Of a DNA stretch of 64,000 nucleotides, positions 1 to 64,000 are shown one piece after another (positions within the stretch are counted from its first letter, which is position 1; the number at the start of each line of letters is the position of its first letter). The DNA is taken from positions 2,466,489 to 2,530,488 of the forward strand of contig OY730441.1 in NCBI GenBank assembly GCA_963422665.1, read 5' to 3'. The notes under the pieces are model-generated. The model searched no databases, had not been told where the DNA came from, and saw only the letters and a program-made list of their open reading frames with translations. Source of the stretch: Alphaproteobacteria bacterium. Lineage in GTDB: Bacteria > Pseudomonadota > Alphaproteobacteria > Bin95. The position numbers and the translations under genes were made by a program.

Positions 1-134
1 GCAGGAAATGAACAAATCCGATCCAGGACCCCGGCGCCAGGACCACCGCGACCCACCACGGCAAATCGACCGTGGCATCCCCTCCATGTCGTCTTCTCCC
101 CGCCATGTCCAAGACCCTCCGCCCGCTCACGTCC

Positions 135-2081
135 TCAAGCAGCTTCAGCCAGCGACCTTTCCTTACGGACCACATAGGGATTCGGGTCCGCAAACTCCCT
201 CACCCCCTCGAGCTGCCAGTAGCGCGCATGCCTGAGGCGTATGACGTCACGGGGCATTTCCTTCGGCGACGCCACCACAAACTGATCGTCCGGACCCATG
301 GACAGGATTTCATCGGCAGGCACGAGCTGCTCCTTCACAAACGACAGCGATTCCTGGAGCGAACTCTGGCCGTCCGGGAGGAGGGCGCTGTCGCGCATTT
401 GCCCGGACCGGCTCTCACTGCGGTTCACGAAGGTGGCCGCGCCGATCGCTTTGGACAAAAGCTCAGCTCCCTCGACAGCAATTCGAGACCAGCCGAGGAT
501 CTGGACCACCTCGGCAAGCTCCATCAGCGTCTTGCGCGCATCCTGCCCCCAGGTATCGTCCAGCGCCGACACCGACTGCGCGAATGTCCAGAAGTGAACG
601 CCCTTGCCTGCAGCAAGGTTGTACCCGTCCATCACGGGCTGCAGGTGACCGAGCGCCGGCAGCTCGTCGATCACAACCAGCATGTCCCGCTGCATCGCGC
701 GCCGCGACGCCACCGCATAGGGAATCGAGACCCACAGGCGAAGCCAGCCCTTCACCAGGCTCGTCATCTCGTCCGGCACGACCACGAACACGTCGACGTC
801 GCCGTTCGCCAGGTCGAGCGGATCGAAACTCGACGAGCTCGTATGCGCGGCTATCTCCGGATAGTTCAGGAACGAGAGCTGGTTCGACACCGTCGTGAAG
901 TTCGAACCTCCTTCTTCCTTGCCGACCCGCCTGGACCGTTCCATCGCCATGTGCATCAGGCCCCCGCAGAAGCGGTCCGTGGCTTCGACCTCTGCGAAGA
1001 ATGCGTCACGTTCATCGTTGCCGAGCGATAGCATCTCGTAGAGCGTCTTCAGGTTTCTCCGGGCGGGCGGCATCTTGAACCTGACCCAGGCGAGATACCC
1101 GCTTATCAGCGACCGGGCGGACTCGTAGAAGTGCTTCGAGTTTCCGCCGTCGCTCTTCGGCCGCTCCATCAGCGCCTCGACCAGGACGCCGATGTCCCGC
1201 ACCGCCTCGTCCCCGTCCCGGATGAAATCCAGCGGGTTGTAGGTATCGCTCTGCGATACCGGCAGATGCAGCACCGCTCCCTCGCCGAAATCCGCCTCGC
1301 CGCCCTCCAGCTCCCTGTGCCTCGCGACCATGGCAAAGGGGTCCAGCAGGATCGGCCGGCGCCCGAGAGAACGCCGGCGCCGCGCCACGATCGGATAGAG
1401 CTCGCCCCGCGGGTCGATCACCACGGTCGAGCCCTGCCAGCCGCGCTCTTGCGGAGACAGGTAGTTCAACGCGATCGTCGCGCCCTTGCCGGTCCGGGGC
1501 GGCGCAAACGTCATCGCCGAGCCTTCCAGCGGATAGGAAATGAGCCCGTCCGGGCTCTGTCCAAGCAGCATTCCCTTTTTCCGGGCGAGCTCCCGGAGCC
1601 ACCGCCTCTCCAGGAACTTCGCCTTTCCGAAGAGTTCGGACTCCGCCTTCTTCCGTCCCCTTTCGCCGGCGACCCGCTTGGCCGTCGTCCTGGCGGTCAT
1701 GCTCAATATCATCACAGCCAAGAACACCCCCGCGGCCGGCAGCACATAGACGCAGACCGTCTCCCAGCTTTCCCCCAGCCTGTCCAAGGCCGCACCGCGA
1801 AGCCGGACGATGCCCGCCCACACCCAGGAATCGATCATCCAGGACCAAACGCCAGCCGCCGTGACGAACAGCATGCCGAGCCCCACGCCGAAGCTGCGCA
1901 CCTCACCGGCGCGCGAACTCCCGCACACACACCAGGCCGCCAGCCCGCCCAGGACCGCCGCAATCAGCAGCCGTGCGCTCGTTTCGGCATCCGGCCCGAT
2001 CGCCACCAGCCAGACAGCGGCGCCCAGACCGAGCAACGCGAATACCGCCGCCCCCCCGAAACCCTTCCATCTGTCGCCCAT
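135..2081 (-). CDS. traG: Type IV coupling protein (TraG/VirD4 family); real start at MGDRWKG, upstream part of ORF 135..3491 is GC artefact
   Basis: N-terminal TM helices; Walker A FAPPRTGKGATIALNYL; VVIDPRGELY motif; ~649 aa; last gene of the minus-strand cluster in the window. Confidence 0.85.
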   Translation of the reverse strand: MGDRWKGFGGAAVFALLGLGAAVWLVAIGPDAETSARLLIAAVLGGLAAWCVCGSSRAGEVRSFGVGLGMLFVTAAGVWSWMIDSWVWAGIVRLRGAALDRLGESWETVCVYVLPAAGVFLAVMILSMTARTTAKRVAGERGRKKAESELFGKAKFLERRWLRELARKKGMLLGQSPDGLISYPLEGSAMTFAPPRTGKGATIALNYLSPQERGWQGSTVVIDPRGELYPIVARRRRSLGRRPILLDPFAMVARHRELEGGEADFGEGAVLHLPVSQSDTYNPLDFIRDGDEAVRDIGVLVEALMERPKSDGGNSKHFYESARSLISGYLAWVRFKMPPARRNLKTLYEMLSLGNDERDAFFAEVEATDRFCGGLMHMAMERSRRVGKEEGGSNFTTVSNQLSFLNYPEIAAHTSSSSFDPLDLANGDVDVFVVVPDEMTSLVKGWLRLWVSIPYAVASRRAMQRDMLVVIDELPALGHLQPVMDGYNLAAGKGVHFWTFAQSVSALDDTWGQDARKTLMELAEVVQILGWSRIAVEGAELLSKAIGAATFVNRSESRSGQMRDSALLPDGQSSLQESLSFVKEQLVPADEILSMGPDDQFVVASPKEMPRDVIRLRHARYWQLEGVREFADPNPYVVRKERSLAEAA

Positions 2082-2098
2082 CGCACGCCTCCTTGCGT

Positions 2099-4288
2099 TC
2101 AATCCCCGCCGGCCCCGGCCCTGTTGCGCACCCCGGCGCCGAAGCGGCTCGGCGTGACTCCGCCGAGCCGTCCGGTGCTGCCCGTCGCCACCCCGATCAT
2201 CCGGTCCGCCTCGCTCATGCCGGAGGCGCGCCCGCCTATCCAGTTCATGACCGCATCGGGCAACATCTCGATCAGCTTCAGCGATGCATTCAGCAGCCCG
2301 TAGGCGATCATCACGTAGAGCGCCACGAACACCGCATACTGGATAATTCCAGGCCCGATCTCTCCTGCGCTCCCCTGCATCTGCGTGAGCCAGATCGCGT
2401 TGAAGAGCTCGATCGCGACGGTAAAGACCAGGTAGCCGACGATCAGCCCGAGGATCATCAGCGGCGGCCTCAAAACCACGCCCGCGAGGGTCACCAACCC
2501 GCCCGCCGTCGAGTTCGTGGTGAGCCCGTCGCCCTGGCCGCGCGCCGTCTGCGCCGCGAGCCACACGGTCATCGCAATGAACGCCTCCACCACCGCCAGG
2601 ATCCAGACCAGCAGCCCGAACAGGAACCGGATGAACGGCAGCGCCGGCGCCAGATAGGCGAGAACCGCACCGCCGATCAGCAGCGCCATCAGCAGCATCG
2701 TCACGATGCCGTCGATCACCGGCCAGGTCGCCTCGAAAAGGTCGGCCTTGAGCGAAAATCCCAAAGCCTGGGCATCGCCCAGATTGGACACCGCCGCAAC
2801 GCTCATCAGCGTGCCCGACGTCACCAGAACCGCCGTTATCAGGTTGTGCCCGATCGCCGCCAGCTCCGAGATCGGATTGTCCCCCTCCACATCGAGCACG
2901 TCCTCGAACGAGAACAGGACCGTATAGAAGACCTGGTTCAACAAGCTCCCCGCGCCCCCGCCAGCCGACCCCGTCTGCGGCGCCCGGCTGCCCAGCGGAC
3001 TTACCGGCGATCCCGCCGCCGTCGCTATGTCGTCCGCGATCTGGAGCAGCGCCTTGAAGGTCTTCCTGTCCCGGTCCTTCAGGGCGAGCATGGGCGGCGT
3101 TACCTCGGGCGCGCTCACCACCGCCCAATTGAACTCTCCGATCCGCGCCGCCACCCGGAAGAACAGGCTGCCCGCCGTCGTCCAGCTGCCGTTCGCCGCC
3201 TGCTCCGCAGTCAGCCGCTCCTGCGTCTCGATATTCTGCCGCTCTCCGGCCGCCGCCACGGCCGCATCCACCACCTGCGAATAGGCCGCCACCGCGCCTG
3301 CGATCGCACCGCTCACCGCCGACCAGTCCATCGGCTCGCCGAACCGCTGGCCGTCCTCGTAAGGCTCTGCAATCCGCTTCGCGACCGGGACCAGCACCTT
3401 GCGGGCCTCGTTCATGCCCTCGAGATGCGCCCTCGCCACCTCGCCCCGCGGCCCCTCCCGGTCCAGCCCCGCGAACCTCACCTCGCCGCAATGGCTCCTT
3501 ATGTCATAGCCGCTCGATCCCTGGGCCACGTCATAACGCCAGACCTGCCCGCCCCTTGCCGTCGTCCTCAACGGCCCCGCCGCCGCCCTCTTGCCCGCCA
3601 GCTCCCGGCAAACCTCCACGACCAGGAAGTCGACCATCATGACCTCCCGCCCCTCGGTCGACGGCTTCGGAACCGATACCCGCGAGCTTCCCAGCAGGGA
3701 GCCCGCAAAGGGCTTCCACACGGACTGCGCGAAATCCCCGCCGATCCCCGCCAGATCGAGCACGATGTGCTGCCCGCCCGAGGGACCGCCCGGAAGGGGA
3801 ACGAGCAGGGCCACGGACGTCACGATGCGCACGATTTCCCAGCCGCCGAAGCCGAGGCGGCCGGTCCGGCCGGTATCCATGACGCCGGCGGCCGTGTGGT
3901 AGATCAGCAGCGCGCCGGCGAGGACAAGCACGCCCGCGTTGAAATAGCCGACCATCTCGCCGAGCGCCGCATAGGCCGCGTTTCCGCCGCCGCGCAGCAG
4001 GTCGAACAGGTCCCGGCTCGCCTCGTCGACGATATCGAACAGGTCGGACTGGAACCCCTGGCCCCACGCAACCCCTGTGCCCAGCGCAATCCCCAGACCG
4101 ACGAGCGCCAGCCCCAGCGCGAGGCGCGCCGCCCCGATCCGCGAGCGGAACCGCCGCGCATCCGGCCGGCTCCCTTCCGGCAAATGCCACAACCCGGCAA
4201 CCGACCGGCCGATCCGGCCCGCCGAGGCTCTCGTCTCCCCGAGCGGCCGCCCGAACTCCGGATGGAAGAGCAGGCGCAAGACGCCCAT
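2099..4288 (-). CDS. Large polytopic inner-membrane protein, DotA/TraY-like (alternatively an extended VirB6/TrbL-like)
   Basis: 729 aa; one N-terminal TM, ~400 aa hydrophilic domain, then a cluster of 5-6 TM helices; start overlaps upstream stop (TGATG); sits immediately before the T4CP as traY does in R64. Confidence 0.5.
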   Translation of the reverse strand: MGVLRLLFHPEFGRPLGETRASAGRIGRSVAGLWHLPEGSRPDARRFRSRIGAARLALGLALVGLGIALGTGVAWGQGFQSDLFDIVDEASRDLFDLLRGGGNAAYAALGEMVGYFNAGVLVLAGALLIYHTAAGVMDTGRTGRLGFGGWEIVRIVTSVALLVPLPGGPSGGQHIVLDLAGIGGDFAQSVWKPFAGSLLGSSRVSVPKPSTEGREVMMVDFLVVEVCRELAGKRAAAGPLRTTARGGQVWRYDVAQGSSGYDIRSHCGEVRFAGLDREGPRGEVARAHLEGMNEARKVLVPVAKRIAEPYEDGQRFGEPMDWSAVSGAIAGAVAAYSQVVDAAVAAAGERQNIETQERLTAEQAANGSWTTAGSLFFRVAARIGEFNWAVVSAPEVTPPMLALKDRDRKTFKALLQIADDIATAAGSPVSPLGSRAPQTGSAGGGAGSLLNQVFYTVLFSFEDVLDVEGDNPISELAAIGHNLITAVLVTSGTLMSVAAVSNLGDAQALGFSLKADLFEATWPVIDGIVTMLLMALLIGGAVLAYLAPALPFIRFLFGLLVWILAVVEAFIAMTVWLAAQTARGQGDGLTTNSTAGGLVTLAGVVLRPPLMILGLIVGYLVFTVAIELFNAIWLTQMQGSAGEIGPGIIQYAVFVALYVMIAYGLLNASLKLIEMLPDAVMNWIGGRASGMSEADRMIGVATGSTGRLGGVTPSRFGAGVRNRAGAGGD

Positions 4289-5421
4289 CAGCGCTGGACC
4301 TCCAGCCAGTCCGCAAGACCGGGCAGCCGGCGCATCTCTTCCGCCGCCGCCCCAAGCCGCGCCGCCTCCATCGCGCCGCGCCTTTCGTCCATCCGGTAAC
4401 GCTCCCAGTCCAGCATCAGCGACGCGGCCTGGAGGAGCGCGAGCTCGCGCAGCAGGTTGTCCCGGTTCATCGACTGCAGGCCGACCGCCCAGGCCGGGTT
4501 CTCGAACCGCCGCGAGGTAAGGACCTCGAGCAGCTCGCGCCGGCTGAGCAAGCTCCCGTCGCCGGAAAGACCGGGCGCCAGTGTCGAGGCCCAGCCGGCC
4601 AGGTCCACCGCCGGCTCCCGCGCGCCGCGCGAGCGCGCAAACCAGTCCGAAGCGAGCGCCGCGCGCGCATCGGCTGCGCGCGCCAGCATGGCGAGCTCGC
4701 GGTCCTGGTCCGTGTCCACCGCCCGCAGCGGATACCGGTCCCAGACCAGCGGCGCCGCCAGGTTCCGCCCGAGCTCCTCGGCAGCAAGGCGTTCGTCGTC
4801 ATCCCCGAAGGTGTCCACGTCGAACAGGGACCCCGCCCTGATGTCGGCGTCGTGCCTGGACGGGTCTCCGCGACAGACATCCGCGCCGGCCTCGAGACGG
4901 TTCTCGCTGCAATGAGCTCCTGTCCAGACACCGAAACGCCGCCTGGTGTCCGCCGCCATGCCGGCCTCACCGCCGACCACGGCGCTGTCGCCGCCGATCC
5001 GCCCGGTCTCCCGGGTCCCGGCGCGCTTGCCGGTCTCCGCCGCCGCCGCGCGGCCTTCGGCAAGACCCGCCATGCCCGTGACCGTCCGGCAGCCCGAAGA
5101 GGTCGGCCGGTGCTGGAGCTTCGACTGTGTCTCGGCCTCGTCGCGCGCGATCTCCGCCTGCAACTTCATCTGCGCATCGAGCGCATCGGTCACCGACTTC
5201 GCGCCCTCGGCGATATATCCGGACAGCTGCGCCGTCTGGAGTTCCAGCGTCTCGACGATGCTGCTCTCCATCCGGTCGATCCGGGCATTGACCTTGGTAA
5301 TCACCGTTCGCGCCGCCGACCGCGACGCGCTCCAGGCGCAGCCGCAACAGTCCGCATGCGCTTCCGGCGCCGCCAGAGCCAGCAACGACACCGCAATCGC
5401 GCCCGCGGCGGTTCTCAACAT
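4288..5421 (-). CDS. Secreted coiled-coil T4SS protein (TraW/VirB5-position), signal peptide MLRTAAGAIAVSLLALAAPEAHA
   Basis: 378 aa from internal Met at 5421 that overlaps the upstream stop by 1 nt; cleavable signal peptide; heptad-like segment SIVETLELQTAQLSGYIAEG... Confidence 0.4.
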   Translation of the reverse strand: MLRTAAGAIAVSLLALAAPEAHADCCGCAWSASRSAARTVITKVNARIDRMESSIVETLELQTAQLSGYIAEGAKSVTDALDAQMKLQAEIARDEAETQSKLQHRPTSSGCRTVTGMAGLAEGRAAAAETGKRAGTRETGRIGGDSAVVGGEAGMAADTRRRFGVWTGAHCSENRLEAGADVCRGDPSRHDADIRAGSLFDVDTFGDDDERLAAEELGRNLAAPLVWDRYPLRAVDTDQDRELAMLARAADARAALASDWFARSRGAREPAVDLAGWASTLAPGLSGDGSLLSRRELLEVLTSRRFENPAWAVGLQSMNRDNLLRELALLQAASLMLDWERYRMDERRGAMEAARLGAAAEEMRRLPGLADWLEVQR

Positions 5422-6041
5422 CACGATTCTTCCTCCCCCACAATGCCGCGAAACACCCGGCCGGCATCCGGGTCCACTCCCGGAAGGCGCCGCGTCCTCG
5501 GTCGCACATCCAGCCCTGGCAGAACGTCCAGTTCGCGGTCCAGTCCATAGACCGCCCGGTCGAACGGGCGCGTCACCTTCTCGCGCCAGACCGCCTTTGC
5601 CCGGTCGCAAAGCTCCTGAAACAGGTCGGGCAGGCTCGGCAGCCGCACCAGCGCGTCCCAGCTCGGAAAGTTCAGCAGGTCGCAGGAGAGGTCGTAGATC
5701 GAGTCCGGGTCGCCGATCCCCTCGTCCGGGTGGCGGATGAAGACCTGGTCACGCTCCACACCCCGGACAGCCGAATCCTCAAGCGCCTTCGCGATCGCCG
5801 GATCGCAGTCGGCCTGACCGTCCGACTGACCGGCCGCCGGCGACGCCGCCAGCAGCAAAGCAAGTGCGCCCGCCGACGCCGTCAGCCTCCTCACGGTCCG
5901 TCCCCCGTGTAGAGGCGCGAATATGCGGGGTCCGCCTTCGCCTGCATCCGCGCCGCGCAGACCGAGCCCAGGTCTTCCTCGACCCACCGGCACGGCCCGT
6001 CGCGGATATCCACGCAGGCGTTCCGGTCCCGGCGCCCGCAT
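5421..6041 (-). CDS. Small secreted T4SS-associated protein (start uncertain: M at 6041 or GTG ~5894)
   Basis: hydrophobic signal-like segment LTASAGALALLLAASPAAGQ; stop overlaps next start; normal amino-acid composition after the signal. Confidence 0.35.
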   Translation of the reverse strand: MRAPGPERLRGYPRRAVPVGRGRPGLGLRGADAGEGGPRIFAPLHGGRTVRRLTASAGALALLLAASPAAGQSDGQADCDPAIAKALEDSAVRGVERDQVFIRHPDEGIGDPDSIYDLSCDLLNFPSWDALVRLPSLPDLFQELCDRAKAVWREKVTRPFDRAVYGLDRELDVLPGLDVRPRTRRLPGVDPDAGRVFRGIVGEEES

Positions 6042-6187
6042 TCACGGCAAATTGCATCGCCCGGCTCCGGCGGAGGAACCGGCGCCTGAAAGATCGTCTC
6101 CGCCAACGCCCTGCGCAGTTCGTGCTTTTCAGTCGGTCCCATGGCCTCTGCCCCTCGCTGCTCTCGCATCCGCACCGTTCGTCCCCC

Positions 6188-9175
6188 CTACGCCGCCGCC
6201 TGCGCGGTCGCCCGCACGGTTTCGTCGGCGAGCGCATCCAGTATCTCCGCCTCCTCGACCGAGGCCTCCATGCCCCGGCTTTCCAGCGCCCGGATCTCCG
6301 CCTCGACACGGTCCCTGGCGGAGCCCGACGGAAACATCCCCGCGAGCGCTGCCCGTCCCGCAGCCGCGCCGATCCGCGCCTGCACGCGGTTCCGCAACGC
6401 GACATCGCGCGGCGCCGTGTTGAGCGCCCAGAGCTCGACCGGTCCCACCGAGTTCACCAGGATCTGCTCGAACTGCCCGCCGGCGTCCCTGGCGACATGC
6501 AGCGCCGGCGCGCCCGTCCGCGATGGTCCCGTGAGACGGAACCGGATGGCTTCCACCGCCGCGTCCCCGAGCCCGAACATCTCGGCCAGGTGGCGCGCCT
6601 CATCTTCGGTCGTCCCGCCCGACCCCAGGATCCAGAAACCGGTCGCGAGTTCCGCCAGGTCGCCGAAATCCCCCTCGCGCTGGGACGCCAGCATCAGCCG
6701 CACGCGCTGCTTGCGCGCCTCGCGCACGTCGCGGTCGACCTGCGAGCGGACCCCGGGCGCCGCGGCCGTGCGGTGATACTCGTCGAACACGAGCCGCTTC
6801 GGCGTCTCCCTCACCTCGCGAATGCGCCGCTCATGCCAGGCCCGGTATTTCTCCGGGACCTCGCCCAGCACCTCCTCGCCGACCCACCAGTGCCGCGTCA
6901 GCACGTGACGGGCGAGCATGTACATCGCCGCCGTCTGGCGATCCGCCTCGGGACTGCCCTGTGGCGCCACCGCCGCCAGGTCGATCGCCGCCACCCGGAC
7001 ATGCCCGATATCGAAGGCGGTCGGCTCGAACATGAGCGGCCACTGGCCCGAAAGCGCGGTCATGATGCGCACCACCGCCGCCGTCACCGGCTCGCCGCCC
7101 GACCCGTAGGTCGCCTTGCCCACCAGGTCCTGGACCTCGGGCTCCCGCACCGCCGTCAGGCAATCGAGCAGCGTCGGCGCCGCATAACGCTGCGCGCGCC
7201 CGGCCGCATCCACCTCGCCGGCGTCGAACAGCAGGTCCACCGCCTCCCACCACAGGGGCGAACCCGGAAGGTGAATGGCCTGGCGCTCAAGCGCGGCATC
7301 CACTTCTACGTCGCGGCCCTTCGTGTAGGGATGCGGCTCCGCACCCGGGCGGCCGTCCTCGCGCATCCGGTAGATTTTCTCGATCATCGGCGAGATCGTC
7401 TCGGCTACCCCGTCCGGGACGCCCGCGGCGCCGGCCGGGGTCAGGATCAGCGCCAGCAGATTGGTCAGGAACGCCCGCTCCGGAGGCAGCGGAAAGCGGC
7501 AGCCGAGCTGCGTGTCGCAGGGATTGATCGCATGCGCGCGCGTCATCTGCGGCGCGAACCAGCCGACCTCGTAGCGCCGGTCCTCCGGCAGCGCCTCGCG
7601 GATCATCGAGATCATGCCCGAGGACGAAGGCCCGATATCCACCACGGCCAGCAGGGGCAAGCGCCGGCGCCCGCCCTGGAGACAGAACGCCAGCGACAGC
7701 GAGCCCAGCAGCACGCTCTTGCCCCGGCCCGGAATGCCGTAAACCAGGTCGAACCCGAAATCCCCGCTCTCCTCCAGGCTGTAGCCGAGCGGCTTGCCGT
7801 CCTCGCTCCGGAAGAGGTAGTCGGCCCGGTCCGGCCTCACTGCGGACGCCGGACGGAACAGCGGCAGCATGCCGAGCACCTTCGAAAGCGGCGCCAGCGC
7901 CGGCTCCGGCGTCCCGCCAAGCGCAAAGCCCGGCACCGTTCCCGCAAACGCCTCCAGGATGTCCCCCACGAGAGGCGAGAACTCGCACTCGCCCCAGCCC
8001 TCGCAGATCTGCTGCATTCGACCGAGACGCCGTGCCAGAGCCGGCTCGTCCTCCTCTTCCTCCACCCAGGTCAGCAACCCGATGCGCACCCGCACCACCG
8101 CCTGCTCGTCGCTGCGCACCGCCCGCAGGCCGATGAGCGCGTCCCTTACATGACGACTGTCCTCGGAGGTCACGGCCAGCACCGAGGCCGCCGCGAGAGC
8201 GACCGACGGCCCCGAACCCGCCATCCCGCCGCCTTCGATTACCATCGAGAACCGGAACGGGATATCCGCCTCCGCAAGCCTGGTCACGAGCTCCGAGAAC
8301 GGCCGTTCCAGGCGGGGCCCGAGCACCATGTCCACCGCCCCGTACAGTCTGCCCCCGATCCGGAGACCTCCCGCTTCGACCTGCGGCTCCCGAACCAGAA
8401 GCTGCGGCGCGAGCGGGGGCGGGAACGAGCCCAGCTCCGGCGGCTCCGTGAACCGGGGCCAGGCCTCGTCCCCGGGCCCGACCGGCCGCCAGTCCGGACC
8501 CGCCGCGTCCGGCCCGTTCAACAGCGCCCGCATCGACCGCACCGCCTCGTGCGCCCCCAGCTGCTCCGCCATCAGCTCCGCCTCACCGAGAAGCGACGTT
8601 ACCGTCGCCACGAACGCCTCATGGCGCGGCGGCAGGCTGTCGACGACCTGAAGGGGGCACTGCGACTCCCTCACGCCCGGACGCCACTCCTCGAGACGTT
8701 TCCTCAATTCCTTCTTCTCGCGAGCGAGCTGCGGACCGGGCACTGTTTGCGGCCGGGTCCAGCAGGCCAAAGCCCCCGTCTCGCCCGTCAACAGCTCCGC
8801 CAGCCGCCCGGACCGCTCCGCGATCACATCGTCCAGCGCCAGGCCGAGACGCTCCGACCGCCGCCGCTGGCGCGCGGCCGCGGCATCGATCGCGGCCCGC
8901 GCCGCATCCGGCGCGCGCTCCAGCATGACATGCAGCGCATGTCCCCGGTCGAGAAAGCCGCCGTTCAGGCGCCGCTGCGCCAGCGCCACGAACCGCGCGA
9001 GCTCCCGGGAACCCGTGATCGAACGCGAGCCCTCGATGCGCAGCAGCGTCACAAGCGAGCCGTCCTGGCAGAGCAGCGCGTCGCCGGCCAGCGCCACCGG
9101 CTCCATGAACGCCTCCAGCGGCTTGCGCCGCAAGGTCCACCAGTAGCGGACCGCCTCGTTCAGCTGGCGGAACAC
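6188..9175 (-). CDS. T4SS ATPase of the VirB4/TraC/DotO(IcmB) family, 995 aa (size fits DotO/TraU)
   Basis: Walker A GIPGRGKSVLLGSL; Walker B-like VFDEYH; downstream R-K-x7-A-S-Q motif typical of VirB4-family; no TM segments. Confidence 0.8.
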   Translation of the reverse strand: MFRQLNEAVRYWWTLRRKPLEAFMEPVALAGDALLCQDGSLVTLLRIEGSRSITGSRELARFVALAQRRLNGGFLDRGHALHVMLERAPDAARAAIDAAAARQRRRSERLGLALDDVIAERSGRLAELLTGETGALACWTRPQTVPGPQLAREKKELRKRLEEWRPGVRESQCPLQVVDSLPPRHEAFVATVTSLLGEAELMAEQLGAHEAVRSMRALLNGPDAAGPDWRPVGPGDEAWPRFTEPPELGSFPPPLAPQLLVREPQVEAGGLRIGGRLYGAVDMVLGPRLERPFSELVTRLAEADIPFRFSMVIEGGGMAGSGPSVALAAASVLAVTSEDSRHVRDALIGLRAVRSDEQAVVRVRIGLLTWVEEEEDEPALARRLGRMQQICEGWGECEFSPLVGDILEAFAGTVPGFALGGTPEPALAPLSKVLGMLPLFRPASAVRPDRADYLFRSEDGKPLGYSLEESGDFGFDLVYGIPGRGKSVLLGSLSLAFCLQGGRRRLPLLAVVDIGPSSSGMISMIREALPEDRRYEVGWFAPQMTRAHAINPCDTQLGCRFPLPPERAFLTNLLALILTPAGAAGVPDGVAETISPMIEKIYRMREDGRPGAEPHPYTKGRDVEVDAALERQAIHLPGSPLWWEAVDLLFDAGEVDAAGRAQRYAAPTLLDCLTAVREPEVQDLVGKATYGSGGEPVTAAVVRIMTALSGQWPLMFEPTAFDIGHVRVAAIDLAAVAPQGSPEADRQTAAMYMLARHVLTRHWWVGEEVLGEVPEKYRAWHERRIREVRETPKRLVFDEYHRTAAAPGVRSQVDRDVREARKQRVRLMLASQREGDFGDLAELATGFWILGSGGTTEDEARHLAEMFGLGDAAVEAIRFRLTGPSRTGAPALHVARDAGGQFEQILVNSVGPVELWALNTAPRDVALRNRVQARIGAAAGRAALAGMFPSGSARDRVEAEIRALESRGMEASVEEAEILDALADETVRATAQAAA

Positions 9176-9188
9176 CGGACCCGTCCGC

Positions 9189-9554
9189 CTATTGCATCCT
9201 CGGCCGGGTCAACGTGCCGCCGACCCCCAGATCGAGCGTTCCGCCCAGCATCTCGACCGCCGACGGGAAGAAGATCATCGCAACGCCGACCATCGCGGTC
9301 ACCACCGCGCCCATGAAGCTCTGCTGCTGCGGATTGTCCTGCATGCGCTTGAACTTGTACAAGCCCATCAACACCAGGAACCCGCCCACCACGTAGAACA
9401 GGATCTGCACCACCAGCGGGAACTTCTCGAGCGCACCCGCGCTCTTCTTCGCCATGTCGCCCAGGTCCTTCGCCAGCACCGGCTCCGCCGCAACCGCAAG
9501 CAGCACCAGCAAGGCAAGCAGGCCCAGGCGATCCGTCACCGTCCTCGAAGCCAT
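9189..9554 (-). CDS. Small two-TM membrane protein, conjugative-pilin-like (VirB2/TrbC-like) or IcmD/DotP-like
   Basis: 121 aa; signal-like N-terminus LGLLALLVLLAVAAEPVLA then two hydrophobic helices separated by a KFKRMQDNP loop; directly upstream of the VirB4-family ATPase. Confidence 0.45.
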   Translation of the reverse strand: MASRTVTDRLGLLALLVLLAVAAEPVLAKDLGDMAKKSAGALEKFPLVVQILFYVVGGFLVLMGLYKFKRMQDNPQQQSFMGAVVTAMVGVAMIFFPSAVEMLGGTLDLGVGGTLTRPRMQ

Positions 9555-9582
9555 CTTCCGTCTCCTTTCGGGTTCGACATCT

Positions 9583-10131
9583 TCAACCTTCCGTAATGCT
9601 GAGCGGCGCGATCCCGAGCGTGTTCTGGACCCGGTCGATCACCCACACGATGTGCCAGGCGCACACGCCGCCCACGATGTGCGCAAAGGCCCGGCCGGCC
9701 GTCGCGCCGTTGCGCCCGTCCGCCGAATCGCGCAGCACGAACACGCCCCTCAGGAACGCGAACAGGCCAACGAACTGGACGATCTTGAACACCGCCCGGA
9801 GCAACAGCCGGTAGCGCTCGCCGCGCTCGCCCTGCGCATAGGCCAGCGTCGCCGCCGTCCCCCGTTCCGCGCCGCCGAACAGCGTCTCGCCCCACACGCC
9901 CAGCCATTGCGGAAAGGTGAGGAACACGATCGCGACCAGGAAGGTGAGCGCCGTGCCCATGCCCGAAGGGCCGCGCAGCCCTTCCTCGCCCGAGCGCATG
10001 AGCCGCAGGAGCGCCTGCAGGAACACGACCCCGCCGATGACGTAGCAGGCGATCTCGACCAGCCCGATTCCGGGAACCAGCAAGGTCGCCACGAACGAAA
10101 TCAGCGAATCGCCGAGGCCCTGCCCGTTCAC
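9583..10131 (-). CDS. Polytopic membrane protein (IcmC/DotE- or TraP-position), GTG start overlapping upstream stop (GTGA)
   Basis: 182 aa, 4 predicted TM helices; Gly/Arg-rich N-terminal extension of ORF 9583..10542 rejected. Confidence 0.4.
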   Translation of the reverse strand: MNGQGLGDSLISFVATLLVPGIGLVEIACYVIGGVVFLQALLRLMRSGEEGLRGPSGMGTALTFLVAIVFLTFPQWLGVWGETLFGGAERGTAATLAYAQGERGERYRLLLRAVFKIVQFVGLFAFLRGVFVLRDSADGRNGATAGRAFAHIVGGVCAWHIVWVIDRVQNTLGIAPLSITEG

Positions 10132-11303
10132 TGCCCGTCCTCCCCATTGCCGGCAGCCTGCCGGCGCACCCGCTCGACGCGCGGAGGCGCAGGGGCAGTC
10201 ATCGAAGCCTCCGCCTGGAGAGCGGCCGACGGCCGCGCCAGCCGCTCGGCGAACATCACCGCCACTTCCGAATTGCGCGGAATCTCGACCGTCTGCCTCG
10301 ACGGGGCCTGCTGCAGCAGAACGTCGCCGACCCGCCCGGCGGCAGCCGCAAGACCGGCATCCCGGGCCTGCCGGGCGCTGCGCCCGCTCTCCTCCGTGAC
10401 AACGGTTTCCCCGCCCACAGTGACCACGCGGCGCTCCGGCTCCGCCCGCGCGATCAGATACCGCTCCACGAACCCCGTAGCCGCCGGCAGAAGCACCCGC
10501 TCCCACCAGTGGTAGGAGACATCGCCCGTCACGCCGAAACACGCGCAGTCGAGGCCGACCGCCACCGCGTCGACCGGAACCGTCTCACCGGCCACGTCCA
10601 GCGACGACAGCCGGATCACCATGCGTTCGCGCACCAGCTGGAACTCGCCGCGCGCGACCGCCCCTGCAAGCGGCGGCTGCAGCAGCTCGACCAGCACCGG
10701 CCCCGGATAGTCCGAGTTCACCGCATGCATGACGCGCGCATAGAAAGCGTCGCCGGCGCCCACGCGAGGCAGTGGCGCCGTGCGCTCCGGCACGCGCGCC
10801 CCGCCACCGTCCGGGCGCTCCGCTTCCGGCGCCCCCCAGGCGATCCTGCGAATGTCCGGAGGCCTGTTGATCGCATCGACCAGCGCCGCCACGACCGCAT
10901 CGAGATTGCCTTCATCCTCACCCGCAGGCCGGGCGTAGTCTCCGTCCGGCTCCGGCTCCCACTTCCGGCGCGGCTGCACGCGCTCCACCGGAATCGTCTC
11001 GGGCGCCCCTTCTTCCGGCTCCGCCTTTTCCTCCCGCGGCCGCGATATCACCTCCGGAGGCTTCACCGCCTCATGCCGCCTCTCGCCAACCGCCCCCGGC
11101 ACGACATCGATGTGGGACTCGCCTTTTTTCCCCGCTTCCTCCCGATCCTGCCGGTTCCTTTCATCCAGTCCCTCTTCGTAGGCCTCGTGGCCGGTCCCCT
11201 CGGCCGGGTTCAACTTCGCGCCGGGAACGACCCCGTCCAGCGCCATGGACACCGGCGCCGCGCCCAGGAACAGCACAGCCGCCAGCAACAGGCTTGCCAT
11301 CAT
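10128..11303 (-). CDS. VirB10/TrbI/DotG-like protein (N-terminal TM, Pro/Glu-rich linker, conserved C-terminal domain)
   Basis: 392 aa from MMASLLLAAVLFLGAAPVSMA; acidic proline-rich region EEKAEPEEGAPETIPVERVQP; start abuts the upstream stop. Confidence 0.5.
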   Translation of the reverse strand: MMASLLLAAVLFLGAAPVSMALDGVVPGAKLNPAEGTGHEAYEEGLDERNRQDREEAGKKGESHIDVVPGAVGERRHEAVKPPEVISRPREEKAEPEEGAPETIPVERVQPRRKWEPEPDGDYARPAGEDEGNLDAVVAALVDAINRPPDIRRIAWGAPEAERPDGGGARVPERTAPLPRVGAGDAFYARVMHAVNSDYPGPVLVELLQPPLAGAVARGEFQLVRERMVIRLSSLDVAGETVPVDAVAVGLDCACFGVTGDVSYHWWERVLLPAATGFVERYLIARAEPERRVVTVGGETVVTEESGRSARQARDAGLAAAAGRVGDVLLQQAPSRQTVEIPRNSEVAVMFAERLARPSAALQAEASMTAPAPPRVERVRRQAAGNGEDGQ

Positions 11304-12238
11304 CGCCCGCCGCCCTGCGAAGCGCCGGCCCAGATGGAGGGGCCTCCCTCGCGCACGGAAACCCGCCGCTCGCGCCCGTCGAGCGAGACCCAGAGCTCCG
11401 GCGCCGCCGGCAGCCTGTAGGCCCACCGCCCGCCCGAGCCGCGCTCCGCCGCCCAGGGCCCCGGCGACAGCACAACATGGCGGCTGAGCAGAAGCAGGTC
11501 CTCGCCCTGCCGCCAGGCCCGGTCGCCCGCGTCTCCGCCGATGAGCTCGACCCGGACCGCGCCCTCCGGGATCGCGCCCGCAAGCAGCCCCGCAAGCTCT
11601 TCGTCGCCCGCATGAAAGCTCGCCGGGCGCATCAGCGCCGCCGCATCCACGCCCGGTCCCGGCCGCGCCAGGCGCATCTCCACCCGGAAATCGCTCTCGG
11701 GTCCGCCGTTGTCCTGCAGCAGCACCACCAGAGGCTGCGCCAGGCCCCGCAGCTTCACCACCAGATTGCCGGCCAGGAAACGGCGTTTCGGCGCCAGATA
11801 AACCAGATGCCCGGCCCCGCCTTCCTCTCCGCCCCCGCCCGGCAGGAACTGCGAGTCCACCAGCACCTCCTCGACCGGCCAGGGCGAGCCCGTCGTGTCC
11901 GTCCAGGACAGAACGGTCGTGAACCCGCGCCGCACCTCGACCGCCGGCGCCGCAGCCCCGGCCCCGGGGTCGACCGCAACCCGCCTGATCCGCCCCGATG
12001 GACGGAACCCGGCACCCTCCAGCGTCGCGCGCTGCTGCTGGCGGACCAGCGCGCCCAGCAGCCGGATATCCTCCTGGGTAAACGGCATCGCCCGGCGCCC
12101 GGCCGTTGCCGCTTCCTCCTCCGGAACCGCCTTGTCGGGCCAGACATCCTCGCCCCGCGGCGCCTGCGCATCGGCCATGCCCGTCATACTTGCGAGTCCG
12201 GCCGCAACCCCGGCCGCCGCCACCCATCCGAACCTCAT
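11300..12238 (-). CDS. VirB9/TrbG/DotH-like secreted outer-membrane-complex protein
   Basis: 312 aa from MRFGWVAAAGVAAGLASMTGMADAQA (signal peptide); beta-rich; ATGA overlap with upstream gene; position immediately before the VirB10-like gene. Confidence 0.45.
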   Translation of the reverse strand: MRFGWVAAAGVAAGLASMTGMADAQAPRGEDVWPDKAVPEEEAATAGRRAMPFTQEDIRLLGALVRQQQRATLEGAGFRPSGRIRRVAVDPGAGAAAPAVEVRRGFTTVLSWTDTTGSPWPVEEVLVDSQFLPGGGGEEGGAGHLVYLAPKRRFLAGNLVVKLRGLAQPLVVLLQDNGGPESDFRVEMRLARPGPGVDAAALMRPASFHAGDEELAGLLAGAIPEGAVRVELIGGDAGDRAWRQGEDLLLLSRHVVLSPGPWAAERGSGGRWAYRLPAAPELWVSLDGRERRVSVREGGPSIWAGASQGGGR

Positions 12239-12879
12239 GTCCGCACCGCCCTGGTCACGAAAATCTGCTCGATGCCGATACCGGACGCCCGCTCGTCGAA
12301 CGGCACCCGCATCACGAGCACCTTCGTCACCATCTTCGTCGAGGACGTCTTCCGCCCGGCATGGAACGTGATCAGCATCGGGAACTCGAGCTGCCAGCCC
12401 GCGCGCCCGTCCCCGAATATCTGCGCATCCGTGATCACCGGCGCGCCCTGCGCCACCGCGCTCGCGACCTGGTAGTTGTCCCTGATCCGGTCGAGATACA
12501 GGCTCTCCTCGAGCCCCGCCACGAAGGAGTCGAAGCCCTCGTCCGTGAAATAGACCCGCACCGCCGAGAGCCGCGGCCGCCAGTCGTGATGCCCGAAGGT
12601 GAACGCCTCCGTGACCGCCGTCACCGCCCAGTTCTTCAGCGAGGCGTCCGTGCGCACCGGCTCTTCCAGCCCCTGCGCCTCGATGATCTTGCCGTCCGGC
12701 GTCGCCGCGATCGTCACATAGACCGTGTCGTGAAGGTCGATATAGCTCCAGAGCGCCACTGTCAGCAGTACGTTCATACCGAGCAGCACGAACGCGATCC
12801 GCCGCCAGCCGTGATGCGCCGAACGCTCGAAAGACAGGCTCCGCGCCGCCGCTGCGACCGCCTGGCGGAGATCGCTCAC
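12235..12879 (-). CDS. DotI/IcmL (R64 TraM)-like bitopic inner-membrane protein
   Basis: 214 aa (IcmL is ~212 aa), single TM IAFVLLGMNVLLTVALWSYI then periplasmic domain; GTG start in GTGA overlap; directly precedes DotH/DotG-like genes as in icmL-icmK-icmE. Confidence 0.5.
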   Translation of the reverse strand: MSDLRQAVAAAARSLSFERSAHHGWRRIAFVLLGMNVLLTVALWSYIDLHDTVYVTIAATPDGKIIEAQGLEEPVRTDASLKNWAVTAVTEAFTFGHHDWRPRLSAVRVYFTDEGFDSFVAGLEESLYLDRIRDNYQVASAVAQGAPVITDAQIFGDGRAGWQLEFPMLITFHAGRKTSSTKMVTKVLVMRVPFDERASGIGIEQIFVTRAVRT

Positions 12880-13244
12880 CGGACCCGCCAGGGCGCCGGA
12901 TCCATCGGGACCCGCGCCTCCGGAAACTCCGGGCCGAATACCCAGCCTGCGGTAAGGACGCAGAAACACATCGCGCAGACCGCGAACCCGACCGCGTTGC
13001 CGCGCCGCCATGCCCGCAAGGCCCGGACAGCCCGGAACGCCAGCGCCACCGCAAACGCCGCATTCAGGACCCAGCCAAAGGCTTCCTCCCCCGGCGTCCG
13101 CCGCCGCAGCAGATCCTGCGCCTTGCTCCCATACCTGTCGGCCAGTCCCCGCGCCGCGCCCCCAAAGCACAGAACCGCAAACACGGGCGCCGCTACCGAG
13201 GCCCCGGGACTCGCATCCGCCGCCCGTTTCAGCCGAACCCGCAT
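12876..13244 (-). CDS. Small integral membrane protein (IcmM/DotJ-position)
   Basis: 122 aa, 3 hydrophobic helices; 3-nt gap to upstream gene. Confidence 0.35.
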   Translation of the reverse strand: MRVRLKRAADASPGASVAAPVFAVLCFGGAARGLADRYGSKAQDLLRRRTPGEEAFGWVLNAAFAVALAFRAVRALRAWRRGNAVGFAVCAMCFCVLTAGWVFGPEFPEARVPMDPAPWRVR

Positions 13245-13247
13245 CGC

Positions 13248-13595
13248 TCAGTCCGCCGGCCATACGAGGAAGGCCAACAGCGCGAAGCCAGGTGCGCCTC
13301 CCAAAGCCCACGCCAGCACCCACAAAGTCCCGACCGCCGCCACGCTCACCGCAACACCGACGACCCCGACAGGACTTCCGGCCTCCAGACGGCATTTCAG
13401 CCTCGCCAGCAGCAGCAAGGACAACCCCGGCGCCAACACAACACATATCAACCCGGGAACCCGAAACAGCAACGGCCCCGAACGCAGCAGCAGGTCCTGC
13501 GTCATGCCCGTACAGGTCGCCGCCGGGGAGGGCGAAGCGACGCCCAACCGGGCAACCGCGGCCAAGGCCGCAACGCTCCCGGCAACCGCTCTCAT
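13248..13595 (-). CDS. Small integral membrane protein
   Basis: 115 aa from internal Met overlapping upstream stop (ATGA); 3 TM helices. Confidence 0.35.
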   Translation of the reverse strand: MRAVAGSVAALAAVARLGVASPSPAATCTGMTQDLLLRSGPLLFRVPGLICVVLAPGLSLLLLARLKCRLEAGSPVGVVGVAVSVAAVGTLWVLAWALGGAPGFALLAFLVWPAD

Positions 13596-14563
13596 TCCGC
13601 CGGCCCGTCGCCAAACCACTCCCTGAAGTCCGCTCCGACCGCCGAGGCGATCCGCCCTTCCGGCTCGCGCATCAGCGCAAAGGGCACAAACTCCGACCCC
13701 GTGCGCTCGAACAGTTTCCGGTTCAGCGCCACACCTGCCGCCGCATCCGCACTCACAACCGGCCATTCGTCCTCGCGATCGAGCGTGAACCAGGTCCGCG
13801 CCCGGTCCTCCGCACCCAGCACCAGCGCGGCCATGACCTCGGCCTCCGCGCCGCGCGCGCCTACAGGCACCACGCGCAACACGATCCCGCCGTCGAGCGC
13901 ACGGCGCGCAAGCTCCGCAACCGCCGCCCGGGAAGGAAGACAGGTCGGATCGGCGAAGATCGCGACCTGCGGACCGGACTCGCCGAGGTCGAACCCCTCC
14001 ACCGCAAACGCCGCCTCGAATATCCCTGGCGGCAACCGGTTCGCTGCCCCGGACCTGCGCCCTTGCGGCAGTCCTTCCGGTACCGCCGCAACCCTGGACT
14101 TCTCCGCCAGCAGCCCCCGATACGATGACCCGACACCGCCCGCCTGCGCCCGTGGCGCAATCCGCGAAGCCCGGGCTCGCGGCTCCACCTTCGATACGGA
14201 AGTCCCGGACCGCTTCCCGATATCGCCGGGCGGTCGCCCGGCCGCCTCCCTGACGGACGCCACCTGGCTGTCCGTCAGCTCCCGGCCGTCAGGCCCGAAC
14301 AGCAGCCCCATCACCCCGTGGCCGCTCTCGTCCACATAAAGCGTGTAAGGAGACTTGCCGCGAGGCGTGACCAGCCACCCCTCGAGCGCTCCCCTGCGAC
14401 CGAGCGGCATCACCTCCGCTCCGTTCGTGCGAAGACCGGCCACAAGCGCGCCGCCCGCCTCCTGGCCCGATGCCGTCTTCATATCCACCGACCACCCGAT
14501 CGTCACGGCGCCCACCAATGCTGAAACCGCCCAGGCGCACGTCTTCTTCGCGCGCAACTCCAT
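13592..14563 (-). CDS. Periplasmic thioredoxin-fold protein, DsbC/TrbB-like (CxxS variant)
   Basis: signal peptide MELRAKKTCAWAVSALVGAVTIGW; C-terminal IFADPTCLPSRAAVAELAR resembles the thiol-disulfide isomerase motif with a single Cys; first gene after a ~800 bp non-coding-looking gap. Confidence 0.45.
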   Translation of the reverse strand: MELRAKKTCAWAVSALVGAVTIGWSVDMKTASGQEAGGALVAGLRTNGAEVMPLGRRGALEGWLVTPRGKSPYTLYVDESGHGVMGLLFGPDGRELTDSQVASVREAAGRPPGDIGKRSGTSVSKVEPRARASRIAPRAQAGGVGSSYRGLLAEKSRVAAVPEGLPQGRRSGAANRLPPGIFEAAFAVEGFDLGESGPQVAIFADPTCLPSRAAVAELARRALDGGIVLRVVPVGARGAEAEVMAALVLGAEDRARTWFTLDREDEWPVVSADAAAGVALNRKLFERTGSEFVPFALMREPEGRIASAVGADFREWFGDGPAE

Positions 14564-15355
14564 CAACCGCCTCCCCCGAGACAGGCTTGGCGCCGCTCGC
14601 GCCGTTCCTGCCTCCACTCCGTCCAGTCCCGTCCGAACGGAATTGTCTGGCCGAAACGCGCCCCGATTCTCGATTGCGCCGAGCCCGCCCACAGGCCATC
14701 TGTCAGGCCCGAAACGATCCCGAGCCAAACGGCCGCCGCGGCCAACAGCGGAAGCCATGGCTTGTCCCATCCCGATACCGACTCATATGTCGCCGCCAGA
14801 CTCTTGGCGGGCGCTGCGCCAACCCGGTTACCCATAGCTCCATCGCAGCCCAAACCCTCAACACCGCGCTTGGGGACACGACCGAAAGCTACATGTGAGA
14901 GATTTTCGATTGCCAAAAATGCGCAATTTTCGGCTGCCATTGACATCGGCAGCAGCCCAACGAGGAGCAACAATCCCGGCCGGGCATCGTCCCACGCAAC
15001 AAACCGCGCAACGAACCCTTCCGCGCGGCGAGCCTCGCCGCGCTGCACCCGACCCCCAACCCTCCAGCCAAGCCAGAACGCCCCACCGCAGGCTCCGACG
15101 ACCCGGAGTCCGGGGAAACCCGGCAATGACGTGGCCAACGCCACCGGCAACGCCACCAGACTCCTCTTGAACGAGTGCTGCAGGTGACCGCGCTCGAACG
15201 CGCCGATCGCCACAAGCCGGTCCGCATTCATGCCCATGCCACAACTCCTGGAAACAGCACCGTCCCGGCCACGACCGCCAGGCCCATCAGCCGCGAGTCC
15301 GCGAGCCTCCGAACCGCCCTCACCGTCCTTTCCTTCATCTGCTCCGCTTCCCGCA
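14564..15355. promoter_or_regulatory. Probable non-coding break between two operons of the cluster, with repeated GATTYTCGATTGC-like motifs
   Basis: lower GC; GATTCTCGATTGCGCC at ~14665-14680, GATTTTCGATTGCC at ~14901-14914, ATTTTCGGCTGCC at ~14925-14938, TTTTTCCGATCGAC at ~15463; the only long ORF here (14563..15603) has a W/R-rich implausible N-terminus. Confidence 0.3.
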
Positions 15356-15599
15356 CTACGGTGCCGCGTCCACCCGGAAATCCCCACGGTCCGGTCCGAC
15401 TCCCCTTTCCTCCCGGCCCGGAACCTCTCCCGCCTCCGAAACCCCCGGCGCCTCTTCCACGTTTTTCCGATCGACAGGCGCCAGATCCCGGGGGACAGCC
15501 AATGACGGCGGCGCCAGCATCGACCCCCGCCGCTCTTCCACCCTGTCCGAATATTGCTCCCGGAGCGGCTCTTCCCCGGACGGCAAAACGAACTCTCCG

Positions 15600-16175
15600 T
15601 CATCGCTCCCCGACTCCCGTCGCCCTCACATGCTTCATCGCCATGGAGGCGCCGTCCTCCGACAGCCTCCCCGCCGGCGCGTCCGGAACCCCGCCCAGCG
15701 CGGCGAACAGCAGCGCCGAGGCCTCTTCGAATGTCCGACCCCGGAAAACCCTTCCGTCATGAACCCGGTAATGGCGGTCCGTCCGCCAGACGACCTCGAC
15801 GCCCGCGCGCGCCCCCCAGCGCGACATGACCGAACGCAGCGTCTCTTCCGCCCACACCCGCCAGTCCGAAGCGCCGGCGCGCGCCGCCGCGAACTCGACC
15901 TCGCTCTCGCGGATGCCGGCCGGCCGGACATGCAGCTCGTCCCCGAAGCGCCGCCATGCCAGGCCCGCATCGAACAGCAGCGAGCGCCAGTCGCCGTAGA
16001 CCCGATCAACGGGCCTGCCGGCCTCCACCCGCCGGTCCCAGCGGAGCTTGACCCCGGCCGGTCCGAGCCTCGCCGCCGTCTCCGCAAGCGACGTCGCATC
16101 CGGCGCATGCAGCAGCATGCCCTCCCGCAGCCCCGGCTCGAAATCGAAACCGGCATCGGCCGGCAGCCAACCCAT
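15600..16175 (-). CDS. Hypothetical protein in T4SS cluster (start uncertain; possible lipobox LSALC if it starts upstream within the IcmT-like gene)
   Basis: 191 aa from Met at 16175, 5 nt after the upstream stop; ordinary composition. Confidence 0.3.
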   Translation of the reverse strand: MGWLPADAGFDFEPGLREGMLLHAPDATSLAETAARLGPAGVKLRWDRRVEAGRPVDRVYGDWRSLLFDAGLAWRRFGDELHVRPAGIRESEVEFAAARAGASDWRVWAEETLRSVMSRWGARAGVEVVWRTDRHYRVHDGRVFRGRTFEEASALLFAALGGVPDAPAGRLSEDGASMAMKHVRATGVGER

Positions 16176-16180
16176 CGCGC

Positions 16181-16453
16181 CTAGAGCCAGTGCAAGTCCG
16201 CAAAGCGCCGATAGCGGTCGAGGAAAAGCGCCCGCCGGCCCCGGCAGCTCGCCGCGCGCACCCGCCTTATCGCCGCCCGCAGCCGGTAGCCCCGCTTCTC
16301 CGCAATCCGGAACGCCACGAACGCCAGCAGCAAGAGGACCGTCGTCGCAATGTTGGGCCAGAACAGCCAGGCGAACATCATCAGCGCCAGGCGCGCGTCG
16401 AACCCCCAGATCCTTACCGCGCGCGCACTGTCGCGCCACACAAGACCGTCCAT
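16181..16453 (-). CDS. IcmT/TraK-like small membrane protein
   Basis: 90 aa, single TM FAWLFWPNIATTVLLLLAFVAF, basic C-terminus; immediately downstream of the DotB-like ATPase as traK follows traJ in R64. Confidence 0.45.
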   Translation of the reverse strand: MDGLVWRDSARAVRIWGFDARLALMMFAWLFWPNIATTVLLLLAFVAFRIAEKRGYRLRAAIRRVRAASCRGRRALFLDRYRRFADLHWL

Positions 16454-16468
16454 TCCTGCCTCCCGCCA

Positions 16469-17596
16469 TCACGACGCCTCGCTCCCCGCCATGCCGTGCG
16501 AGGCGCGAATGCGCGCGAGGTCCCGCGCCCCGATCCGCCCTTCGGCAAACACCGCCTCCGCCTGCACCGCCAGTCCGTGGCCCGTCTCCCCCAAGGCTTC
16601 CGCGATCCGCTGCGGCCAGAACCGCCTCTGCATATCCAGCAGCTCCGCCTTCAGGGCCGCATCGAAGACGAGCCATTCCCGCACCGCCGTCCGCCCGCCC
16701 CCGGGGTTCGGCAGCAGCGCCTGCGTCACCACCAGGTTCAGCATGTCGATCAGCGCCGCGCCGCGCTCGCCGCGCTCGTCCTCCGGAAACTCGCTCAGCA
16801 TCCGGCGGATCGTGTTCGCCACCCCGATCGTGTGCGTCGTGCTGTAGACCGCGATCCCGAAGTCCGCCGCGTTGATCGCGGCCTCCACCGTCTCCCTGTC
16901 CCGCGCCTCGCCCACGATCACCGCCGCCGGGCGCCGACGAAGGCTCGCCCGCAGCCCATCGGCGAAATCCACGAAATGGCGCGGGATCTCCGAGCTCGAC
17001 ATCAGGCTCGCGCCGCCCGTCTCCACACCGTCGAAGACGAACTCGATCGGGGCCTCGTAGCTCTGGATGCGGCCCGCCCCCATCTCCAGAAGCCGCCTGG
17101 TTCCCGCAGCCAGCAGCGTGCTCTTGCCGCTGCCGGGAACGCCCGTGACGAGGTTCAGCCCCGTGCAGGCCTCCAGCGCCCGAACGATCTCATCCTCAAT
17201 GCTCAACTCTTCCAACGTCGGCGGATCGCCGGGCAGGAGCCGCATGGTGATGTTGATCCCGAAGCCGTGCCGCACCTGCACCGGCGAGAGATTGCAGCGG
17301 AACCGGATATCCCGCCCGCGCTCCAGCCCCACCGCATGCCCGCAGTCCACCGCACGGCCCGACCGCAACACGCCGTCCGCGGTCTCCCGCCCGATCTCGC
17401 GCGCGATCCGCTCGACGGTCGTGTTGTCCAGCAAGGCCCGCGTCGCCTGCCTCACCCGGCCATCCACCTCGATCAGCGCCGGCGCCTGCGTCTGGAACGA
17501 CACGTCAGACGCCCGCTCCTCCCAGGCCCACCGGAGGAAATCGTCCAGTTGCTCGACCGGAAACACGTAATCGCCGGGCGCCCAGAGACCGGTCAT
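16469..17596 (-). CDS. DotB/TraJ-like secretion ATPase (PilT/VirB11 family)
   Basis: Walker A GVPGSGKSTLLAAG; Walker B-like VIVGEARD; ~375 aa from MTGLWAPGD; ATGA overlap with upstream gene. Confidence 0.8.
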   Translation of the reverse strand: MTGLWAPGDYVFPVEQLDDFLRWAWEERASDVSFQTQAPALIEVDGRVRQATRALLDNTTVERIAREIGRETADGVLRSGRAVDCGHAVGLERGRDIRFRCNLSPVQVRHGFGINITMRLLPGDPPTLEELSIEDEIVRALEACTGLNLVTGVPGSGKSTLLAAGTRRLLEMGAGRIQSYEAPIEFVFDGVETGGASLMSSSEIPRHFVDFADGLRASLRRRPAAVIVGEARDRETVEAAINAADFGIAVYSTTHTIGVANTIRRMLSEFPEDERGERGAALIDMLNLVVTQALLPNPGGGRTAVREWLVFDAALKAELLDMQRRFWPQRIAEALGETGHGLAVQAEAVFAEGRIGARDLARIRASHGMAGSEAS

Positions 17597-18198
17597 CGCA
17601 CCCGCCTCCTCTGCGGCGGCCGCGCAAGGAGAAGCCGGAACGCCTTTGCCAACGAACATTCGCGTCGGCGCGAAACCGCCGCCAGCGCCCGGTAATCCGC
17701 GGATGCCGCTACAATCGCTCCGATCGCAAGAACCCCACCGACCGGCACGCAGTCTTCCGCCGATCCGAAGAAGCCCCCGCCAAATCCAAAAACAACGAGA
17801 GTCGACCGACAGTCTATAAACCCCGTATCCTCGTCGTCATATCCACCCAACTTCCAGCCCGGAAACCACAGTACGCCAATCCCAAACGCACAGGCACTCG
17901 TGAAAAAACCCAACCGCGACCACAAGCCTCCGCCTTTCAATCCGCACAAAACCAGGGCGACCGGCATCAACAAGGTCAAATAAACCGAACCCTCGTAGTC
18001 CTGCCCATGCTTATCGCGGACCCTTCCTTCCTCTACCGACTCCGTAACGGCCCTGGCGTCGTCATTGCCATCTGCACAGCGCCTTTGCTTCCTTGTTCCT
18101 GCATGCCTGTCCGCACCGCTCAGCTTCGCTGGCTCAGAAGCAAGCGCTTCCGGATATTCATGGTGCTCGTACCCGGCCTCGTGCTCATGGCTCCTCAT
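17593..18198 (-). CDS. Hypothetical membrane protein with His/acidic N-terminus (spans a low-GC patch)
   Basis: MRSHEHEAGYEHHEYPE... then Gly-rich hydrophobic segments; start uncertain. Confidence 0.25.
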   Translation of the reverse strand: MRSHEHEAGYEHHEYPEALASEPAKLSGADRHAGTRKQRRCADGNDDARAVTESVEEGRVRDKHGQDYEGSVYLTLLMPVALVLCGLKGGGLWSRLGFFTSACAFGIGVLWFPGWKLGGYDDEDTGFIDCRSTLVVFGFGGGFFGSAEDCVPVGGVLAIGAIVAASADYRALAAVSRRRECSLAKAFRLLLARPPQRRRVR

Positions 18199-18299
18199 CG
18201 GCTCGACGTCGGCCTGCCCGTCCTTGGCCGGTTCTGAACCTTCGTCGTAGCGCCCGCGGCCCGCCCCCACCGGCATGCCCCTGTCCCTTTCCGCGCCAC

Positions 18300-19163
18300 T
18301 CACGGCCCCGCCTCCGCCCAAACCGGAAGCGCGGCCCCCGCCGCCCCGTCGTCGTTGCGAAAGACGAACCCACGCCACTGGCGCGAACGAAGCTGAAGCT
18401 CCGCAGGACGCCCGAGCCTCACCAGCGTCTCGCCGACCCGCATCACCCGGCCGTCACCGGCCGTCGCCGAACGGCTGACCTCAACCTTCGGAGCGCCCAC
18501 CATGCGGGCGCCGTGGAGCGTGTTCCAACGCGCGATCCCCTCCAGAAGCGCATTCAGACGATCCAGGTCCGCCGCAAAAATCGCGTCCGCCTGCTTCACC
18601 CCCTCCTGCCAGCCGCGCGCGATCCACCGCGCCCAATCCGACTTCTCCGCGTCGTCGCGGGGGAACAGCACCGATACCGGCGGCTCCGGAACCCGCCAGC
18701 GGCGGAGCAGGAAGTCCCGCCAGTGAGGCGGCGCCGTCGCCAGACGCTCGGATTCCATGATCCGCACCACGCGCGCCGCCGAGGCCGCGCGCCGGCCGTC
18801 GCGCCCCAGCCGCACCGCCTGGCGTGTCTCGCCCACCACCGGCGGCACCAGCACGAACCCGTGCCGGCTCTCCATCAACCGCCTGAACCCGTAGAGCCGG
18901 TCGAGGCTCGCCTCGTGCTTCCCCACGACATCCCGCGCGATCTCCCAGGATCGCCACGCGAGACCTCCCTGCGCCCCATAGGCCAGAGCCGTAGCGCGCA
19001 TCGCCTCCCGGCGCTTCTCCTCGCCGAACTCCACACCCAGGTCGCTGCCCGGCCTTGCCTCCAGCAGTGCCGAAAGGTCCGGCGGCGCTGAGTCCTCCGC
19101 CGCTGCCCACAACGGGACCAGAAGCACGGCCAGGGCCGGAAGGAGGAAGCGCGCGAGCCGCAT
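18300..19163 (-). CDS. Secreted periplasmic protein (DotC-position, no lipobox)
   Basis: 287 aa from MRLARFLLPALAVLLVPLWAAA (signal peptide); Met overlaps upstream stop by 1 nt. Confidence 0.4.
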   Translation of the reverse strand: MRLARFLLPALAVLLVPLWAAAEDSAPPDLSALLEARPGSDLGVEFGEEKRREAMRATALAYGAQGGLAWRSWEIARDVVGKHEASLDRLYGFRRLMESRHGFVLVPPVVGETRQAVRLGRDGRRAASAARVVRIMESERLATAPPHWRDFLLRRWRVPEPPVSVLFPRDDAEKSDWARWIARGWQEGVKQADAIFAADLDRLNALLEGIARWNTLHGARMVGAPKVEVSRSATAGDGRVMRVGETLVRLGRPAELQLRSRQWRGFVFRNDDGAAGAALPVWAEAGP

Positions 19164-19687
19164 CAACCGCCGGTTCCCTGCGCGCGCGGTTCCGCCTCGA
19201 ACCAGTCGAGGCGCACAGTCATGCGGCCGGCGTCCACCGTCAGAAGCGCGCGGTCCGCCGCCTGCATGCCGGCATCCCTGAAGATGTGGATGAGCGGCGC
19301 GTCCTTCGCCTCGATCTCGACCAGCACGGGCGCCGGCGGCGGACGGCCCGCCGTCACCAGCGCATAGCCTGCGCCCGCCGCCAGCTGCCGCGCCAGCTCC
19401 TCCAGCGGCCCGATGTAATCCATCGACACGCGCAGCAAGAGTTCGGGCGGGGTATTCCTCGGTATGTCGGGAGCACTGAGGTCCGCTCCCGCCGAGCGCG
19501 ACTCCGCGAGCTTCGACAGCGCCCGCTCCGCGCGCAACGCCGCTTCCGCAAGACGCGCTTCTGCAGGATCCACGATCGAGCCGTTGCCTTCCTTCGGCGC
19601 CGGGTCCCGGCCGAAATCCAGCGTCTGGCAGCCGCCAAGCGCCAGCGCGCCCACCATGAACGCTCCCGCGGCTGCGCCGATGCTCAT
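19163..19687 (-). CDS. Lipoprotein, DotD/TraH-like by size and position
   Basis: MSIGAAAGAFMVGALALGGC lipobox; ~175 aa; followed by a ~290-aa secreted protein and the DotB-like ATPase (dotD-dotC-dotB order). Confidence 0.45.
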   Translation of the reverse strand: MSIGAAAGAFMVGALALGGCQTLDFGRDPAPKEGNGSIVDPAEARLAEAALRAERALSKLAESRSAGADLSAPDIPRNTPPELLLRVSMDYIGPLEELARQLAAGAGYALVTAGRPPPAPVLVEIEAKDAPLIHIFRDAGMQAADRALLTVDAGRMTVRLDWFEAEPRAQGTGG

Positions 19688-20595
19688 TGCCCTGCGCTCC
19701 CGAGGTCGCGCACCACCAGCCACTTGTTGGGATAAGCCGTTGCCGTGAGCGTCCTGCGCATCGGCGAAACTGCCAGCAGGGCGTCGGCTGCCGCCAGGAA
19801 CCCGGCCTCCTCTGTCTCCCCGGCAGGAAACGCCGCCGCCGCCCCCACCTTGAACCGGCGCTCGCTCTCCCAGGCCAGCTGCCAGCCGGCACGCGCGGCC
19901 CAGGCGCGCAACACGCCCTCGACCGTGCCGTGCGCTTCCGGATCTACTTGCCATGCTGCCGATCCCGCCTGTTCCGCTTCCACCGCCGCAGCAGCATCGG
20001 GATCCACCGGCCTTCCTCCCGGCTCCAACTCCCCCGGAACGCCATCCTCCACACGCCCCTGCGCAGCCTCTCCTTCAGCATCGCCGTCCTCCTCGTCCGT
20101 AAGGGCGGCAAGAACGCCCACCTCGACCCCGCCCGGCATCCGCTCGGGGCGCCGCTGCTCGATATCGCCGTAGCGGTAGAAGACGAGCTGGTCGTCTTCC
20201 CAGCCCCGGTCGTAGCCCGAGAGCCTGGCGAGCTCGTCCAGGACCTCGGGAACCGTCCCGCGCATCGAAAGACCGAACGGCACCGCCGGCTCCAGAACGA
20301 CATCGCCGTCCACGACGCGGCCCGGGCGGTCCTGAAGCACTGCCTTCACCCCGGCCAGGTCCGCAACCAGGCCCGCCAGCTCCCGGAACGGCAGGGGGGC
20401 CAGCTGCTTCACCTCGATCTCGCGCGCCGCAATCTCCGCAGGCAGGTCCTTCGACGGCGCCACGACCGTCACCGTCGCCGCGATCGGCGCCGCCGCCCAG
20501 GGTTTCCGCTGGGCGTCCTGCGCTACTGCCAGCGAAACACTCGCCAGCAGCACGGCAAGCAGCAGGACAAGCAACAGCGCCATTTCCCTCGACAT
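19684..20595 (-). CDS. Secreted protein with C-terminal PilL/TcpQ-like segment (uncertain)
   Basis: signal peptide MSREMALLLVLLLAVLLASVSLAVAQ; acidic middle; C-terminal ...TLTATAYPNKWLVVRDL. Confidence 0.35.
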   Translation of the reverse strand: MSREMALLLVLLLAVLLASVSLAVAQDAQRKPWAAAPIAATVTVVAPSKDLPAEIAAREIEVKQLAPLPFRELAGLVADLAGVKAVLQDRPGRVVDGDVVLEPAVPFGLSMRGTVPEVLDELARLSGYDRGWEDDQLVFYRYGDIEQRRPERMPGGVEVGVLAALTDEEDGDAEGEAAQGRVEDGVPGELEPGGRPVDPDAAAAVEAEQAGSAAWQVDPEAHGTVEGVLRAWAARAGWQLAWESERRFKVGAAAAFPAGETEEAGFLAAADALLAVSPMRRTLTATAYPNKWLVVRDLGSAGQ

Positions 20596-20626
20596 GTCGA
20601 AGATCCGCCGGCGACGCCGGCCTTTG

Positions 20627-21610
20627 CTATCGCTCCGCACCGAACGCCCCCAGGATTCCGTTCCGTTCGAAGACGCCGGCGACTTCGGCCCTGTCGGGTC
20701 CCAGGAACCCGCCCCTTATCCGGTTGCCGGCGACGCCCGCGTCGAACGCCATACTCGCGGTCACGTCGACATCGGGCTTAGTGCCGGGGGGCAGCGGACC
20801 CTCCGTCTCGACCACCGTTCTCGTCACATCGAGCAGGCTGACCGGCACATTCCCGAACCTCGCATCCGGAAAGGACGCTCCGGTCGAGACGCTTGCAATG
20901 TCCGTGAAGGCCGCATCGATCCGTCCGACGACATCGCCGTCTTCGGCATCGTCGCCCAGCGCCACGACCGACCGGTAGGTCAGCACCGCAACGCCCTGCA
21001 GGCACCCCTCTGAAAACCCGCCGGCCTCCGTTACCCCGACCATCCGGCCCCGCCACGTGGCCCTGATATCCTGACCCTCGGCGACCTCCGTCAACCCGCC
21101 GAGCGCCAGCCCGTAGCGGAACTCCCGAAGACCGGCGCCCGAGCCCTCGCGCTCCAGCAGAACGCCGAAACCGCCATGGCGCATCCAGCCGCCCCGGCTC
21201 TGCGCATCGAGGTCCGACGCCCAAACCACGTCGATGCCGCCAATCCGCTCGACAACGCCGGTGCTGGCGAGCGGTCCGGCATTGCCGATGCCGATCCCTC
21301 CTCCGCCCGACCCCGAGCAGCTCAGGCCCGAACATCCGGTGTCATCGAACGCACCGTCGCCGTACCCGCTTTCCTCGCGGGCGCTCGTCGCGAAGAGAAC
21401 ATCCGCACCTCCCAGAGCCGCAGCCGCCCACACGGACGCCGGGCCCCTTTCCATGCCGGGAGCCCCGACCGGCGGTGCTCCCGGCTCCGGTCCCGCCTCT
21501 CCAATCCTCGATCCGGGTCGCGACGGTCCCTCGTCACCCCCGCAGGCCGACAGAACCGCGGCGCAAACCAATAAGGCCACAAACGGACGCCCGTATCTCC
21601 AACACCGCAT
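20627..21610 (-). CDS. Surface lipoprotein with TbpB/fHbp-like C-terminal beta-barrel (paralogue 1)
   Basis: lipobox VALLVCAAVLSAC; C-terminus FDAGVAGNRIRGGFLGPDRAEVAGVFERNGILGAFGAER matches the G-x-F-x-G...E-x-x-G-x-F...GAFGA(K/R) barrel end of TbpB-like lipoproteins. Confidence 0.5.
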   Translation of the reverse strand: MRCWRYGRPFVALLVCAAVLSACGGDEGPSRPGSRIGEAGPEPGAPPVGAPGMERGPASVWAAAALGGADVLFATSAREESGYGDGAFDDTGCSGLSCSGSGGGGIGIGNAGPLASTGVVERIGGIDVVWASDLDAQSRGGWMRHGGFGVLLEREGSGAGLREFRYGLALGGLTEVAEGQDIRATWRGRMVGVTEAGGFSEGCLQGVAVLTYRSVVALGDDAEDGDVVGRIDAAFTDIASVSTGASFPDARFGNVPVSLLDVTRTVVETEGPLPPGTKPDVDVTASMAFDAGVAGNRIRGGFLGPDRAEVAGVFERNGILGAFGAER

Positions 21611-21612
21611 CC

Positions 21613-22623
21613 CTACCTGCCCTCCTGCCTCAGCGCGCCGAAGGATCCGACAATGCCGAGCTGCTCCATCACCCCCGCGATCTCCGGATGACCCGGCCCG
21701 TATAAGCCGCCGGCAATACGGTTCCCCGCAACGCCCGCATCGAACGTCCCGTCCAGGCGAACCGGCACATTGTCGAACCGCAGCCGGGACACGCTGTGCG
21801 GGCGCCGGCCCGCCAGGTCGTAAATGTCGGAGAACACCGCATCCAGCGAACGGTCGCCGGTGTCCCAGGTCAGCACCGCATCGCCCTGCAGCGGCAGATA
21901 GCCATGCGCCGAACTGCAGATCATCACGCCCCGCCAGACGAGATCGAAATCCCGCAGCGGACCTGGCCGCATTCCGGACAGGTCCCCGCCCGCAAGCCCG
22001 TAACGCCACTGCGCCTCCCAGCCGTCATCGACGGACAGCGCATGGCTGAAGACGAACCCGCTACGGTCCGTCCAGGCGCCCAGGCTGCGCATGTCCGGCG
22101 TGTCCGGTACCGCCTCGCGCACGTCCGCCTGCGCTTCCAGCAGCGTGATCCCGTGCCGGGCGGGCCAGGCGCTGGAGGCCCGCGTCACCCAGTTGAGGTC
22201 GTCCCTCGCGAACCCGTCCGGCACCCCGCCCGCATCGCCTGCCGCCGCCAGCGTGCAGGACGCACCCCCGCATGTCGCATCGAACTGGAAGTCCTGCCGT
22301 TCGAGCTCCCGCGCCGGCGCCAGCGGGTCGGGCAGCACCGCCACCTCCGGCGGCAGCTCGGGGCGCTGCCCATGGACGCGCGTCGCCAGAAGCGAGTCCG
22401 TCCGGAACAGGATTTCGGCCATCCGCGCCGCCTGCTCGCCGCCCGTCTCCAGAGGATCGCCTGAAACGGGCGCCGGGCCGGGAGGAGACGGAAGGTGGGG
22501 CTCGTCGCCGGTACCGCATGCCGACAGGAAAAGCCCGACCGCCAGCGCTGTCATTACCGGAACCCGGCAGGACCGCATCGCCGGGCGTCTTTCCCGGAGC
22601 TTCAGGACCATCCCTCCGCTCAT
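21613..22623 (-). CDS. Surface lipoprotein with TbpB/fHbp-like C-terminal beta-barrel (paralogue 2)
   Basis: lipobox ALAVGLFLSAC; C-terminus FDAGVAGNRIAGGLYGPGHPEIAGVMEQLGIVGSFGALRQ, clearly paralogous to 20627..21610. Confidence 0.5.
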   Translation of the reverse strand: MSGGMVLKLRERRPAMRSCRVPVMTALAVGLFLSACGTGDEPHLPSPPGPAPVSGDPLETGGEQAARMAEILFRTDSLLATRVHGQRPELPPEVAVLPDPLAPARELERQDFQFDATCGGASCTLAAAGDAGGVPDGFARDDLNWVTRASSAWPARHGITLLEAQADVREAVPDTPDMRSLGAWTDRSGFVFSHALSVDDGWEAQWRYGLAGGDLSGMRPGPLRDFDLVWRGVMICSSAHGYLPLQGDAVLTWDTGDRSLDAVFSDIYDLAGRRPHSVSRLRFDNVPVRLDGTFDAGVAGNRIAGGLYGPGHPEIAGVMEQLGIVGSFGALRQEGR

Positions 22624-23129
22624 CGCGCAAAGTCCTGCGAAATGGAGGCGGGCCAGGCCGCTGCCCTGGCTTCGCGCCACATTCGACCGACCGTCCGAAC
22701 CGCTCCCGCAAATCCGGTCTGCTGTCCGGCTGCGACGGCCGCCAGCCAGCCCCCGGCCGACAGCCCCAGCACAGACATCGCCCAAAGCGGCATCGTCAGT
22801 GCGACGAAACCCAGCTCCACGATCCCGCTCATCAGGGCGCTCGCAGCAGCCAGAACCAGCACGGCCGCCAGCTCCGGCTGGCCCCAGGGCCCGCGGGGCG
22901 GGCGCCCCCGACCCCGAAGCACCCGGCAAACCCGCAGACCGACCGGGTAACCCAGCCCTACTGTGCCCGCATAAACCGCCAGAGCCACCGGAACCGCGGC
23001 AGCAGCCCAGAGACGCAAGTCCAGCACAACGAAGAACGCAGCCAGTTCCACGCCCGCCAGCAGCGCGGCCGCAGCACACATCGCCAGCCCGAGCCCTGCC
23101 TGCTCGATAGCGGCGAGCGCCGGGCTCAC
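22620..23129 (-). CDS. Integral membrane protein, GTG start (GTGA overlap)
   Basis: 170 aa, 4 TM helices. Confidence 0.35.
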   Translation of the reverse strand: MSPALAAIEQAGLGLAMCAAAALLAGVELAAFFVVLDLRLWAAAAVPVALAVYAGTVGLGYPVGLRVCRVLRGRGRPPRGPWGQPELAAVLVLAAASALMSGIVELGFVALTMPLWAMSVLGLSAGGWLAAVAAGQQTGFAGAVRTVGRMWREARAAAWPASISQDFAR

Positions 23130-23809
23130 CGCCGCTCCTCCCGGGCCCAGGCGCGGGACGCCATTTCCCGGCCCATCGACATCACTGCACGGATCGCCTG
23201 CGACAGGCTCAGCCGGCGACGGGTCGCCACCACCGCCAGACCGCCGCCGATCGACGCCCCGCACACCAGCAACGCCGTCTGGCCGAGCCAGAACGCCATC
23301 TTCTGCAGAACGACATCGCCCGAGAACAGGAGAAACCAGGCTGCCAGCGCCAGTGCGAGCCCGGCCTCGCCGAGACGCGGCGGCGCACCGAGCCATCGCC
23401 CCCAACAGCTATAGGCCAAGTAGAACAGTCCCGCCACGAACGGGTATCCTGCAAGCACGATCACGGCTCGCAGAACGCCCCTCTCCGGTGGAAAGAGCAG
23501 GACCGCGGCCATCGCCACGCTGACGGCCGCCGCGCTCGCGACCATACCGTGACCGCCATGATAGACCCCGACTGGCTCAGGACCTGCATCGCCGGTACTC
23601 TTGCCCTGTTCGGGCTCTCTTTCGGATGCGGCCTGATCGGCTATTCCTTCTTCTGGATCGCCGGACTTGCGAACGCGGTCGGCGCCACGATCCCCGCCGT
23701 TATTACCGGCGCCTTCGGGCTCGTTCTCGGCGTCATGTCCGTGTTCCTGCTGATCAGGGCCTTCGCCGCCGTCGACAACTGCATCATGCGAGCCGGTCAT
23801 CGCCTTCAT
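23126..23809 (-). CDS. Integral membrane protein with acidic N-terminal tail
   Basis: N-terminal D/E/G-rich ~85 aa then 4 TM helices. Confidence 0.35.
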   Translation of the reverse strand: MKAMTGSHDAVVDGGEGPDQQEHGHDAENEPEGAGNNGGDRGADRVRKSGDPEEGIADQAASEREPEQGKSTGDAGPEPVGVYHGGHGMVASAAAVSVAMAAVLLFPPERGVLRAVIVLAGYPFVAGLFYLAYSCWGRWLGAPPRLGEAGLALALAAWFLLFSGDVVLQKMAFWLGQTALLVCGASIGGGLAVVATRRRLSLSQAIRAVMSMGREMASRAWAREERR

Positions 23810-23813
23810 CTCC

Positions 23814-24404
23814 TCACCCGAGCCCGATATCGGCGAGACCCGCAGCCGTCACCGCGAGAACGAGGCCCGCGCCCACGGCCATGCCGGGCCCGAGCGGCAC
23901 ATGGCCCCGGAGCCACGACCGGCCCCGCCGGCGCTGGACCCAGGCATGGCGGCCGAGCGCACAAGCCGAGCCGACCGAAAGCGCCCAGAGAAGGCCGAAG
24001 GGCCCGAGCAGCCATCCCAGCGCCGCGAACAGCAACACGTCGCCCGGATAGAACGGCCAGCGCCGGCCGAGAGCCTCTGCAACCGTCAGCGGCACGGCCC
24101 CGATCAGCAATCCGGCACCGGCGCCCGCCATCGCCCGCAACAGGCCGTCGGCCGCATCCGGGCCGACCGTCTGCGCCTGCCAGAGCGCGCCCGCGCCCAG
24201 GAGCAGGAACAGCCACCAAGGGTCTATGCGGAAACGCTGCCCGTCGATGCTGCCGATCCGCCATAGCGCGCCGCAGGCCCAGGCGAGCACCACCAGCGAG
24301 AGCGTCGCCGACCGAGGGGCGCCGGCCAATATCGCCATGCCTCCGAACAGGAACACGATGACGGCGAAAACCGGCGCCGCGTCGCGGGACTTGATCGAGG
24401 TCAT
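23814..24404 (-). CDS. Prepilin peptidase (A24 family; TadV/CpaA/PilU-like)
   Basis: polytopic; motif WPFYPGDVLLFAALG matching the GGDVKL-type catalytic-Asp loop; ~195 aa from MTSIKSRD. Confidence 0.65.
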   Translation of the reverse strand: MTSIKSRDAAPVFAVIVFLFGGMAILAGAPRSATLSLVVLAWACGALWRIGSIDGQRFRIDPWWLFLLLGAGALWQAQTVGPDAADGLLRAMAGAGAGLLIGAVPLTVAEALGRRWPFYPGDVLLFAALGWLLGPFGLLWALSVGSACALGRHAWVQRRRGRSWLRGHVPLGPGMAVGAGLVLAVTAAGLADIGLG

Positions 24405-24802
24405 CGCAGATCGTCCTCCCACACGCCGAACGTCGCCGGCAGGAGGCGGCACCAGCGCTCCAGCTCCTCTTCGCCGCAGATCTCCGGGCGCAGCGTCCTC
24501 ACCGCCGAGCCGACTTCGGCCCGCTCCCGGTTCCATGCCTCGAGTTCCTTCTGGACGGCCAGGAGACGGCGCATCCCGGCAACCTCGCGCGCCAGCGCCT
24601 CGCGGACCTTCAGACCCTCGAGACGCGTCGCCGCCCAGCCGCCCGGAGCCGGCGGCGCACCCTGCTTCGTGGCGCTGTCCTGTGCGGGAGCCTCGTTCTC
24701 TGCCGGGACCGCGTCCTGCGTCTGGGCCGCACCAGGCAACGGCATCGCCCCCGCCAGAACGAGCAGGACCGCGAGACCCGAAATCCGCGCCGCCATCAGC
24801 AT
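24401..24802 (-). CDS. Small secreted periplasmic protein
   Basis: signal peptide MAARISGLAVLLVLAGAMPLPGAAQ; 130 aa. Confidence 0.35.
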   Translation of the reverse strand: MLMAARISGLAVLLVLAGAMPLPGAAQTQDAVPAENEAPAQDSATKQGAPPAPGGWAATRLEGLKVREALAREVAGMRRLLAVQKELEAWNRERAEVGSAVRTLRPEICGEEELERWCRLLPATFGVWEDDLR

Positions 24803-25872
24803 CCCGAGCAGCTCCCGACCGTGAGCGACCCGAACGAGCCCGTGCCGGTGACCGTGACAGACCCGTTCACATTGGCGCCCGCGGCCGTGAGGTTGGCGCC
24901 GGCCTCGATGTTCGCGGCCTCGACGTCGCCTGCGATATCGGCGCTCGCCGCCTCCAGTGCGCCCGTCGCTTCCACCGCGTCCGCATTGACAATGCCCGTG
25001 AACGCCGCGTCGCCCCGGAACACCAGGCCGTCCGGCACCGTGAAACTCCCCATGACCTCGACCGAGCCCGCCGTCGTCGCCGTGCCCACGGTGAGCGCCC
25101 GGTCGATCCGGAACTCGCCGGCCCGCATCACCCGGTGCACCTGAAGCTCCTCGGCCGTCAGCACCCGCACGCCCACCAGGTCGTTGCCGTTCATGTCGAG
25201 GTCGGTCTCCATGCGCGCGGAGTCCGGACAGCCGGCCCTGACCCGCCGGAACACGGCGTCACCGCACACGCTCTCCCGGTCGAGCTGCCGGTAGACGGCC
25301 AGCGCCCGCGCGCGCGGATGGCCGCCGGCAGCCGCCCGGAACGCCGTCAGGTCCTCCTGCACGGTCGGCCCCAGCAACACGCCCGACCCGTCCACCACGC
25401 CCAGCGCCTGCCGGCCGCGCGCCTCGAACACCGCATTCGCCGGAAAGCGCGTGTCATTGGCGTCGGCCAGCTGCATCGACAAGAGCCGCACATCGCCCCC
25501 GCCGAGCGAGACCGCCCAGGCCTGGAGCGGGCGCTTCATCGCGTCGCCCGCCTCGTCGAAGCCCTGCGGCAACAGCCTGTCGGTCCTGAGGGCGCCGATA
25601 TCGATCCGCCGCGCCGTCCCGGCCGCCAGGCCTGCATAGGTTCCGTATGCCGAGCGCACATGGCTCTCGACCGCCTGAGCCAGCACCACGAGCTTCCGCG
25701 CCGCGCCAACCGCGTTCGAGGCCGCGATGCGGCCCTGCAGCCAGATCGCGAAGCCGAGCGCGATCACCACCAGCACGATCACCGCCACCAGCGCGCCCAC
25801 CGGCGTCATGCCCCGCCAGCGCCCGATCCATAGGCGCCGCGCGAACCCCGGTCTGCGCATGGGTCCCCTCAT
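24796..25872 (-). CDS. PilV-like minor pilin/adhesin paralogue 1 (prepilin-type leader)
   Basis: basic 21-aa leader ending RG then hydrophobic MTPVGALVAVIVLVVIALGFAIW; shared ARMETD motif and Cys-containing C-terminus LTVGSCSGC; ATGA overlap with paralogue 2. Confidence 0.45.
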   Translation of the reverse strand: MRGPMRRPGFARRLWIGRWRGMTPVGALVAVIVLVVIALGFAIWLQGRIAASNAVGAARKLVVLAQAVESHVRSAYGTYAGLAAGTARRIDIGALRTDRLLPQGFDEAGDAMKRPLQAWAVSLGGGDVRLLSMQLADANDTRFPANAVFEARGRQALGVVDGSGVLLGPTVQEDLTAFRAAAGGHPRARALAVYRQLDRESVCGDAVFRRVRAGCPDSARMETDLDMNGNDLVGVRVLTAEELQVHRVMRAGEFRIDRALTVGTATTAGSVEVMGSFTVPDGLVFRGDAAFTGIVNADAVEATGALEAASADIAGDVEAANIEAGANLTAAGANVNGSVTVTGTGSFGSLTVGSCSGC

Positions 25873-27113
25873 CGCACCACCGGCTCGCAGCCGGTGCAGT
25901 CGCCCGTCGTGACGACGCCCGTGAACGATCCCGTATTCGCGCCGAGACCGCCGTCGATCCGAAGCCTCCGCGCCCGGGCATTGCCCGAGGCCTCGAGCCC
26001 GCCGCCGCCGTCCAGGCGCCCGGCCACCTCCAGACTGCCCGCGCCCACTTCGCCCGCCACCGCGAGCGCCGTGTCCGTGGCGGTGAGCCCGGTGCCGACC
26101 GACAGCAGCTGCGGGATGTTGAACGCCTGCGCCGGCGCGCCCGTATGGCCGAACCGGAACCCGCCATCGGCCCGAAACCTCGTCGCCGGAATGTCGCCCC
26201 CGAACGCCATGCTGCCGGGCTGGCCGGTCCGGCCCACCGTCACATTGCCCGCGATCTCCGCCGGTGCCCCGCCCGTCCCCGCAAAGCGCCCCTCCCGGTT
26301 GGTGCCGACATCGACCCCTTCGACATTGCCGGCGTTCCGAACCTCGTAACAGCGCCGGTCGTTCGCCAGCGCCGCATTGCGGCAGTCCTCGCCGACGACG
26401 ACCGCGACCGGGCTCTCGATCTCGCCCGCCGGCAGCAGCGCCTGGCCGACGGCGCCCGCATTCGGGCCGAACACGAAATCCGTCTCCATGCGCGCAAGCT
26501 CCGGACGCCCGCCCACGGCGCGCCGGTGGAGCCGGTCCCCGTCATGCTCCACCGCATGGTCCGCCGTCGCGAACAGCGAGCCCGCCGGCAAGGCCCCGAG
26601 CACCGCGCGCACCGCCGGCAGCCGGCCGTGCATCGCCGTCGCATCGCCGCCAACCGCGCCCACAAGGTCGAGGCCGCCCATCACTGCGCCCGCGCGCAAT
26701 GCCGGCGCCCGGAACGAAAGCTCCGGGCCCGAAAGCGAGCACGCCGCCATCGGAACCCCGTCAACCATGACAGCGCCATAGGCAGCCGTCGCCACCGTGC
26801 CCCCGGCGCGACCGACCGTGCCGAGGCCGGCCGGGAGGAGGGACCAGCCCCTTAGCTGCGCCGGCGTCACGACACCCGCCGCCGTCACCCGGCCCGACTG
26901 GACCGCCCGGTGGACCGCCGTGCAGGTCATCGCCCAGATGCGCCCACGCTCGCGGTCGATCTCCGCCAGACGCAGCGCCTCCTGCTGGCGCTCCCAGGCC
27001 GCCAGCACGAACACCACCGTCGCGGCCAGGAACAGCGCGCCCACAGGCAGCGCCGCGCCGCGGCCCGCGCCCCGGCGCAGCCGACCGACCAGCGATGATC
27101 GCAGGCGCGCCAC
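25869..27113 (-). CDS. PilV-like minor pilin/adhesin paralogue 2
   Basis: leader ...RLRRGAGRG then ALPVGALFLAATVVFVLAAW; ARMETD motif; C-terminus TTGDCTGCEPVVR. Confidence 0.45.
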   Translation of the reverse strand: MARLRSSLVGRLRRGAGRGAALPVGALFLAATVVFVLAAWERQQEALRLAEIDRERGRIWAMTCTAVHRAVQSGRVTAAGVVTPAQLRGWSLLPAGLGTVGRAGGTVATAAYGAVMVDGVPMAACSLSGPELSFRAPALRAGAVMGGLDLVGAVGGDATAMHGRLPAVRAVLGALPAGSLFATADHAVEHDGDRLHRRAVGGRPELARMETDFVFGPNAGAVGQALLPAGEIESPVAVVVGEDCRNAALANDRRCYEVRNAGNVEGVDVGTNREGRFAGTGGAPAEIAGNVTVGRTGQPGSMAFGGDIPATRFRADGGFRFGHTGAPAQAFNIPQLLSVGTGLTATDTALAVAGEVGAGSLEVAGRLDGGGGLEASGNARARRLRIDGGLGANTGSFTGVVTTGDCTGCEPVVR

Positions 27114-27116
27114 CGG

Positions 27117-27656
27117 TCACCCGAACACGAACGTCAGCGCGTTGCCCGCCGTGCCTTTATTGCAATTGGTGTTGAGCCAACCGATGGTGCGCACCGTGGG
27201 CGCGGTGGTCGGCACGGTCGTTGGCGCCGTCGCGGCCACATTCATGATCACGATGCCCGAGCCCGCCCGCGTCCGGCCCGCATAGGCTTGGCCCAGGTCC
27301 TTGCACGTCTCGTTGTCCAGATCGTCAAACGTGATCGCGAAACGACCGCTGTTCCCACGGATCGTCACCGCACCGCCGAAGGCATGCTGGATCGTCTCCG
27401 AGCCGGCAGAGCCAACCTTCGCGCCGTCCGGGATCTTCCCGAACCCGCGAACGATCGGCACGAGGTCCGCGTTCGCGCTAGGGCCATAGCTGGCCTGGCC
27501 CGAATAGATCCGCTCGACGCTCGCGCGCAGCTGGTTCAGCAGCTTGATCGACTCGCCCTCCTTCAGGCTCGCCGTGATCCCGTTGTAGATCCCGACGACC
27601 GCGACGATCGCCACAAGGCCCGCGATTACCGACAGCAAGACTCCGACCGGGTTCAT
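27117..27656 (-). CDS. Major pilin candidate (type IVB/PilS-like), no obvious leader
   Basis: 179 aa; N-terminus MNPVGVLLSVIAGLVAIVAVVGIYNGITAS shares the xPVGxL start with the two PilV-like proteins; Thr/Pro-rich C-terminal region; directly downstream of the platform gene. Confidence 0.5.
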   Translation of the reverse strand: MNPVGVLLSVIAGLVAIVAVVGIYNGITASLKEGESIKLLNQLRASVERIYSGQASYGPSANADLVPIVRGFGKIPDGAKVGSAGSETIQHAFGGAVTIRGNSGRFAITFDDLDNETCKDLGQAYAGRTRAGSGIVIMNVAATAPTTVPTTAPTVRTIGWLNTNCNKGTAGNALTFVFG

Positions 27657-27668
27657 GTCCCTCTCATC

Positions 27669-28727
27669 TCAGTAGCTTCGTTCCACCTGGGTCGAGATGT
27701 CGAAACTCACCCACATGATCAGGATCATCTGCGCCGTCCCGACACCCATCAGCACCGTGTTCAGCACGGCGGCCCGCATCCGCATCAACGCCTCCGAGCG
27801 CTCCACCCAGCGATCCACGAACCCGGCAAGCGTCTCTTCCCAGTCCGCGCGCCCGTCCATCGCGCCCGCAACCGCCACCAGCGTCTCGTCCGGGAACCCC
27901 TGGCGCGCCGCCGAGAGCGCCGAGCCGAAGCCCAGCCCCTCGTTCAGCATCAGCTCCCGCACACGGCGCATGCGGCTCCGCACATAGGGCGACGCGCCGC
28001 GCTCGAACTGGACGAACGTGTCCCGGTTCAGGTCCACGCCCATGCGCAGGAACTCCACGCACACGAACAGGAACCCGCTCCCCGACAGCGTCCGGTAAAG
28101 CGAAAAGGGCGGGATCCGGTCCGCAAACACCCGCCCCCGTCCCGTCCAGCGCAGCACAACCAGCCGGAAGGCCGCCAGGAACAGCACGAACGCGATCCCG
28201 ATCTCGACGTCGTTCCCGTAGAAACCCTCCGAGACCCAGGCGAGCGAGCGCGACCAGATATCCCAGCGCGACCGGTCGCTCACCTCCAGCATCGCCGGAA
28301 TGACCTCGTAGCCCATGAACCACGTCATCCCCACGCAGCCAACGAAGATCACCAAAGGCATGAACATCGCGTTCGCCACCGCGCGCACCTGCTTCGAGCG
28401 CATCTCCGCCACCCGCGCCGCCGCCAGGAACAGCACCTCCGCACGCGCCCGGCCCAGCCCGTAGAAGACCATCGCCTCCGACGCCGGAACCCAGCGCGAG
28501 AGTTCCACCGCGAAATCGTCGCCGCCCGACGCCAGCGCCGCCTGCCAGTCCCGCAGCATCCGCACCCGGATCGTCTCGCGCGACTTCGCCTGCATCACCA
28601 CGCCGAGCGCGTCCCGCAGCCCGAGGCCGCCCTGGAGCAGGTCGTGCAGCAGATACCAGATGTCGATCCGCGCCTCGGTCCGGGCCGCCAGGAGCCGGCG
28701 CAGGAACAACCACCGGAAACCCCTCAT
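27669..28727 (-). CDS. Pilus platform protein, GspF/PilC/PilR(R64) family
   Basis: 352 aa from MRGFRWLFLRR (ATGA overlap with ATPase gene); two T2SS-F-like repeats, each with a cytoplasmic helical domain and TM helices. Confidence 0.6.
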   Translation of the reverse strand: MRGFRWLFLRRLLAARTEARIDIWYLLHDLLQGGLGLRDALGVVMQAKSRETIRVRMLRDWQAALASGGDDFAVELSRWVPASEAMVFYGLGRARAEVLFLAAARVAEMRSKQVRAVANAMFMPLVIFVGCVGMTWFMGYEVIPAMLEVSDRSRWDIWSRSLAWVSEGFYGNDVEIGIAFVLFLAAFRLVVLRWTGRGRVFADRIPPFSLYRTLSGSGFLFVCVEFLRMGVDLNRDTFVQFERGASPYVRSRMRRVRELMLNEGLGFGSALSAARQGFPDETLVAVAGAMDGRADWEETLAGFVDRWVERSEALMRMRAAVLNTVLMGVGTAQMILIMWVSFDISTQVERSY

Positions 28728-30409
28728 TCCACCGCCTCCGCGCCCGCGACCAGCATCGGCTTGCCCGGAAGGGCGGCGCCCGGAACCCGCAGGTCCCCGC
28801 CCCGGCGTTCCTTGGCAGCCCCGAACACCGCCTTCGCCCCGGCGATCTCCGCGCCCTTCAGCATCGCGTCCGCCGGATCGACCCGGCCCTCGCCGACCGC
28901 GCGCCAGATCTTCCGCCCGATCGGAACCCCGCCCATCGCGCCTACCCAGTGGTTCCACGCGCCGACCGCATCCCGCCCCTGCACATGCCTCAGATAGCCG
29001 TCGTCCGGGACGATCCACTCCGCAACCGCAAGCGGGCGCACATAGCCCGCCCACGCCGCCAGCGAGAGCGCCGACTGGCCCGCCTTGCGGCAACTGGCGC
29101 AGCCCTCCGGATTGCGGTAGCGGACCCCCGGGCCCAGAAGCGACACCAACTCCTCCGGGAGGTCCCGGCCCTCCGGCAGCGCCGGCTGCGCGCATTCCGG
29201 ACAGAGCAGCGGCACAAGCGTCTGCTTCATCAGCAGGCGCACATTGCCGGGCTTCGTCACCTCCGACACCTCGACGCCGAGGTCCATCAGACGGAACAGG
29301 ATGCCGTTCGCCGTGTGCACGTGGATCGTCGTCCACACCTGGTGGCCGCTATCGATGAACTGCAGCACCTGCTGCGCGCCCATCTTGTCCCGGATCTCGC
29401 CCACCATCCCCGAGGCCGGATGCACCCGCACGAAATGCATCAGCGCCGCCGCAAACCCCAGACCCCGCTCCTCGCCAACGCCCCGGGTCGGAACCGCAAT
29501 CTGCACCGCCCCCGGTATGTCGTATTCGACCGGGTCCTCCAGCGTGATCATGTTGAGCCGACGCCCGTGCTCGCGCATCTGCAGGTTCAGATTCACCGCA
29601 AGCGTCGTCGACTTGCCGTCACCCGTCGTGCCGCCGATGAAGATGCCGCCGTATTTCGACATTCGGATCTCCCGGAACAGGCCCGCCACCTCCGCCGTGA
29701 ACCCAAGGTCCTCCAGAGACTTCCGGCCCCCGACCTGATCGCGGTAGAAGAGGCGCATGTAGAGGTGGTGGCCCTCCGGCTCGTGCGGACCCGCCTCGCA
29801 GCGCAACGCCGCGATCTCCTCCGGCAAGGGAAAGGTCTCCGAACGCCTCACGCTGAAACCCTGGAAGCTCGCACGCTGCAGCGAGGTCTGCCGCGAGCCC
29901 TCGTCCTTCACGAAGAACAGGAACCCGAACACCTGCTCGGCCTCCCGCACCGTCATCGCCGAACCCAGGGGCAGCTTCCGGTCGTTCACGATCGCGAACA
30001 CCCGGCAGTCGTCCGGACCCTTCTCCAGCACCACGTCCGAAGCCCGGGCCCTCGCCGCCTCCGTGAAGATCGCGACAAGCCCCTCCACGATCCGGGGGTT
30101 CACATCCAGGCTCTCGTCACGGACCCGGTTGCCGCGCCAGACCTCCGCAACCTCCTGGAGCGAGGCCGTCTCCTCCCGGAACTGGCCCCGAACCGCGCCC
30201 GTGCGCTGGAGCTCCACCAGCAGCGCGCGCAGCTCGACATCGTTCGCATAGCCGTCCGCGATCAGCACACGCCCGTCCGACCAGACCGCGCAGCGCTCCC
30301 GAAAGCGATCGTCCATCCGCTCCCAGCGCACCAGGCCCGACGGCATCACCTCCGGCGGCTTCTCCCTGAACAGCAGACGGCCCCACCATGTGTCCCGCCG
30401 GCTCGTCAT
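28724..30409 (-). CDS. Pilus assembly ATPase, GspE/PilB/PilQ(R64) family
   Basis: Walker A GGTTGDGKSTTLAVN; Walker B LEDPVEYD..; His-box region; tetracysteine-like CPECA...CASC; 561 aa. Confidence 0.8.
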   Translation of the reverse strand: MTSRRDTWWGRLLFREKPPEVMPSGLVRWERMDDRFRERCAVWSDGRVLIADGYANDVELRALLVELQRTGAVRGQFREETASLQEVAEVWRGNRVRDESLDVNPRIVEGLVAIFTEAARARASDVVLEKGPDDCRVFAIVNDRKLPLGSAMTVREAEQVFGFLFFVKDEGSRQTSLQRASFQGFSVRRSETFPLPEEIAALRCEAGPHEPEGHHLYMRLFYRDQVGGRKSLEDLGFTAEVAGLFREIRMSKYGGIFIGGTTGDGKSTTLAVNLNLQMREHGRRLNMITLEDPVEYDIPGAVQIAVPTRGVGEERGLGFAAALMHFVRVHPASGMVGEIRDKMGAQQVLQFIDSGHQVWTTIHVHTANGILFRLMDLGVEVSEVTKPGNVRLLMKQTLVPLLCPECAQPALPEGRDLPEELVSLLGPGVRYRNPEGCASCRKAGQSALSLAAWAGYVRPLAVAEWIVPDDGYLRHVQGRDAVGAWNHWVGAMGGVPIGRKIWRAVGEGRVDPADAMLKGAEIAGAKAVFGAAKERRGGDLRVPGAALPGKPMLVAGAEAVE

Positions 30410-31365
30410 CGCCCGGACCTCGACCGGTAGGGCAGGCGCCCGCTCGTCCAGCCCTTCACGCGCACGCCCGGAGGACGAGCCTCGACCGAAACCACCCTCA
30501 CGCCGCCCGGCAACCGGTCGCCCGCCTCCACCCGCCAGACGCTCTCGCCGTCCGTCACCGCCGCGCGCAGCGCCTCGCCCGATCCCATCACCGCGAACCA
30601 GCCATAAGCGCGGGGCGGCTCGGGCGGAGGCGCCTTCTTCTCCTTCCGCGCCGTCCTGGCCGCCTCGGCAGCCGCTTTCGCCTGCGCCTCCCGCGCGATC
30701 TCCGCACGGGCCGCCTCCAGAATCGCCGCATGCGCCCCGCGAACCCGCGCATCCGCCTCGCGGCGCACCGTCTCAAGCTTCAGAGCCTCCGCCGCCCTCG
30801 CGGCCGCAGACTTGTTCAGCGCCGCCGCAAGCTCGATCTCGGAGCCCACAAGCTCCTTCAGGATCGCCTGGCGGTCCCGGCACAGAACCAGCACCTCGCG
30901 CTCAAGCTCCAGAGCCTCGCTGAACTGCCCCTCGTTCACCGCGCTCGACAGCATCCGCACGATCGCCTCGCGCGGGCACTCGAAGGTCCGCAATATCGCG
31001 GGCTCATAAGCGATAACCGGAGGACCGGGAGGAGAAGCCGGGGCGGCAGCGGGAGGATCGGACTGCCGCCCCGGCAGACCGGCAGCGGACGGTGCGGCCT
31101 CATTATCCGCCGCCGCCGGTGCAGGCTGAGGATCGGCACCCGCGCCGGATAGCGCCGACGGAGGCTTGTATTCCGGAGGCAGGATATCGAACGACGATCC
31201 GCCGGGACCCTGCGCCGGGGCGATCGTCGCGGGCGCCGCCTCCCCGGGGCTCTGCGCCGAGGCCTCGCCGAACGACAGCACCGCCACCGACAGCGCGAGC
31301 GCCGACAGCAGGAGACCGCGACGGATGCCGGGCCCGACGGCCGCGTTTGCCCGACACGCCGAAAC
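30406..31365 (-). CDS. PilP-like pilus assembly protein (signal peptide, Pro/Ala-rich linker, coiled coil, C-terminal beta domain)
   Basis: C-terminal YGWFAVMGSGEALRAAVTDGESVWRVEAGDRLPGGVRVVSVEARPPGVRVKG resembles the secretin-binding PilP domain; N-terminal 185 aa of ORF 30406..31965 rejected (Ser/Ala-rich antisense of plus-strand genes); start probably GTG ~31365. Confidence 0.45.
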   Translation of the reverse strand, partial: VSACRANAAVGPGIRRGLLLSALALSVAVLSFGEASAQSPGEAAPATIAPAQGPGGSSFDILPPEYKPPSALSGAGADPQPAPAAADNEAAPSAAGLPGRQSDPPAAAPASPPGPPVIAYEPAILRTFECPREAIVRMLSSAVNEGQFSEALELEREVLVLCRDRQAILKELVGSEIELAAALNKSAAARAAEALKLETVRREADARVRGAHAAILEAARAEIAREAQAKAAAEAARTARKEKKAPPPEPPRAYGWFAVMGSGEALRAAVTDGESVWRVEAGDRLPGGVRVVSVEARPPGVRVKGWTSGRLPYRSRSGR

Positions 31366-31411
31366 CGGGGCCGACTTGACGTGGCCCCAAGCCTCGATAC
31401 AGGATGCGGTC

Positions 31412-31654
31412 ATGGCCTCATCCTTCGATACGCTTGCCGCCTCCGAGGCGATCGAAAATGCCGGTGCAGACTCCAGGCTCGCCAAGGTCATCGCCTCGCA
31501 GCTGCGGGTCGCCTCCGACGCCGGCGAACCCGTTACGCGCGCCGAACTCGACGCTGCACTGGCGGCGCTGGAAGCTCGCCTCACATGGCGTCTTATCGGC
31601 GCCATGGTCGCGCTTGCCGGCGTCATCATCGCCGCAGTCAAGCTGATCCCCTGA
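31412..31654 (+). CDS. Small tail-anchored protein (helical N-domain plus C-terminal TM ...VIIAAVKLIP), paralogue A
   Basis: 80 aa; balanced composition; ends in hydrophobic LIGAMVALAGVIIAAVKLIP; opposite strand to surrounding cluster. Confidence 0.5.
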   Translation: MASSFDTLAASEAIENAGADSRLAKVIASQLRVASDAGEPVTRAELDAALAALEARLTWRLIGAMVALAGVIIAAVKLIP

Positions 31655-31669
31655 TCCTCGTCTGAAACC

Positions 31670-31900
31670 ATGCCCGGCGGTCTTGATACCGCCGCCGTAG
31701 TCCGGGACCTGGAAGCTGCGGACATGGACCGCCGACAGGCCGAAGCCGTCGCCGCCGCGTGCCACAGGGCAGCAACTGCCGCACAGCCCATAACTCTCGA
31801 CCGGCTCGACGCCGCCCTCGCAAAACTGGAAGCGCGCATGATCCACTGGATGCTCGTTATCGCCGGAGCGGTCGTGGCCGCGGTCAAGCTGATCCCCTGA
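31670..31900 (+). CDS. Small tail-anchored protein, paralogue B
   Basis: 76 aa; same LDAALA.LEAR..W.L.I.A.V.AAVKLIP C-terminal pattern as 31412..31654. Confidence 0.5.
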   Translation: MPGGLDTAAVVRDLEAADMDRRQAEAVAAACHRAATAAQPITLDRLDAALAKLEARMIHWMLVIAGAVVAAVKLIP

Positions 31901-31978
31901 CAGAACAAGCCCGGCCCGGCAGAAGCAGGGGCCGCAAAAGGAAGAAGACGAAAAGCGCGCGACATCGCCCGGCAAGCC

Positions 31979-33301
31979 TCAGTCGATCTTGTCCGGCGTG
32001 TGCTGCGTCCACACCGCCGGTCTCATCCCGAGCTGATGCGCGAGCGTACGCCAGTGGACGCGTCTAGAACCCGCCGGGTCGTTCCTGACGGTCATCTCCA
32101 GAGTGCCCCGCGTCCAGCGCCAGACGCCGGCGAAATGCGGGCCCTCGACCAGGTTTCCGGCCTCGTCCACCACCGAGAACTTGCCCTTCGGATGGAACAC
32201 GAAACGCTTGTCCGCATAAGCCTCGCCCATGAAGGCCAACTCGCGCGGATACGGGCGCGCCAGAAACTCGTCCGTCAGCTGGAACGCCGCATGGCGATGG
32301 CCGGTGGGCCTGAACGGAAACGGGTAACCGACCATGTAAACCACTTCCCGACCGCCGATTCGGGCCGTGATCTTGTCTCCGCCCTGCGAACGTACCGGAA
32401 GAACGAACTCCTCTTCGGCGCCGTCCTCTCCGGCCGCCCAGAACTCTCCGATACCTTCCGTCCTGGCATAAACGAAACCGTTCCCTGCAGGCGATTTCAG
32501 GATGTTGCCCTCCTGGGCGGCTAGGTAGGCCTCAACCTCTTCCGCTGTGGTTGTCGGCGCCCCTCGCGACGCGCCAAGACCGGTCGTGCCGGGCGCCCTC
32601 AGATGCGAGCCCGGGAAATTCCGGATCGGTGCATCCGGGTCCTGACGGCGCAACTCCTCCATCTGGAGCGAGGTCTGCTTTTCGTTGATGGCCATGCCGA
32701 CAGGCAGGTCTAACCCGGGACAGGCGTCCGCCAAGGCGCGAGGCCAGGTATCTTGGACATGCCCTCTTTCTGAGCGAATCCAATAATCCTTGCCGCCTTT
32801 TCGGTGTCGGACGACTTCGCCCGCTAGGAAGCCTGTCGAGGGATCGTAGAAAAGCGGAAGATGCCGTGGCCTCCGGCCGTCGTTATACGAATTTCTGACA
32901 ACGGCTCCGATCAGCTTGGCCTGCTGGAGCACTTCCCACTTTACGTCCCTCTGGGCCAACCAAAGCGGGTCGCCATTTCTCTTCTTGTAGGCAAGGCAGC
33001 CGATACGTGATCCGTCTTTTGAGAAAATAAATCCTCGCACGATATTGCGGTAATTCGGATGATGGACGCCTTCGAATATCCACGCGCGACCGGACAACAG
33101 ACTGTCATAGAAGGCCTTGTCGTAGGGAATGAAATTCGGATGGGTGTCAATTGCGATATCCCTGACTGTCCCATGCGCCATGCAGGACGACAGCACGGCT
33201 CCCGCCAGAAGCAGCGCCAGCGCTCTTCCTGTCCCTTGTTTCAGCGTCGTCATTCTGTGATCTCCATTCGGTGTCTCTCGATCACAATGATTATCCGGCA
33301 T
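31979..33301 (-). CDS. Lipoprotein of unknown function, markedly lower GC than surroundings
   Basis: lipobox ALALLLAGAVLSSC; ~440 aa rich in K/N/F/Y; AT-rich stretches e.g. ~32990-33060. Confidence 0.5.
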   Translation of the reverse strand: MPDNHCDRETPNGDHRMTTLKQGTGRALALLLAGAVLSSCMAHGTVRDIAIDTHPNFIPYDKAFYDSLLSGRAWIFEGVHHPNYRNIVRGFIFSKDGSRIGCLAYKKRNGDPLWLAQRDVKWEVLQQAKLIGAVVRNSYNDGRRPRHLPLFYDPSTGFLAGEVVRHRKGGKDYWIRSERGHVQDTWPRALADACPGLDLPVGMAINEKQTSLQMEELRRQDPDAPIRNFPGSHLRAPGTTGLGASRGAPTTTAEEVEAYLAAQEGNILKSPAGNGFVYARTEGIGEFWAAGEDGAEEEFVLPVRSQGGDKITARIGGREVVYMVGYPFPFRPTGHRHAAFQLTDEFLARPYPRELAFMGEAYADKRFVFHPKGKFSVVDEAGNLVEGPHFAGVWRWTRGTLEMTVRNDPAGSRRVHWRTLAHQLGMRPAVWTQHTPDKID

Positions 33302-34229
33302 GCCGACCGGCCATGCCGGGCTTGCGCGCGAAAAAGCGTTGGACCCCGAACGCCCCTGCAAACCAGGCCCGAGTCAGCCGGCCGAACCGTTCCATCCACA
33401 CCAGCCTGTCCGCCGACAGCGTTCCGCTCCGCGCGGCCTCCGTCATCCGGCTCTCCTGGGCAGCCAGGATCCGGGCGTTCGGCAGACAGCGCGCCGACAG
33501 GTCCATGATCCCCAAGGCCTCAAGGCCCGCTGCCCGCAGCTTGTCGACATAGCCGGCCGGGCTCTCCAGATCGACCATCGACCAAGACTCGCAGATCGGT
33601 TGGATATACTCGCGGTATTCCTCCGGCGTGAGCGCCTGAGCCGGCATCCAGTCACTCCCCGCCAGACGCCCCCCGGGCCGGAGAATGCGCGCGCATTCCT
33701 TCAGGAGCCGCGCGCGGTCGGCCATGTGGCAGGCCCCGTCGATACTGACCACAACATCGACCGAACTGTCGGGCAGGCGGATTTCCTCCGAACAGTCCGA
33801 GAAGCGGAACTCGACCAGATGCTCCAACCCGTCGCTCTTCGCCAGTTCGCCGGCGGCTTCCAGCTGTTTCTCGCTGATATTCAGCCCGATGACCCTGCAG
33901 CCGAGCGTTCCGGCCAGGTGAAGCGCCGTTCCGCCGACCCCGCAGGCCGCATCGGCCACCACGTCTCCGGTGCCGATCCGCGCAGGACCGACCACTTCGC
34001 CGATCATCCTGACCACCGCCCTGTCGAGCAGGTCCCTGTCAAGCCGTCCCGCATCCGGGCCGTCCAGAACAAACGGCTCCTCACCGGGATCGAAGAGCCC
34101 GAAATGGAGATGGCGCGGATGCCAGCCGGACAGGTAATAGTCGCCGCCGTCGTAATGAGCGGCGACAGCCCTGGCCTGCCGTGACAGCGGAGCCTGATAG
34201 CTGTCCGGAGCTAACGCCTGTGCCTCCAT
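33291..34229 (-). CDS. Class I SAM-dependent methyltransferase of the cyclopropane-fatty-acid-synthase/mycolate-MT family
   Basis: AHYDGGDYYLSGW (HYDxxNxFY-type) motif; motif I VADAACGVGGTALHLA; 312 aa; 10 nt from the polyprenyl synthase gene. Confidence 0.7.
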   Translation of the reverse strand: MEAQALAPDSYQAPLSRQARAVAAHYDGGDYYLSGWHPRHLHFGLFDPGEEPFVLDGPDAGRLDRDLLDRAVVRMIGEVVGPARIGTGDVVADAACGVGGTALHLAGTLGCRVIGLNISEKQLEAAGELAKSDGLEHLVEFRFSDCSEEIRLPDSSVDVVVSIDGACHMADRARLLKECARILRPGGRLAGSDWMPAQALTPEEYREYIQPICESWSMVDLESPAGYVDKLRAAGLEALGIMDLSARCLPNARILAAQESRMTEAARSGTLSADRLVWMERFGRLTRAWFAGAFGVQRFFARKPGMAGRHAG

Positions 34230-34239
34230 CCTCTTGCTC

Positions 34240-35256
34240 CTAGTGACGGCGCTCGACGCAGAACGCCGCGAAGTCGTGCAGCGCCTCGCGCACCGGGCCG
34301 TCCGGAAAGAGAGCGAGAGCCTGCGCAGTGTCTTCCGCCCGGGCGCGGGCCTCGGCCAGCGTGTCCGCCAGCGCATCCCGCCGGTCCAGCAGCGCCAGCG
34401 CCCGCTCGAAGTCGCCGGGCCGCCGGTCGCCATCCTCGAAGGTTCGGCGCCAGAAGGCCCGTTCCTGCGCATCGCCGCGTTCGAATGCCAGAATGACCGG
34501 CAGCGTCGCCTTGCCCTCGGCAAAGTCGCCCCCGACCGCCTTCCCCAGTTCCGCCTGCCGGCCCGACCAGTCCAGGACGTCGTCGGCGAGCTGGAACGCG
34601 ATCCCCAGGTTCCGACCATAGGCCCCGAGAGCCGTTTCCGCTTCGCGCCCGGCGCCGGCGGCGACGGCCCCCAGCCGGCAGGCGGCGGCAAACAGGGCGG
34701 CAGTCTTGTCCTCGATGGCCTCCAGACAGGCCTCCACCCCCGCTCCGGGGCGGCCGGCATCCTGCATCTGGCGCAACTCGCCCTCGGCCATCGCCGACGT
34801 TGCCTCGACGAACAGCTCGAGCACCCCCGTCGGTCCGGCCTCTATCATCAACTGGAACGCGCGCCCGATAAGCCAGTCCCCGACCAGCACGCTTGCGCGG
34901 TTCCCCCAAAGCGCGTTGGCGCTGGCGACCCCGCGCCGCAAGGAACTCGCGTCCACGACATCGTCATGCAGCAGCGTGGCCATGTGGAAGACCTCGACGC
35001 TCGCCGCGAGCGTGACGGGCCGGCCCCCGGCCGCCCCGCAGAGGCGCGCGCATGTCAGGGTCAGGATCGGACGCAGGCGCTTGCCGCCCGCACGCGCGAT
35101 GTGGCCGCCCAGGCGCGGTATGAGCGTCGCCCCGGCTTCCATCCGCTCGGCGATCAGCGCCTCGACCCGATCCAGGTCAGTGCCCGCAAGAGACCGCAGC
35201 CCGGCAAGCGCGGACTGTGGCGCCAAAGGCGGCAGGGGAAACGCGGCGTCAGCCAT
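34240..35256 (-). CDS. ispB: trans-Polyprenyl diphosphate synthase (IspB/IspA family)
   Basis: FARM LLHDDVVD and SARM QLADDVLD aspartate-rich motifs; 338 aa from MADAAFPLPPL; 4 nt after the upstream secreted-protein gene. Confidence 0.8.
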   Translation of the reverse strand: MADAAFPLPPLAPQSALAGLRSLAGTDLDRVEALIAERMEAGATLIPRLGGHIARAGGKRLRPILTLTCARLCGAAGGRPVTLAASVEVFHMATLLHDDVVDASSLRRGVASANALWGNRASVLVGDWLIGRAFQLMIEAGPTGVLELFVEATSAMAEGELRQMQDAGRPGAGVEACLEAIEDKTAALFAAACRLGAVAAGAGREAETALGAYGRNLGIAFQLADDVLDWSGRQAELGKAVGGDFAEGKATLPVILAFERGDAQERAFWRRTFEDGDRRPGDFERALALLDRRDALADTLAEARARAEDTAQALALFPDGPVREALHDFAAFCVERRH

Positions 35257-35260
35257 CCCG

Positions 35261-36784
35261 CTACTCCCCGGCCTTTTCAACCAGCCAGCGGTCGTGAAGC
35301 CGATGGACCGCCCCGGCCATGATTTCGAAGGCCAGATCGTTCTCGCCCCTGCGGAACGCCGAGGCCGATGCGTCGATCTTCGCTTCCAGCCAGGCCCAAT
35401 CGGGGTGATCTTTCGGGATTGCCGCCACAATGGCGGGGGCTACCCGATAGTAGCCATCAACCATCGTACGCCGCTCGGGTGTAGCCTGCATGTAGGTGTC
35501 CCGGAACCGGCGCATCGCCGTCAGCGTCGGACCTTGGTTCGCTTCACCGCGCATCTCGACCACGGCGGTTGTCAAGAAGCAGGACCCACCATCACCGCCA
35601 CTATTCCCGACATCCATATCCTCTGGTTTACCCGTGGCATCGACGGTATCCATCGTTTCCTCGGCGGTACTGGTCGTCTCCTCTCCACCGCCACCGCCAT
35701 CACCATCACCATCACCGTCGCCGTCGCCGTCGCCGCTGGGGATGGGCGCGCAGTCCTCCTCCCTGCGCACCAGCAGCTTGGCACCGTTCACCCGGGCGAC
35801 CCGTCGGGTCGTGACGACCGGAGCCCTTGGGCGCACCCGGAAGTCGCGATATTCCGTGTTCTGCTCGTAATGCAGCGTGCAGCTTCCCGTCTCACCGGAA
35901 GGGCAGCTGCAGGAGCCCGTGGTCCGATGGACAGGGGCCGTCCTCCAGGCGATCACCGGGTCCGGGATCGGCGCGGGCGGCAGCGCCTGCGCATACTGGA
36001 AGGGACAGAGCCCCTCGGCATGACGCCATGGGCTGCACTCAGCCCGCGAGCCCAGCCCCGCCCGGAGGCTACAGTCGCGCGGCCAGAGATGCGCCGCACC
36101 CGGTGCCGTCGCCGAAAGATCCCGGCCTTGCGTTTCGCCCGCACCCAGAACGCCCGTCACCTGGATCGGAACCTGGCGCGCCTCGCGGAAGGTATCCGCC
36201 GGCGAGCCCGGACAGGCGACGTCCCGCGTCTCCGTCTCCCAGCGTATGCCCGTCACCGTACGGATCGGATCGGCGACCGCGCCCACCAGGCCCACACGGT
36301 CATCGCCCGTCGAGGGAACGCCTATGCAGGTGGGCAGCGCCGTGTCGTCGCGTCCATGCGCCCCCCGCGCGATGCGCGTGTTCGCCAGGATCACATGCAG
36401 GCCCGTCCGGCCGCCGCCATAGCGCACGGGCGCGACCTGGACCTCCCTGTGGCCCCGGCCCAGGCCCTTCAGCTCGTCCTGTGCCGCATAGACAGCCAGC
36501 ACCCCCTGGCAGTAGCGCGCCGTCAGGCCCCGCTCCGTCCAGGACGAAAGCCACCAGGACCCGGAAGGGGGCGCGGCGAGCCCGATCCATTCATCTTCCC
36601 AGAGATTCGCGGTGTCCGTCACCCGGATGCGAGCCTCCACGCTCTGCCAGGCGCTCTGGATCGCAACCGCATACGCCAGCGCCTCCTGCTGGCGCGTCCG
36701 GTCCGGATCGCCCGTCTGGGCCGCCGCGCCCGACGCGATCCCCACAAATGCCAGCGCCAGAAGCGCCGACCCCGTCCGTTTCAT
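35261..36784 (-). CDS. Secreted Cys-rich protein containing a (Gly-Asp)n tract
   Basis: signal peptide MKRTGSALLALAFVGIASGAAAQ; GDGDGDGDGDGDGGGGGEE encoded by a hexanucleotide repeat; ATGA overlap with upstream gene. Confidence 0.5.
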   Translation of the reverse strand: MKRTGSALLALAFVGIASGAAAQTGDPDRTRQQEALAYAVAIQSAWQSVEARIRVTDTANLWEDEWIGLAAPPSGSWWLSSWTERGLTARYCQGVLAVYAAQDELKGLGRGHREVQVAPVRYGGGRTGLHVILANTRIARGAHGRDDTALPTCIGVPSTGDDRVGLVGAVADPIRTVTGIRWETETRDVACPGSPADTFREARQVPIQVTGVLGAGETQGRDLSATAPGAAHLWPRDCSLRAGLGSRAECSPWRHAEGLCPFQYAQALPPAPIPDPVIAWRTAPVHRTTGSCSCPSGETGSCTLHYEQNTEYRDFRVRPRAPVVTTRRVARVNGAKLLVRREEDCAPIPSGDGDGDGDGDGDGGGGGEETTSTAEETMDTVDATGKPEDMDVGNSGGDGGSCFLTTAVVEMRGEANQGPTLTAMRRFRDTYMQATPERRTMVDGYYRVAPAIVAAIPKDHPDWAWLEAKIDASASAFRRGENDLAFEIMAGAVHRLHDRWLVEKAGE

Positions 36785-38085
36785 CCCGAACTCCCCGTTG
36801 TGCGATCCGCCGCCGCGTCTGCCGCGCCCGCCTGCGTCAGCGCGTCGAACTCGCTCTCCAGCATGGTGAACGGCCGTGTCCGCCTGACCCCGAACCGCCA
36901 GCCACCCTCTTCGCTCCAGGAGACCGAGGCGACCTCGACGCCCTCCATGGCGGACAGCATCGCCACCGCTTCCCTGAGCGGCCTGCCGGTGCCAAGCACC
37001 GCTTCCGCGTCCGCGCCGAACTCCGTGTATTCGATATCGAAGCCGCGAAGCGCCAGCGTCCGGTCCAGAAGGTCACGGAACTGCGTCGGCTCCAGCCAGC
37101 GGCCGGCCTTCGGGTCGTGCCGCTCGAGCACCGAAGGCAGAGGGCTCAACGCGATCGACGCACCCTTGTCGTCGATATCCGCCACCGGCCATCCGGCCAG
37201 CATGTCCTTCGCCATCGGGCCGTAGACGCGCGGATCGAGGCCCTCCCTGAGCGCCCAGCGGACCTCCAGCACGGGCCGACCCATCAGGCCGCCATACGAA
37301 ATCCCCGTCTCGCTCCCGGCAAACCTCGGATGGCAGACCACGGCCCGCCGGTCGAACCCCGCCATGCGCACCCTGAGGCCGTCCCAACCCGCCTGACACG
37401 ACCGCAGGAACGCCGGCGTCACCACGACCGCCTCGACCGTCGGCGGCTCCTCCGGTTCCGGCTTCCCGTACCCGGCCCACTCCCGAAGGTCTTCATAGTG
37501 GAACAAGCCCGCATATGCCGCGCCCCCGGCAACCAGCAACAGCACCGCCGCCCAGGCCCCGACCCGCGACAGGCTCCCCTTCGGGGCCTCGGCCAGGACC
37601 GGCAGGTCCTTCGCAGCCGCCGCGATACTCGATGCTTCCACGGTCGTCGCCTCCTCGAACAGCCCCGCCAGACCCGGCGTGGCGAGGATGCGGACACCTT
37701 GGGTGGCGCCCGTCCCGAGCGCCCTCTGCGCCTCCGCAGCCGCCTGAAACACGCCGTCGCCCCCGGGAAGGATCCCGCCGCCCGAACTGCGCACGACCCC
37801 GACCCGCTTCGGCCCATCGTCCTCGCCGTCCTCCTCGATGAACGCCGTCCAGGGCGACCTGCCCTCCGGGCGCTTGCGCATGAACTCCACCAGCGCGCCC
37901 GCAAGGGGCGGGAGACCGCCCGGATTCTCGATACCGCCCAGGAACCCCGTCTGCCCGCCGAGCTCGACCGTCCAGCGATGGCCCCGGTCGCGCGCCGCCT
38001 TCGCCGCCTTGCCCCCGCGCAGGACTTCCCGCTCCCAGTCGAGACTGGCCGCGAAACGGTGACCGCCGACCACAAGCACGCTCAT
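36781..38085 (-). CDS. Bitopic pilus biogenesis protein, PilO(R64)/BfpC-like
   Basis: ~434 aa from MSVLVVGGHRFAASLDWE; cytoplasmic N-domain, single TM VGAWAAVLLLVAGGAAYAGLF, periplasmic C-domain; between secretin and the rest of the pil genes. Confidence 0.4.
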   Translation of the reverse strand: MSVLVVGGHRFAASLDWEREVLRGGKAAKAARDRGHRWTVELGGQTGFLGGIENPGGLPPLAGALVEFMRKRPEGRSPWTAFIEEDGEDDGPKRVGVVRSSGGGILPGGDGVFQAAAEAQRALGTGATQGVRILATPGLAGLFEEATTVEASSIAAAAKDLPVLAEAPKGSLSRVGAWAAVLLLVAGGAAYAGLFHYEDLREWAGYGKPEPEEPPTVEAVVVTPAFLRSCQAGWDGLRVRMAGFDRRAVVCHPRFAGSETGISYGGLMGRPVLEVRWALREGLDPRVYGPMAKDMLAGWPVADIDDKGASIALSPLPSVLERHDPKAGRWLEPTQFRDLLDRTLALRGFDIEYTEFGADAEAVLGTGRPLREAVAMLSAMEGVEVASVSWSEEGGWRFGVRRTRPFTMLESEFDALTQAGAADAAADRTTGSSG

Positions 38086-39899
38086 CCGCCAGCCTCCCGG
38101 GCCGCGCCGGCTGCCGCCGGAGAGACCGCATCCCGGAGGGCCGGGTGCGCCGGGGCCGCATTGCCGCTCTCGACCTTCGCGACAGGCCCGCCGGCCGGGA
38201 ACCCGGCGCCGAGCCTCCGCTCCGATATGCCGAGCGGCGTCCCGATATCGGCCGTCACCAGCAGCGCCGTCTCGACCCGCGCGATATCCGTGTCCGCGCC
38301 GCCCTCCGGCAGCGGCACCGCCGGATGGAACGTGCCCGACCGCTCGCCCGACGACGACCGGTCGCGGAAGCCCGTGAGGAGAAGCGTCTCGCCCCTCGCG
38401 ATACGCTGCGTCACCACGATCGCGCGCCGACCGCCCGACGGAAGCTGGATCCGGTTGCCCGCAGCCCCGAAGGCCGCGAACTCCGGACGGTCCTGAATGG
38501 TGGCCGTAATACGAGCCAGGACCTCGTCCGGCGCCACGATCCGTGCGACGAAACTCAGCCCGAAGCCGGACGACACCGTTCCCGGCGTCAGCTCCACCGC
38601 CCACACGCCGTCCTCGATCGTGGTGCTGACCTTCTGCAGATACGCCTGGTCGAACAGGTCGTAGAACTGCGCCGGGCGCCCGTTCAGGGTCGGCACATCC
38701 ACCGACAGCACCCGCGAGGCCGTGCCGACCTTGCGGAGCGCATTCACTGTCGCGCGCAGGCTCGAGGCCCCGACCGATGTCGGCTTCACCACGGAAATCG
38801 TGCCGCCGTCGAAGCCGACCACGAAGTTGGACCCGAACGCCTCCGGCAGGATGCCCGTCAGCCCCACTTCGTAGTCCGAGCCCTTGTCGAAGCGCACCGA
38901 GTAGAGATGCACCGAGAGCGTCACCGGGCGCAGCACATGCCGGTTCACATGCTCCAGATAGGCCCGCACCCGCTCGACCGCACGCGGCAGGCCGGTCGCC
39001 GTCACCGTCGCGGACGCCGCCGAAACCGAGACCGTCCCTTCCGGGCCCGCCGCCGCAACCGCCTGCGGGCCGATCTCCTGCCAGGGGTCGTAGGTCATCT
39101 CCGAGGAGATCGACTGCGACGAGGATCCGGCCGTCGCTTCGCCGCCCGCGCCGACCGTCGTCGTGGTCACATTGTATTTCTGGCTGCCGAGCAGGGCATG
39201 GACGGCGAAGATGCGCGTCTCGGAGCGCACGACCTCGACGGTCGCGGTCCCGTCATCGTATTGCCACCGGTAGCCCCCAGCCTGCGTCCAAGCGTCCAGC
39301 AATCGGTCGAGCGGACCCGACCACACGCCGGCCTCGCCCGCCAGCTCGTCGGACCAGGACGAGAGCCAGCCCGAGACGAAGCCGCTTCTGTTGAACGCGG
39401 CTCGAACGCGTGCGTCACCCGACGCTTCCCCCGCCTGCGCCCCGCTCTGGACTTCGATGCCCGCCTCGACGCCGGCCAGGCTCTCGCCCGTGCCCAGCCA
39501 TTCGGCCCCGACCAGCCGGACTTCGATCCCGGCTGCATCCGATATCCGCCGCGCCAGCACCTCGTCGCCCGGCTCGTCGCCCAGCGTGACCACGATCCCG
39601 GTCTCCGAGCGCAGGTCCTCGGGCAGGAGAGAGCGATCCTCCGCCACCGGCCGCAGCGCCAGATAGGGGTCCCTGGATTGCGTGAGAGAGCGGAAGCCGG
39701 GCCTGTCCGGCTCCAGCGAGCCGACCGAACCCAGACGGGCCTCTACGGACGCTGCGTCCCGCGCGACCTCAGCCTGGTCGAACCAGCCGCAGCCGCCAAG
39801 CAGGACAGCACCCAGCGACAGCGAAAGCAGCATGCTTCCGACACGCGCCGATGACGGCCTGTTGACAACATGCGGCGAATCCAACAGCTTCCCTCCCAT
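38082..39899 (-). CDS. Lipoprotein secretin (PilN of R64/BfpB-like)
   Basis: lipobox LSLGAVLLGGC; C-terminal secretin domain ...VPTLNGRPAQFYDLFDQAY...ETALLVTADIGTPLG; first gene of the minus-strand cluster. Confidence 0.65.
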   Translation of the reverse strand: MGGKLLDSPHVVNRPSSARVGSMLLSLSLGAVLLGGCGWFDQAEVARDAASVEARLGSVGSLEPDRPGFRSLTQSRDPYLALRPVAEDRSLLPEDLRSETGIVVTLGDEPGDEVLARRISDAAGIEVRLVGAEWLGTGESLAGVEAGIEVQSGAQAGEASGDARVRAAFNRSGFVSGWLSSWSDELAGEAGVWSGPLDRLLDAWTQAGGYRWQYDDGTATVEVVRSETRIFAVHALLGSQKYNVTTTTVGAGGEATAGSSSQSISSEMTYDPWQEIGPQAVAAAGPEGTVSVSAASATVTATGLPRAVERVRAYLEHVNRHVLRPVTLSVHLYSVRFDKGSDYEVGLTGILPEAFGSNFVVGFDGGTISVVKPTSVGASSLRATVNALRKVGTASRVLSVDVPTLNGRPAQFYDLFDQAYLQKVSTTIEDGVWAVELTPGTVSSGFGLSFVARIVAPDEVLARITATIQDRPEFAAFGAAGNRIQLPSGGRRAIVVTQRIARGETLLLTGFRDRSSSGERSGTFHPAVPLPEGGADTDIARVETALLVTADIGTPLGISERRLGAGFPAGGPVAKVESGNAAPAHPALRDAVSPAAAGAAREAGG

Positions 39900-39939
39900 G
39901 CGTTCCTGCTGGGAAAACTGTGGTGGTAGGAAAACGCTG

Positions 39940-40536
39940 GGCGACCCGCCCGACTACGAACCGCCGGCGGAGCGCAGCATCGCCGGGCTGGCCGGCGGCG
40001 GCGATCCGCGCGCGGCGCTCCTCGACGCCATGCTGGCCGACGGGGGCCGGGCGCTGATCTACTTCCCGCTGCTCGGCTATGCCGACGGCGATTTCGAGAT
40101 GCTGCGCACGGTGCTGGAGCATCCGTTGTCCATGCTCAGCCTCTCGGACGGCGGCGCCCATTGCGGGCTTATCTGCGACGCCAGTTCGCCCACCTACATG
40201 CTGAGCTACTGGGCGCGCGACCGGCAGCGGGGGCCGCAACTGGCGCTCGAACACGCCGTCAGGCTCCAGACGAGGGGCACGGCGGAGGCCTACGGGCTGA
40301 ACGACCGCGGCCTCCTGCGCGCGGGCTTCAAGGCCGACCTCAACCTGATCGACTTCGACGCGCTCCACCTGCATGCGCCCGTCATGGTGCGCGACCTGCC
40401 GGCCGGCGGACGGCGCCTGGTGCAGCGCGCCGACGGCTATGTCGCCACCTTCGTCTCGGGCGAGGCGGCCTGGGAGCGGGGCGAGGCGACGGGCGCCATG
40501 CCGGGCCGCCTGCTGCGCGGCCCACAGGCGGCGTGA
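39940..40536 (+). pseudogene. 3-prime remnant (~200 aa) of an N-acyl-D-amino-acid deacylase (D-aminoacylase) gene truncated by the island
   Basis: C-terminal amidohydrolase-3 region ...GFKADLNLIDFDALHLHAPVMVRD...; N-terminal ~280 aa absent, frame runs straight into the secretin gene. Confidence 0.55.
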
Positions 40537-40558
40537 CGGCGCGGGGAATGCTGCGGTC

Positions 40559-41164
40559 ATGATCAGGGCAGCCGATCTCGATCATTTCGTCCGTGCGCTC
40601 GGCCGCGCCGTGCGGGAGGCGGCGGCGCCGGGCGGGCCGGAGGCCGCGCTGGCGGCGCGCATATTCGAGGCGCTGGAAACGCCCGGCAGACCGCCGCCCG
40701 CCGGTGTGCGCCCGCGCCGCCCGGTCCCGGCAGCCGCGCTGGACGCCGCCTTCGCGCTTGCCGCCAGGGGGCCGGAGCCGGTGCAGCATGTGGCGGGCGC
40801 GCTCCGGGCGATGGACCCCCGGCTCGCCTGGGGTCCGCGGCTCGGCAGCGAGGACGGCGACCCCGCCTTTCGGGACGCCCACGCCAATGCTGTGGTGGCG
40901 GGCGCGGACGGGCTGGAACGGCGCGAGGACGTGCGCATCGGGGTGAGCCTCGTCGCGCCGCATACCGACTATGTGAAGCACAACCATCCGCCGGAGGAGC
41001 TCTATTTCGTGCTCGCGCCCGGCGACTGGTGGCGCGAGGACCTGGGCTGGCGGGCGCGGCCGGCGGGCGGCATCCAGCACAACCCGCCCCATGCGTGGCA
41101 CGCCATGCGCACGGACGAAACGCCGCTGCTCGCCGTCTGGTGCCTGTGGACGGCGGGCGCCTGA
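40559..41164 (+). CDS. Cupin-fold protein (DMSP-lyase-like cupin?)
   Basis: HTDYVKHNHPPEELYFVLAPGDWW ... HNPPHAWHAMRTDETPLLAVWCLW; 201 aa. Confidence 0.45.
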   Translation: MIRAADLDHFVRALGRAVREAAAPGGPEAALAARIFEALETPGRPPPAGVRPRRPVPAAALDAAFALAARGPEPVQHVAGALRAMDPRLAWGPRLGSEDGDPAFRDAHANAVVAGADGLERREDVRIGVSLVAPHTDYVKHNHPPEELYFVLAPGDWWREDLGWRARPAGGIQHNPPHAWHAMRTDETPLLAVWCLWTAGA

Positions 41165-41193
41165 CGTCCGGGCCAGGAGGGAACGGGGGAATC

Positions 41194-42783
41194 GTGGCGG
41201 AGCAATTCGACGCCATCGTGGTTGGCGCGGGGTTCGCCGGCATGTACATGCTGCACCGGCTGCGCGGACTCGGCATGCGGACGGTCGTGCTGGAGGCCGG
41301 CGGCGATGTCGGCGGCACTTGGTACTGGAACCGTTATCCGGGCGCGCGCTGCGATGTGGAGAGCGTCCAGTATTCCTACCAGTTCGACGCCAGGCTGCAG
41401 CAGGAATGGACCTGGACCGAGCGCTACGCGGCGCAGCCGGAAATCCTGGCCTATGCCAACCATGTCGCGGACCGCTTCGACCTGCGCCGCGACATTCGCT
41501 TCGACACGCGGGTCGCAGCCGCCGTTTTCGACGAGGCGGAAACCCGCTGGGAGCTGGAGACCGAGGCGGGCGAATGGCTCCGGGCGCGCTGGTGCGTCAT
41601 GGCGCTCGGCTGCCTTTCGGCCGCCAACCTCCCCGACTTCGAGGGCCGCGAGAGCTTCCAGGGGCCGACTTACCACACCGGCCATTGGCCGCATGAAGGC
41701 GTCGATCTGGCCGGGAAGCGCGTGGCGGTGATCGGCACGGGCTCATCCGCGATCCAGTCGATCCCCATTCTGGCCGGCGAGGCCCGGCGGCTGACCGTGT
41801 TTCAGCGCACGGCCAACTATTCCATCCCGGCGCATAACCGCCCGCTCCCGCCAGACTTCGTGGCGGAGGTGAAGGCGCACTATCCGGAGCTCCGCGCCCG
41901 CGCGCGCTCGATGCCGTCCGGGATCGACCTCGACTACCGGCCGCTGCCCGCGCTCGGGACCCCGGAAGAGGAGCGCGAAGCCGAATTCGAGCGGCGCTGG
42001 GCGCATGGCGGGCTGTCCTTCCTCGGCTGCTTCGCCGACCTCCTGTTCAAGGAGGAGGCCAACCGCATAGCGGCCGATTTCGTGCGCGCAAAGATCGCCG
42101 ACATCGTGGACGACCCCGAGACTGCCCGGCTGCTCGCGCCGACGAACATCATCGGCTGCAAGCGGCTCTGCGTGGATACCGGCTATTACGAGACCTTCAA
42201 TCGGGCGAATGTCGAACTCGTCGATGTTTCCGAGCATCCTGTCGAGGCGGTCACGCCGGGCGGCGTGCGGGCGCACGGGCGGGAGTGGCCGGCGGACGCC
42301 ATCGTGTTCGCCACCGGCTTCGACGCCATGACGGGCGCGCTGGAGCGCATCGACATTCGCGGCGCGGGCGGGCGCCGGCTGCGCGACGCCTGGGAAGAGG
42401 GGCCGCGCAGCTATCTCGGCCTCACGGTTGCCGGCTTCCCCAACCTCTTCACCGTGACCGGCCCCGGCAGCCCCTCGGTGCTGACCAACATGCTGCCCTC
42501 CATCGAGCAGCATGTGGACTGGATCGCCGACTGCCTTGCCGCGATGAAGGACCGGGGCGCCCGGCGGATGGAGGCGGAGCCGGAGGCCCAGGACGCCTGG
42601 GTGAAGCATGCCGGAGAGGCCGCTTCGCTCTCGCTGCGCTCCACCTGTTCGAGCTGGTATGTCGGCGCCAATGTGCCCGAAAAGCCGCGCGTCTTCATGC
42701 CCTATATCGGCGGCCTGCCGGCCTATATCGAGAAATGCGACGCGGTCGCCGCCGCCGGCTATGAGGGCTTCCGGATCGAATAG
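41194..42783 (+). CDS. Baeyer-Villiger monooxygenase (flavin-dependent, cyclohexanone-monooxygenase family)
   Basis: FAD fingerprint [14 protein letters not shown]; BVMO motif [15 protein letters not shown]; second Rossmann [10 protein letters not shown]; probable GTG start after AGGAGG. Confidence 0.85.
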
Positions 42784-42830
42784 CCCGCCAGCGCTTGACC
42801 CACGGCGCCGGCGAGGCCAGTCTGCCGGAC

Positions 42831-43226
42831 ATGGCGCGCGCGCTCGGACCGGCCCTCGGCAACGGCATCCGCCGGCGTTGCCCCGCTTGCGGCCGGGGCG
42901 CGCTGTTTGCCGGCTATCTGCGCCCCGTGGCGGCCTGCGGCGGCTGCGGCGAGGCACTCGGCCATATCCGCGCCGACGACTTTCCGCCCTATATCGCCAT
43001 TCTGGTTGCAGGCCATGTCGTCGTCCCGCTCATCCTGTTCGCCGAGCAGACCTGGGCGCCGGCGCTCTGGCTGCAGATGCTGGTCTGGCCCACGCTGGCG
43101 CTGGCGCTCATCGCCCTGCTGCTGCCGGCGGCGAAGGGCGGCGTGCTGGCGGCGATGTGGGCGCTCGGCATCGCCGGGGACGAACGCCAGGAGGATCCCG
43201 GCGGCCGGGGCGGGCGGCGGCCGTGA
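42831..43226 (+). CDS. DUF983 zinc-ribbon membrane protein
   Basis: [10 protein letters not shown]...CGGCGE then 2 TM helices. Confidence 0.55.
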
Positions 43227-43663
43227 CCTTCTGGCGCGAGAAGCGACTCGACGAGATGACGGCGGAGGAGTGGGAGTCGCTTTGCGACGGCTGCGGCAAA
43301 TGCTGCCTGCTCAAGATCGAGTGGGCGGATACGGGCGAGATCGAGCCGACCTGCGTCGCCTGCCGGCTGCTCGACCCGGAGAGCTGCCGCTGCACCGACT
43401 ATCCCGGCCGCAAGGCCCGCGTGCCGGACTGCATCCAGCTCTCGCCCGGCAATATTGCGGAGATCGCCTGGATGCCGTCGAACTGCGCCTACCGCCTGCT
43501 GCATGAGGGCAAGGACCTCTACTGGTGGCATCCGCTGGTCTCCGGAGACCCGCAGACCGTCCATCTCGCCCAGATGTCGGTGCGCGGCAAGGTGATTTCC
43601 GAGGACGAAGCCGGGACCGAACAGGAAGACCTGGAACGCCATATTGTCGACTGGGCGCTATAG
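43223..43663 (+). CDS. ycgN: YcgN family (UPF0260) Fe-S protein
   Basis: [28 protein letters not shown]...[16 protein letters not shown] matches E. coli YcgN nearly motif for motif; GTG start in GTGA overlap. Confidence 0.8.
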
Positions 43664-44354
43664 AGAAGTCAGGGTCGGCGGGCGCGAGGTCCGGGTCGCC
43701 GTCCGGCGCAACCCGCGCGCGCGGCGCATCTCGCTCAGCATCCGGGGCGGCGAAGTCCGGCTGACGCTGCCGCCGGGCGCCAGCGAGGCGACGGGCCTCG
43801 CGTTCCTCCGGAGCCGCGGAGACTGGGTCGCGGGCCGGTTGCGGGAAGCGCCGGCCCCGGTGCCTTTCGAACCCGGCGAGACCGTGCCATTTCGGGGCAA
43901 GCCGCGCCGACTCCGGCTCGACCCGTCGCTGCGGGACTCGCTCAGGCTTGAAGAAGACCGCATCCTGCTGGCGAGCCCGGTCGGGTGCTCCCGGCTGGTG
44001 GAAGGCTGGCTGCGGCATGAAGCGCGGCGCGCCTTCGCGGAAGCCGTTGGCCGCCATGCCGCCGCCCTGGGCGTCGAGCCGCGCGGCATTTCCATCCGGG
44101 ACCAGAAGACGCGCTGGGGCAGCGCCAGCGCCGCCGGGCGGCTCAACTTCTCCTGGCGCGCGGTCATGGCCCCGCCCTTCGTGCTGGACTATCTCGCCGC
44201 GCATGAGGTCGCCCACCTCCGCGAGATGAACCACGGCCCCCGCTTCTGGAGCCTCTGCCGCCGCCTCTGCCCGGAAACCGACGCCGCCGAACGCTGGCTC
44301 AAGACCGAAGGCCGCGGGCTGCACCGCTACGGGCGCGGACCGGCGGCCCGGTGA
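43644..44354 (+). CDS. ygjP: YgjP-like M48 family metal-dependent hydrolase (DUF45)
   Basis: [11 protein letters not shown] zinc motif; 236 aa. Confidence 0.75.
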
Positions 44355-44836
44355 GCGCACAGCGCCGCGACCCTTCTTCCTGCCCCCGCTTGCGCCCCTC
44401 AAACCCTCGAAGCCCGCCTCCCCCGATTCGGGGAAGCGCGGAACCCGGCCGGACCTTGCTCCGGACCGGCTGCAAATAAGGGACCGGCGCCGAAGCACCG
44501 GCCCGGATGCGGGAGGGAGGAAGAGGCGACAGAACGCCTGGAACGGGCTCCTGTCCACATCCGCAAGCGCCTCGCCGCCGTCGGAACCGGATGCCGGTGT
44601 CTGCGGCGGCGGCGGTCGCGGTCCTGTGCTGGATGGTTGCTGCAAAGTTGCCCCGAGCCTCGCCAGGGTTTCCTGTCTGTCTCCAGGGCATCTGGGCCGT
44701 ATGCAGCCGAGAGGCGGCCGCTCCGGTTGTGAAAGCAGCGCCAATATACGGGATGCCGGGTCCGATGGTGAGGTCGCCACCCGTTACTTGGCCCGGATTG
44801 CGGACAGCGGTGGCGGTCTCGGTCTGCGCCCGGGCG

Positions 44837-45154
44837 TCAGGCGGCCCTGGAAGGCGGATCGCCGGGCGGCGGCTCCGGCAGGGGCGTCAGGTCGCGGCGC
44901 ATGAACACCGCCTCGAGCAGCCCCTCGATACGCGCCACCCGGTCCCGCAACTCGTTCATCTCGCCGCGCAACCCGCTTATTTCGTTGCGTATTTCTTCGC
45001 GCAACCCGTTCATCTCGCCGCGCATTTCTTCGCGCAACCCGCTTATCTCGTCGCGCATCTCACTGCGTAGTGCGCGTATGTCCTGCCGCAACCATGCGAA
45101 CAGACCCAGGATAAGCGCCCCGAGTGCGACGAAACCGGCGAGATTAGCCTCCAT
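44837..45154 (-). CDS. Small membrane-anchored coiled-coil protein with 11-residue tandem repeats
   Basis: N-terminal TM AGFVALGALILGLFAWL then RSEMRDEISGL-REEMRGEMNGL-REEIRNEISGL-RGEMNELRDRV encoded by ~33-nt DNA tandem repeats. Confidence 0.5.
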   Translation of the reverse strand: MEANLAGFVALGALILGLFAWLRQDIRALRSEMRDEISGLREEMRGEMNGLREEIRNEISGLRGEMNELRDRVARIEGLLEAVFMRRDLTPLPEPPPGDPPSRAA

Positions 45155-45629
45155 CCGTCAACCCTAACGCCGATGCGCCGCCCTGTCCACGCCCTCATCC
45201 GCTACCCCGGTCTCCGGGATGGGACGGGGAAACGGGGAGCCAGAATATTCACTTTTTGTTTCGTTCGGGGCTTGACTGGAGAGAAAATGTGCTGGAATAG
45301 TCCTGAGAGTCGATGCTTCCGGGGCCGCGTCTCTCGCTTCCGAAAACTCTGTCCGAAACGCGCGCTCACGCCCGCCCACGCCCGCGATACGCGCGAAACA
45401 GGCTCGCCCCCGAGCAGGGCGGCAACGAAACCAGGGAGATGACGCCCCATGCCCGATGCGACCGCCGAACGCCCCGCCCGCCAGACCGCCTGCGCGCCGC
45501 CGGACCATGACAGAACATGACACTTCATGACACTTCGCGGGAGGTGTCTCCAGCAAGGCCGGGCCGGGACAGCCTCCCGCCCCGACCCCCCGCCTCCACC
45601 GCCGCGGCGAAGACGCCCGAATGGCGCCG

Positions 45630-46337
45630 TCAGGGATTCGGCGCCGGCCTGCCTTCCGGATCGAGCCGGACCAGCATGTCCGCATGGTCCCGGAGCGCGG
45701 CGCCCCCTTTTGGCGTCAGGGCATAGATGCCGGAAGAAGCGCCGTCGGGCCGCTCGAACCATCCATAGTGGTCGGCATACATGATGGCCCTGGCGCGGGG
45801 CACGCCCGCGGCCCTGGCGACCGCCGCCGCCTTCGTCGGGCCGTTCCGCTGCAGGCAGGCGGCGCAACGCAGCGCGTCCTGCCGGTATGCCGTCATCAGT
45901 GCGCGCCGGGTGGAGCCGCCCGCATTCGGGTCGCCGACGCGCCGCTGGAACTCCCGCAGCAGCCGCCCCGCCGCGCGCTTTCTGAGGCGCGGGCGATAGG
46001 GGGCGGGATCCAGCAGCGCCTCCACCGCCGGTTCGGATCCCGGCCGCACCGCGAGCAGCCCCAGGCCGAGCCGGCGGCAGAGCGCCAGCGCATCGCGCCG
46101 CCGCGGCGTGCGGCCGGAGAACGGCGGCACGGCGAGATAGACACGGTCGGAAAGATCCTGCCGCGCAATGCCCTGAAGAACCAGCGGCAGCGAGAACCGC
46201 GTCTTCATCTCGACGATGACGGGCGGCTCGTCCCCGCGCACTGCCGCAATGTCGCACCCCTCGACCTCGCCCTTGACCGCGTAGCCCTGCGCTTCGAGAA
46301 ACGCCTTCAAGGGCGGATACAGCGCGGTCTCGCGCAT
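45630..46337 (-). CDS. DUF2161-like conserved alphaproteobacterial protein
   Basis: MRETALYPPLKAFLEAQGYAVKGEVEGCDIAAVRGDEPPVIVEMKT...; longer ORF 45202..46503 is its antisense. Confidence 0.5.
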   Translation of the reverse strand: MRETALYPPLKAFLEAQGYAVKGEVEGCDIAAVRGDEPPVIVEMKTRFSLPLVLQGIARQDLSDRVYLAVPPFSGRTPRRRDALALCRRLGLGLLAVRPGSEPAVEALLDPAPYRPRLRKRAAGRLLREFQRRVGDPNAGGSTRRALMTAYRQDALRCAACLQRNGPTKAAAVARAAGVPRARAIMYADHYGWFERPDGASSGIYALTPKGGAALRDHADMLVRLDPEGRPAPNP

Positions 46338-46364
46338 GCCCCGGTCCCGGGCGCGGCCGCCCCG

Positions 46365-47333
46365 CTAGAGCGACGCGCCATCCTCTTCCGCCGGCGCCGT
46401 CGCGCCCGTTTGCGCGGTGATGACGGCGTAGTGCTCCGGGCGGCGGTGGGCGGCGAAGTCGAAGATCGTCTCCTTGTTGAAACGGCCTTCCTCCAGGTCG
46501 CATTCACAGGCGATCACCTCATCCCCCAGCGTGTGCGCCTGGGCCACGATCTCCCCCGAGGGCGCGACAATGCAGCTGCCGCCCATCAGGTCGCAGCCTT
46601 CCTCATGGCCGGCCTTGGCGGCGCCGACCACCCAGCAGCCGTTCTGGTAGGCCCCGGCCTGCATGCTGAGATGGTTGTGCAGCATCCGCACATGGTGCGG
46701 CTCCGGCCCGAGCGCATTCGCGGCCGGCGTGTTGTAGCCGAGCATCACCAGCTCGACGCCCTTCATGCCCATCACCCGGAAGGTCTCCGGCCAGCGGCGG
46801 TCGTTGCAGAGCGCCATGCCCATCACGCCGCCCATCGTCCGCCAGACCGGGAAGCCGAGGTCGCCGACCTCGAAATAGCGTTTCTCCAGATGCTGCCAGG
46901 GCCGCGCCGGGTCGTATTCGCTGTGGCCGGGCAGATGCACCTTGCGGTATTTGCCGACGAGGCGCCCCTGCCGGTCCACGAGCACGGATGTATTGAAACG
47001 CCGTTCGCGCCCGTCTTCGCGGATGAGCTCCGCATAGCCGAGATAGAAGCCGACGCCCAGTTCGGCCGCGGCGTCGAACAGCGGCCGCGTCTCCGGCCCC
47101 GGCATCTCCGCTTCGTAGAAGGCGTCCAGCTCCGCGCGGTCCTCCATGAACCAGCGCGGGAAAAAAGTGGTGAGCGCGAGCTCGGGAAACACGACCAGCC
47201 GCGCGCCGCGCCCCTGCGCCTCGCGCATCATCCCGACGAGGCGCCCGACAACCCGCGAGCGCGGCTCGCTGCGGGCGACGGGACCCATCTGCGCGGCGGC
47301 GACGGTGAGTCTGCGCGGGGCGGCGTTCGGCAT
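46365..47333 (-). CDS. N-carbamoyl-D-amino-acid amidohydrolase (D-carbamoylase, CN-hydrolase family)
   Basis: near motif-for-motif match to Agrobacterium DCase: VFPELALTTFFPRW, EMPGP, FNTSVLVD, GKYRKVHLPGH, HLEKRYFE, CNDRRWPE, SMQAGAYQNG, CIVAPSGEIVA. Confidence 0.85.
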   Translation of the reverse strand: MPNAAPRRLTVAAAQMGPVARSEPRSRVVGRLVGMMREAQGRGARLVVFPELALTTFFPRWFMEDRAELDAFYEAEMPGPETRPLFDAAAELGVGFYLGYAELIREDGRERRFNTSVLVDRQGRLVGKYRKVHLPGHSEYDPARPWQHLEKRYFEVGDLGFPVWRTMGGVMGMALCNDRRWPETFRVMGMKGVELVMLGYNTPAANALGPEPHHVRMLHNHLSMQAGAYQNGCWVVGAAKAGHEEGCDLMGGSCIVAPSGEIVAQAHTLGDEVIACECDLEEGRFNKETIFDFAAHRRPEHYAVITAQTGATAPAEEDGASL

Positions 47334-47400
47334 GGGGCAGGGCTCCTTTCGGTGCTATAACCTCGCGCCGTCGCGAGGCCTCGGGAGGGCAAGTTCCCCC

Positions 47401-48600
47401 ATGTCGATCATTGCGCCCAGGATGCGCCGCTTCAAGGCCTCCGCCAGCCAGAACGCCGCGATGCGCGCCCGCGCCATGGCCGCGGACGGTATCGATATCA
47501 TCAACCTCACCATCGGCCAGCCCGATTTCCCGCCCCCGGACCATGTGCGCGCGGCGGCCGAGAAGGCGATGGCGGCGGGCGTCGTCGGCTATACCAACCG
47601 CGACGGCATCCCCGCGCTCAAGGAGGCGGTCCGGCGCAAGTTCAGCCGCGAGAACGGCCTCGACTACGCGGCCGACGAGGTGCTGGCGACAACGGGCGCC
47701 AAGGCGGCGATCTCCTGCGCCTTCCTGGCGACGCTTGCGCCCGGCGACGAAGTGATCCTGCCCACGCCCTTCTGGGGCGCCTACGAGGACCTTGTGCGGC
47801 TTGCCGGCGGCGCGCCGGTGCCGGTTTCCTGCCCGCAGCAGAACGGCTTCCGCCTGCTACCCGAGGACCTGGAAGCCGCCATCGGCCCCCGGACGAAATG
47901 GCTCTCGCTCAACTCGCCCTCCAACCCCTCCGGCGCCGCCTATTCGGCGGCGGACCTGCGCGCGCTTGCCGCCGTGCTGGCGCGCCACGGCCATGTCCAT
48001 GTGATGGCGGACGACATCTATGAGCACCTGCTCTACACGGGCGAGCCGCTGGCCACGATGGCCAATGCGGCCCCGGAGCTGTTCTCGCGCACGCTGACGA
48101 TCAACGGCGTCTCCAAGGCCTATTCGATGACCGGCTTCCGCGTCGGCTTCGCCGGCGGCCCGCGCGACATCGTCCGGGAAATGGGGAAGCTCCAGGGCCA
48201 GCTCGTCTCCTGCCCCAATACGGTCGGGCAATATGCGGCGCTGGCGGCGCTCGACGGGCCGAAGGACATCGTCGAGGAGCGCCGGCAGGTCATGCGCGCG
48301 CGCCGCGACCTCATGGTCGCCGCGCTGAACGAGGCGGGCCTGCCCTGCCACGCGCCGGAGGGGGCGATGTATGTCTATCCCTCGGTCGCCCCGGCGATCG
48401 GCTGCCGTACGCCCGCGGGCCGGCGGCTCGACGACGACACCGCGGTCACCGACTATCTGGTCGAGGAGGCGCATGTCGCCGTGGTGCAGGGCGCCTCCTA
48501 CGGCCTCTCGCCGCATGTCCGGGTGAGCTATGCGGCCCCGCTCGACCGGCTGGAAGAGGCCGGCCGGCGCATCGCCGGCGCGATGGCGAAGCTCGCCTGA
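47401..48600 (+). CDS. PLP-dependent aminotransferase, class I (aspartate aminotransferase-like)
   Basis: INGVSKAYSMTGFRVGF PLP-lysine region; 399 aa. Confidence 0.85.
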   Translation: MSIIAPRMRRFKASASQNAAMRARAMAADGIDIINLTIGQPDFPPPDHVRAAAEKAMAAGVVGYTNRDGIPALKEAVRRKFSRENGLDYAADEVLATTGAKAAISCAFLATLAPGDEVILPTPFWGAYEDLVRLAGGAPVPVSCPQQNGFRLLPEDLEAAIGPRTKWLSLNSPSNPSGAAYSAADLRALAAVLARHGHVHVMADDIYEHLLYTGEPLATMANAAPELFSRTLTINGVSKAYSMTGFRVGFAGGPRDIVREMGKLQGQLVSCPNTVGQYAALAALDGPKDIVEERRQVMRARRDLMVAALNEAGLPCHAPEGAMYVYPSVAPAIGCRTPAGRRLDDDTAVTDYLVEEAHVAVVQGASYGLSPHVRVSYAAPLDRLEEAGRRIAGAMAKLA

Positions 48601-48640
48601 AGCCCGCCGCCCGTGTCCGCATCCCCGCCGGCGCGTCGCC

Positions 48641-49375
48641 ATGGCGCTTGACGGCGCCGCACTCGCCTTCCTGCTGGCGGGAGCGCTGGCCGGCGGCTTC
48701 GTCACAGGCCTCGCCGGCTTCGGCACGGGCCTGGCGGCGGCCGGCGTCTGGTTCCATGCGCTGGAGCCGGGGACGGTGCCACCGCTGGTGGCGCTGGTGT
48801 CGGTGGGCGGGCAACTGGTGGCGAGCCTGTTCGTGCGCCATGCCTTCGACCGGCGCCGGGCCGGGCCGTATCTGGCGGGCGGCGTCCTGGGCGTGCCGCT
48901 CGGCGTGGCGGCGCTCGCCGTCGCTTCGCCGGACACGCTCAAGCTCGCCGTCGGGCTGTTGCTGGTGGCTTACACCCTGCTCTCGATGGCGGCGCGGCTG
49001 CCCAGGCCTCCGCCCTCGCGCGCGGCCGACGCTGCGGTCGGGCTCGGCGGCGGCGTGCTCGGCGGCTTTGCGGGCCTCTCGGGGCCGCTGCCGGTGATCT
49101 GGCTGCGGCTCCGGGGCGGCGGCGCGGATGCCCAGCGCGCCGTCTATCAGCCCTTCAACCTCGTGGTGCTGGCGCTCGCCGCCGCCGCGATGGCCGTGTC
49201 GGGCGCAATGGACATGGCCGCGCTCGAAGCCGCCGCGCTCTGCCTCCCCGTCGCGCTCGCCGCCGCCGGGGCCGGCGCCCGCCTCTACCGCCGCATCGAC
49301 GCCCTGCTGTTCCAGCGCATCGTCACCGCCCTCCTCTGCCTCTCCGGCCTCGTGCTGATCGCGGAGGCGGTATAG
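48641..49375 (+). CDS. TauE/SafE (DUF81) family anion exporter
   Basis: 244 aa, ~7 TM, internally repeated GFVTGLAGFGTG / GGFAGLSG motifs. Confidence 0.7.
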   Translation: MALDGAALAFLLAGALAGGFVTGLAGFGTGLAAAGVWFHALEPGTVPPLVALVSVGGQLVASLFVRHAFDRRRAGPYLAGGVLGVPLGVAALAVASPDTLKLAVGLLLVAYTLLSMAARLPRPPPSRAADAAVGLGGGVLGGFAGLSGPLPVIWLRLRGGGADAQRAVYQPFNLVVLALAAAAMAVSGAMDMAALEAAALCLPVALAAAGAGARLYRRIDALLFQRIVTALLCLSGLVLIAEAV

Positions 49376-49389
49376 GGGGCTGGCATTTC

Positions 49390-49687
49390 TATCGAGAGAA
49401 TGGGAGATCGACGCCTCGTCGCATAGACGTTGCGTCGATGGCCGATCCTCAGCACAAGAATCGTCATGCTGTCGTCGTCAATCTCGACGACGATGCGGTA
49501 ATTGCCCGTGCGATATCTCCAATAACCTCCGAGCCTTGCGCCTCTCAAAGCGGCTCCGGTGCTTCGCGGGTTGTCGAGCGCCGTTAGGCAACGGTGCAGA
49601 AATAAGGAGGATACGGCGCGCTGTCTGTGGATCGAGTCTGTCGAGGTCGCATTCCGCCGCGCTGTCGAGCTCAATCCTCCAGTCCAT
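49390..49687 (-). pseudogene. parE: parE/relE-family toxin, frameshifted
   Basis: N-terminus MDWRIELDSAAECDLDRLDPQTARRIL in one frame (ORF 49478..49687), C-terminal GAALRGARLGGYWRYRTGNYRIVVEIDDDSMTILVLRIGHRRNVY in another (ORF 49285..49815). Confidence 0.55.
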
Positions 49688-49895
49688 ACCGCCTCATCAC
49701 GTCCTCCAGCGGGACGGACTGCGACCGGCCGGTCCTGTTGTCGGCCAAACGCTGCTCGGCGATGCGAAGGTCTTCCATATCGTCGAGATATTCGAGGATG
49801 GCGTCGCGGGCGCAAGCGGCTTTTGTGCGGCCAACGGCCTTTGCCAAAGCGTCAAGGCGGGCTTCCGCGTCCGGAGGCAGCTCAATTGCCAGCAC
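49671..49895 (-). CDS. parD: ParD/RelB-type (RHH) antitoxin
   Basis: 74 aa; ...RTGRSQSVPLEDVMRRYGLED; overlaps toxin start by 17 nt. Confidence 0.65.
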   Translation of the reverse strand: MLAIELPPDAEARLDALAKAVGRTKAACARDAILEYLDDMEDLRIAEQRLADNRTGRSQSVPLEDVMRRYGLED

Positions 49896-50021
49896 GGGTC
49901 GATCCTCCAGTCTTTCAGTGCTCGCGACTATAGCGCAAACGGTCCCTCCGTTTCACCGCCTGCGCGCGACGATTGTGGAGGATGCGCCGGTGCTTCATCC
50001 TGCCGCGCGGGGTTTGCCCGG

Positions 50022-50804
50022 TCAGAGGATGGCGGCGAGTTCCTCTTCGAGGTCGGCCATCTCGGCGCCGCCCGCCATCAGCCGGCGGATGTCCTCGCCG
50101 CCGAGTTCGTCCGCCACGCCGCTCCCGATGACCCGACCGAGGCTGAGGAACGTGTAGCGGTCGGCCACGAGCTGCGCATGGATCTCGTTGTGGGTGATGA
50201 GGATGATTGCGATGTCGCCGCGTCGCCGCACCCTCCTGATGGTCTTCAGCACCTCAAGCTGCTGCTTCTGTCCCAGAGCGGAGGTCGGCTCGTCCAGGAT
50301 CAATACGCGGGCCCCGAAATAGATGGCGCGGGCGATGGCGAGAGTCTGCTTCTGGCCGCCGGACATCGTGCCGACCGCCTGCTCGGGGTCGGCGATGTCG
50401 ATGCCGATCCTGGCCATCTCCTCGCGCGTGATCCGGTTCATGTCCCCCGTCTGCATAATGCCGAACGGCCGCGCTCCCCTGGTGATCTCGCGGCCCATGA
50501 AGAAGTTGCGGGTCGCCGAGGCAAGCGCATTGAGTGCGAGATCCTGGTACACGGTGCCGATCCCCGCATCCGACGCCGCCAGCGGATTGCGGAAGGAGAC
50601 GGGCGCCCCGTCGACATAGATGCGGCCCGAGGTCGGCTGGTGTACGCCGGCGAGAATCTTGATGAGGGTCGATTTGCCGGCCCCGTTGTCGCCGAGGAGG
50701 GCATGCACCTCCCCGGGATAGGCCTCCATGGAGACGCCGTCCAGAGCGGTGAAATTTCCGAAACGCTTGACGATGTCCTCGAGGCGGATGAGCGGCTGGA
50801 TCAT
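50022..50804 (-). CDS. Sugar ABC transporter ATP-binding protein
   Basis: Walker A GDNGAGKST; signature MSGGQKQ; Walker B ILILDEPTSAL. Confidence 0.85.
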   Translation of the reverse strand: MIQPLIRLEDIVKRFGNFTALDGVSMEAYPGEVHALLGDNGAGKSTLIKILAGVHQPTSGRIYVDGAPVSFRNPLAASDAGIGTVYQDLALNALASATRNFFMGREITRGARPFGIMQTGDMNRITREEMARIGIDIADPEQAVGTMSGGQKQTLAIARAIYFGARVLILDEPTSALGQKQQLEVLKTIRRVRRRGDIAIILITHNEIHAQLVADRYTFLSLGRVIGSGVADELGGEDIRRLMAGGAEMADLEEELAAIL

Positions 50805-50805
50805 G

Positions 50806-51966
50806 TCATATCCCTCCGGTGAACCGCTTTCGGATCGTCTCGTTGCTGAGGGCGGCGATGAGCAGCACCGTTCCGAGGAACGTCCGGTAGTACGAGCCGT
50901 CGATCCACGAGATGTAGAATACGGAGTTCTGCACGAGCCCGAAGATGACGGCTCCGAACACGACGCCGACAATGGACCCGAAGCCGCCGGACAGGATCAC
51001 GCCGCCCACCACGGAGGCGGCGATCGCCTCGAGTTCCTTGAGATTCCCCTTTGCGGCGTCCGCCGTATTTGTGTCGAACACTTGGGTGGCGGCGAAAATC
51101 GTGGCGCAGAACGCGGTGAACATGAACAGCGACACCTTCACCTTGTCGGTCGGAACGCCGTTCGCCCTGGCCGCTTCCTCGTTCCCGCCGGTCGCATAGA
51201 TCCAGTTCCCGGCCTGGGTGCGAGAGAGTACGAACCACGCGACGCCGGCGATTGCGATCCACCACGCCACCTTGGCGTCGAAGCCGGTCACCCACTGGTC
51301 TCCTGCGCGGTTGTAGTTGAGGCCGAGCCAGAAGAGCACATCGTAGAACCACTGGAACGCCTCGCCCCCGAAGAGGGCGGCGACCGGGTCGGTCTGCTTG
51401 AAGTCCGCAAGACCCGAAACCTGCGTGGAGCCGTTGAAGGTCCGGAAGCACACCTCCGTCGCCCCGCGCAGGATGAACAGGAACGACAGGGTGACGATGA
51501 AGGAGGAGAGCCGGGTCCTCACGACGATGATCCCGATAAGCCAGCCGATCGAGAGAGTGATGCAAAGGGTGATGAGAAGCGTGGCGAGCGGCGACGCCGG
51601 CCCGAGCCCGAACGGCAGCCCCCACTTCAACATGATCGCCATGGACATGCCGGCGAAGCCGATCATCGAGCCGATCGAGAGGTCGAATTCCCCCGCGATC
51701 ATGAGCATGCACGCTCCGGTGGCGATGATCCCGAGCTGGGCGATGATGGAGAGGTTGTTCTTGATTCCCAGCGGGTTGTACACGACGTCGCCCGCCACGA
51801 CGGCGAGGAAGACGAGCAGCGCGACCATGCCCGAGAACGCCCCGATCTCGGGACGGTGGACCAGACGGGAGAACCGCCCGGCGTGCTTCAGGCGATCCGC
51901 TTCCTGTCGCTGGCTCGTGCTCGCGTCTTCGGTCGCGGCGGGTTCCATCCCGAGGTCTCCCTCCAA
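50806..51966 (-). CDS. Sugar ABC transporter permease (RbsC/branched-chain family)
   Basis: ~10 TM; stop overlaps ATPase start. Confidence 0.8.
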   Translation of the reverse strand: MEGDLGMEPAATEDASTSQRQEADRLKHAGRFSRLVHRPEIGAFSGMVALLVFLAVVAGDVVYNPLGIKNNLSIIAQLGIIATGACMLMIAGEFDLSIGSMIGFAGMSMAIMLKWGLPFGLGPASPLATLLITLCITLSIGWLIGIIVVRTRLSSFIVTLSFLFILRGATEVCFRTFNGSTQVSGLADFKQTDPVAALFGGEAFQWFYDVLFWLGLNYNRAGDQWVTGFDAKVAWWIAIAGVAWFVLSRTQAGNWIYATGGNEEAARANGVPTDKVKVSLFMFTAFCATIFAATQVFDTNTADAAKGNLKELEAIAASVVGGVILSGGFGSIVGVVFGAVIFGLVQNSVFYISWIDGSYYRTFLGTVLLIAALSNETIRKRFTGGI

Positions 51967-52060
51967 AGCCGTTTGTCGATGCCGCCGCGGACCGGCCCGT
52001 ATCCGGGCAGGGCCGGTCCGCGGTTCTTGACTTCGGGAGCGAGCTGTCGAACGCCCGCGA

Positions 52061-52981
52061 TCAGCGGTTCACGCCAGCCTGAGCCGCGACTCCGGCGGCG
52101 TTGGAGGCATCGACGAAGCCGGGGCCCGACGGGATGTTCGCGCCCGGGAGCAGCCCCGCATTCTGATTGTAGAGGTGCAGCACGACGATCGGCATGTAGC
52201 CCTGCAGCCGCTGCTGCTGGTCGACGGTGAACGCGACCTCTCCCGCCTGGATGAGATTGATCACTTCGGGCGACAGGTCGAAGCAGGAGAGGTGAACTTT
52301 CGCGCCGACTTCCTTCACCGCCGCCGCGGCCGCTACGCAGACATGCGGCCCCACCGCAAGCAGCGCATCGATTTCCCCATCCGTCTGGAGGGCCGCTGCC
52401 GTGCGAGTCTTGATCTGCGCGACGTCGTTCGACACGTCGATCATGTTGAGTTCCATCCCCATCGACTCGAAATACCCGGCGCAGCGGTCGACGAGCGCGG
52501 TGTTGAAAGACTCCTGGTTGAGGCAAAGCCCCTTGGTCGCACCTTCCGCCCTGGCCCGCTCGCCGGCCCTCTCACCGGCAAGCCGCTCCGGCTGCCCGAC
52601 ATGCATGAGGGCCCCGACTGCGGCGGACGACTCCAGCCCCGAGTTCATGGTGACAACCGGGATTCCCGAGTCCGCCGCAGCCTTGATGGCGCCGCCCAGC
52701 GCGTCCGCGTCCGGCAGGGAAACCACGATACCGTCCGGCTGGGTCGCCGCGGCGGCTTCGATGAGTCGAGCCATATCGGCCATGTCCCCGGACGGCGCGA
52801 AATTGTATTCGAACTCCGCCCCTACCGCCTTTGCGGCGTCTTCTCCGCCCTTCTGGACAACGGGCCAGAAGGGATCGGTGCCCTGGGTATGGGTGATCAT
52901 GACAAACCGCTCGGCGCTCGTCGCGCCGGCCGCGAGCACGGCCGCAATCGATGCCGCTGCGAATACGACTGCCTTCTTCAT
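52061..52981 (-). CDS. Periplasmic sugar-binding protein (RbsB-like)
   Basis: signal peptide MKKAVVFAAASIAAVLAAGATSA; type I periplasmic-binding fold features. Confidence 0.8.
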   Translation of the reverse strand: MKKAVVFAAASIAAVLAAGATSAERFVMITHTQGTDPFWPVVQKGGEDAAKAVGAEFEYNFAPSGDMADMARLIEAAAATQPDGIVVSLPDADALGGAIKAAADSGIPVVTMNSGLESSAAVGALMHVGQPERLAGERAGERARAEGATKGLCLNQESFNTALVDRCAGYFESMGMELNMIDVSNDVAQIKTRTAAALQTDGEIDALLAVGPHVCVAAAAAVKEVGAKVHLSCFDLSPEVINLIQAGEVAFTVDQQQRLQGYMPIVVLHLYNQNAGLLPGANIPSGPGFVDASNAAGVAAQAGVNR

Positions 52982-53195
52982 GGTTTTGTCTCCTCGACAA
53001 CTGCTTGTGGGGTGCTGCGCCGCCAAACCGCCGGAGTTGACCTGAAACGGACGCGCGGATGCAACCCCCCAATTCCGTTACTATGGCAGGCAGGGATGCG
53101 CAACGCCCCCCGGGGGGCGATCTCCCGCCGCGGTCTCGTCCAGCGCCTCTTGCTGCGGCAACTCGGGATGTTGGGCCGGTAGCGCCGGCCTCTTC

Positions 53196-53768
53196 TCACT
53201 GCTTGCGCGCCACCACATGGAAGATGTGCCAGTGTTTCATCCTGCCGCGCGGGGTTTCGGCGTCGTCTTCCTCTTCGTCGAAGCGTTCGATCTCGAAGGG
53301 GGCGAGGAGGGTGCGCAGTTCGTCTTCCGGAATGTGGGTGATGCCCGGGTTGCCGGCCCAGCCGTCGCGGGGGCCGAGGAAATGGCCGGCAAAGCGCCCG
53401 CCGGGAAGGACGGCCGCCACGATACGGCTCCAGAAGGCGGGGAAGGCGTCCGGGCGGCAGAAGGGCAGGCAGAAGCTCGCATTCACGAGGTCGGCGTCGG
53501 GCAGTCCGGCGGTCTCGAACGGCTCCAGCCGGACCTCCAGCCGGGGATGGCGCGGCAGCGCCAGCACCGCCGGCTCCCTGTCGATGCCGACCACCCGCCA
53601 GCCCCGCGCCAGCAGCGCCGCCGCATCGCGCCCGCCGCCGATGCCGAGATCGACGGCGAGCCCCGTCCGCCCGCCGAAGCGCGCCAGCGCGTCGAGCAAG
53701 GTCGGGCGCGGCGGCCGGCCGCGGGTCTTCGCGTAGTAGTCGCTCCAGCTCATCCCGCCTTCGGCCAT
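53196..53768 (-). CDS. Small class I SAM-dependent methyltransferase
   Basis: motif I LAVDLGIGGGRDAAALLARG; 190 aa. Confidence 0.65.
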   Translation of the reverse strand: MAEGGMSWSDYYAKTRGRPPRPTLLDALARFGGRTGLAVDLGIGGGRDAAALLARGWRVVGIDREPAVLALPRHPRLEVRLEPFETAGLPDADLVNASFCLPFCRPDAFPAFWSRIVAAVLPGGRFAGHFLGPRDGWAGNPGITHIPEDELRTLLAPFEIERFDEEEDDAETPRGRMKHWHIFHVVARKQ

Positions 53769-53812
53769 GGCCCCGCTTCCGCTCCCCGCCGCCCGCTTCT
53801 ATACTCCATCCC

Positions 53813-54352
53813 ATGCTTTACATGGTGGAATGCGGCTTCAGGGACCCCGCGCGCGAGGCGGCCTGGTCGGAATGGTACAGCGGGCCGAAACTCGCTTCGC
53901 TGCTGGCGCTTCCCGGATTCGAGGCCTCGCAGCGTTTCCGCGCCCTGGACGACAGGCCCGCGCCCTGGCTGGCGGCGCATACCGTGCCCGGGGCGGAATT
54001 CTTCGACCGAACGAGCTATCGCGGCGCGGGCGGCGGCGGCTTCGGGGCGTGGCAGGCGGACATAATCGACTGGTCGCGCAATTTGTTCGACGGCCTCGAC
54101 ACGTTGCCGGAAGTGCCGGAGGACGATTATTTACTCACAGTCGATTCGGCGGACGGGCCGTTGGACTGCCCCGGTTTCGAGCTCTCCTGGCTCCGCAGCA
54201 CCAGCCTCGACCGCACTGTCGCCTGGCGCGGCTGGGCCATTGCCGGGGCGCCCGACCGGCCGCCCGGCGGGCGCGCCTGGCGCCCGGTAACGCCGCGCCT
54301 CGCCGGGGCCCGAGCCGCCAGCGGAAGGAAAGACCCATGGGCAAGATGCTGA
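53813..54352 (+). CDS. Hypothetical protein
   Basis: 179 aa ORF divergent from the methyltransferase; ordinary composition. Confidence 0.3.
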   Translation: MLYMVECGFRDPAREAAWSEWYSGPKLASLLALPGFEASQRFRALDDRPAPWLAAHTVPGAEFFDRTSYRGAGGGGFGAWQADIIDWSRNLFDGLDTLPEVPEDDYLLTVDSADGPLDCPGFELSWLRSTSLDRTVAWRGWAIAGAPDRPPGGRAWRPVTPRLAGARAASGRKDPWARC

Positions 54353-55170
54353 CCGAGGCCCAGACGGACGCCTATGCGCGCGATGGCTACCTGTCGCCGC
54401 TCAGCGCCTTCTCCGCCGCCGAGGCGCGCCGATACCGCGACGCGCTGGAGGCCTATGAGGCCGGAACGGGCGATGCCATCAACTCCAACATGCGCCACAA
54501 GGTCCACCTGCTGTTCCGCTGGGCGGACGAGATCGTCCACCACCCGCGCATCCTGGATGCCGTGGAGGACCTGCTGGGGCCGGATCTGCTTTGCTGGACG
54601 ACCAATTTCTTCATCAAGGAGGCGCGCGACCCGGCCTTCGTTTCCTGGCACCAGGACTCGACCTATTGGGGACTCGATCCCCACGATGTCGCCACCGCTT
54701 GGGTGGCGCTCTCCGACGCGCCGTTGGAGAGCGGCCCGATGCGCTTCCTGCCGGGCTCGCACAAGCTGGACCAGATCGCCCATCGCGACAGCTTCGCCGA
54801 GGATAATCTGCTGACCCGCGGGCAGGAGATCGAGATGGAGGTGGACGAGGCGCTGGCCGTCGATGCGCCGCTCCGGGCGGGCGAGTTCTCGCTGCACCAT
54901 ATCCGCCTGGTCCACGGCTCGAAGCCGAACAGGCTGCCGGACCGGCGCATCGGCCTCGCGGTCCGCTATATCCCGACCTGTGTGCGCCAGGTGAAACTGG
55001 ACGACTCCGCGACCCTGGTGCGCGGCGAGGACCGCTACGGGCATTTCGAGCTCGAACCCCGGCCCGCGGCCGACCTCGACGCCGGAGCCTGTGCAGCCCA
55101 TGCAGCGGCGATGCAGCGCATGCTGGGGGCAGTCTATTCCGGCACGGATGCGACCGAGGCGAGGCGGTGA
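54337..55170 (+). CDS. Phytanoyl-CoA dioxygenase (PhyH) family Fe(II)/2-oxoglutarate oxygenase
   Basis: WHQDSTYWGLDP ... AWVALSDA ... HHIRLVHGSKPN; GGAAGGAAAG RBS before ATG. Confidence 0.8.
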   Translation: MGKMLTEAQTDAYARDGYLSPLSAFSAAEARRYRDALEAYEAGTGDAINSNMRHKVHLLFRWADEIVHHPRILDAVEDLLGPDLLCWTTNFFIKEARDPAFVSWHQDSTYWGLDPHDVATAWVALSDAPLESGPMRFLPGSHKLDQIAHRDSFAEDNLLTRGQEIEMEVDEALAVDAPLRAGEFSLHHIRLVHGSKPNRLPDRRIGLAVRYIPTCVRQVKLDDSATLVRGEDRYGHFELEPRPAADLDAGACAAHAAAMQRMLGAVYSGTDATEARR

Positions 55171-55976
55171 GCGCGGCCGAGATCGTCGTTTCGCACTGCC
55201 GTCCGACCGAGGGAGGCGTCGCCGTCCGCACCCATCTCTGGCGGCCGGCGGCATGGCGGCCATCGGATCCGGTGCTCATCGTGCTGCACGGCTACCGGCG
55301 CAATGCCGCCGACTACCGCGATGTGTGGGCGGAGCATGCCGAACGCCACCGCGTGCTCGTCGCCGCGCCGGAGTTCGACCGCAATCAGTTCCCCGGCCCG
55401 CGCGAATACGAGGTGTGCAATATGCGCACGCCCGACCGGCGCGCCTTCCTGCCGCAAGCGGACTGGAGCTTCGCCGTCGTCGAGAGCGTGTTCGACGCCA
55501 CCTGCGCCTGGAGCGGCGCCGAGGCCGAACGCTACTACCTTTACGGCCATTCCGCCGGTGGGCAGTTCGTCCACCGCATGGCGCTGTTCCAGCCGGACGC
55601 GCGCATCCGGGTCGCCGTCGCCGCCAATGCCGGCGCCTACACCGTGCCGCGCGAGGAGGAGCGCTATCCATACGGCCTCTCGGGCTTCCGGATGGGCGAC
55701 GAGGCGCTCGCCGCCGCCTTCTCCGTCCGGCTTACGGTGCTGCTCGGCGAGAACGACACGGTGACGGACGCGCCGGTGCTGCTGAAGTCGCCCGAAGCGA
55801 TGGCGCAGGGGCCGCACCGCCTGGCGCGCGGCCGGTATTTCCATGCGGCGGGGCAGGACATGGCGCGCCTGCTGCCGGCGCCCTTCGCCTGGGAGATGCA
55901 CACCGCCCCCGGCGTCGGCCACGACAATGCGGGCATGGCTCGGCGCGCGGCCGAATTGCTGTTCGGGACGCCATGA
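55167..55976 (+). CDS. Alpha/beta hydrolase (esterase)
   Basis: nucleophile elbow GHSAGG; GTGA overlap with PhyH gene. Confidence 0.7.
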   Translation: MSAAEIVVSHCRPTEGGVAVRTHLWRPAAWRPSDPVLIVLHGYRRNAADYRDVWAEHAERHRVLVAAPEFDRNQFPGPREYEVCNMRTPDRRAFLPQADWSFAVVESVFDATCAWSGAEAERYYLYGHSAGGQFVHRMALFQPDARIRVAVAANAGAYTVPREEERYPYGLSGFRMGDEALAAAFSVRLTVLLGENDTVTDAPVLLKSPEAMAQGPHRLARGRYFHAAGQDMARLLPAPFAWEMHTAPGVGHDNAGMARRAAELLFGTP

Positions 55977-57001
55977 CGACGCGCGCCGACTGCCTCGCGC
56001 TCGATGCCGGCGACCCGCTGGCCTGTCTGCGCGAGGAGTTCCTGCTGCCTGCCGGGACGCTTCGCTTCGACAGCGACCGCCTCGGGCCGCTCACGCGCGG
56101 GGTCCGGTCGCGGCTCGACGGCTTCCTGCGCGTCGAATGGGGCGCCGATTTCTCGGATGGCGGGCATCTGTCAGAGGCAACGGCCGGGAAACTGGCGCCG
56201 CTGCTGGGAACCCGGCCCGGCTCGCTGGGCTTTGCCGCCACCGCGGGCGCTGCAATCGAAACGCTGGCCGACGCGGCCTGCGCTTCCGGCCGCAATCGCG
56301 TTGTTGTCGCGCCCGGGGAATACGCTGCCCTGCCGGCCCGGTTCGCGGCGAAGGGCCTGACCGTCACAGTGACCGAGGCCCCCGAGACGCAGCTCGACCG
56401 GGATGCGCTGCTGGTGCTGCGCCATCTCGATCCGGCGACGGGCGCGCTTCGGGACATGGCAGCCCTCGCCGCAGGGGCGCGCGAAGCCGGCGCTCTTGCA
56501 GCCTTCGACTTCTCCGAAACGGCGGGCGCATTGCCGGCCGCGCTGGAGTCGTCCGGCGTCGAAGCGGCGGTCGGGCGCGGCTGCGGTTTTCTTTGCGGCG
56601 GACCCGGCGCGCCCGCATGGATTCACGCGACCGGTGAATTCGGCAAGGCCTTGGAAACGATGCCGGCGCCTTCCGCGCTTTCACTCGCTGCGCTGAACGG
56701 CGCGCTCGACATGTTCGCAGGCGTCGATATCGCAGCGGCAGGCTGGAAGGCGCGCACGCTTGCCGCGCTCTTCCTGGGCGCGCTCGGCCAAGCCGACCCG
56801 TTGCCGCCCGCCCGGCGCGGCGCGCATGTCGTGCTGGAGCGCCCGGGCGCGGAGGGCCTGGCGGCAGCGCTGGCAGCGGACGGCGTCCTTGCGCACGCGC
56901 TCCCGCCCGCCCTGATTTCCTTCGCCTTCTGCCCGTTCACGCTGCGCCATGTCGATGCCTGGGACGCGGCGGAGGCCGTCAAGGCCCGTCAGGACGGCTG
57001 A
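55973..57001 (+). CDS. Kynureninase-like / class V aminotransferase-fold protein (divergent)
   Basis: N-terminus CLALDAGDPLACLREEFLLPAGTLRFDSDRLGP resembles the kynureninase N-terminus; ATGA overlap with the hydrolase gene. Confidence 0.45.
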   Translation: MTTRADCLALDAGDPLACLREEFLLPAGTLRFDSDRLGPLTRGVRSRLDGFLRVEWGADFSDGGHLSEATAGKLAPLLGTRPGSLGFAATAGAAIETLADAACASGRNRVVVAPGEYAALPARFAAKGLTVTVTEAPETQLDRDALLVLRHLDPATGALRDMAALAAGAREAGALAAFDFSETAGALPAALESSGVEAAVGRGCGFLCGGPGAPAWIHATGEFGKALETMPAPSALSLAALNGALDMFAGVDIAAAGWKARTLAALFLGALGQADPLPPARRGAHVVLERPGAEGLAAALAADGVLAHALPPALISFAFCPFTLRHVDAWDAAEAVKARQDG

Positions 57002-58212
57002 CGGCAGCCCTGTCCCAGTCCGGCCCCGGCTATCGCCCGGTCCAGGTCGCGGATGAGATCGTCCGGATGTTCGAGGCCGACCGACAGGCGAATCATGTCC
57101 TCGCCGATGCCGACCGCGGCGCGCCCTTCCGGGCCGATCCGGTGGTGGGTCGTCGATGCCGGATGGGTCACGAGGCTCTTGGCGTCGCCCAGATTGTTGG
57201 AGATCGGAACCAGCCTGAGCCCGTTCAACAGGCTGAAAGCCTGCTGCCGGCCGCCGTCTATCGTGAAGGTGACGACCGTTCCGCCGTCCTTCATCTGGCG
57301 GCGCGCCAGCGCTGTCCGGGGGTGGGAGTCGAGGAAGGGATAGATGACCCGCGTCACGCCTGCGCGCCCTTCCAGCCAGCGTGCGACCTCCCTTGCCGTC
57401 CGGCACTGGCGCTCGACCCGGATCGCGAGCGTTTCCAGGCCCTTCAGCAGCACCCAGGCGTTGAAGGGGCTCATGCTGGGGCCGGTATGGCGGATGAAGG
57501 GCTGGAGGTCCCCGTCGCAGAATTTCCGGGTCCCGAGAATCGCGCCGCCGAGGCAGCGCCCCTGCCCGTCGATATGCTTGGTGGCGGAATAGACGACGAC
57601 ATCGGCGCCGAGTTCGAGCGGCCGCTGCAGCAGCGGCGTGGCGAAGACATTGTCGATCACGACCTGCGCGCCGGCGGCGTGCGCCAGTTCCGAGACCGCC
57701 TGCAGGTCGATGATGTCGAGCTGCGGATTTGTCGGCGTCTCCAGAAACACCGCCTTCGCCGGCCTGGACAGCGCCCGCTCCCAGGCCGCGAGGTCGTTGC
57801 CGTCGATCAGCTCCGTCTCGACGCCGTAGCGCGGCAGGATATGGGTGCAGACATGGGCGCAGGAGCCGAACAGCGCGCGCGAGCCGACCAGCCGGTCGCC
57901 CTTGCGCAGCAGGCCGAGCAGCGCGGTGAACACGGCCGACATGCCGCTCGCCGTCGCCGCGCCGGCCTCCGCGCCCTCAATGGCGCAGAGCCGGTCGATG
58001 AACATCTGCACCGTGGGATTGCCGTAGCGGCTGTAGATGTAGCGGTCCCGCTCACCGTCGAAGGCTTCGGCGGCCTCCTCGGCCGAGCCGTAGACATAGC
58101 CCGAGGTGAGATAGAGCGCCTCGGCGGTTTCCTCGAACTGGCTGCGCTGGATGCCGCCATGGACGGCGGTCGTGTCCGCGTGGAGCGGATCGGGCGATCG
58201 GGACATGGCCAT
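56989..58212 (-). CDS. metZ: O-succinylhomoserine sulfhydrylase / cystathionine gamma-synthase family (PLP)
   Basis: ...VYSATKHIDGQGRCLGG (PLP-Lys); TPTNPQLDIIDL; ~407 aa. Confidence 0.85.
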   Translation of the reverse strand: MAMSRSPDPLHADTTAVHGGIQRSQFEETAEALYLTSGYVYGSAEEAAEAFDGERDRYIYSRYGNPTVQMFIDRLCAIEGAEAGAATASGMSAVFTALLGLLRKGDRLVGSRALFGSCAHVCTHILPRYGVETELIDGNDLAAWERALSRPAKAVFLETPTNPQLDIIDLQAVSELAHAAGAQVVIDNVFATPLLQRPLELGADVVVYSATKHIDGQGRCLGGAILGTRKFCDGDLQPFIRHTGPSMSPFNAWVLLKGLETLAIRVERQCRTAREVARWLEGRAGVTRVIYPFLDSHPRTALARRQMKDGGTVVTFTIDGGRQQAFSLLNGLRLVPISNNLGDAKSLVTHPASTTHHRIGPEGRAAVGIGEDMIRLSVGLEHPDDLIRDLDRAIAGAGLGQGCRQPS

Positions 58213-58386
58213 CTGCCTGGGTTGCCGGTTGGCGGGCCCACGGAAATGCTTCCCGTGGCGCTTTAGCACTTGGTGACGCGGCTGCAAGCTGCCCGATCAA
58301 ATCCCGCGGAGCCGGCTCGAGCCGGCATCGGCGCTCTTATGGAACAGGGCCGTGCTTCCGTCAAGCGGAGACTCGCCCCCCATCCG

Positions 58387-59544
58387 CTACAGCCCGCTTA
58401 TCGCGGGCAGCGCCTCCTCGGAGAACAGGGTGAGGTTGGCGACCGTGTCCTCGTGGCCGAGGCAGCCGCCCTGCCCCATCATCAGCAGATGCTCGAAACC
58501 GCCGACGGCGGAGGCGAACGCCTGGACCTGCTCGACGACCTGGGCCGGGGCGCCGGCGAAGGCGACGCCGGCGGCCATATAGTCCTCGACCGCGCCGTCC
58601 TGCATCCGGGAATCGGAGCCGTCGCGGCGCTGGACCCGGAGTTCGGAACTGCTGCGGATGAGCCCCGCCATCCGCTGGGCCGGCGAATAGCCCGGCGGAT
58701 AGAAGAACTGCGGCTGAACGCGCGGCGTCGTCCGGCTGTAGTCGAGAATCTCGTGGCGCGCCGCTTTCCCTCGGCCCCCGTCTCGCCGACGCCGACAATG
58801 CAGAGATAGGCGAAACGGTCCGGCCCGGCGGCGATGCCGGCTTCTGCTGCGCTCTCCCGGTAGGCGCCATAGACCGCGGGCGTTTGGACATAGCCGGTGT
58901 TGAGCGCTGCGATGACGTAGCCCTTGCGGGCAATGCGCGCGGCCGACCCGGGGCTCGCCACCGTCATCCAGATCGGCGGGTGCGGCTGCTGCCAGGGGCG
59001 CGGCCAGACATTGACCTCCCGGTAGTGGTAGTGCCGGCCTTCCCAGTTGAACGGGCCGTCATGGGTCGTCATCGCCTTCACGATCGGGTCGTGCGCCTCC
59101 CAGAAACGCTCCTCCAGCTCCGCCGGACTGGAATTGGCGGGGTTGATCTCGAAGGGCGCGCCCTTCACGAACCCGATCTCGACGCGCCCCCCGGCTGATG
59201 ACGTCCAGCATGGCGTATTCCTCCGCAACGCGGCCTGCGTCCATGCGGTTGCCGATCGGCATGCCGAGGCAGAGCAACCGGGCGTTGCGCGTCTCGCGCG
59301 CCGGAATTGCCATCGTAATGGTGCAGAGCGATGTGGTGCAGGTCGCCGTCGCATGGTGCTCGTTCACCATGATGTTGAGGCCGAGCCGGCCGCAGAGCGC
59401 CCATTTGTCGAGATAGCGGCGATAGAGGTCGGCGCCGGTTTCGGGATCGTAAACCCGGCTCGGGATCACATTGCGCAGGCCCTCGTGCAGCGCCTCCCAG
59501 CCCGGGCGGCAGGCCATTTCGCTGAAATGCCGGACCTGCATCAT
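58387..59544 (-). pseudogene. Luciferase-like (LLM class) flavin monooxygenase split over three frames
   Basis: N-terminal part in ORF 59059..60285 (MMQVRHF...IMVNEHH), middle in 58482..59354, C-terminal in 58387..58671. Confidence 0.55.
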
Positions 59545-59837
59545 GCGCTCTCCAGAAAGGCCTCGACCGCCGCGGCAGTCGCGCCGGCCTGTTCGATATG
59601 GGGATAGTGGCCGGCGGCCGGGATCGTCCGGAACCGGGCGTCCGGCAGCCGGGCCGCCAGCCGGCGCCCGTATTCCGGCGCGGCGAAGCCGTCGCTTTCG
59701 CCCCGGAGCAGGAGCGGCGGCGCGGTGCAGCCACTTCGCCAGCAGGGGGTTGTGCATATAGGGCTTCCAGCCGTACCAGGCCGCCCACTGGCACTCCAGC
59801 GCGAGCGCCTCAACCGCCGCCTCGTCGAGCGCGGCAT
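59541..59837 (-). pseudogene. C-terminal fragment of an alpha/beta hydrolase
   Basis: ...LLLRGESDGFAAPEYGRRLAARLPDARFRTIPAAGHYPHIEQ; N-terminal region displaced by a transposase fragment. Confidence 0.4.
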
Positions 59838-59989
59838 GGTCGGGCGCCCAGCGGGCGGGATCGTGGAAGAGCGTGAGGGCCGCCTCGGCCTCCTGCATGA
59901 AGGGGAGGTCGGCGAAGTCCCGTTCCTCGCGCCCCGAGAGCTTGATGCCGACCGGGGCCATCAGCGCCATCCGTCCTGTGCGCGAGCGG

Positions 59990-60285
59990 GCGCGCACCGC
60001 CATTTCGAGCGCCTCCACGAAGCGCCCCAGGCAGGCCGCAAACGCCTCCGGGTCCGGAAAACGGAATACACCGCTGAAGGCGTCATGGCTCGGCAAGCCG
60101 GTCTCAAGACTCGGAAACTCACGCAGAAGACCCTCCCGATCCCCGGCGAAATCCGCAAAGTCCACGCAACTGTCGCAGCCGCACACCGACCCCACCAACG
60201 CAATCGTCAAAATGTCCACAAGATCGTGGCGACGCGCATTCCCAAGCCGCGGGTCGGGAACATCCCGTAAAATCCACACAATCAA
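59990..60285 (-). mobile_element. ISAs1-family transposase N-terminal fragment (remnant)
   Basis: VPDPRLGNARRHDLVDILTIALVGSVCGCDSCVDFADFAGDREGLLREF...GLPSHDAFSGVFRF matches the ISAs1 H-repeat N-terminus, then the frame diverges. Confidence 0.45.
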
Positions 60286-60470
60286 TGCTATCCGATCCTA
60301 CCCCCTTGAAACCATCCAGACCCCCCTCAAATCCCCGATCTGCACACTTGGTCCCAAATGCGATTCCCCTGCGAAACCGGGGCCAAGTCGTGCGTTTTCC
60401 TCCGATGCCACCTTGCCCGGCCGGTAAACCGGATGCACGGCCTCTTCCTGACGCGGATCTCGCTTCCCAG

Positions 60471-61082
60471 TTATGGCAAGACACCCGCCGGGACCAGAGG
60501 GACGGCGGGGACGCCGCGTCCCTGCCTCAGGACGTTGAGCGGGTCGCGCTCATAGTATGGCGCGCCACTCGACATCTCCCTTTCGAGGTCCTTCATGGGG
60601 AGAATTGCGATCCCCACGTCGATTATGCCCGAGACATACAAGCTCAGGCGCTTCACGAACAGGTCATGCGCCACGAAGGCATACTTGCCGAACTGGACCT
60701 CGACGGCGACTCGTCCTTTCACGAAGTCGGTCCGGTTGTAAGACATGATCGGCTTATGCTCGGCCGCCTCGATAGCGGCCTTCTGTTCGTCAGCGGGCAG
60801 CCCATAGATGCCGCGCAACAGCCGTTCGTCCTCCGTTACCCAGAAGGTGTTGCGGCGCTCTTCCCGGTCCAGGGCTTTCAGTCCGCTCTTGAATGCGGCG
60901 TTCATATCCGGGGGTGAATAGAGCATCCGGCCGCGTATCGCCTTCTCTCTGTACACTTTCGCCTTGCAGGCTTGCGCGTCCACGCCGGCGATAACGGCCT
61001 GAACCTCGCGCCAGAGTTTCCGCCGGTGAACCAGCAGATATTCTTCGTCGTTCAGGTGGGAGTATTTGGCCCCGATCCGCAT
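60471..61082 (-). CDS. Putative type II restriction endonuclease (low GC)
   Basis: 203 aa from MRIGAKYSH, ATGA overlap with the upstream DNA methyltransferase; lower GC than flanks. Confidence 0.45.
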   Translation of the reverse strand: MRIGAKYSHLNDEEYLLVHRRKLWREVQAVIAGVDAQACKAKVYREKAIRGRMLYSPPDMNAAFKSGLKALDREERRNTFWVTEDERLLRGIYGLPADEQKAAIEAAEHKPIMSYNRTDFVKGRVAVEVQFGKYAFVAHDLFVKRLSLYVSGIIDVGIAILPMKDLEREMSSGAPYYERDPLNVLRQGRGVPAVPLVPAGVLP

Positions 61083-61921
61083 CAATGCCCACCGTTGGGC
61101 AATGCCGGATCGTAGATCGGTTTGCCCATCGGGCGCGTTCTCAGCGTTCCTTCCTGCAATCGGTCGATCCGGTCGCGTGCGATCTCGATATACCGGCGCA
61201 CGGCGTCGCAGCCCCAGGCCGACCGCCCGTGCCTGAGCGCTGCGACGGCGGACGAGCCGACGCCGAGATAGGGGTCGAACACTGCGTCCCCCTTGTCCGT
61301 CATGGACAGGACCAGCCGTTCCACGAGCTCGACGGGGAACTGGCGCGGGTGGACGGTCTTCTCCGGGTGGTTGTTCTCCACATTCGGGAACTGCCACACA
61401 TCGGACGGGTTCTTGCCCTTCGGATTGCCCGACAATTCCCCGGCGCGCGGCCCCTTGAAGTGCCGCTTGCCGGGATATTTCGACGGCATTCGAATCGGGT
61501 CCAGATTCCAGGTGCAGCTGTCGCCTTTCGTCCACCAGTTGACAGTCTCGTAACGCCCGGACAGGCGCTTCGAGCAATGCAGCCCGTGCCCGAAATGCCA
61601 GACGATGCGATTGCGCAGCTTCAGCCCCTGCTCGACGAAAACCGGGTAGAGGATCGAGTCGAGCGGGAAGATTTCGCCATTGACGACACTGTTGCCGACC
61701 TGCCAGCAGAGCGAGCCGCCGTCATGCAGCAGCCGGACGCATTCCCCGATCACGCGCCGCTGGCTCTCGACCCAGGCGTCCAGGGACAGCCGCGCGCGCT
61801 CATACGACTTGCCGAGATTGTAGGGCGGCGAAGTGACGATCGGCTTGAACGCGCCGTCCTCGATGCCTTCCATGAAGTCGAGATTGTCCGCACACTCGAT
61901 GACGGCCCGCACGCCTGTCAT
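61082..61921 (-). CDS. DNA methyltransferase, beta-class N4-cytosine/N6-adenine (SPPY)
   Basis: motif IV TSPPYNL near N-terminus, motif I FDPYLGVGSSAVAA near C-terminus; 279 aa. Confidence 0.8.
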   Translation of the reverse strand: MTGVRAVIECADNLDFMEGIEDGAFKPIVTSPPYNLGKSYERARLSLDAWVESQRRVIGECVRLLHDGGSLCWQVGNSVVNGEIFPLDSILYPVFVEQGLKLRNRIVWHFGHGLHCSKRLSGRYETVNWWTKGDSCTWNLDPIRMPSKYPGKRHFKGPRAGELSGNPKGKNPSDVWQFPNVENNHPEKTVHPRQFPVELVERLVLSMTDKGDAVFDPYLGVGSSAVAALRHGRSAWGCDAVRRYIEIARDRIDRLQEGTLRTRPMGKPIYDPALPNGGH

Positions 61922-62172
61922 GCGCTTCGCGCTCCCGACCCCGGACCGTTGTCGGCGACAGGCTCGCGACAGCCGCCATGCCCGCCCGTGCGCATCGCGG
62001 TTCCCTCCCCTGCACGATCATGAATGAACGATTGCAGGGTTTCGCCTTCCGTGGGAGCGACAAGCTGTGCATGAATGCGGTTTGCCGCGCGATTGCCGAT
62101 GCCCGCAACCGCTGTTCTCCCCGCGGCTCCCCGGCCCGCAAGCTCGCGCCTCCCCGTCCCGGGCATGGCGCC

Positions 62173-62424
62173 CTACCGCCGCCCGGCCTTCCGTTTGCGG
62201 TAGAGGCGGGCGAGGCGGCGGTCGCGGTCCATGCCGTGGCGTTTCAGGAAACGCTGCACCGCGGTCGCGTGGAACGCCGGCCCCTCGGCGGCGAGCGCGT
62301 CGCGCAGCCCTTGCATGGAAATCGCCGGTCGCGCCGCCAGGATGCGGAAAATGCGCTCCCGTTCCGGCTCGATCCGCGAGTCGCTGCCGCCGGACATCGG
62401 GTCCGGATCGTCGCCTCTCTTCAA
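62173..62424 (-). mobile_element. IS630-family transposase N-terminal HTH fragment (remnant)
   Basis: ...IEPERERIFRILAARPAISMQGLRDALAAEGPAFHATAVQRFLKRHGMD; only 83 aa, no DDE domain follows. Confidence 0.45.
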
Positions 62425-62442
62425 TACAGGCCGGCAGCGCGT

Positions 62443-63636
62443 TCAGATCACTCCCTGCTCCCGCAGCCGCGCCGCGGTCCGGGCATCGACGCCGCAATGT
62501 TCGGCCAGCACCTCGTCCGTGTGCTCGCTCAGCGTGGGCGGGCGGCGGATTTCGGCGGGCGAGTCGGAGAGCTTGATCGGGCAGCCGACTGTCTTGTAGG
62601 CGCCGCGGCCGGGGTAATCGACATCGACGATCATGTTCCGCTCGCTCAGATGCGGGTCGGCCAGCACTTCGCCGGTATCCTGGCAGGCCCCGCAGGGTAC
62701 GCCGGCGGCGCCAAGCAGTTTCATCACCTCGAACTTGCCCCGCCGACGGGTCCAGCTTTCGACCAGCGCATTGTATTCCTCGCGGTGTTCCCAGCGGCCT
62801 GCCGGCGTCTCGAAACGCGCATCGTCGAGCTCCGGCATGTCCAGCACGCGCCGGAAGCCCTCGTACATCTGCGGCTGGCAGAAGATATAGACATAGTCGT
62901 TCGGCCCGCCCGGCGCGCAGGCGAAGGTGGAGCCGGGCACGGTCTGGCCGAGCTGGTTGCCGCGCCGTGGCTGCACCATGCCCTGTCGCTGGTGGTCGCG
63001 CAGGCTGACCCGCAGGATGTTGACCACTGCCTCCTGCATCGCGACCTCGACCTTCTGGCCCCGGCCCGTCGCATGGCGCTGCTGCAGCGCGGCGAGCAGG
63101 CCGACGGCGAGATGCATGCCGGTGCCGGAATCGCCGATGGCCGGCCAGGTGTAGGTCGGCGGGTTCTCCGGGAAGCCGGTGACGCTCATCGCCCCGCCCA
63201 TGGCCTGCGCGATGGGCTCGAACGCCTTGTAGCCGGAGTTGGGGCCATAGCTGCCGAAGCCCTTGATGGCGCCGTAGATGAGGCGCGGATTGATCGCCGC
63301 AAGCACCTCGTAGCCGAGGCCCAGCCGGTCGAGCGCGCCCGGCGAAAAGTTCTCGACCAGCATGTCCACCTCGGCGACCAGCTTCCTGAACAGCGCCTTG
63401 CCTTCCCCGGTCTTGAGGTTGAGCGTCAGGCTCTTCTTGTTGGCGTTCAGCACAAGGAAGAACAGCCCGTCCTGGCCCGGGATATCGGGCATCGCCCGGC
63501 GCGCAGCCTCGCCCTTGCCCGGCTCCTCCAGCTTGATGACCTCCGCGCCCAGCCAGGCCAGCACCTGCGTACAGGCCGGGCCCGCCTGGTTGTGGGTCAT
63601 GTCGATAATTCTGACGCCGTTCAGGGCCGCGCTCAT
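62443..63636 (-). CDS. frc: Formyl-CoA transferase (CoA-transferase family III)
   Basis: GVRIIDMTHNQAGPACTQVLAWLGAEVIKLE ... VENFSPGALDRLG ... GDSGTGMHLAVGLLAAL ... GRGQKVEVAMQEAV ... LGEHTDEVL closely tracks Oxalobacter Frc. Confidence 0.85.
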   Translation of the reverse strand: MSAALNGVRIIDMTHNQAGPACTQVLAWLGAEVIKLEEPGKGEAARRAMPDIPGQDGLFFLVLNANKKSLTLNLKTGEGKALFRKLVAEVDMLVENFSPGALDRLGLGYEVLAAINPRLIYGAIKGFGSYGPNSGYKAFEPIAQAMGGAMSVTGFPENPPTYTWPAIGDSGTGMHLAVGLLAALQQRHATGRGQKVEVAMQEAVVNILRVSLRDHQRQGMVQPRRGNQLGQTVPGSTFACAPGGPNDYVYIFCQPQMYEGFRRVLDMPELDDARFETPAGRWEHREEYNALVESWTRRRGKFEVMKLLGAAGVPCGACQDTGEVLADPHLSERNMIVDVDYPGRGAYKTVGCPIKLSDSPAEIRRPPTLSEHTDEVLAEHCGVDARTAARLREQGVI

Positions 63637-63674
63637 CGGGGGCCGCTCCTCCTTGTCCTCATTGCCGCGCCGGC

Positions 63675-64000
63675 TATGCTCGCCGCCATGACGCAGCAAA
63701 TCACGGACCCGGTCAACGGGGCCGCCTTCGCGGTCGGCGGCTGGGAGATAGACATCCTCGTCACCGGCTTCCCCGGCAAATCGGTTCGCCACGGTTCGCT
63801 CGGCTGGAGCACCGTCGCGCCGATCCGTCACGGGGACCGGCTGGCGCTGGTGGATTGAGGCGCGTTCGGCCACCGCAAACTGCTCGCGGCCGAACTGGAA
63901 CGGCGCGGCCTCAAGCCTTCGGACATCACCGACCTGCTGCTGACCCACACGCATTACGACCACGCGGTCAACTGGGTGCTGTTCCCGAAGGCGCGGGTGG
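63675..64000 (+). pseudogene. MBL-fold metallo-hydrolase, partial at window edge, with in-frame TGA
   Basis: ...GDRLALVD-TGA-GAFG...LLLTHTHYDHAVNW; stop at ~63856 sits exactly where MBL proteins have the LxDTG motif. Confidence 0.4.

Follow-up and report, generated by a model that had tools for sequence, protein, structure and literature searches.

The R64/IncI1-type type IVB thin pilus (pilL-pilV) belongs to I-type (Dot/Icm-like) conjugation: its genes run in the order pilN-pilO-...-pilP-pilQ-pilR-pilS-...-pilV and have Dot/Icm-like neighbours. A second kind of described system couples methylation to isoprenoid synthesis. In GPPMT with 2-MIB synthase, SodC with SodD and Lon23 with Lon22 the gene for a methyltransferase of a broad superfamily lies beside the gene for an isoprenoid enzyme; in the last of these, from the longestin pathway, the methyltransferase is coupled with an elongating synthase (PMC10881772). 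Both serve as points of comparison for the window described here (the whole stretch of 64,000 nucleotides that was analysed), in which genes for an IspB-type prenyl diphosphate synthase and a class I SAM-dependent methyltransferase (MT) lie within a pilus operon. Their direct neighbours, X and Y, are not canonical pil genes.

A thin-pilus operon with an accessory slot

An integrated conjugative element of IncI/Dot-Icm-like type ends in an R64-type thin-pilus operon, and the enzyme genes are part of that operon. Around the pair are genes for PilN, a PilO-like protein, PilP, PilQ, PilR, PilS and two PilV-like proteins (Table 1), with PilS, PilQ and PilN present in pilN..pilV order, and the operon is adjoined by DotH/IcmK-, DotC/TraI-, DotB/TraJ- and DotG/TrbI-like genes. 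PilS scored 33 bits with PF08805 (cut-off 22) and PilQ 145 bits with PF00437; PilN scored 143 bits with TIGR02520, below the cut-off of 288, and is therefore divergent. The PilO-position gene, whose stop overlaps the start of X by 4 nt, gave no match in a Pfam search. The two PilV-like genes are 86% and 91% identical to their counterparts at L090, one of the loci used for comparison. Set against the R64/IncI1 pilus, the genes are very divergent (most models score under cut-off), and the operon is broken before pilP by two small opposite-strand ORFs. Furthermore, an accessory X-Y gene pair, which holds the enzyme cassette, is inserted between pilO and pilP.

Table 1. Features of the pilus operon and its accessory genes (window coordinates)
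Feature	Coordinates	Strand	Basis
PilN-like secretin lipoprotein	38082..39899	-	TIGR02520 E 1.2e-41; 80% identity to L090 PilN
PilO-position gene, 434 aa	36781..38085	-	84% identity to L090 433-aa gene, same position
Gene X, Sec-signal Cys-rich secreted protein, 507 aa	35261..36784	-	NF041770 match; alignment of four orthologues
CFI-box C-terminal domain of X	35264..35581	-	from Cys402 (CFLTTAVVE...); travels with IspB and MT
IspB-type long-chain trans-prenyl diphosphate synthase, 338 aa	34240..35256	-	PF00348 E 1.9e-65
Class I SAM-dependent methyltransferase (MT), 312 aa	33291..34229	-	Pfam Methyltransf_11/25/31, CMAS
Gene Y, lipoprotein, 424 aa	31979..33253	-	lipobox LSSC
PilP-like, 182 aa	30406..30954	-	weak TIGR03021 match; 78.6% identity to L090 178-aa gene
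PilQ-type assembly ATPase	28724..30409	-	PF00437 E 2.7e-42
PilR-like inner-membrane platform protein, 352 aa	27669..28727	-	weak T2SSF match; position and length as L090 352-aa gene
PilS-type prepilin	27117..27656	-	PF08805 E 6.8e-08
Two tandem PilV-like minor pilin/adhesin genes	24796..27113 (25869-27113; 24796-25872)	-	weak Shufflon_N matches

The first-pass annotation had described the synthase and MT genes as a tightly packed, co-oriented pair inside the pilus operon, and the sequence bears this out. Both genes are real, on the strand of the pilus cluster, and independent public gene calls on an identical contig give the same two products. The X stop (TAG) is followed after 4 nt by the IspB ATG, with GGAG upstream; the IspB stop (TAG) is followed by the expected 10 nt and the MT ATG, with AGGAG 7 nt upstream. 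A 4-nt spacing had been claimed for both flanks: it holds upstream, but downstream 37 nt separate the MT stop (TAA) from the Y ATG at 33253, which is preceded by GGAGA. (The longest ORF in the Y frame, from a TTG at 33361, overlaps MT; homologues and the public gene call use another start.) Each of the X-IspB-MT-Y junctions has a Shine-Dalgarno sequence, and terminators are not in excess. The GC content said to be shared with the cluster is shared in part: IspB (72.4%) falls within the range of the pil genes (65-75%), but lower values than that of IspB were obtained for MT (66.8%), for the C-terminal domain of X (63.7%) and for Y (60.9%).

A diverged IspB paralogue and its methyltransferase

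The synthase scored 221 bits with PF00348, above the gathering score of 27, and both aspartate-rich motifs are intact (FARM DDVVD, aa 98-102; SARM DDVLD, aa 225-229), as is the RRG motif. It aligns over its full length (E 1e-75 to 1e-84) with the long-chain IspB/DdsA synthases of Alphaproteobacteria (4jxn, 3mzv, 3oyr), the best solved relatives being the octaprenyl/decaprenyl diphosphate synthases 4jxn (E 1.7e-84) and 3mzv (E 1.3e-82). A check of the residues that determine chain length, as proposed at first pass, points to the long-chain type: the residues at -5 and -4 before FARM are small (A93 and T94 in ...HMATLLHDD...), and are identical in 4jxn, 3mzv and E. coli IspB.

The enzyme is nonetheless a distinct, diverged paralogue. 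Cassette IspBs form a monophyletic clade separate from ordinary IspB (NJ bootstrap 97-100/100), and members of this clade are always accompanied by this MT. They carry 20 substitutions at sites at least 90% conserved in ordinary IspBs (n = 106), among them I90F, T92M and F89V directly before FARM, and L149F, which aligns with M135 of E. coli IspB. Several introduce bulkier residues, before FARM and at positions 148-164, and several of the 20 sites may line the product tunnel. Unlike IspB/DdsA, the cassette clade tracks the cassette rather than the host, and its gene lies in a mobile slot beside a methyltransferase.

The doubt voiced at first pass, whether the gene is no more than the housekeeping ispB, is backed by the clade, the substitutions and the mobile setting. 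A housekeeping IspB orthologue, supplying the quinone side chain, was considered and is disfavoured by the separate clade and the 20 changes; the score with NCBIfam NF008140 (256 bits against a cut-off of 412) is a weak point in the same direction, this model being E. coli-centred. Conserved chromosomal synteny, which would have spoken for a housekeeping gene, is not seen either: this ispB copy sits in a variable slot of the integrated element.

The MT carries the N-terminal motif HYDGGDYYLSGWHPRHLHFGLF and matches Methyltransf_11 (E 3.3e-21) and CMAS (E 5.5e-09). With the MT family profile, the best solved structures were MitM (151 bits), RebM (147), a D-glucose O-methyltransferase (139) and TleD (128). 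MitM, RebM and TleD have the W..H.HFG.F N-terminal region and the Rossmann core in common with it. They are distant relatives (pairwise phmmer E values between about 1e-25 and 1e-17), and TleD C-methylates its substrate at a prenyl double bond, the prenyl chain being attached to an acceptor and not to a diphosphate. Homologues above 50% identity number only ∼18 among 5.8 billion proteins. The nearest relatives (36-55% identity) are uncharacterised enzymes of TOMM/RiPP-type clusters, so that a peptide substrate is equally possible; in three loci of Myxococcota type (L008, L009, L017), family members at 43-44% identity have a gene of PF00348 type as their neighbour.

The first-pass annotation had placed the MT among the GPP/FPP/IPP C-methyltransferases. 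This assignment is not supported: BezA (66 bits), the C6-FPP methyltransferase (66), GPPMT (50-56) and VbFPPMT (44) all score far below the MitM/RebM/TleD group. By sequence, MT falls outside three families. For the prenyl-diphosphate C-methyltransferases (GPPMT, BezA, FPPMT/SodC, IPPMT), NF041943 (GPPMT) has a cut-off of 400 bits and MT reached 45. The sarcosine/dimethylglycine N-methyltransferases, with which clustering had been envisaged as the contrary outcome, provided the best NCBIfam match, NF041675, though at 104 bits it is far under the cut-off of 550, and with the family profile PDB 2o57 scored 91 bits, far short of MitM and RebM. For the quinone methyltransferases, UbiE/MenG (TIGR01934) gave 41 bits against 158 and UbiG (TIGR01983) 33 against 103.

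These results bear on a further account of the pair, that an ordinary ispB and a UbiE/UbiG-like methyltransferase were captured by the element as metabolic cargo and supply a quinone side chain. We regard this as highly improbable. In its favour, the synthase is 57-61% identical to ordinary alphaproteobacterial IspB and its catalytic motifs are all intact; however, its clade is changed at invariant positions, the MT is far from both quinone families, and sister loci hold other genes in the slot, or none. Two further Y paralogues, one of them identical to the Y of L090 (a type-B locus), lie on a contig as long as the source contig (4,588,027 bp), and this match in length suggests that X-Y loci without IspB are present in the same genome.

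The CFI-box domain and the enzymes as one exchangeable cassette

In the product of X, a Gly-rich, acidic linker joins a conserved N-terminal region to a CFI-box domain at the C-terminus; residues 402-458 scored 41.2 bits with NF041770 (CFI_box_CTERM), just above its cut-off of 40. The domain is modelled by AF2 as a five-helix bundle (pLDDT 89). It opens with the Cys-Phe-(Leu/Ile) start of the family; four residues (C, T, T, A) do not vary among 32 diverse members, and the invariant cysteine (Cys402 in X) is usually preceded by Gly. More than 1000 proteins of diverse kinds end in a CFI-box domain, including tape-measure-like and other phage virion-like proteins, an NHLP-leader peptide (one RiPP precursor) and Sec-signal proteins; a Gly-rich linker usually precedes the domain. 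Since carriers number more than 1000 and close MT-family members ∼18, the CFI-box does not generally need IspB and MT. The product of Y combines a hypervariable lipocalin-like N-terminal barrel, which varies independently of cassette type, with a conserved C-terminal part.

The four-gene module X-IspB-MT-Y is conserved at L002, L004, L005 and L100. Identities to the first three are 41-76% for X, 70-92% for IspB, 59-87% for MT and 42-69% for Y; at L100 the gene order is the same. Comparison of DNA shows what moves. Between the window and L090 the flanks are 83-91% identical and homology is absent across 35738-32757: the break at 35738 falls inside X, such that the N-terminal 350 aa of the two X proteins are 78% identical and their C-termini unrelated. 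Against L002 the relationship is reversed: the cassette (35996-33171) is 86.5% identical and pilQ-pilV only ∼67%. At L005 the alignment covers the cassette (35600-33348) and otherwise just short stretches of Y. Thus IspB, MT and the CFI-box domain of X move together between different pilus backbones.

At other loci the cassette is swapped as a unit for another C-terminal domain and enzyme pair, or is absent. X with a CFI-box is paired with IspB and MT at all loci with sequence (5/5); X with a Ca-binding domain is paired with a GNAT and a radical SAM enzyme wherever both ends lie on the contig (L090, L092, L094, L096 and L098; at L093 the contig begins at the GNAT gene, so that X is out of view); and three loci (L095, L097 and L099) have neither C-terminal domain nor enzymes (3/3). 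Across the loci compared, X-domain and enzyme pair co-vary perfectly.

A variable C-terminal domain that co-varies with the genes directly 3′ of it is the classic layout of polymorphic toxins. The CFI-box could accordingly be an effector and the IspB paralogue a resistant copy of its target, or an enzyme that, with MT, alters a target lipid and so protects the producer. Carriers of many different kinds have the CFI-box at their very C-terminal end, mostly past a Gly-rich linker; this position and the duplication of an essential enzyme with changes at conserved sites fit such a self-resistance system. We nonetheless consider it very unlikely: in the small helical bundle of the CFI-box neither a toxin fold nor a catalytic motif can be recognised, the domain that replaces it, a Ca-binding repeat, is not toxin-like, and two enzymes would be an unusual immunity. 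PADLOC returned no specific match: MT was hit only generically, through its methyltransferase domain, and the radical SAM matches were both weak and generic.

Another proposal is that the enzymes serve the pilus by way of a carrier lipid, with a sugar borne on polyprenyl phosphate being O-methylated by MT before transfer to pilin or secretin. The enzyme genes do lie inside the pilus operon, and the top solved relatives of MT include sugar O-methyltransferases (D-glucose O-methyltransferase 6uv6, RebM 3bus). However, the module occurs without any pil genes at L005 and L100, and no glycosyltransferase, flippase or oligosaccharyltransferase family was matched among the module and pil operon products searched. 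The usual bacterial glycan carrier is Z-type undecaprenyl phosphate, made by UppS, and not a long-chain E-type product of IspB. We regard a lipid carrier for glycan or other modification of pilin or secretin as improbable.

The first-pass annotation treated the enzymes as a pair and missed that, together with the C-terminal domain of X, they belong to a cassette that can be swapped.

A possible lipid partner for the CFI-box

Our preferred reading, to which we give a probability of roughly 40%, is that the cassette enzymes produce a polyprenyl lipid, probably methylated, that is dedicated to working together with the CFI-box domain of X. Synthase and MT would be the enzymatic half of an accessory cassette that is exchanged horizontally. 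Working in the cytoplasmic membrane, the IspB paralogue would supply a polyprenyl diphosphate of its own, whose chain length probably differs from that of the host quinone side chain, and MT would methylate the prenyl chain or its adduct. The product might then serve the CFI-box in the envelope, either bound as a ligand or anchor or attached covalently to the invariant Cys402, and the lipocalin-like lipoprotein Y may handle it; a swap of cassette would then change the transfer apparatus in some property of its surface or envelope.

X and Y are candidate users of the product because stand-alone modules have no other lipid-handling gene. In favour of this reading we counted the conserved four-gene module, its mosaic DNA, the co-variation of X-domain and enzymes, the distinct cassette IspB clade, the close junctions, TleD among the solved relatives of MT, the MT kin beside PF00348-type genes and the lipocalin-like N-terminal domain of Y; against it, the breadth of the CFI-box, the RiPP-linked MT kin and the independent variation of the Y barrel. 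Since X has a Sec signal and both enzymes are cytoplasmic, the lipid would need to reach the periplasmic face; the lack of a flippase, phosphatase or transferase in the X-IspB-MT-Y module also counts against it.

The same enzymes could instead make a free specialised lipid: a methyl-branched polyprenyl diphosphate or homoterpenoid acting as a membrane or signalling lipid unrelated to X. An elongating synthase beside an MT of the broad GPPMT/SMT superfamily, substitutions in the tunnel region that could fit branched units, and the longestin precedent of an IPP methyltransferase (Lon23) with an elongating synthase (Lon22) (PMC10881772) all suit this reading. However, the much closer likeness of MT to MitM, RebM and TleD than to any prenyl-diphosphate methyltransferase speaks against it, and it leaves unexplained both the constant company of the CFI-box and the homology break inside X. 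We judge it unlikely.

By analogy with CaaX prenylation and methylation, or Hedgehog-type lipid attachment, the CFI-box might also be a C-terminal lipidation or processing signal. Cys402 would be covalently polyprenylated, or X would be cleaved there and esterified to a polyprenol, with the synthase giving the lipid and MT capping the lipid or the new terminus. Radical SAM and GNAT enzymes with the Ca-binding domain would then be an alternative ‘decoration kit’ for the same conjugation-associated surface protein. This variant seems distinctly unlikely.

If our preferred reading is right, conjugative elements carry plug-in cassettes, each consisting of a protein domain on a secreted, transfer-apparatus-associated protein and the enzymes for its cognate small molecule or modification. 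The widespread, uncharacterised CFI-box C-terminal domain would gain its first testable partner, a polyprenyl lipid, and isoprenoid biochemistry a neofunctionalised IspB paralogue and an uncharacterised MT clade near MitM/RebM/TleD. For annotation, an ‘extra ispB plus methyltransferase’ in such a slot should not be labelled quinone biosynthesis.

Compared with the GPPMT, SodC and Lon23 pairs, the MT stands outside the GPPMT, BezA and FPPMT groups, a protein domain and a conjugation apparatus go with the pair, and no terpene cyclase is present. The overall plan resembles that of polymorphic toxins, or of RiPP precursors with their tailoring-enzyme clusters: a conserved N-terminal carrier, a linker and an exchangeable C-terminal domain swapped jointly with cognate downstream genes. 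The presence of a CFI-box domain in an NHLP-type RiPP precursor adds to the likeness. In contrast to polymorphic toxins, however, the downstream genes of the cassette encode metabolic enzymes, not small immunity proteins, and the C-terminal domains of X are without toxin signature; in contrast to RiPP precursors, X is exported by Sec and not by a leader peptide.

Organization of the gene pair and its surroundings

Coordinates of the features discussed are collected in the table. An earlier first-pass annotation had placed an IspB-type prenyl synthase gene beside a SAM methyltransferase gene (MT) at a distance of 10 nt; profile matches confirm this, as do public gene calls on an identical 5.2-kb contig, which give the same two products. 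IspB aligns over its whole length with solved octaprenyl/decaprenyl diphosphate synthases of Alphaproteobacteria (4jxn, E 1.7e-84; 3mzv, E 1.3e-82) and keeps both Asp-rich motifs: DDVVD at positions 98-102 and DDVLD at 225-229.

Features of the pilus locus and its surroundings (window positions)
Feature	Position	Strand	Remarks
Transposase-associated gene	59059-60285	-	DDE_Tnp_1_assoc
Amidohydrolase fragment	39682-40536	+
PilN-like secretin	38082-39899
PilO-position gene	36781-38085
X	35261-36784		507 aa; Sec signal peptide, Cys-rich region, acidic Gly-rich linker, C-terminal domain
IspB	34240-35256	-	338 aa; Pfam polyprenyl_synt, E 1.9e-65
MT	33291-34229	-	312 aa; class I SAM methyltransferase; Methyltransf_11, E 3.3e-21; CMAS, E 5.5e-09
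Y	31979-33253		424 aa; lipoprotein
Small ORF	31670-31900	+	76 aa
Small ORF	31412-31654	+	80 aa
PilP-like	30406-30954
PilQ ATPase	28724-30409
PilR-like	27669-28727
PilS prepilin	27117-27656
Two PilV-like genes	24796-27113	-	Tandem; 414 and 358 aa; weak Shufflon_N matches
DotH/IcmK-like ORF	11300-13063	-
TrbI/DotG-like ORF	10128-12227	-

The pair is operonic. Read from the sequence, the stop codon of X, the secreted protein gene directly upstream, lies 4 nt from the ATG of IspB; 10 nt separate the IspB stop from the MT ATG and 37 nt the MT stop from the ATG of the lipoprotein gene Y. A Shine-Dalgarno-like sequence precedes the downstream start at each of the three junctions. The claim that the pair sits 4 nt from the flanking pilus-locus genes thus holds upstream and fails downstream; likewise, the strand (minus) is shared and the G+C content is not: 72.4% in IspB, 66.8% in MT, 63.7% in the X C-terminal domain, 60.9% in Y and 65-75% in the pil genes. 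A promoter and terminator scan gave counts equal to those of shuffled controls and was uninformative.

The immediate neighbours, X and Y, are not classical pil genes. The genes around them are a divergent R64-type type IVB thin-pilus set, and Dot/Icm-like (I-type) conjugation genes lie at lower coordinates (DotH/IcmK, TraI/DotC, a TraJ/DotB-like ATPase and TrbI/DotG). The C-terminal halves of the two PilV-like proteins are ∼28% identical to each other. As listed, the TrbI/DotG-like and DotH/IcmK-like ORFs share ∼900 bp in different frames; one or both starts are set too far upstream, a frequent fault at such G+C content. Between Y and pilP the pil operon is broken by two tandem small ORFs on the opposite strand, which makes a separate promoter for pilP-pilV probable. 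Both encode a tail-anchor-like ending (LEARL/M..W.L.G..V....VKLIP), give weak CCDC90-like/DUF7158 matches and show GC3 values of 0.75; L090, a sister pilus locus, has a called 80-aa ORF to match, likewise on the opposite strand.

Genes in the first 40 kb of the window (G+C ∼70%) lie mainly on the minus strand; past ∼40 kb, near where GC skew shifts, they are those of ordinary metabolism. Of an amidohydrolase, the ORF adjoining the pilN start covers just the C-terminal third (positions 359-469 of the 472 in the Amidohydro_3 profile). Integration of the conjugative element probably cut this gene short, and the fragment marks the element's end. The source contig spans 4.59 Mb (4,588,027 bp), so the pilus locus is the end of a conjugative element that has integrated; the pilN end borders on different chromosomal genes in relatives. 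A tRNA scan of the window found none, and no tRNA-type integration site is visible. The transposase-associated gene stands amid genes of ordinary metabolism, and G+C is lower close by, at 0.63 for 60-62 kb.

Exchange of the cassette

Homologues of MT number 109 at E ≤1e-10 among 5.8 billion proteins, and only ∼18 exceed 50% identity. Every close homologue with context lies in the same four-gene set, X-IspB-MT-Y (L002, L004, L005 and L100; L010 coincides with L005). A scan of GTDB genomes with the MT alignment returned, among the matches listed, one close relative (L010), the others being at most 45% identical; tblastn of PLSDB plasmids with MT and with Y found nothing. L005 and L100 have no pil genes nearby, L100 adjoining a coupling protein and a primase; that the enzymes supply a carrier lipid for pilus glycosylation is decidedly unlikely.

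In L090, PilQ and PilS are 99% identical to those of the window, PilN 80.5% and PilO 84%. The first 350 residues of its X are 78% identical to window X; thereafter follows an unrelated Ca-binding DxDGDG-type domain. Beyond X come genes for a GNAT acetyltransferase and a radical SAM enzyme, then a homologue of Y (55% identity). This alternative cassette spans 6731-11260 of that locus. Its X C-terminal DxDGDG-repeat domain is precomputed as Pfam PF26745 'SPM', and the 302-aa radical SAM enzyme finds as its best NCBIfam matches TrsS (117 bits) and the tetraether lipid synthase Tes (72 bits), both far under cut-offs; a further Y homologue, P0290, is annotated as a fusion with a radical SAM domain.

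The metagenome scan with Y returned 8 short contigs only, which were used for cassette typing. Five (L092, L093, L094, L096, L098) carry the L090 arrangement, type B, although L093 starts at the GNAT gene with X off the contig; in three (L095, L097, L099; type C) X ends in the linker and Y follows directly. A Y identical to that of L090 (P0248) and a third paralogue (P0306) are both listed for a contig equal in length to the source contig; this match in length suggests that the same genome also carries X-Y loci without IspB.

The DNA is a mosaic. Between window and L090 the flanks are 83-91% identical and the stretch from 35738 to 32757 is without homology; between window and L002 the cassette (35996-33171) is 86.5% identical and pilQ-pilV only ∼67%; and with L005 the cassette (35600-33348) aligns, and otherwise only short pieces of Y. 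Taken together these comparisons show that the C-terminal CFI-box domain of X, IspB and MT – the type A cassette – form a single unit of inheritance and exchange. Genetic coupling thus joins the two enzyme genes to the CFI-box domain, and the slot is variable; the break point is inside gene X, at the linker. In L003, a contig of 2x coverage, the cassette IspB (1979-2932) is split into a 172-aa ORF and fragments in other frames, with MT and Y intact: either a pseudogene or sequencing errors.

Y has no match in Pfam or NCBIfam. Its AlphaFold model, built with 54 homologues, is confident (pLDDT 87.7). The idea that its N-terminal barrel co-varies with cassette type was discarded, the barrel being hypervariable within type A too.

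The synthase and the methyltransferase

Neighbour joining of 120 homologues sets the 14 IspBs associated with cassettes apart in one split (97-100% bootstrap). They are 63-92% identical to window IspB; next in rank come IspBs of the ordinary type from Alphaproteobacteria (MAGs of Stellaceae and Rhodospirillales), with 57-61% identity. The cassette clade is consistently changed at twenty positions where conservation among 106 ordinary IspBs reaches 90% or more; the changes include F89V, I90F and T92M just before the first Asp-rich motif, I148L, L149F, I156M, V161L, L164M and T166D, and Y177C, R202A and A232G. L149F aligns, without gaps and at an offset of 14, at M135 of E. coli IspB. There M135, together with M123, reportedly forms the tunnel floor, as Han et al. 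are said to have found in 2015. Cassette IspB is a diverged, active-looking paralogue; that it is plain housekeeping cargo is very improbable. Given catalytic motifs that are intact and conserved positions that are changed, it may reasonably be inferred that the synthase is active and its product tunnel modified, to give another chain length or to accept branched units.

MT had been proposed as kin to GPP/FPP/IPP C-methyltransferases. The profile comparisons speak against this: the family profile scores 151 bits against MitM, 147 against RebM, 139 against a D-glucose O-methyltransferase and 128 against TleD (5GM1), versus 66 for both BezA and the C6-FPP methyltransferase, 50-56 for GPPMT and 44 for VbFPPMT. 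Nor does MT fall with the sarcosine/dimethylglycine N-methyltransferases, the contrary case that had been considered (2o57, 91 bits); phosphoethanolamine N-methyltransferases score about 100 bits. It is a member of none of the NCBIfam families SDMT, GPPMT and UbiE (104, 45 and 41 bits against cut-offs of 550, 400 and 158). The chemistry of the nearest solved group includes methylation of a prenyl chain on an acceptor, and O- and N-methylation as well.

Around the nearest relatives of MT, the genomic context points towards natural products of peptide type. Beside P0016 (55% identity) lie HlyD, a C39-peptidase ABC exporter, a 2OG oxygenase and a P450, and the clusters of ∼20 relatives (36-45% identity) contain a YcaO cyclodehydratase of SagD type together with C39 exporters. 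The conserved RiPP-like cluster of marine MAGs in L007 and L011-L032 (e.g., L007 501-10870) has a fused SagD-type YcaO cyclodehydratase, 1-3 paralogues of an unannotated ∼378-aa protein, an MT-family member at 36-45% identity, HlyD and two ABC exporters, one bearing a C39 peptidase. Its hosts are Nitrospirales, Paracoccaceae, Thalassobaculaceae and Gammaproteobacteria, several with isolate names that look sponge-derived. That the methyltransferases of such TOMM clusters act on CFI-box peptides was rejected: those loci have no CFI-box motif.

A second, independent pairing of the MT family with prenyl chemistry is found in three Myxococcota-type loci (L008, L009, L017), where MT (43-44% identity) follows a divergent PF00348-type gene. 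In L008 and L009 the order, with all genes on the contig, is PF00348-type gene, 94-aa ORF, MT, secreted proteins and PAP2 phosphatase. This cluster (8727-14673) has two secreted proteins, one with PKD domains, and a 1429-aa cyclase/AAA/TPR regulator upstream. The PF00348-type protein of the three loci (321 aa) carries DDAAD; its second DDxxD is replaced by NDTVSAIAE, which resembles the NSE/DTE motif that typifies class I terpene synthases.

The CFI-box domain and a putative lipid product

The C-terminal domain of X starts at Cys402 (CFLTTAVVE) and matches NCBIfam CFI_box_CTERM at 41.2 bits, the cut-off being 40. A full HMMER scan with X gave 1560 proteins at E ≤0.001 and 159 at E ≤1e-10; most of the best 150 cover only its last ∼100-150 residues. 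The domain is the extreme C-terminus of very different carriers, usually after Gly-rich sequence: phage proteins (tape-measure-like, virion-structural, LysM/transglycosylase-like), small stand-alone proteins and one NHLP-leader RiPP precursor. Across 32 diverse members, the C, both T residues and the A of the CFLTTA start never vary. AlphaFold models a confident five-helix bundle (pLDDT 89), for which a search of structural neighbours gave none that was informative. Phage-like carriers by PHROGs are P0397 and P0371 (tape-measure-like), P0369 (virion structural) and P0425 (LysM/transglycosylase-like). The RiPP precursor, P0372 (235 aa), has the full domain in its core. It heads a tandem row of six NHLP precursors in a cluster at 10001-19301 of L101, in which YcaO, a nitroreductase-type dehydrogenase and a LanM-like DUF4135 protein come next.

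We tentatively favour, at a probability of about 0.4, a reading in which IspB and MT would make a dedicated, probably methylated, polyprenyl lipid, which may then serve as ligand, anchor or covalent modification of the CFI-box domain; lipocalin-like Y may take part. With no further lipid enzyme in the module, use of the product would fall to X or Y. There is a mismatch in topology, IspB and MT being cytoplasmic whereas X is Sec-exported, and the domain clearly works in many settings without IspB and MT, which limits the claim that it needs them. That the product is instead a free methyl-branched lipid is unlikely. A toxin/self-resistance logic is distinctly improbable; PADLOC detected no specific defence system: there was only a generic methyltransferase-domain match, and the L090 enzyme matched generic radical-SAM (pVip) models weakly.

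Searches of the literature found no paper on 'CFI-box' or 'CFIATAA', and none joining polyprenyl synthetase, conjugative pilus and methyltransferase; no curated family was found for X or Y. Across literature, PLSDB plasmids and these families we found no earlier description of the X-IspB-MT-Y arrangement. The cassette is clearly not an ordinary one and has good support from comparative evidence; its function we infer. The component enzymes belong to known superfamilies. New is the logic of the cassette, in which a secreted protein associated with a conjugation apparatus has an exchangeable C-terminal domain paired with cognate enzymes; in one version these are an IspB paralogue and a member of an uncharacterised methyltransferase clade nearest MitM/RebM/TleD. 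The arrangement is akin to accessory isoprenoid gene pairs and to polymorphic C-terminal cassettes.

What the first reader, a model, noticed from the sequence alone, without database searches (positions are those of the whole stretch)
39880..40536. Island boundary: the secretin operon begins where a D-aminoacylase gene is truncated
The plus-strand frame after ~39,940 encodes only the C-terminal ~200 aa of an N-acyl-D-amino-acid deacylase. The missing N-terminal ~280 aa would lie where the minus-strand secretin gene starts. A D-carbamoylase (46365..47333) and an aminotransferase lie nearby. This suggests the ~40-kb T4SS/pilus element inserted into, or recombined at, a D-amino-acid/hydantoin utilisation locus.
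Basis: partly seen in the sequence, partly recalled or inferred. Interest (0 to 1): 0.6.

Follow-up and report, generated by a model that had tools for sequence, protein, structure and literature searches.

The report
Conjugative island splits a D-aminoacylase gene
A conjugative element at least 46 kb long, built like a plasmid, has inserted inside a D-aminoacylase gene of an uncultured alphaproteobacterium; the finding marks its right-hand junction, an ordinary kind of event but in a rarely seen class of element whose integration enzyme was not found.

Summary
Window 39937-40533 encodes residues 375-573 of a 573-aa Amidohydro_3 D-aminoacylase. Relatives without the island carry the whole gene just upstream of the same cupin/BVMO/CN-hydrolase/aminotransferase neighbourhood.

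Homology to them starts at window 39935. The missing 375 codons were found in the same sequencing run and on the same 4.59-Mb contig (L099). They abut the element's other end, which carries RepC-like, ParA and two ParB-like genes. This is therefore a simple insertion, not a deletion or a naturally short gene.

Both junctions carry CGCT. The two ends are imperfect inverted repeats. Perfect 9-mers (CTGTGGTGG / CCACCACAG) lie exactly 10 nt either side of a central CT.

The same left end sits at three other chromosomal sites in other lineages. All four sites share GG at -12/-11 and G-CT at the crossover. Both gene halves are still open, with dN/dS like intact copies, so the insertions are recent or recurrent.

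The element is an IncI/Dot-Icm-type (MPF_I) conjugation system with a type IVb thin pilus. It is at least 46 kb, not about 40 kb. No integrase was found in the 46 kb sampled. The "hydantoin locus" label is not supported.

The parts
39937..40536 (+). 3' remnant of the D-aminoacylase (Amidohydro_3, 'N-acyl-D-Asp/D-Glu deacylase') gene: codons 375-573 plus the stop codon
   Evidence: It is 91% identical to the full-length P0125, 92.4% nt identical to L004, and has no stop or frameshift.
39898..40536 (+). Chimeric 212-aa ORF as called by gene finders: 13 codons of island DNA (MRSCWENCGGRKT) fused to the remnant. It lacks the N-terminal HxH metal-binding motif.
   Evidence: The gene call of 212 aa in L006/L007 maps onto the window. 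The sequence was read. The HxH motif (DVHTHYDG) is seen only in the N-terminal half of P0125.
39935..39938 (.). CGCT: the 4 bp present at both junctions (attR copy). The CT at 39937-39938 is the centre of symmetry of the joined ends.
   Evidence: L004 positions 9377-9380 are retained at both L099:5817-5820 and window 39935-39938.
39905..39936 (.). Right terminal inverted repeat of the element: CCTGCTGG-GAAAA-CTGTGGTGG-TAGGA-AAACG. The perfect 9-mer arm is at 39918-39926.
   Evidence: The reverse complement of the 9-mer (CCACCACAG) lies 10 nt inside the left end in L099. The joined ends fold as a 22-bp imperfect palindrome with z = -5.9.
38082..39899 (-). PilN-family type IVb pilus secretin, the first gene inside the right end. 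The likely real start is ~39833.
   Evidence: TIGR02520 E 1.2e-41 (below cut-off) and a weak PF00263 match. The N-terminus was read.
1..39934 (-). Right-hand 39.9 kb of the integrated conjugative element; it continues past the left edge of the window. Contents: T4CP 135-2081; DotH/IcmK ~11300-12238; DotI/IcmL ~12258-12780; IcmT/TraK 16181-16468; DotB/TraJ 16469-17836; TraI (PF16932) within 18300-19943; TcpQ-like within 19684-20715; PilS pilin 27117-27668; PilQ-type ATPase 28724-30772; methyltransferase 33291-34841; polyprenyl synthase 34240-35439; CFI-box-CTERM protein 35261-36784.
   Evidence: The stretch has no homology to the island-free L004. GC skew is uniformly negative up to ~40 kb.
40559..41164 (+). 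Cupin (DMSP_lyase-like), the first intact chromosomal gene to the right of the insertion. It was used as the anchor to find relatives.
   Evidence: PF16867 E 1.9e-35. The exact sequence is on the 4,588,027-bp contig and in a 128-member 90% cluster.
46365..47333 (-). CN_hydrolase (named N-carbamoyl-D-amino-acid hydrolase by NCBI in cluster members). It is conserved in island-free relatives and is not part of the element.

Best explanation
Window 39935-39938 is the right junction (attR) of a conjugative element of at least 46 kb that inserted at codon 374/375 of a 573-aa D-aminoacylase gene and inactivated it. Each gene half lacks residues that the enzyme's fold is expected to need. The element has a plasmid-like build. 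At the left end are genes for a RepC-like initiator, ParA and two ParB-like proteins. At the right end are an IncI/Dot-Icm-type (MPF_I) type IV secretion system and a type IVb thin pilus, ending with pilN. Shown: the insertion, both junctions, the 4-bp CGCT at each junction, the inverted-repeat ends, the empty site in relatives, and use of at least four different chromosomal targets by the same left end. Inferred: integration is a conservative, sequence-directed recombination between the joined ends of the circular element and short chromosomal sites of the form GG-N10-G-CT, with strand exchange at or next to the central CT. The joined ends form an imperfect palindrome centred on that CT. The symmetry (9-mers exactly 10 nt from CT on both sides, which fits a 2-bp centre better than the 4-bp repeat) fits a dimeric site-specific recombinase best. 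A serine-type enzyme with a 2-bp crossover is my first guess. The enzyme would be encoded in the unsampled middle of the element. The confidence of 0.8 covers the insertion and junction structure (about 0.95) and the general recombinase model (about 0.5-0.6); the serine-type guess alone is about 0.35-0.4.
For: The intact gene and the same right-hand synteny occur in L003/L004 and in L008/L009. The homology break is at 39935. The source-genome left junction L099 reads SDR, then a 377-aa N-terminal remnant, then RepC-like, ParA and ParB-like genes. The proteins of L099 and the ORF just left of the window all lie on the same 4,588,027-bp contig as the window's cupin and CN-hydrolase. The 9-mer inverted repeat is symmetric about CT; an exact 9-nt inverted repeat occurs in 1% of random 40 x 40 nt window pairs, before the symmetry is even required. 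The joined ends fold at -19 kcal/mol against -8.1 +/- 1.9 for shuffles. The same left end occurs at three other loci (L097/L100, L106, L108), and all four sites share G-12, G-11, G-1 and CT. Each target abuts an ORF that runs up to or reads through the junction. For L108 the read-through, and for L106 the truncated 3' end, are my reading of approximate coordinates rather than computed results. dN/dS of the disrupted halves is 0.03-0.15, the same as between intact copies, and there are no stops. Conjugation genes.
Against: No tyrosine, serine or DDE recombinase was found in the 39.9 kb inside the right end. None was found in the 6 kb inside the left end of the source. None was found in the 10-13 kb inside the left end in four related lineages. 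About 90% of ICE integrases sit in the first 5% of the element (PMC5587801). The middle of the element in the source genome could not be read, because the 4.59-Mb contig was not retrievable. The right ends of the elements at the other three sites were not recovered. Covariation of the inverted repeat and the 2-bp core are therefore untested. Excision and the circular form were not demonstrated.
Confidence: 0.8

Rival explanations
1. Relaxase-mediated integration. The element has no integrase. Instead its TrwC-type (MOB_F) relaxase, arriving covalently bound to the transferred strand, joins it to chromosomal sequences that resemble its nic region, as R388 TrwC does experimentally.
For: A TrwC relaxase gene lies about 9.7 kb inside the left end of a related element (L108). 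No integrase lies near either end in any lineage. The target left halves resemble the element's own right arm (G-12, G-11, G-1, CT), and in L108 also TAGAAACG against TAGGAAAACG. That is what a relaxase needing nic-proximal sequence would give. TrwC integrates into 17-bp oriT-like targets (PMC3264647), and relaxase-dependent ICE integration is mentioned in PMC5587801. From memory only: the left end TGTCT-TAGCC resembles the R388 nic core TGTCT/ATAGCC.
Against: The crossover lies in the loop between two symmetric arms. From memory, MOB_F relaxases nick about 8 nt 3' of a hairpin, not in its loop. The TGTCT-TAGCC motif is 7 nt away from the observed junction. TrwC was not shown in the source element. 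In L108 the relaxase gene is about 10 kb from the end and is interrupted by an IS.
Confidence: 0.15
2. DDE-type transposition. The inverted-repeat ends and the CGCT are terminal inverted repeats and a 4-bp target-site duplication made by a transposase, as in the ICEs TnGBS2 and ICEA.
For: The ends are imperfect inverted repeats of about 27-32 nt, with a 4-bp direct repeat at both junctions. Several target sites are used. ICEs using DDE enzymes are known (PMC5587801).
Against: With a 4-bp duplication the inverted repeats are not flush or symmetric: 10 nt from junction to 9-mer on the left against 8 nt on the right. With a 2-bp CT centre they are exactly symmetric. At the second site only GCT is shared with the element. 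No transposase was found near the ends; the IS genes seen in L106/L107/L108 are secondary insertions.
Confidence: 0.1
3. There was one ancient insertion, inherited vertically or moved between strains by homologous recombination of the flanks, rather than recurrent site-specific insertion at this codon.
For: The same junction occurs in lineages whose flanks differ by about 6-7% (L099 against L089/L096). The left-end island DNA differs by a similar amount (86-94%). L006 has a flank 99.96% identical to the window but a diverged island interior, which shows recombination inside the island.
Against: dN/dS between the disrupted N-terminal halves is 0.03-0.15, like intact genes, and neither half has a stop or frameshift. 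Most divergence therefore accrued while the gene was under selection. Island-free relatives (L004, L008) are interleaved at similar distances.
Confidence: 0.25
4. The fragment is a genuine short amidohydrolase-domain protein, or the truncation is a deletion or assembly artefact unrelated to the island.
For: The top 120 database homologues of the fragment are all 200-362 aa. A few of them are on long contigs.
Against: Most of those are on contigs of about 1-4 kb. The two long-contig cases examined (L001, L002) are noisy long-read assemblies; in L002 the N-terminal part is present in another frame. Close relatives are 573 aa. The junction is identical in three independent assemblies (window, L006, L007), and the other half of the gene is present in the same genome.
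Confidence: 0.02

Closest known systems
Integrative and conjugative elements (ICEs) and integrated conjugative plasmids inserted inside protein-coding genes
   Same: A self-transmissible gene set (T4SS, coupling protein, pilus) sits in the chromosome. It is delimited against an empty site in relatives, has short repeats at both junctions, and inactivates the target gene.
   Different: There is no integrase at either edge, whereas about 90% of ICE integrases lie in the first 5% of the element (PMC5587801). The repeat is only 4 bp. The element carries a theta-type RepC-like initiator and ParA/ParB-like genes at one end. It uses several degenerate targets rather than one tRNA or gene.
IncI1 plasmid R64 / Dot-Icm type IVB secretion (MPF_I) with the PilL-V thin pilus
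   Same: Homologues of TraI, TraJ/DotB, TraK/IcmT, DotI/IcmL, DotH/IcmK and TraW-like are present, together with PilN secretin, a PilQ-type ATPase, PilS pilin and weak PilP/PilV matches.
   Different: It is chromosomally integrated, and MPF_I ICEs are described as extremely rare (PMC5587801, PMC3158045). No plasmid in PLSDB matches the T4CP above 30% or the RepC-like protein above 27% identity. No shufflon repeats or Rci were seen. The relaxase in a related element is TrwC (MOB_F); from memory, R64 uses the MOB_P relaxase NikB.
Large-serine-recombinase elements that split genes (SPbeta in spsM, skin in sigK, Tn5397; 'multi-targeting' LSRs) - from general knowledge
   Same: The insertion is intragenic. 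The inferred attP is an imperfect palindrome centred on a non-palindromic dinucleotide. attB has only partial dyad symmetry (9 of 24 positions) and little identity to attP beyond the core. Related pseudo-sites are used.
   Different: No Resolvase/Recombinase-domain gene was found in the sampled 46 kb, so this is a resemblance of the sites only.
TrwC (R388) relaxase-catalysed integration at oriT-like targets (PMC3264647)
   Same: A conjugative element with a TrwC-family relaxase (in relative L108) and no visible integrase. The targets share short sequence with one end of the element.
   Different: From memory, the site geometry (crossover in the loop of a symmetric palindrome) is unlike the R388 oriT. 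The relaxase was not shown for the element in this window.

Membership tests
N-acyl-D-amino-acid deacylase (Amidohydro_3), functional full-length gene | Complete ~573-aa protein including the N-terminal HxH metal-binding motif | tested here: not met
   Only residues 375-573 are encoded in the window. The N-terminal 375 codons lie at the other end of the element (L099).
N-acyl-D-amino-acid deacylase (Amidohydro_3), functional full-length gene | Orthology of the fragment to the family's C-terminal region | tested here: met
   91% identity to P0125 residues 365-573. Pfam PF07969 profile positions 359-469 of 472. A distant match to PDB D-aminoacylase 1M7J, residues 387-480.
Integrative and conjugative element | Conjugation machinery: T4SS plus type IV coupling protein | tested here: met
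   T4CP (PF02534, E 4e-40), DotB/TraJ, IcmT/TraK, DotI/IcmL, TraI and DotH/IcmK.
Integrative and conjugative element | Delimited insertion relative to an empty site, with repeats at both junctions | tested here: met
   Empty site in L003/L004/L008/L009; attL in L099; attR in the window; CGCT at both junctions.
Integrative and conjugative element | Element-encoded integrase (tyrosine, serine or DDE) | tested here: inconclusive
   None in the window's 39.9 kb, none in the 6 kb of L099, and none in the 10-13 kb at the left end of four relatives. The middle of the element was not sampled.
Integrative and conjugative element | Relaxase and oriT | tested here: inconclusive
   No relaxase in the window. 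A TrwC (PF08751) gene lies in the related element L108.
MPF_I (IncI/Dot-Icm-like) mating-pair formation type | At least 4 type-specific genes (criterion of PMC3158045: TraIKLMNPQRWY set) | tested here: met
   T4SS_TraI PF16932 (E 1.5e-56), IcmT/TraK NF038220, DotI/IcmL PF11393 (TraM-like), DotH/IcmK PF12293, TraW-like PF28212 (weak) and DotB/TraJ TIGR02524/02525. These were matched with Pfam/NCBIfam models, not the CONJscan profiles.
Type IVb thin pilus (R64 Pil system) | PilN secretin, PilQ ATPase, PilS pilin, PilP, PilV | tested here: inconclusive
   PilN TIGR02520 scores 142.9 bits against a 287.65-bit cut-off. The PilQ-type ATPase hits only GspE-family models. PilS PF08805 E 7e-8. PilP (E 3e-4) and Shufflon_N (E 9e-4) are weak.
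Large-serine-recombinase integration | attP with dyad symmetry about a 2-bp crossover shared with attB | tested here: met
   The 9-mers lie exactly 10 nt either side of CT, and CT is within the shared CGCT. This geometry is also compatible with other recombinases.
Large-serine-recombinase integration | Gene with Resolvase (PF00239) plus Recombinase (PF07508) domains in the element | tested here: inconclusive
   Not found in any sampled part. The central part is unsampled.
Hydantoin / D-amino-acid utilisation gene cluster | Hydantoinase or dihydropyrimidinase, hydantoin racemase and a permease clustered with the D-carbamoylase | tested here: not met
   The genes between and around the two enzymes are a cupin, a BVMO, DUF983, a CxxCxxCC protein, a YgjP-like protein, DUF2161, an aminotransferase and TauE. 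Upstream in relatives are an SDR, Hda and PerM.

The most novel reading that the evidence does not exclude
This may be one member of a widespread, so far undescribed family of chromosomally integrated MPF_I (IncI/Dot-Icm-like) conjugative elements in uncultured Alphaproteobacteria. These elements keep a RepC/ParAB plasmid module and integrate without a conventional edge-located integrase. Integration would be by the TrwC-type relaxase or by an unrecognised recombinase, acting on a palindromic joint of the element ends and short GG-N10-G-CT chromosomal motifs inside genes.
Probability: 0.2. Interest if true: 0.7.

Novelty: new variant of a known kind. Interest (0 to 1): 0.45.

Why it matters
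The boundary itself is a textbook result: a mobile element splits a gene, and both junctions and the empty site are now defined to the base. Three things lift it above routine.

First, MPF_I conjugation systems are described as extremely rare among ICEs. Here one is integrated, and its coupling protein has 528 homologues at E <= 1e-20 in environmental data but nothing above 30% identity among sequenced plasmids.

Second, the element keeps plasmid replication and partition genes at one end and shows no integrase near either end. Its ends nevertheless form a precise symmetric palindrome, and it uses several intragenic targets that share a short motif.

Third, the exact attB, attL and attR sequences make excision, circularisation and target choice directly testable. 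Tests can use reads from run ERR11641160 or synthetic substrates.

Tried and rejected
(1) The homologue search with the fragment gave at most 64% identity and only short proteins, which at first suggested a short family. This was a database effect. The 90% cluster holding the close full-length relatives is represented by an N-terminal fragment (P0122) that does not overlap the query.

(2) I checked the short homologues on long contigs (L001, L002). These are noisy long-read assemblies; the frameshift was shown directly only for L002.

(3) I tried to read the source 4.59-Mb contig through exact-protein look-ups. It was never returned, so the centre of the element stays unseen.

(4) PLSDB searches by DNA and by protein found no close plasmid relative.

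(5) IMG/VR scans with the T4CP and the RepC-like protein found nothing.

(6) A related island (82% nt identity) in GCA_022820525.1 (L091) was examined as a possible second case at the same locus. It lies about 100 kb from that genome's CN-hydrolase locus, which lacks the cupin, BVMO and D-aminoacylase genes. Its 206-aa tyrosine recombinase is too small and too far from any recognisable end to call it the integrase.

(7) I looked for a shufflon or Rci next to the PilV-like gene. No convincing repeat set or recombinase was found.

(8) A sigma-70 promoter and terminator scan of the junction found nothing.

(9) I first took the window's extra 3.2 kb at 50-53 kb to be an IS66 element, as in L006. 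It is an ABC transporter.
Full report
1. THE OBSERVATION

The window has about 70% G+C. GC skew is uniformly negative from 1 to ~40 kb and near zero after that.

The + strand ORF ending at 40536 matches only the C-terminal end of Pfam Amidohydro_3 (profile 359-469 of 472, E 3.5e-16). The minus-strand gene that starts opposite it (38082-39899) is a PilN-family type IVb pilus secretin. Its TIGR02520 match (E 1.2e-41) is below the family cut-off, and its Pfam Secretin match is weak.

2. IS THE GENE REALLY TRUNCATED?

A first homologue search with the fragment returned only 200-362-aa proteins at 64% identity or less.

It does not. Most of those hits are on contigs of about 1-4 kb. Two on long contigs (L001, L002) come from noisy long-read assemblies. 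In L002 the N-terminal part is present in another frame. For L001 I infer the same from other split genes in the locus.

An exact-sequence look-up of the neighbouring cupin (40559-41164) showed that it lies on a 4,588,027-bp contig. It belongs to a 128-member 90% cluster that also holds 573-aa D-aminoacylases (P0125, P0133).

In two relatives (L003 and L004, contigs of 0.63 and 5.6 Mb) the gene order is: purN, purM, a 382-aa ORF, CDP-alcohol phosphatidyltransferase, PerM, Hda, SDR, D-aminoacylase (573 aa), cupin, BVMO, DUF983, a CxxCxxCC protein, a YgjP-like protein, Xre/RES, DUF2161, CN_hydrolase, aminotransferase, TauE. Two GTDB species representatives (L008 and L009, uncultured Alphaproteobacteria) also carry the complete gene.

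blastn of L004 against the window starts at L004:9377 = window:39935 and then runs syntenic to ~55.2 kb. Nothing from the left flank of L004 is present in the window. Codon 375 is at 39937-39939. The window therefore keeps residues 375-573 and lacks 374-375 codons, not ~280.

3. WHERE IS THE OTHER HALF?

P0122, the representative of that cluster, is a 377-aa protein. It follows the D-aminoacylase for 375 residues and then ends in LS-stop. Its contigs (L089, L090) continue for ~70 bp of unrelated DNA. A metagenome scan for that 25-mer found L096, which has the same junction plus 3.5 kb. It also found L097 and L098, where the same DNA abuts a different flank.

The first gene inside this end is a RepC-like initiator (RP-C N- and C-terminal domains). 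It is followed by ParA, two ParB-like genes and a ribonucleotide reductase.

A homologue search with that RepC-like protein found P0321 on the 4,588,027-bp contig. Its Logan contig L099 comes from run ERR11641160, the same run as L007 and L088, which match the window exactly. L099 reads: DUF2066, CDP-OH-P transferase, PerM, Hda, SDR, Amidohydro_3 of 377 aa, then RepC-like, a 147-aa ORF, ParA, ParB-like, ParB-like and a 166-aa ORF.

The remnant (P0333), the island genes of L099 and the 70-aa ORF just left of the window are all on the same 4,588,027-bp contig as the window's cupin and CN-hydrolase. The event is therefore a simple insertion. Its length is at least 39,934 + 215 + 6,035 bp, or about 46.2 kb, with an unsampled middle.

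4. ANATOMY OF THE JUNCTIONS

- Empty site (L004): GGCATGTTCCCG-CT-GGGCGACCCGCC.
- attL (L099): GGCATGTTCCCG-CT-CCTATCCTAGCCACCACAGCCGGCAGG.
- attR (window): CCTGCTGGGAAAACTGTGGTGGTAGGAAAACG-CT-GGGCGACCCGCC.

Four bases (CGCT; L004 9377-9380) are present at both junctions. The ends are imperfect inverted repeats. A perfect 9-mer (CTGTGGTGG at 39918-39926, CCACCACAG in L099) lies exactly 10 nt from the CT on each side. It is flanked by TAGGA/TCCTA and CCTGCTGG/CCGGCAGG.

An exact 9-nt inverted repeat occurs in 1% of random pairs of 40-nt windows (50 of 5000), before symmetry is even required. The joined ends fold as a 22-bp imperfect hairpin (-19 kcal/mol; shuffles -8.1 +/- 1.9; z = -5.9). The crossover lies in the 11-nt loop.

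If the 4-bp CGCT is treated as a target duplication, the arms are asymmetric (10 against 8 nt). With CT as the centre they are symmetric.

5. TARGET CHOICE

The same left end occurs at three further chromosomal sites:

- next to a CoA-transferase / Liv-type ABC cluster (L097, L098, L100 and four more contigs);
- after a dCache-guanylate cyclase gene (L106, a 2.2-Mb contig);
- inside a cyclase-family gene near lpxC, bamD, recN and ligA (L108, a 1.6-Mb contig).

The four left half-sites are:

- TTCGCCGGCATGTTCCCG|CT
- TATAGCGGCAGGTCGAGG|CT
- CCGCCCGGCTGGCACATG|CT
- CGCGGAGGTGTAGAAACG|CT

All have G at -12, -11 and -1 and the CT. So do both arms of the element. In each case an ORF runs up to or reads through the junction. 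The read-through in L108 and the truncated 3' end in L106 are my reading of approximate coordinates. The motif was read off after the fact, from four sites in G+C-rich DNA, so it is suggestive rather than proven. One island-free relative (L003) has the synonymous variant CCCC-TT-GGGC at the site.

6. AGE

Both halves are open, with no stop or frameshift. dN/dS is as follows:

- between disrupted N-terminal halves: 0.13-0.15 (L099 against L089 and L096) and 0.03 (L089 against L096);
- for the window's C-terminal half against intact genes: 0.12-0.15;
- between intact genes: 0.01-0.24.

The divergence therefore accumulated under selection. This points to recent and probably independent insertions at the same codon in lineages about 6% apart. 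Exchange of the whole locus by homologous recombination is the alternative.

L006 has a flank 99.96% identical to the window and the same junction. Its island interior falls to 88% and then 75% identity about 430-560 bp in, and it carries different cargo. The islands therefore recombine or replace one another at this site.

7. WHAT THE ELEMENT IS

From the right end inward, the window contains:

- PilN;
- two unknown genes;
- a CFI-box-CTERM protein, a polyprenyl diphosphate synthase and a SAM methyltransferase;
- a weak PilP match, a PilQ-type ATPase and PilS pilin;
- a weak Shufflon_N/PilV match and a TcpQ-like protein;
- TraI (PF16932), DotB/TraJ, IcmT/TraK, DotI/IcmL, DotH/IcmK and a TrbI-like protein;
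- a 995-aa unknown protein, a TraW-like protein and a 729-aa membrane protein;
- a VirD4-type coupling protein at 135-2081.

This meets the published rule of at least 4 type-specific genes for MPF_I (PMC3158045), though it was tested here with Pfam/NCBIfam models.

MPF_I systems are described as extremely rare among ICEs (PMC5587801, PMC3158045). The coupling protein has 528 homologues at E <= 1e-20, nearly all from metagenome assemblies. No PLSDB plasmid matches the T4CP above 30% or the RepC-like protein above 27% identity.

8. MECHANISM

Shown: the insertion, the junction structure and multiple targets.

Inferred: conservative, sequence-directed recombination between the palindromic joint of a circular form and GG-N10-G-CT sites. 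The symmetric geometry about a non-palindromic dinucleotide, and an attB that is only weakly related to attP, are most like serine-integrase sites. That comparison rests on general knowledge.

Against this, I found no serine, tyrosine or DDE recombinase in three places. The first is the 39.9 kb at the right end. The second is the 6 kb at the left end of the source. The third is the 10-13 kb at the left end in four relatives. About 90% of ICE integrases sit at the very edge of the element (PMC5587801).

A TrwC relaxase about 9.7 kb inside L108 keeps relaxase-mediated integration (PMC3264647) alive as a rival. A DDE transposase is a weaker rival. The identity of the enzyme is the main open point.

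9. THE 'HYDANTOIN LOCUS'

The D-aminoacylase and the CN-hydrolase are conserved neighbours at 5.8 kb in island-free relatives. Six unrelated genes on both strands separate them, and no hydantoinase, racemase or permease is present. I would not call this a hydantoin-utilisation cluster.

10. VERDICT

The finding is real and its core interpretation is right. It is a base-precise right junction of an integrated conjugative element that split a D-aminoacylase gene.

As a boundary it is ordinary. The element class (integrated MPF_I with RepC/ParAB, no edge integrase, palindromic joint, multiple intragenic targets) is unusual enough to merit follow-up. I score interest at 0.45 and novelty as a new variant of a known kind.

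Noticed in passing
window 1-39934; The element's coupling protein has 528 homologues at E <= 1e-20, almost all from ENA/JGI/Logan metagenome assemblies, many on Mb-sized contigs. No PLSDB plasmid matches it above 30% identity. Integrated MPF_I elements may be common in uncultured Alphaproteobacteria, although they are reported as extremely rare among ICEs.
   Followed up: partly
L006 1-8012 against window 31000-39934: A metagenome contig has a chromosomal flank 99.96% identical to the window and the same junction. Its island drops to 88% and then 75% identity about 430-560 bp inside. It carries radical-SAM, GNAT and 'SPM'-domain genes where the window has a CFI-box-CTERM protein, a polyprenyl synthase and a methyltransferase. 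The cargo inside the pil operon has been swapped.
   Followed up: partly
window 33291-36784 (-): Three cargo genes sit between pilN and the rest of the pilus genes. They are a SAM methyltransferase, an octaprenyl-diphosphate-synthase-like gene and a 507-aa CFI-box-CTERM protein with a (GD)n/G-rich linker. This is unusual content for a thin-pilus operon.
   Followed up: no
window 50022-53077 (-): An ABC transporter (ATPase, BPD_transp_2 permease, Peripla_BP_4 binding protein) is present here. It is absent from L004, and in L006 an IS66 transposase occupies the position. This is a second small variable spot just right of TauE.
   Followed up: partly
window 44837-45154 (-): Relatives carry an Xre/RES toxin-antitoxin pair between the YgjP-like gene and DUF2161. 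The window (and L006) instead has a 105-aa coiled-coil protein with repeats of the form LREEMRGEMNGLREEIRNEISGLRGEMNELR.
   Followed up: no
L003 ~9376-9381: One island-free relative has the synonymous variant CCC-TTG (CCCC-TT-GGGC) in place of CCG-CTG at the insertion codon, so it lacks the CT core. This is a natural test case for whether the core dinucleotide is needed.
   Followed up: no
L108 14627-21647: A related element carries HicA and ParE toxins, two SSB genes and a TrwC (MOB_F) relaxase split by an IS, about 9.7 kb from its left end. MOB_F combined with an MPF_I transfer system is an unusual pairing. From memory, IncI plasmids use the MOB_P relaxase NikB.
   Followed up: partly
(database behaviour): The 90% protein cluster that holds the close relatives mixes the 201-aa cupin, 573-aa D-aminoacylases and the 377-aa remnants. 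It is represented by the N-terminal remnant. This hid all close full-length relatives from the first homologue search.
   Followed up: yes
window 59059-62017: G+C drops to 61-65% at 60-62 kb. A DDE_Tnp_1-associated protein (59059-60297) and an N6/N4 DNA methylase (61082-62017) lie there. This may be another mobile or defence region at the right edge of the window.
   Followed up: no
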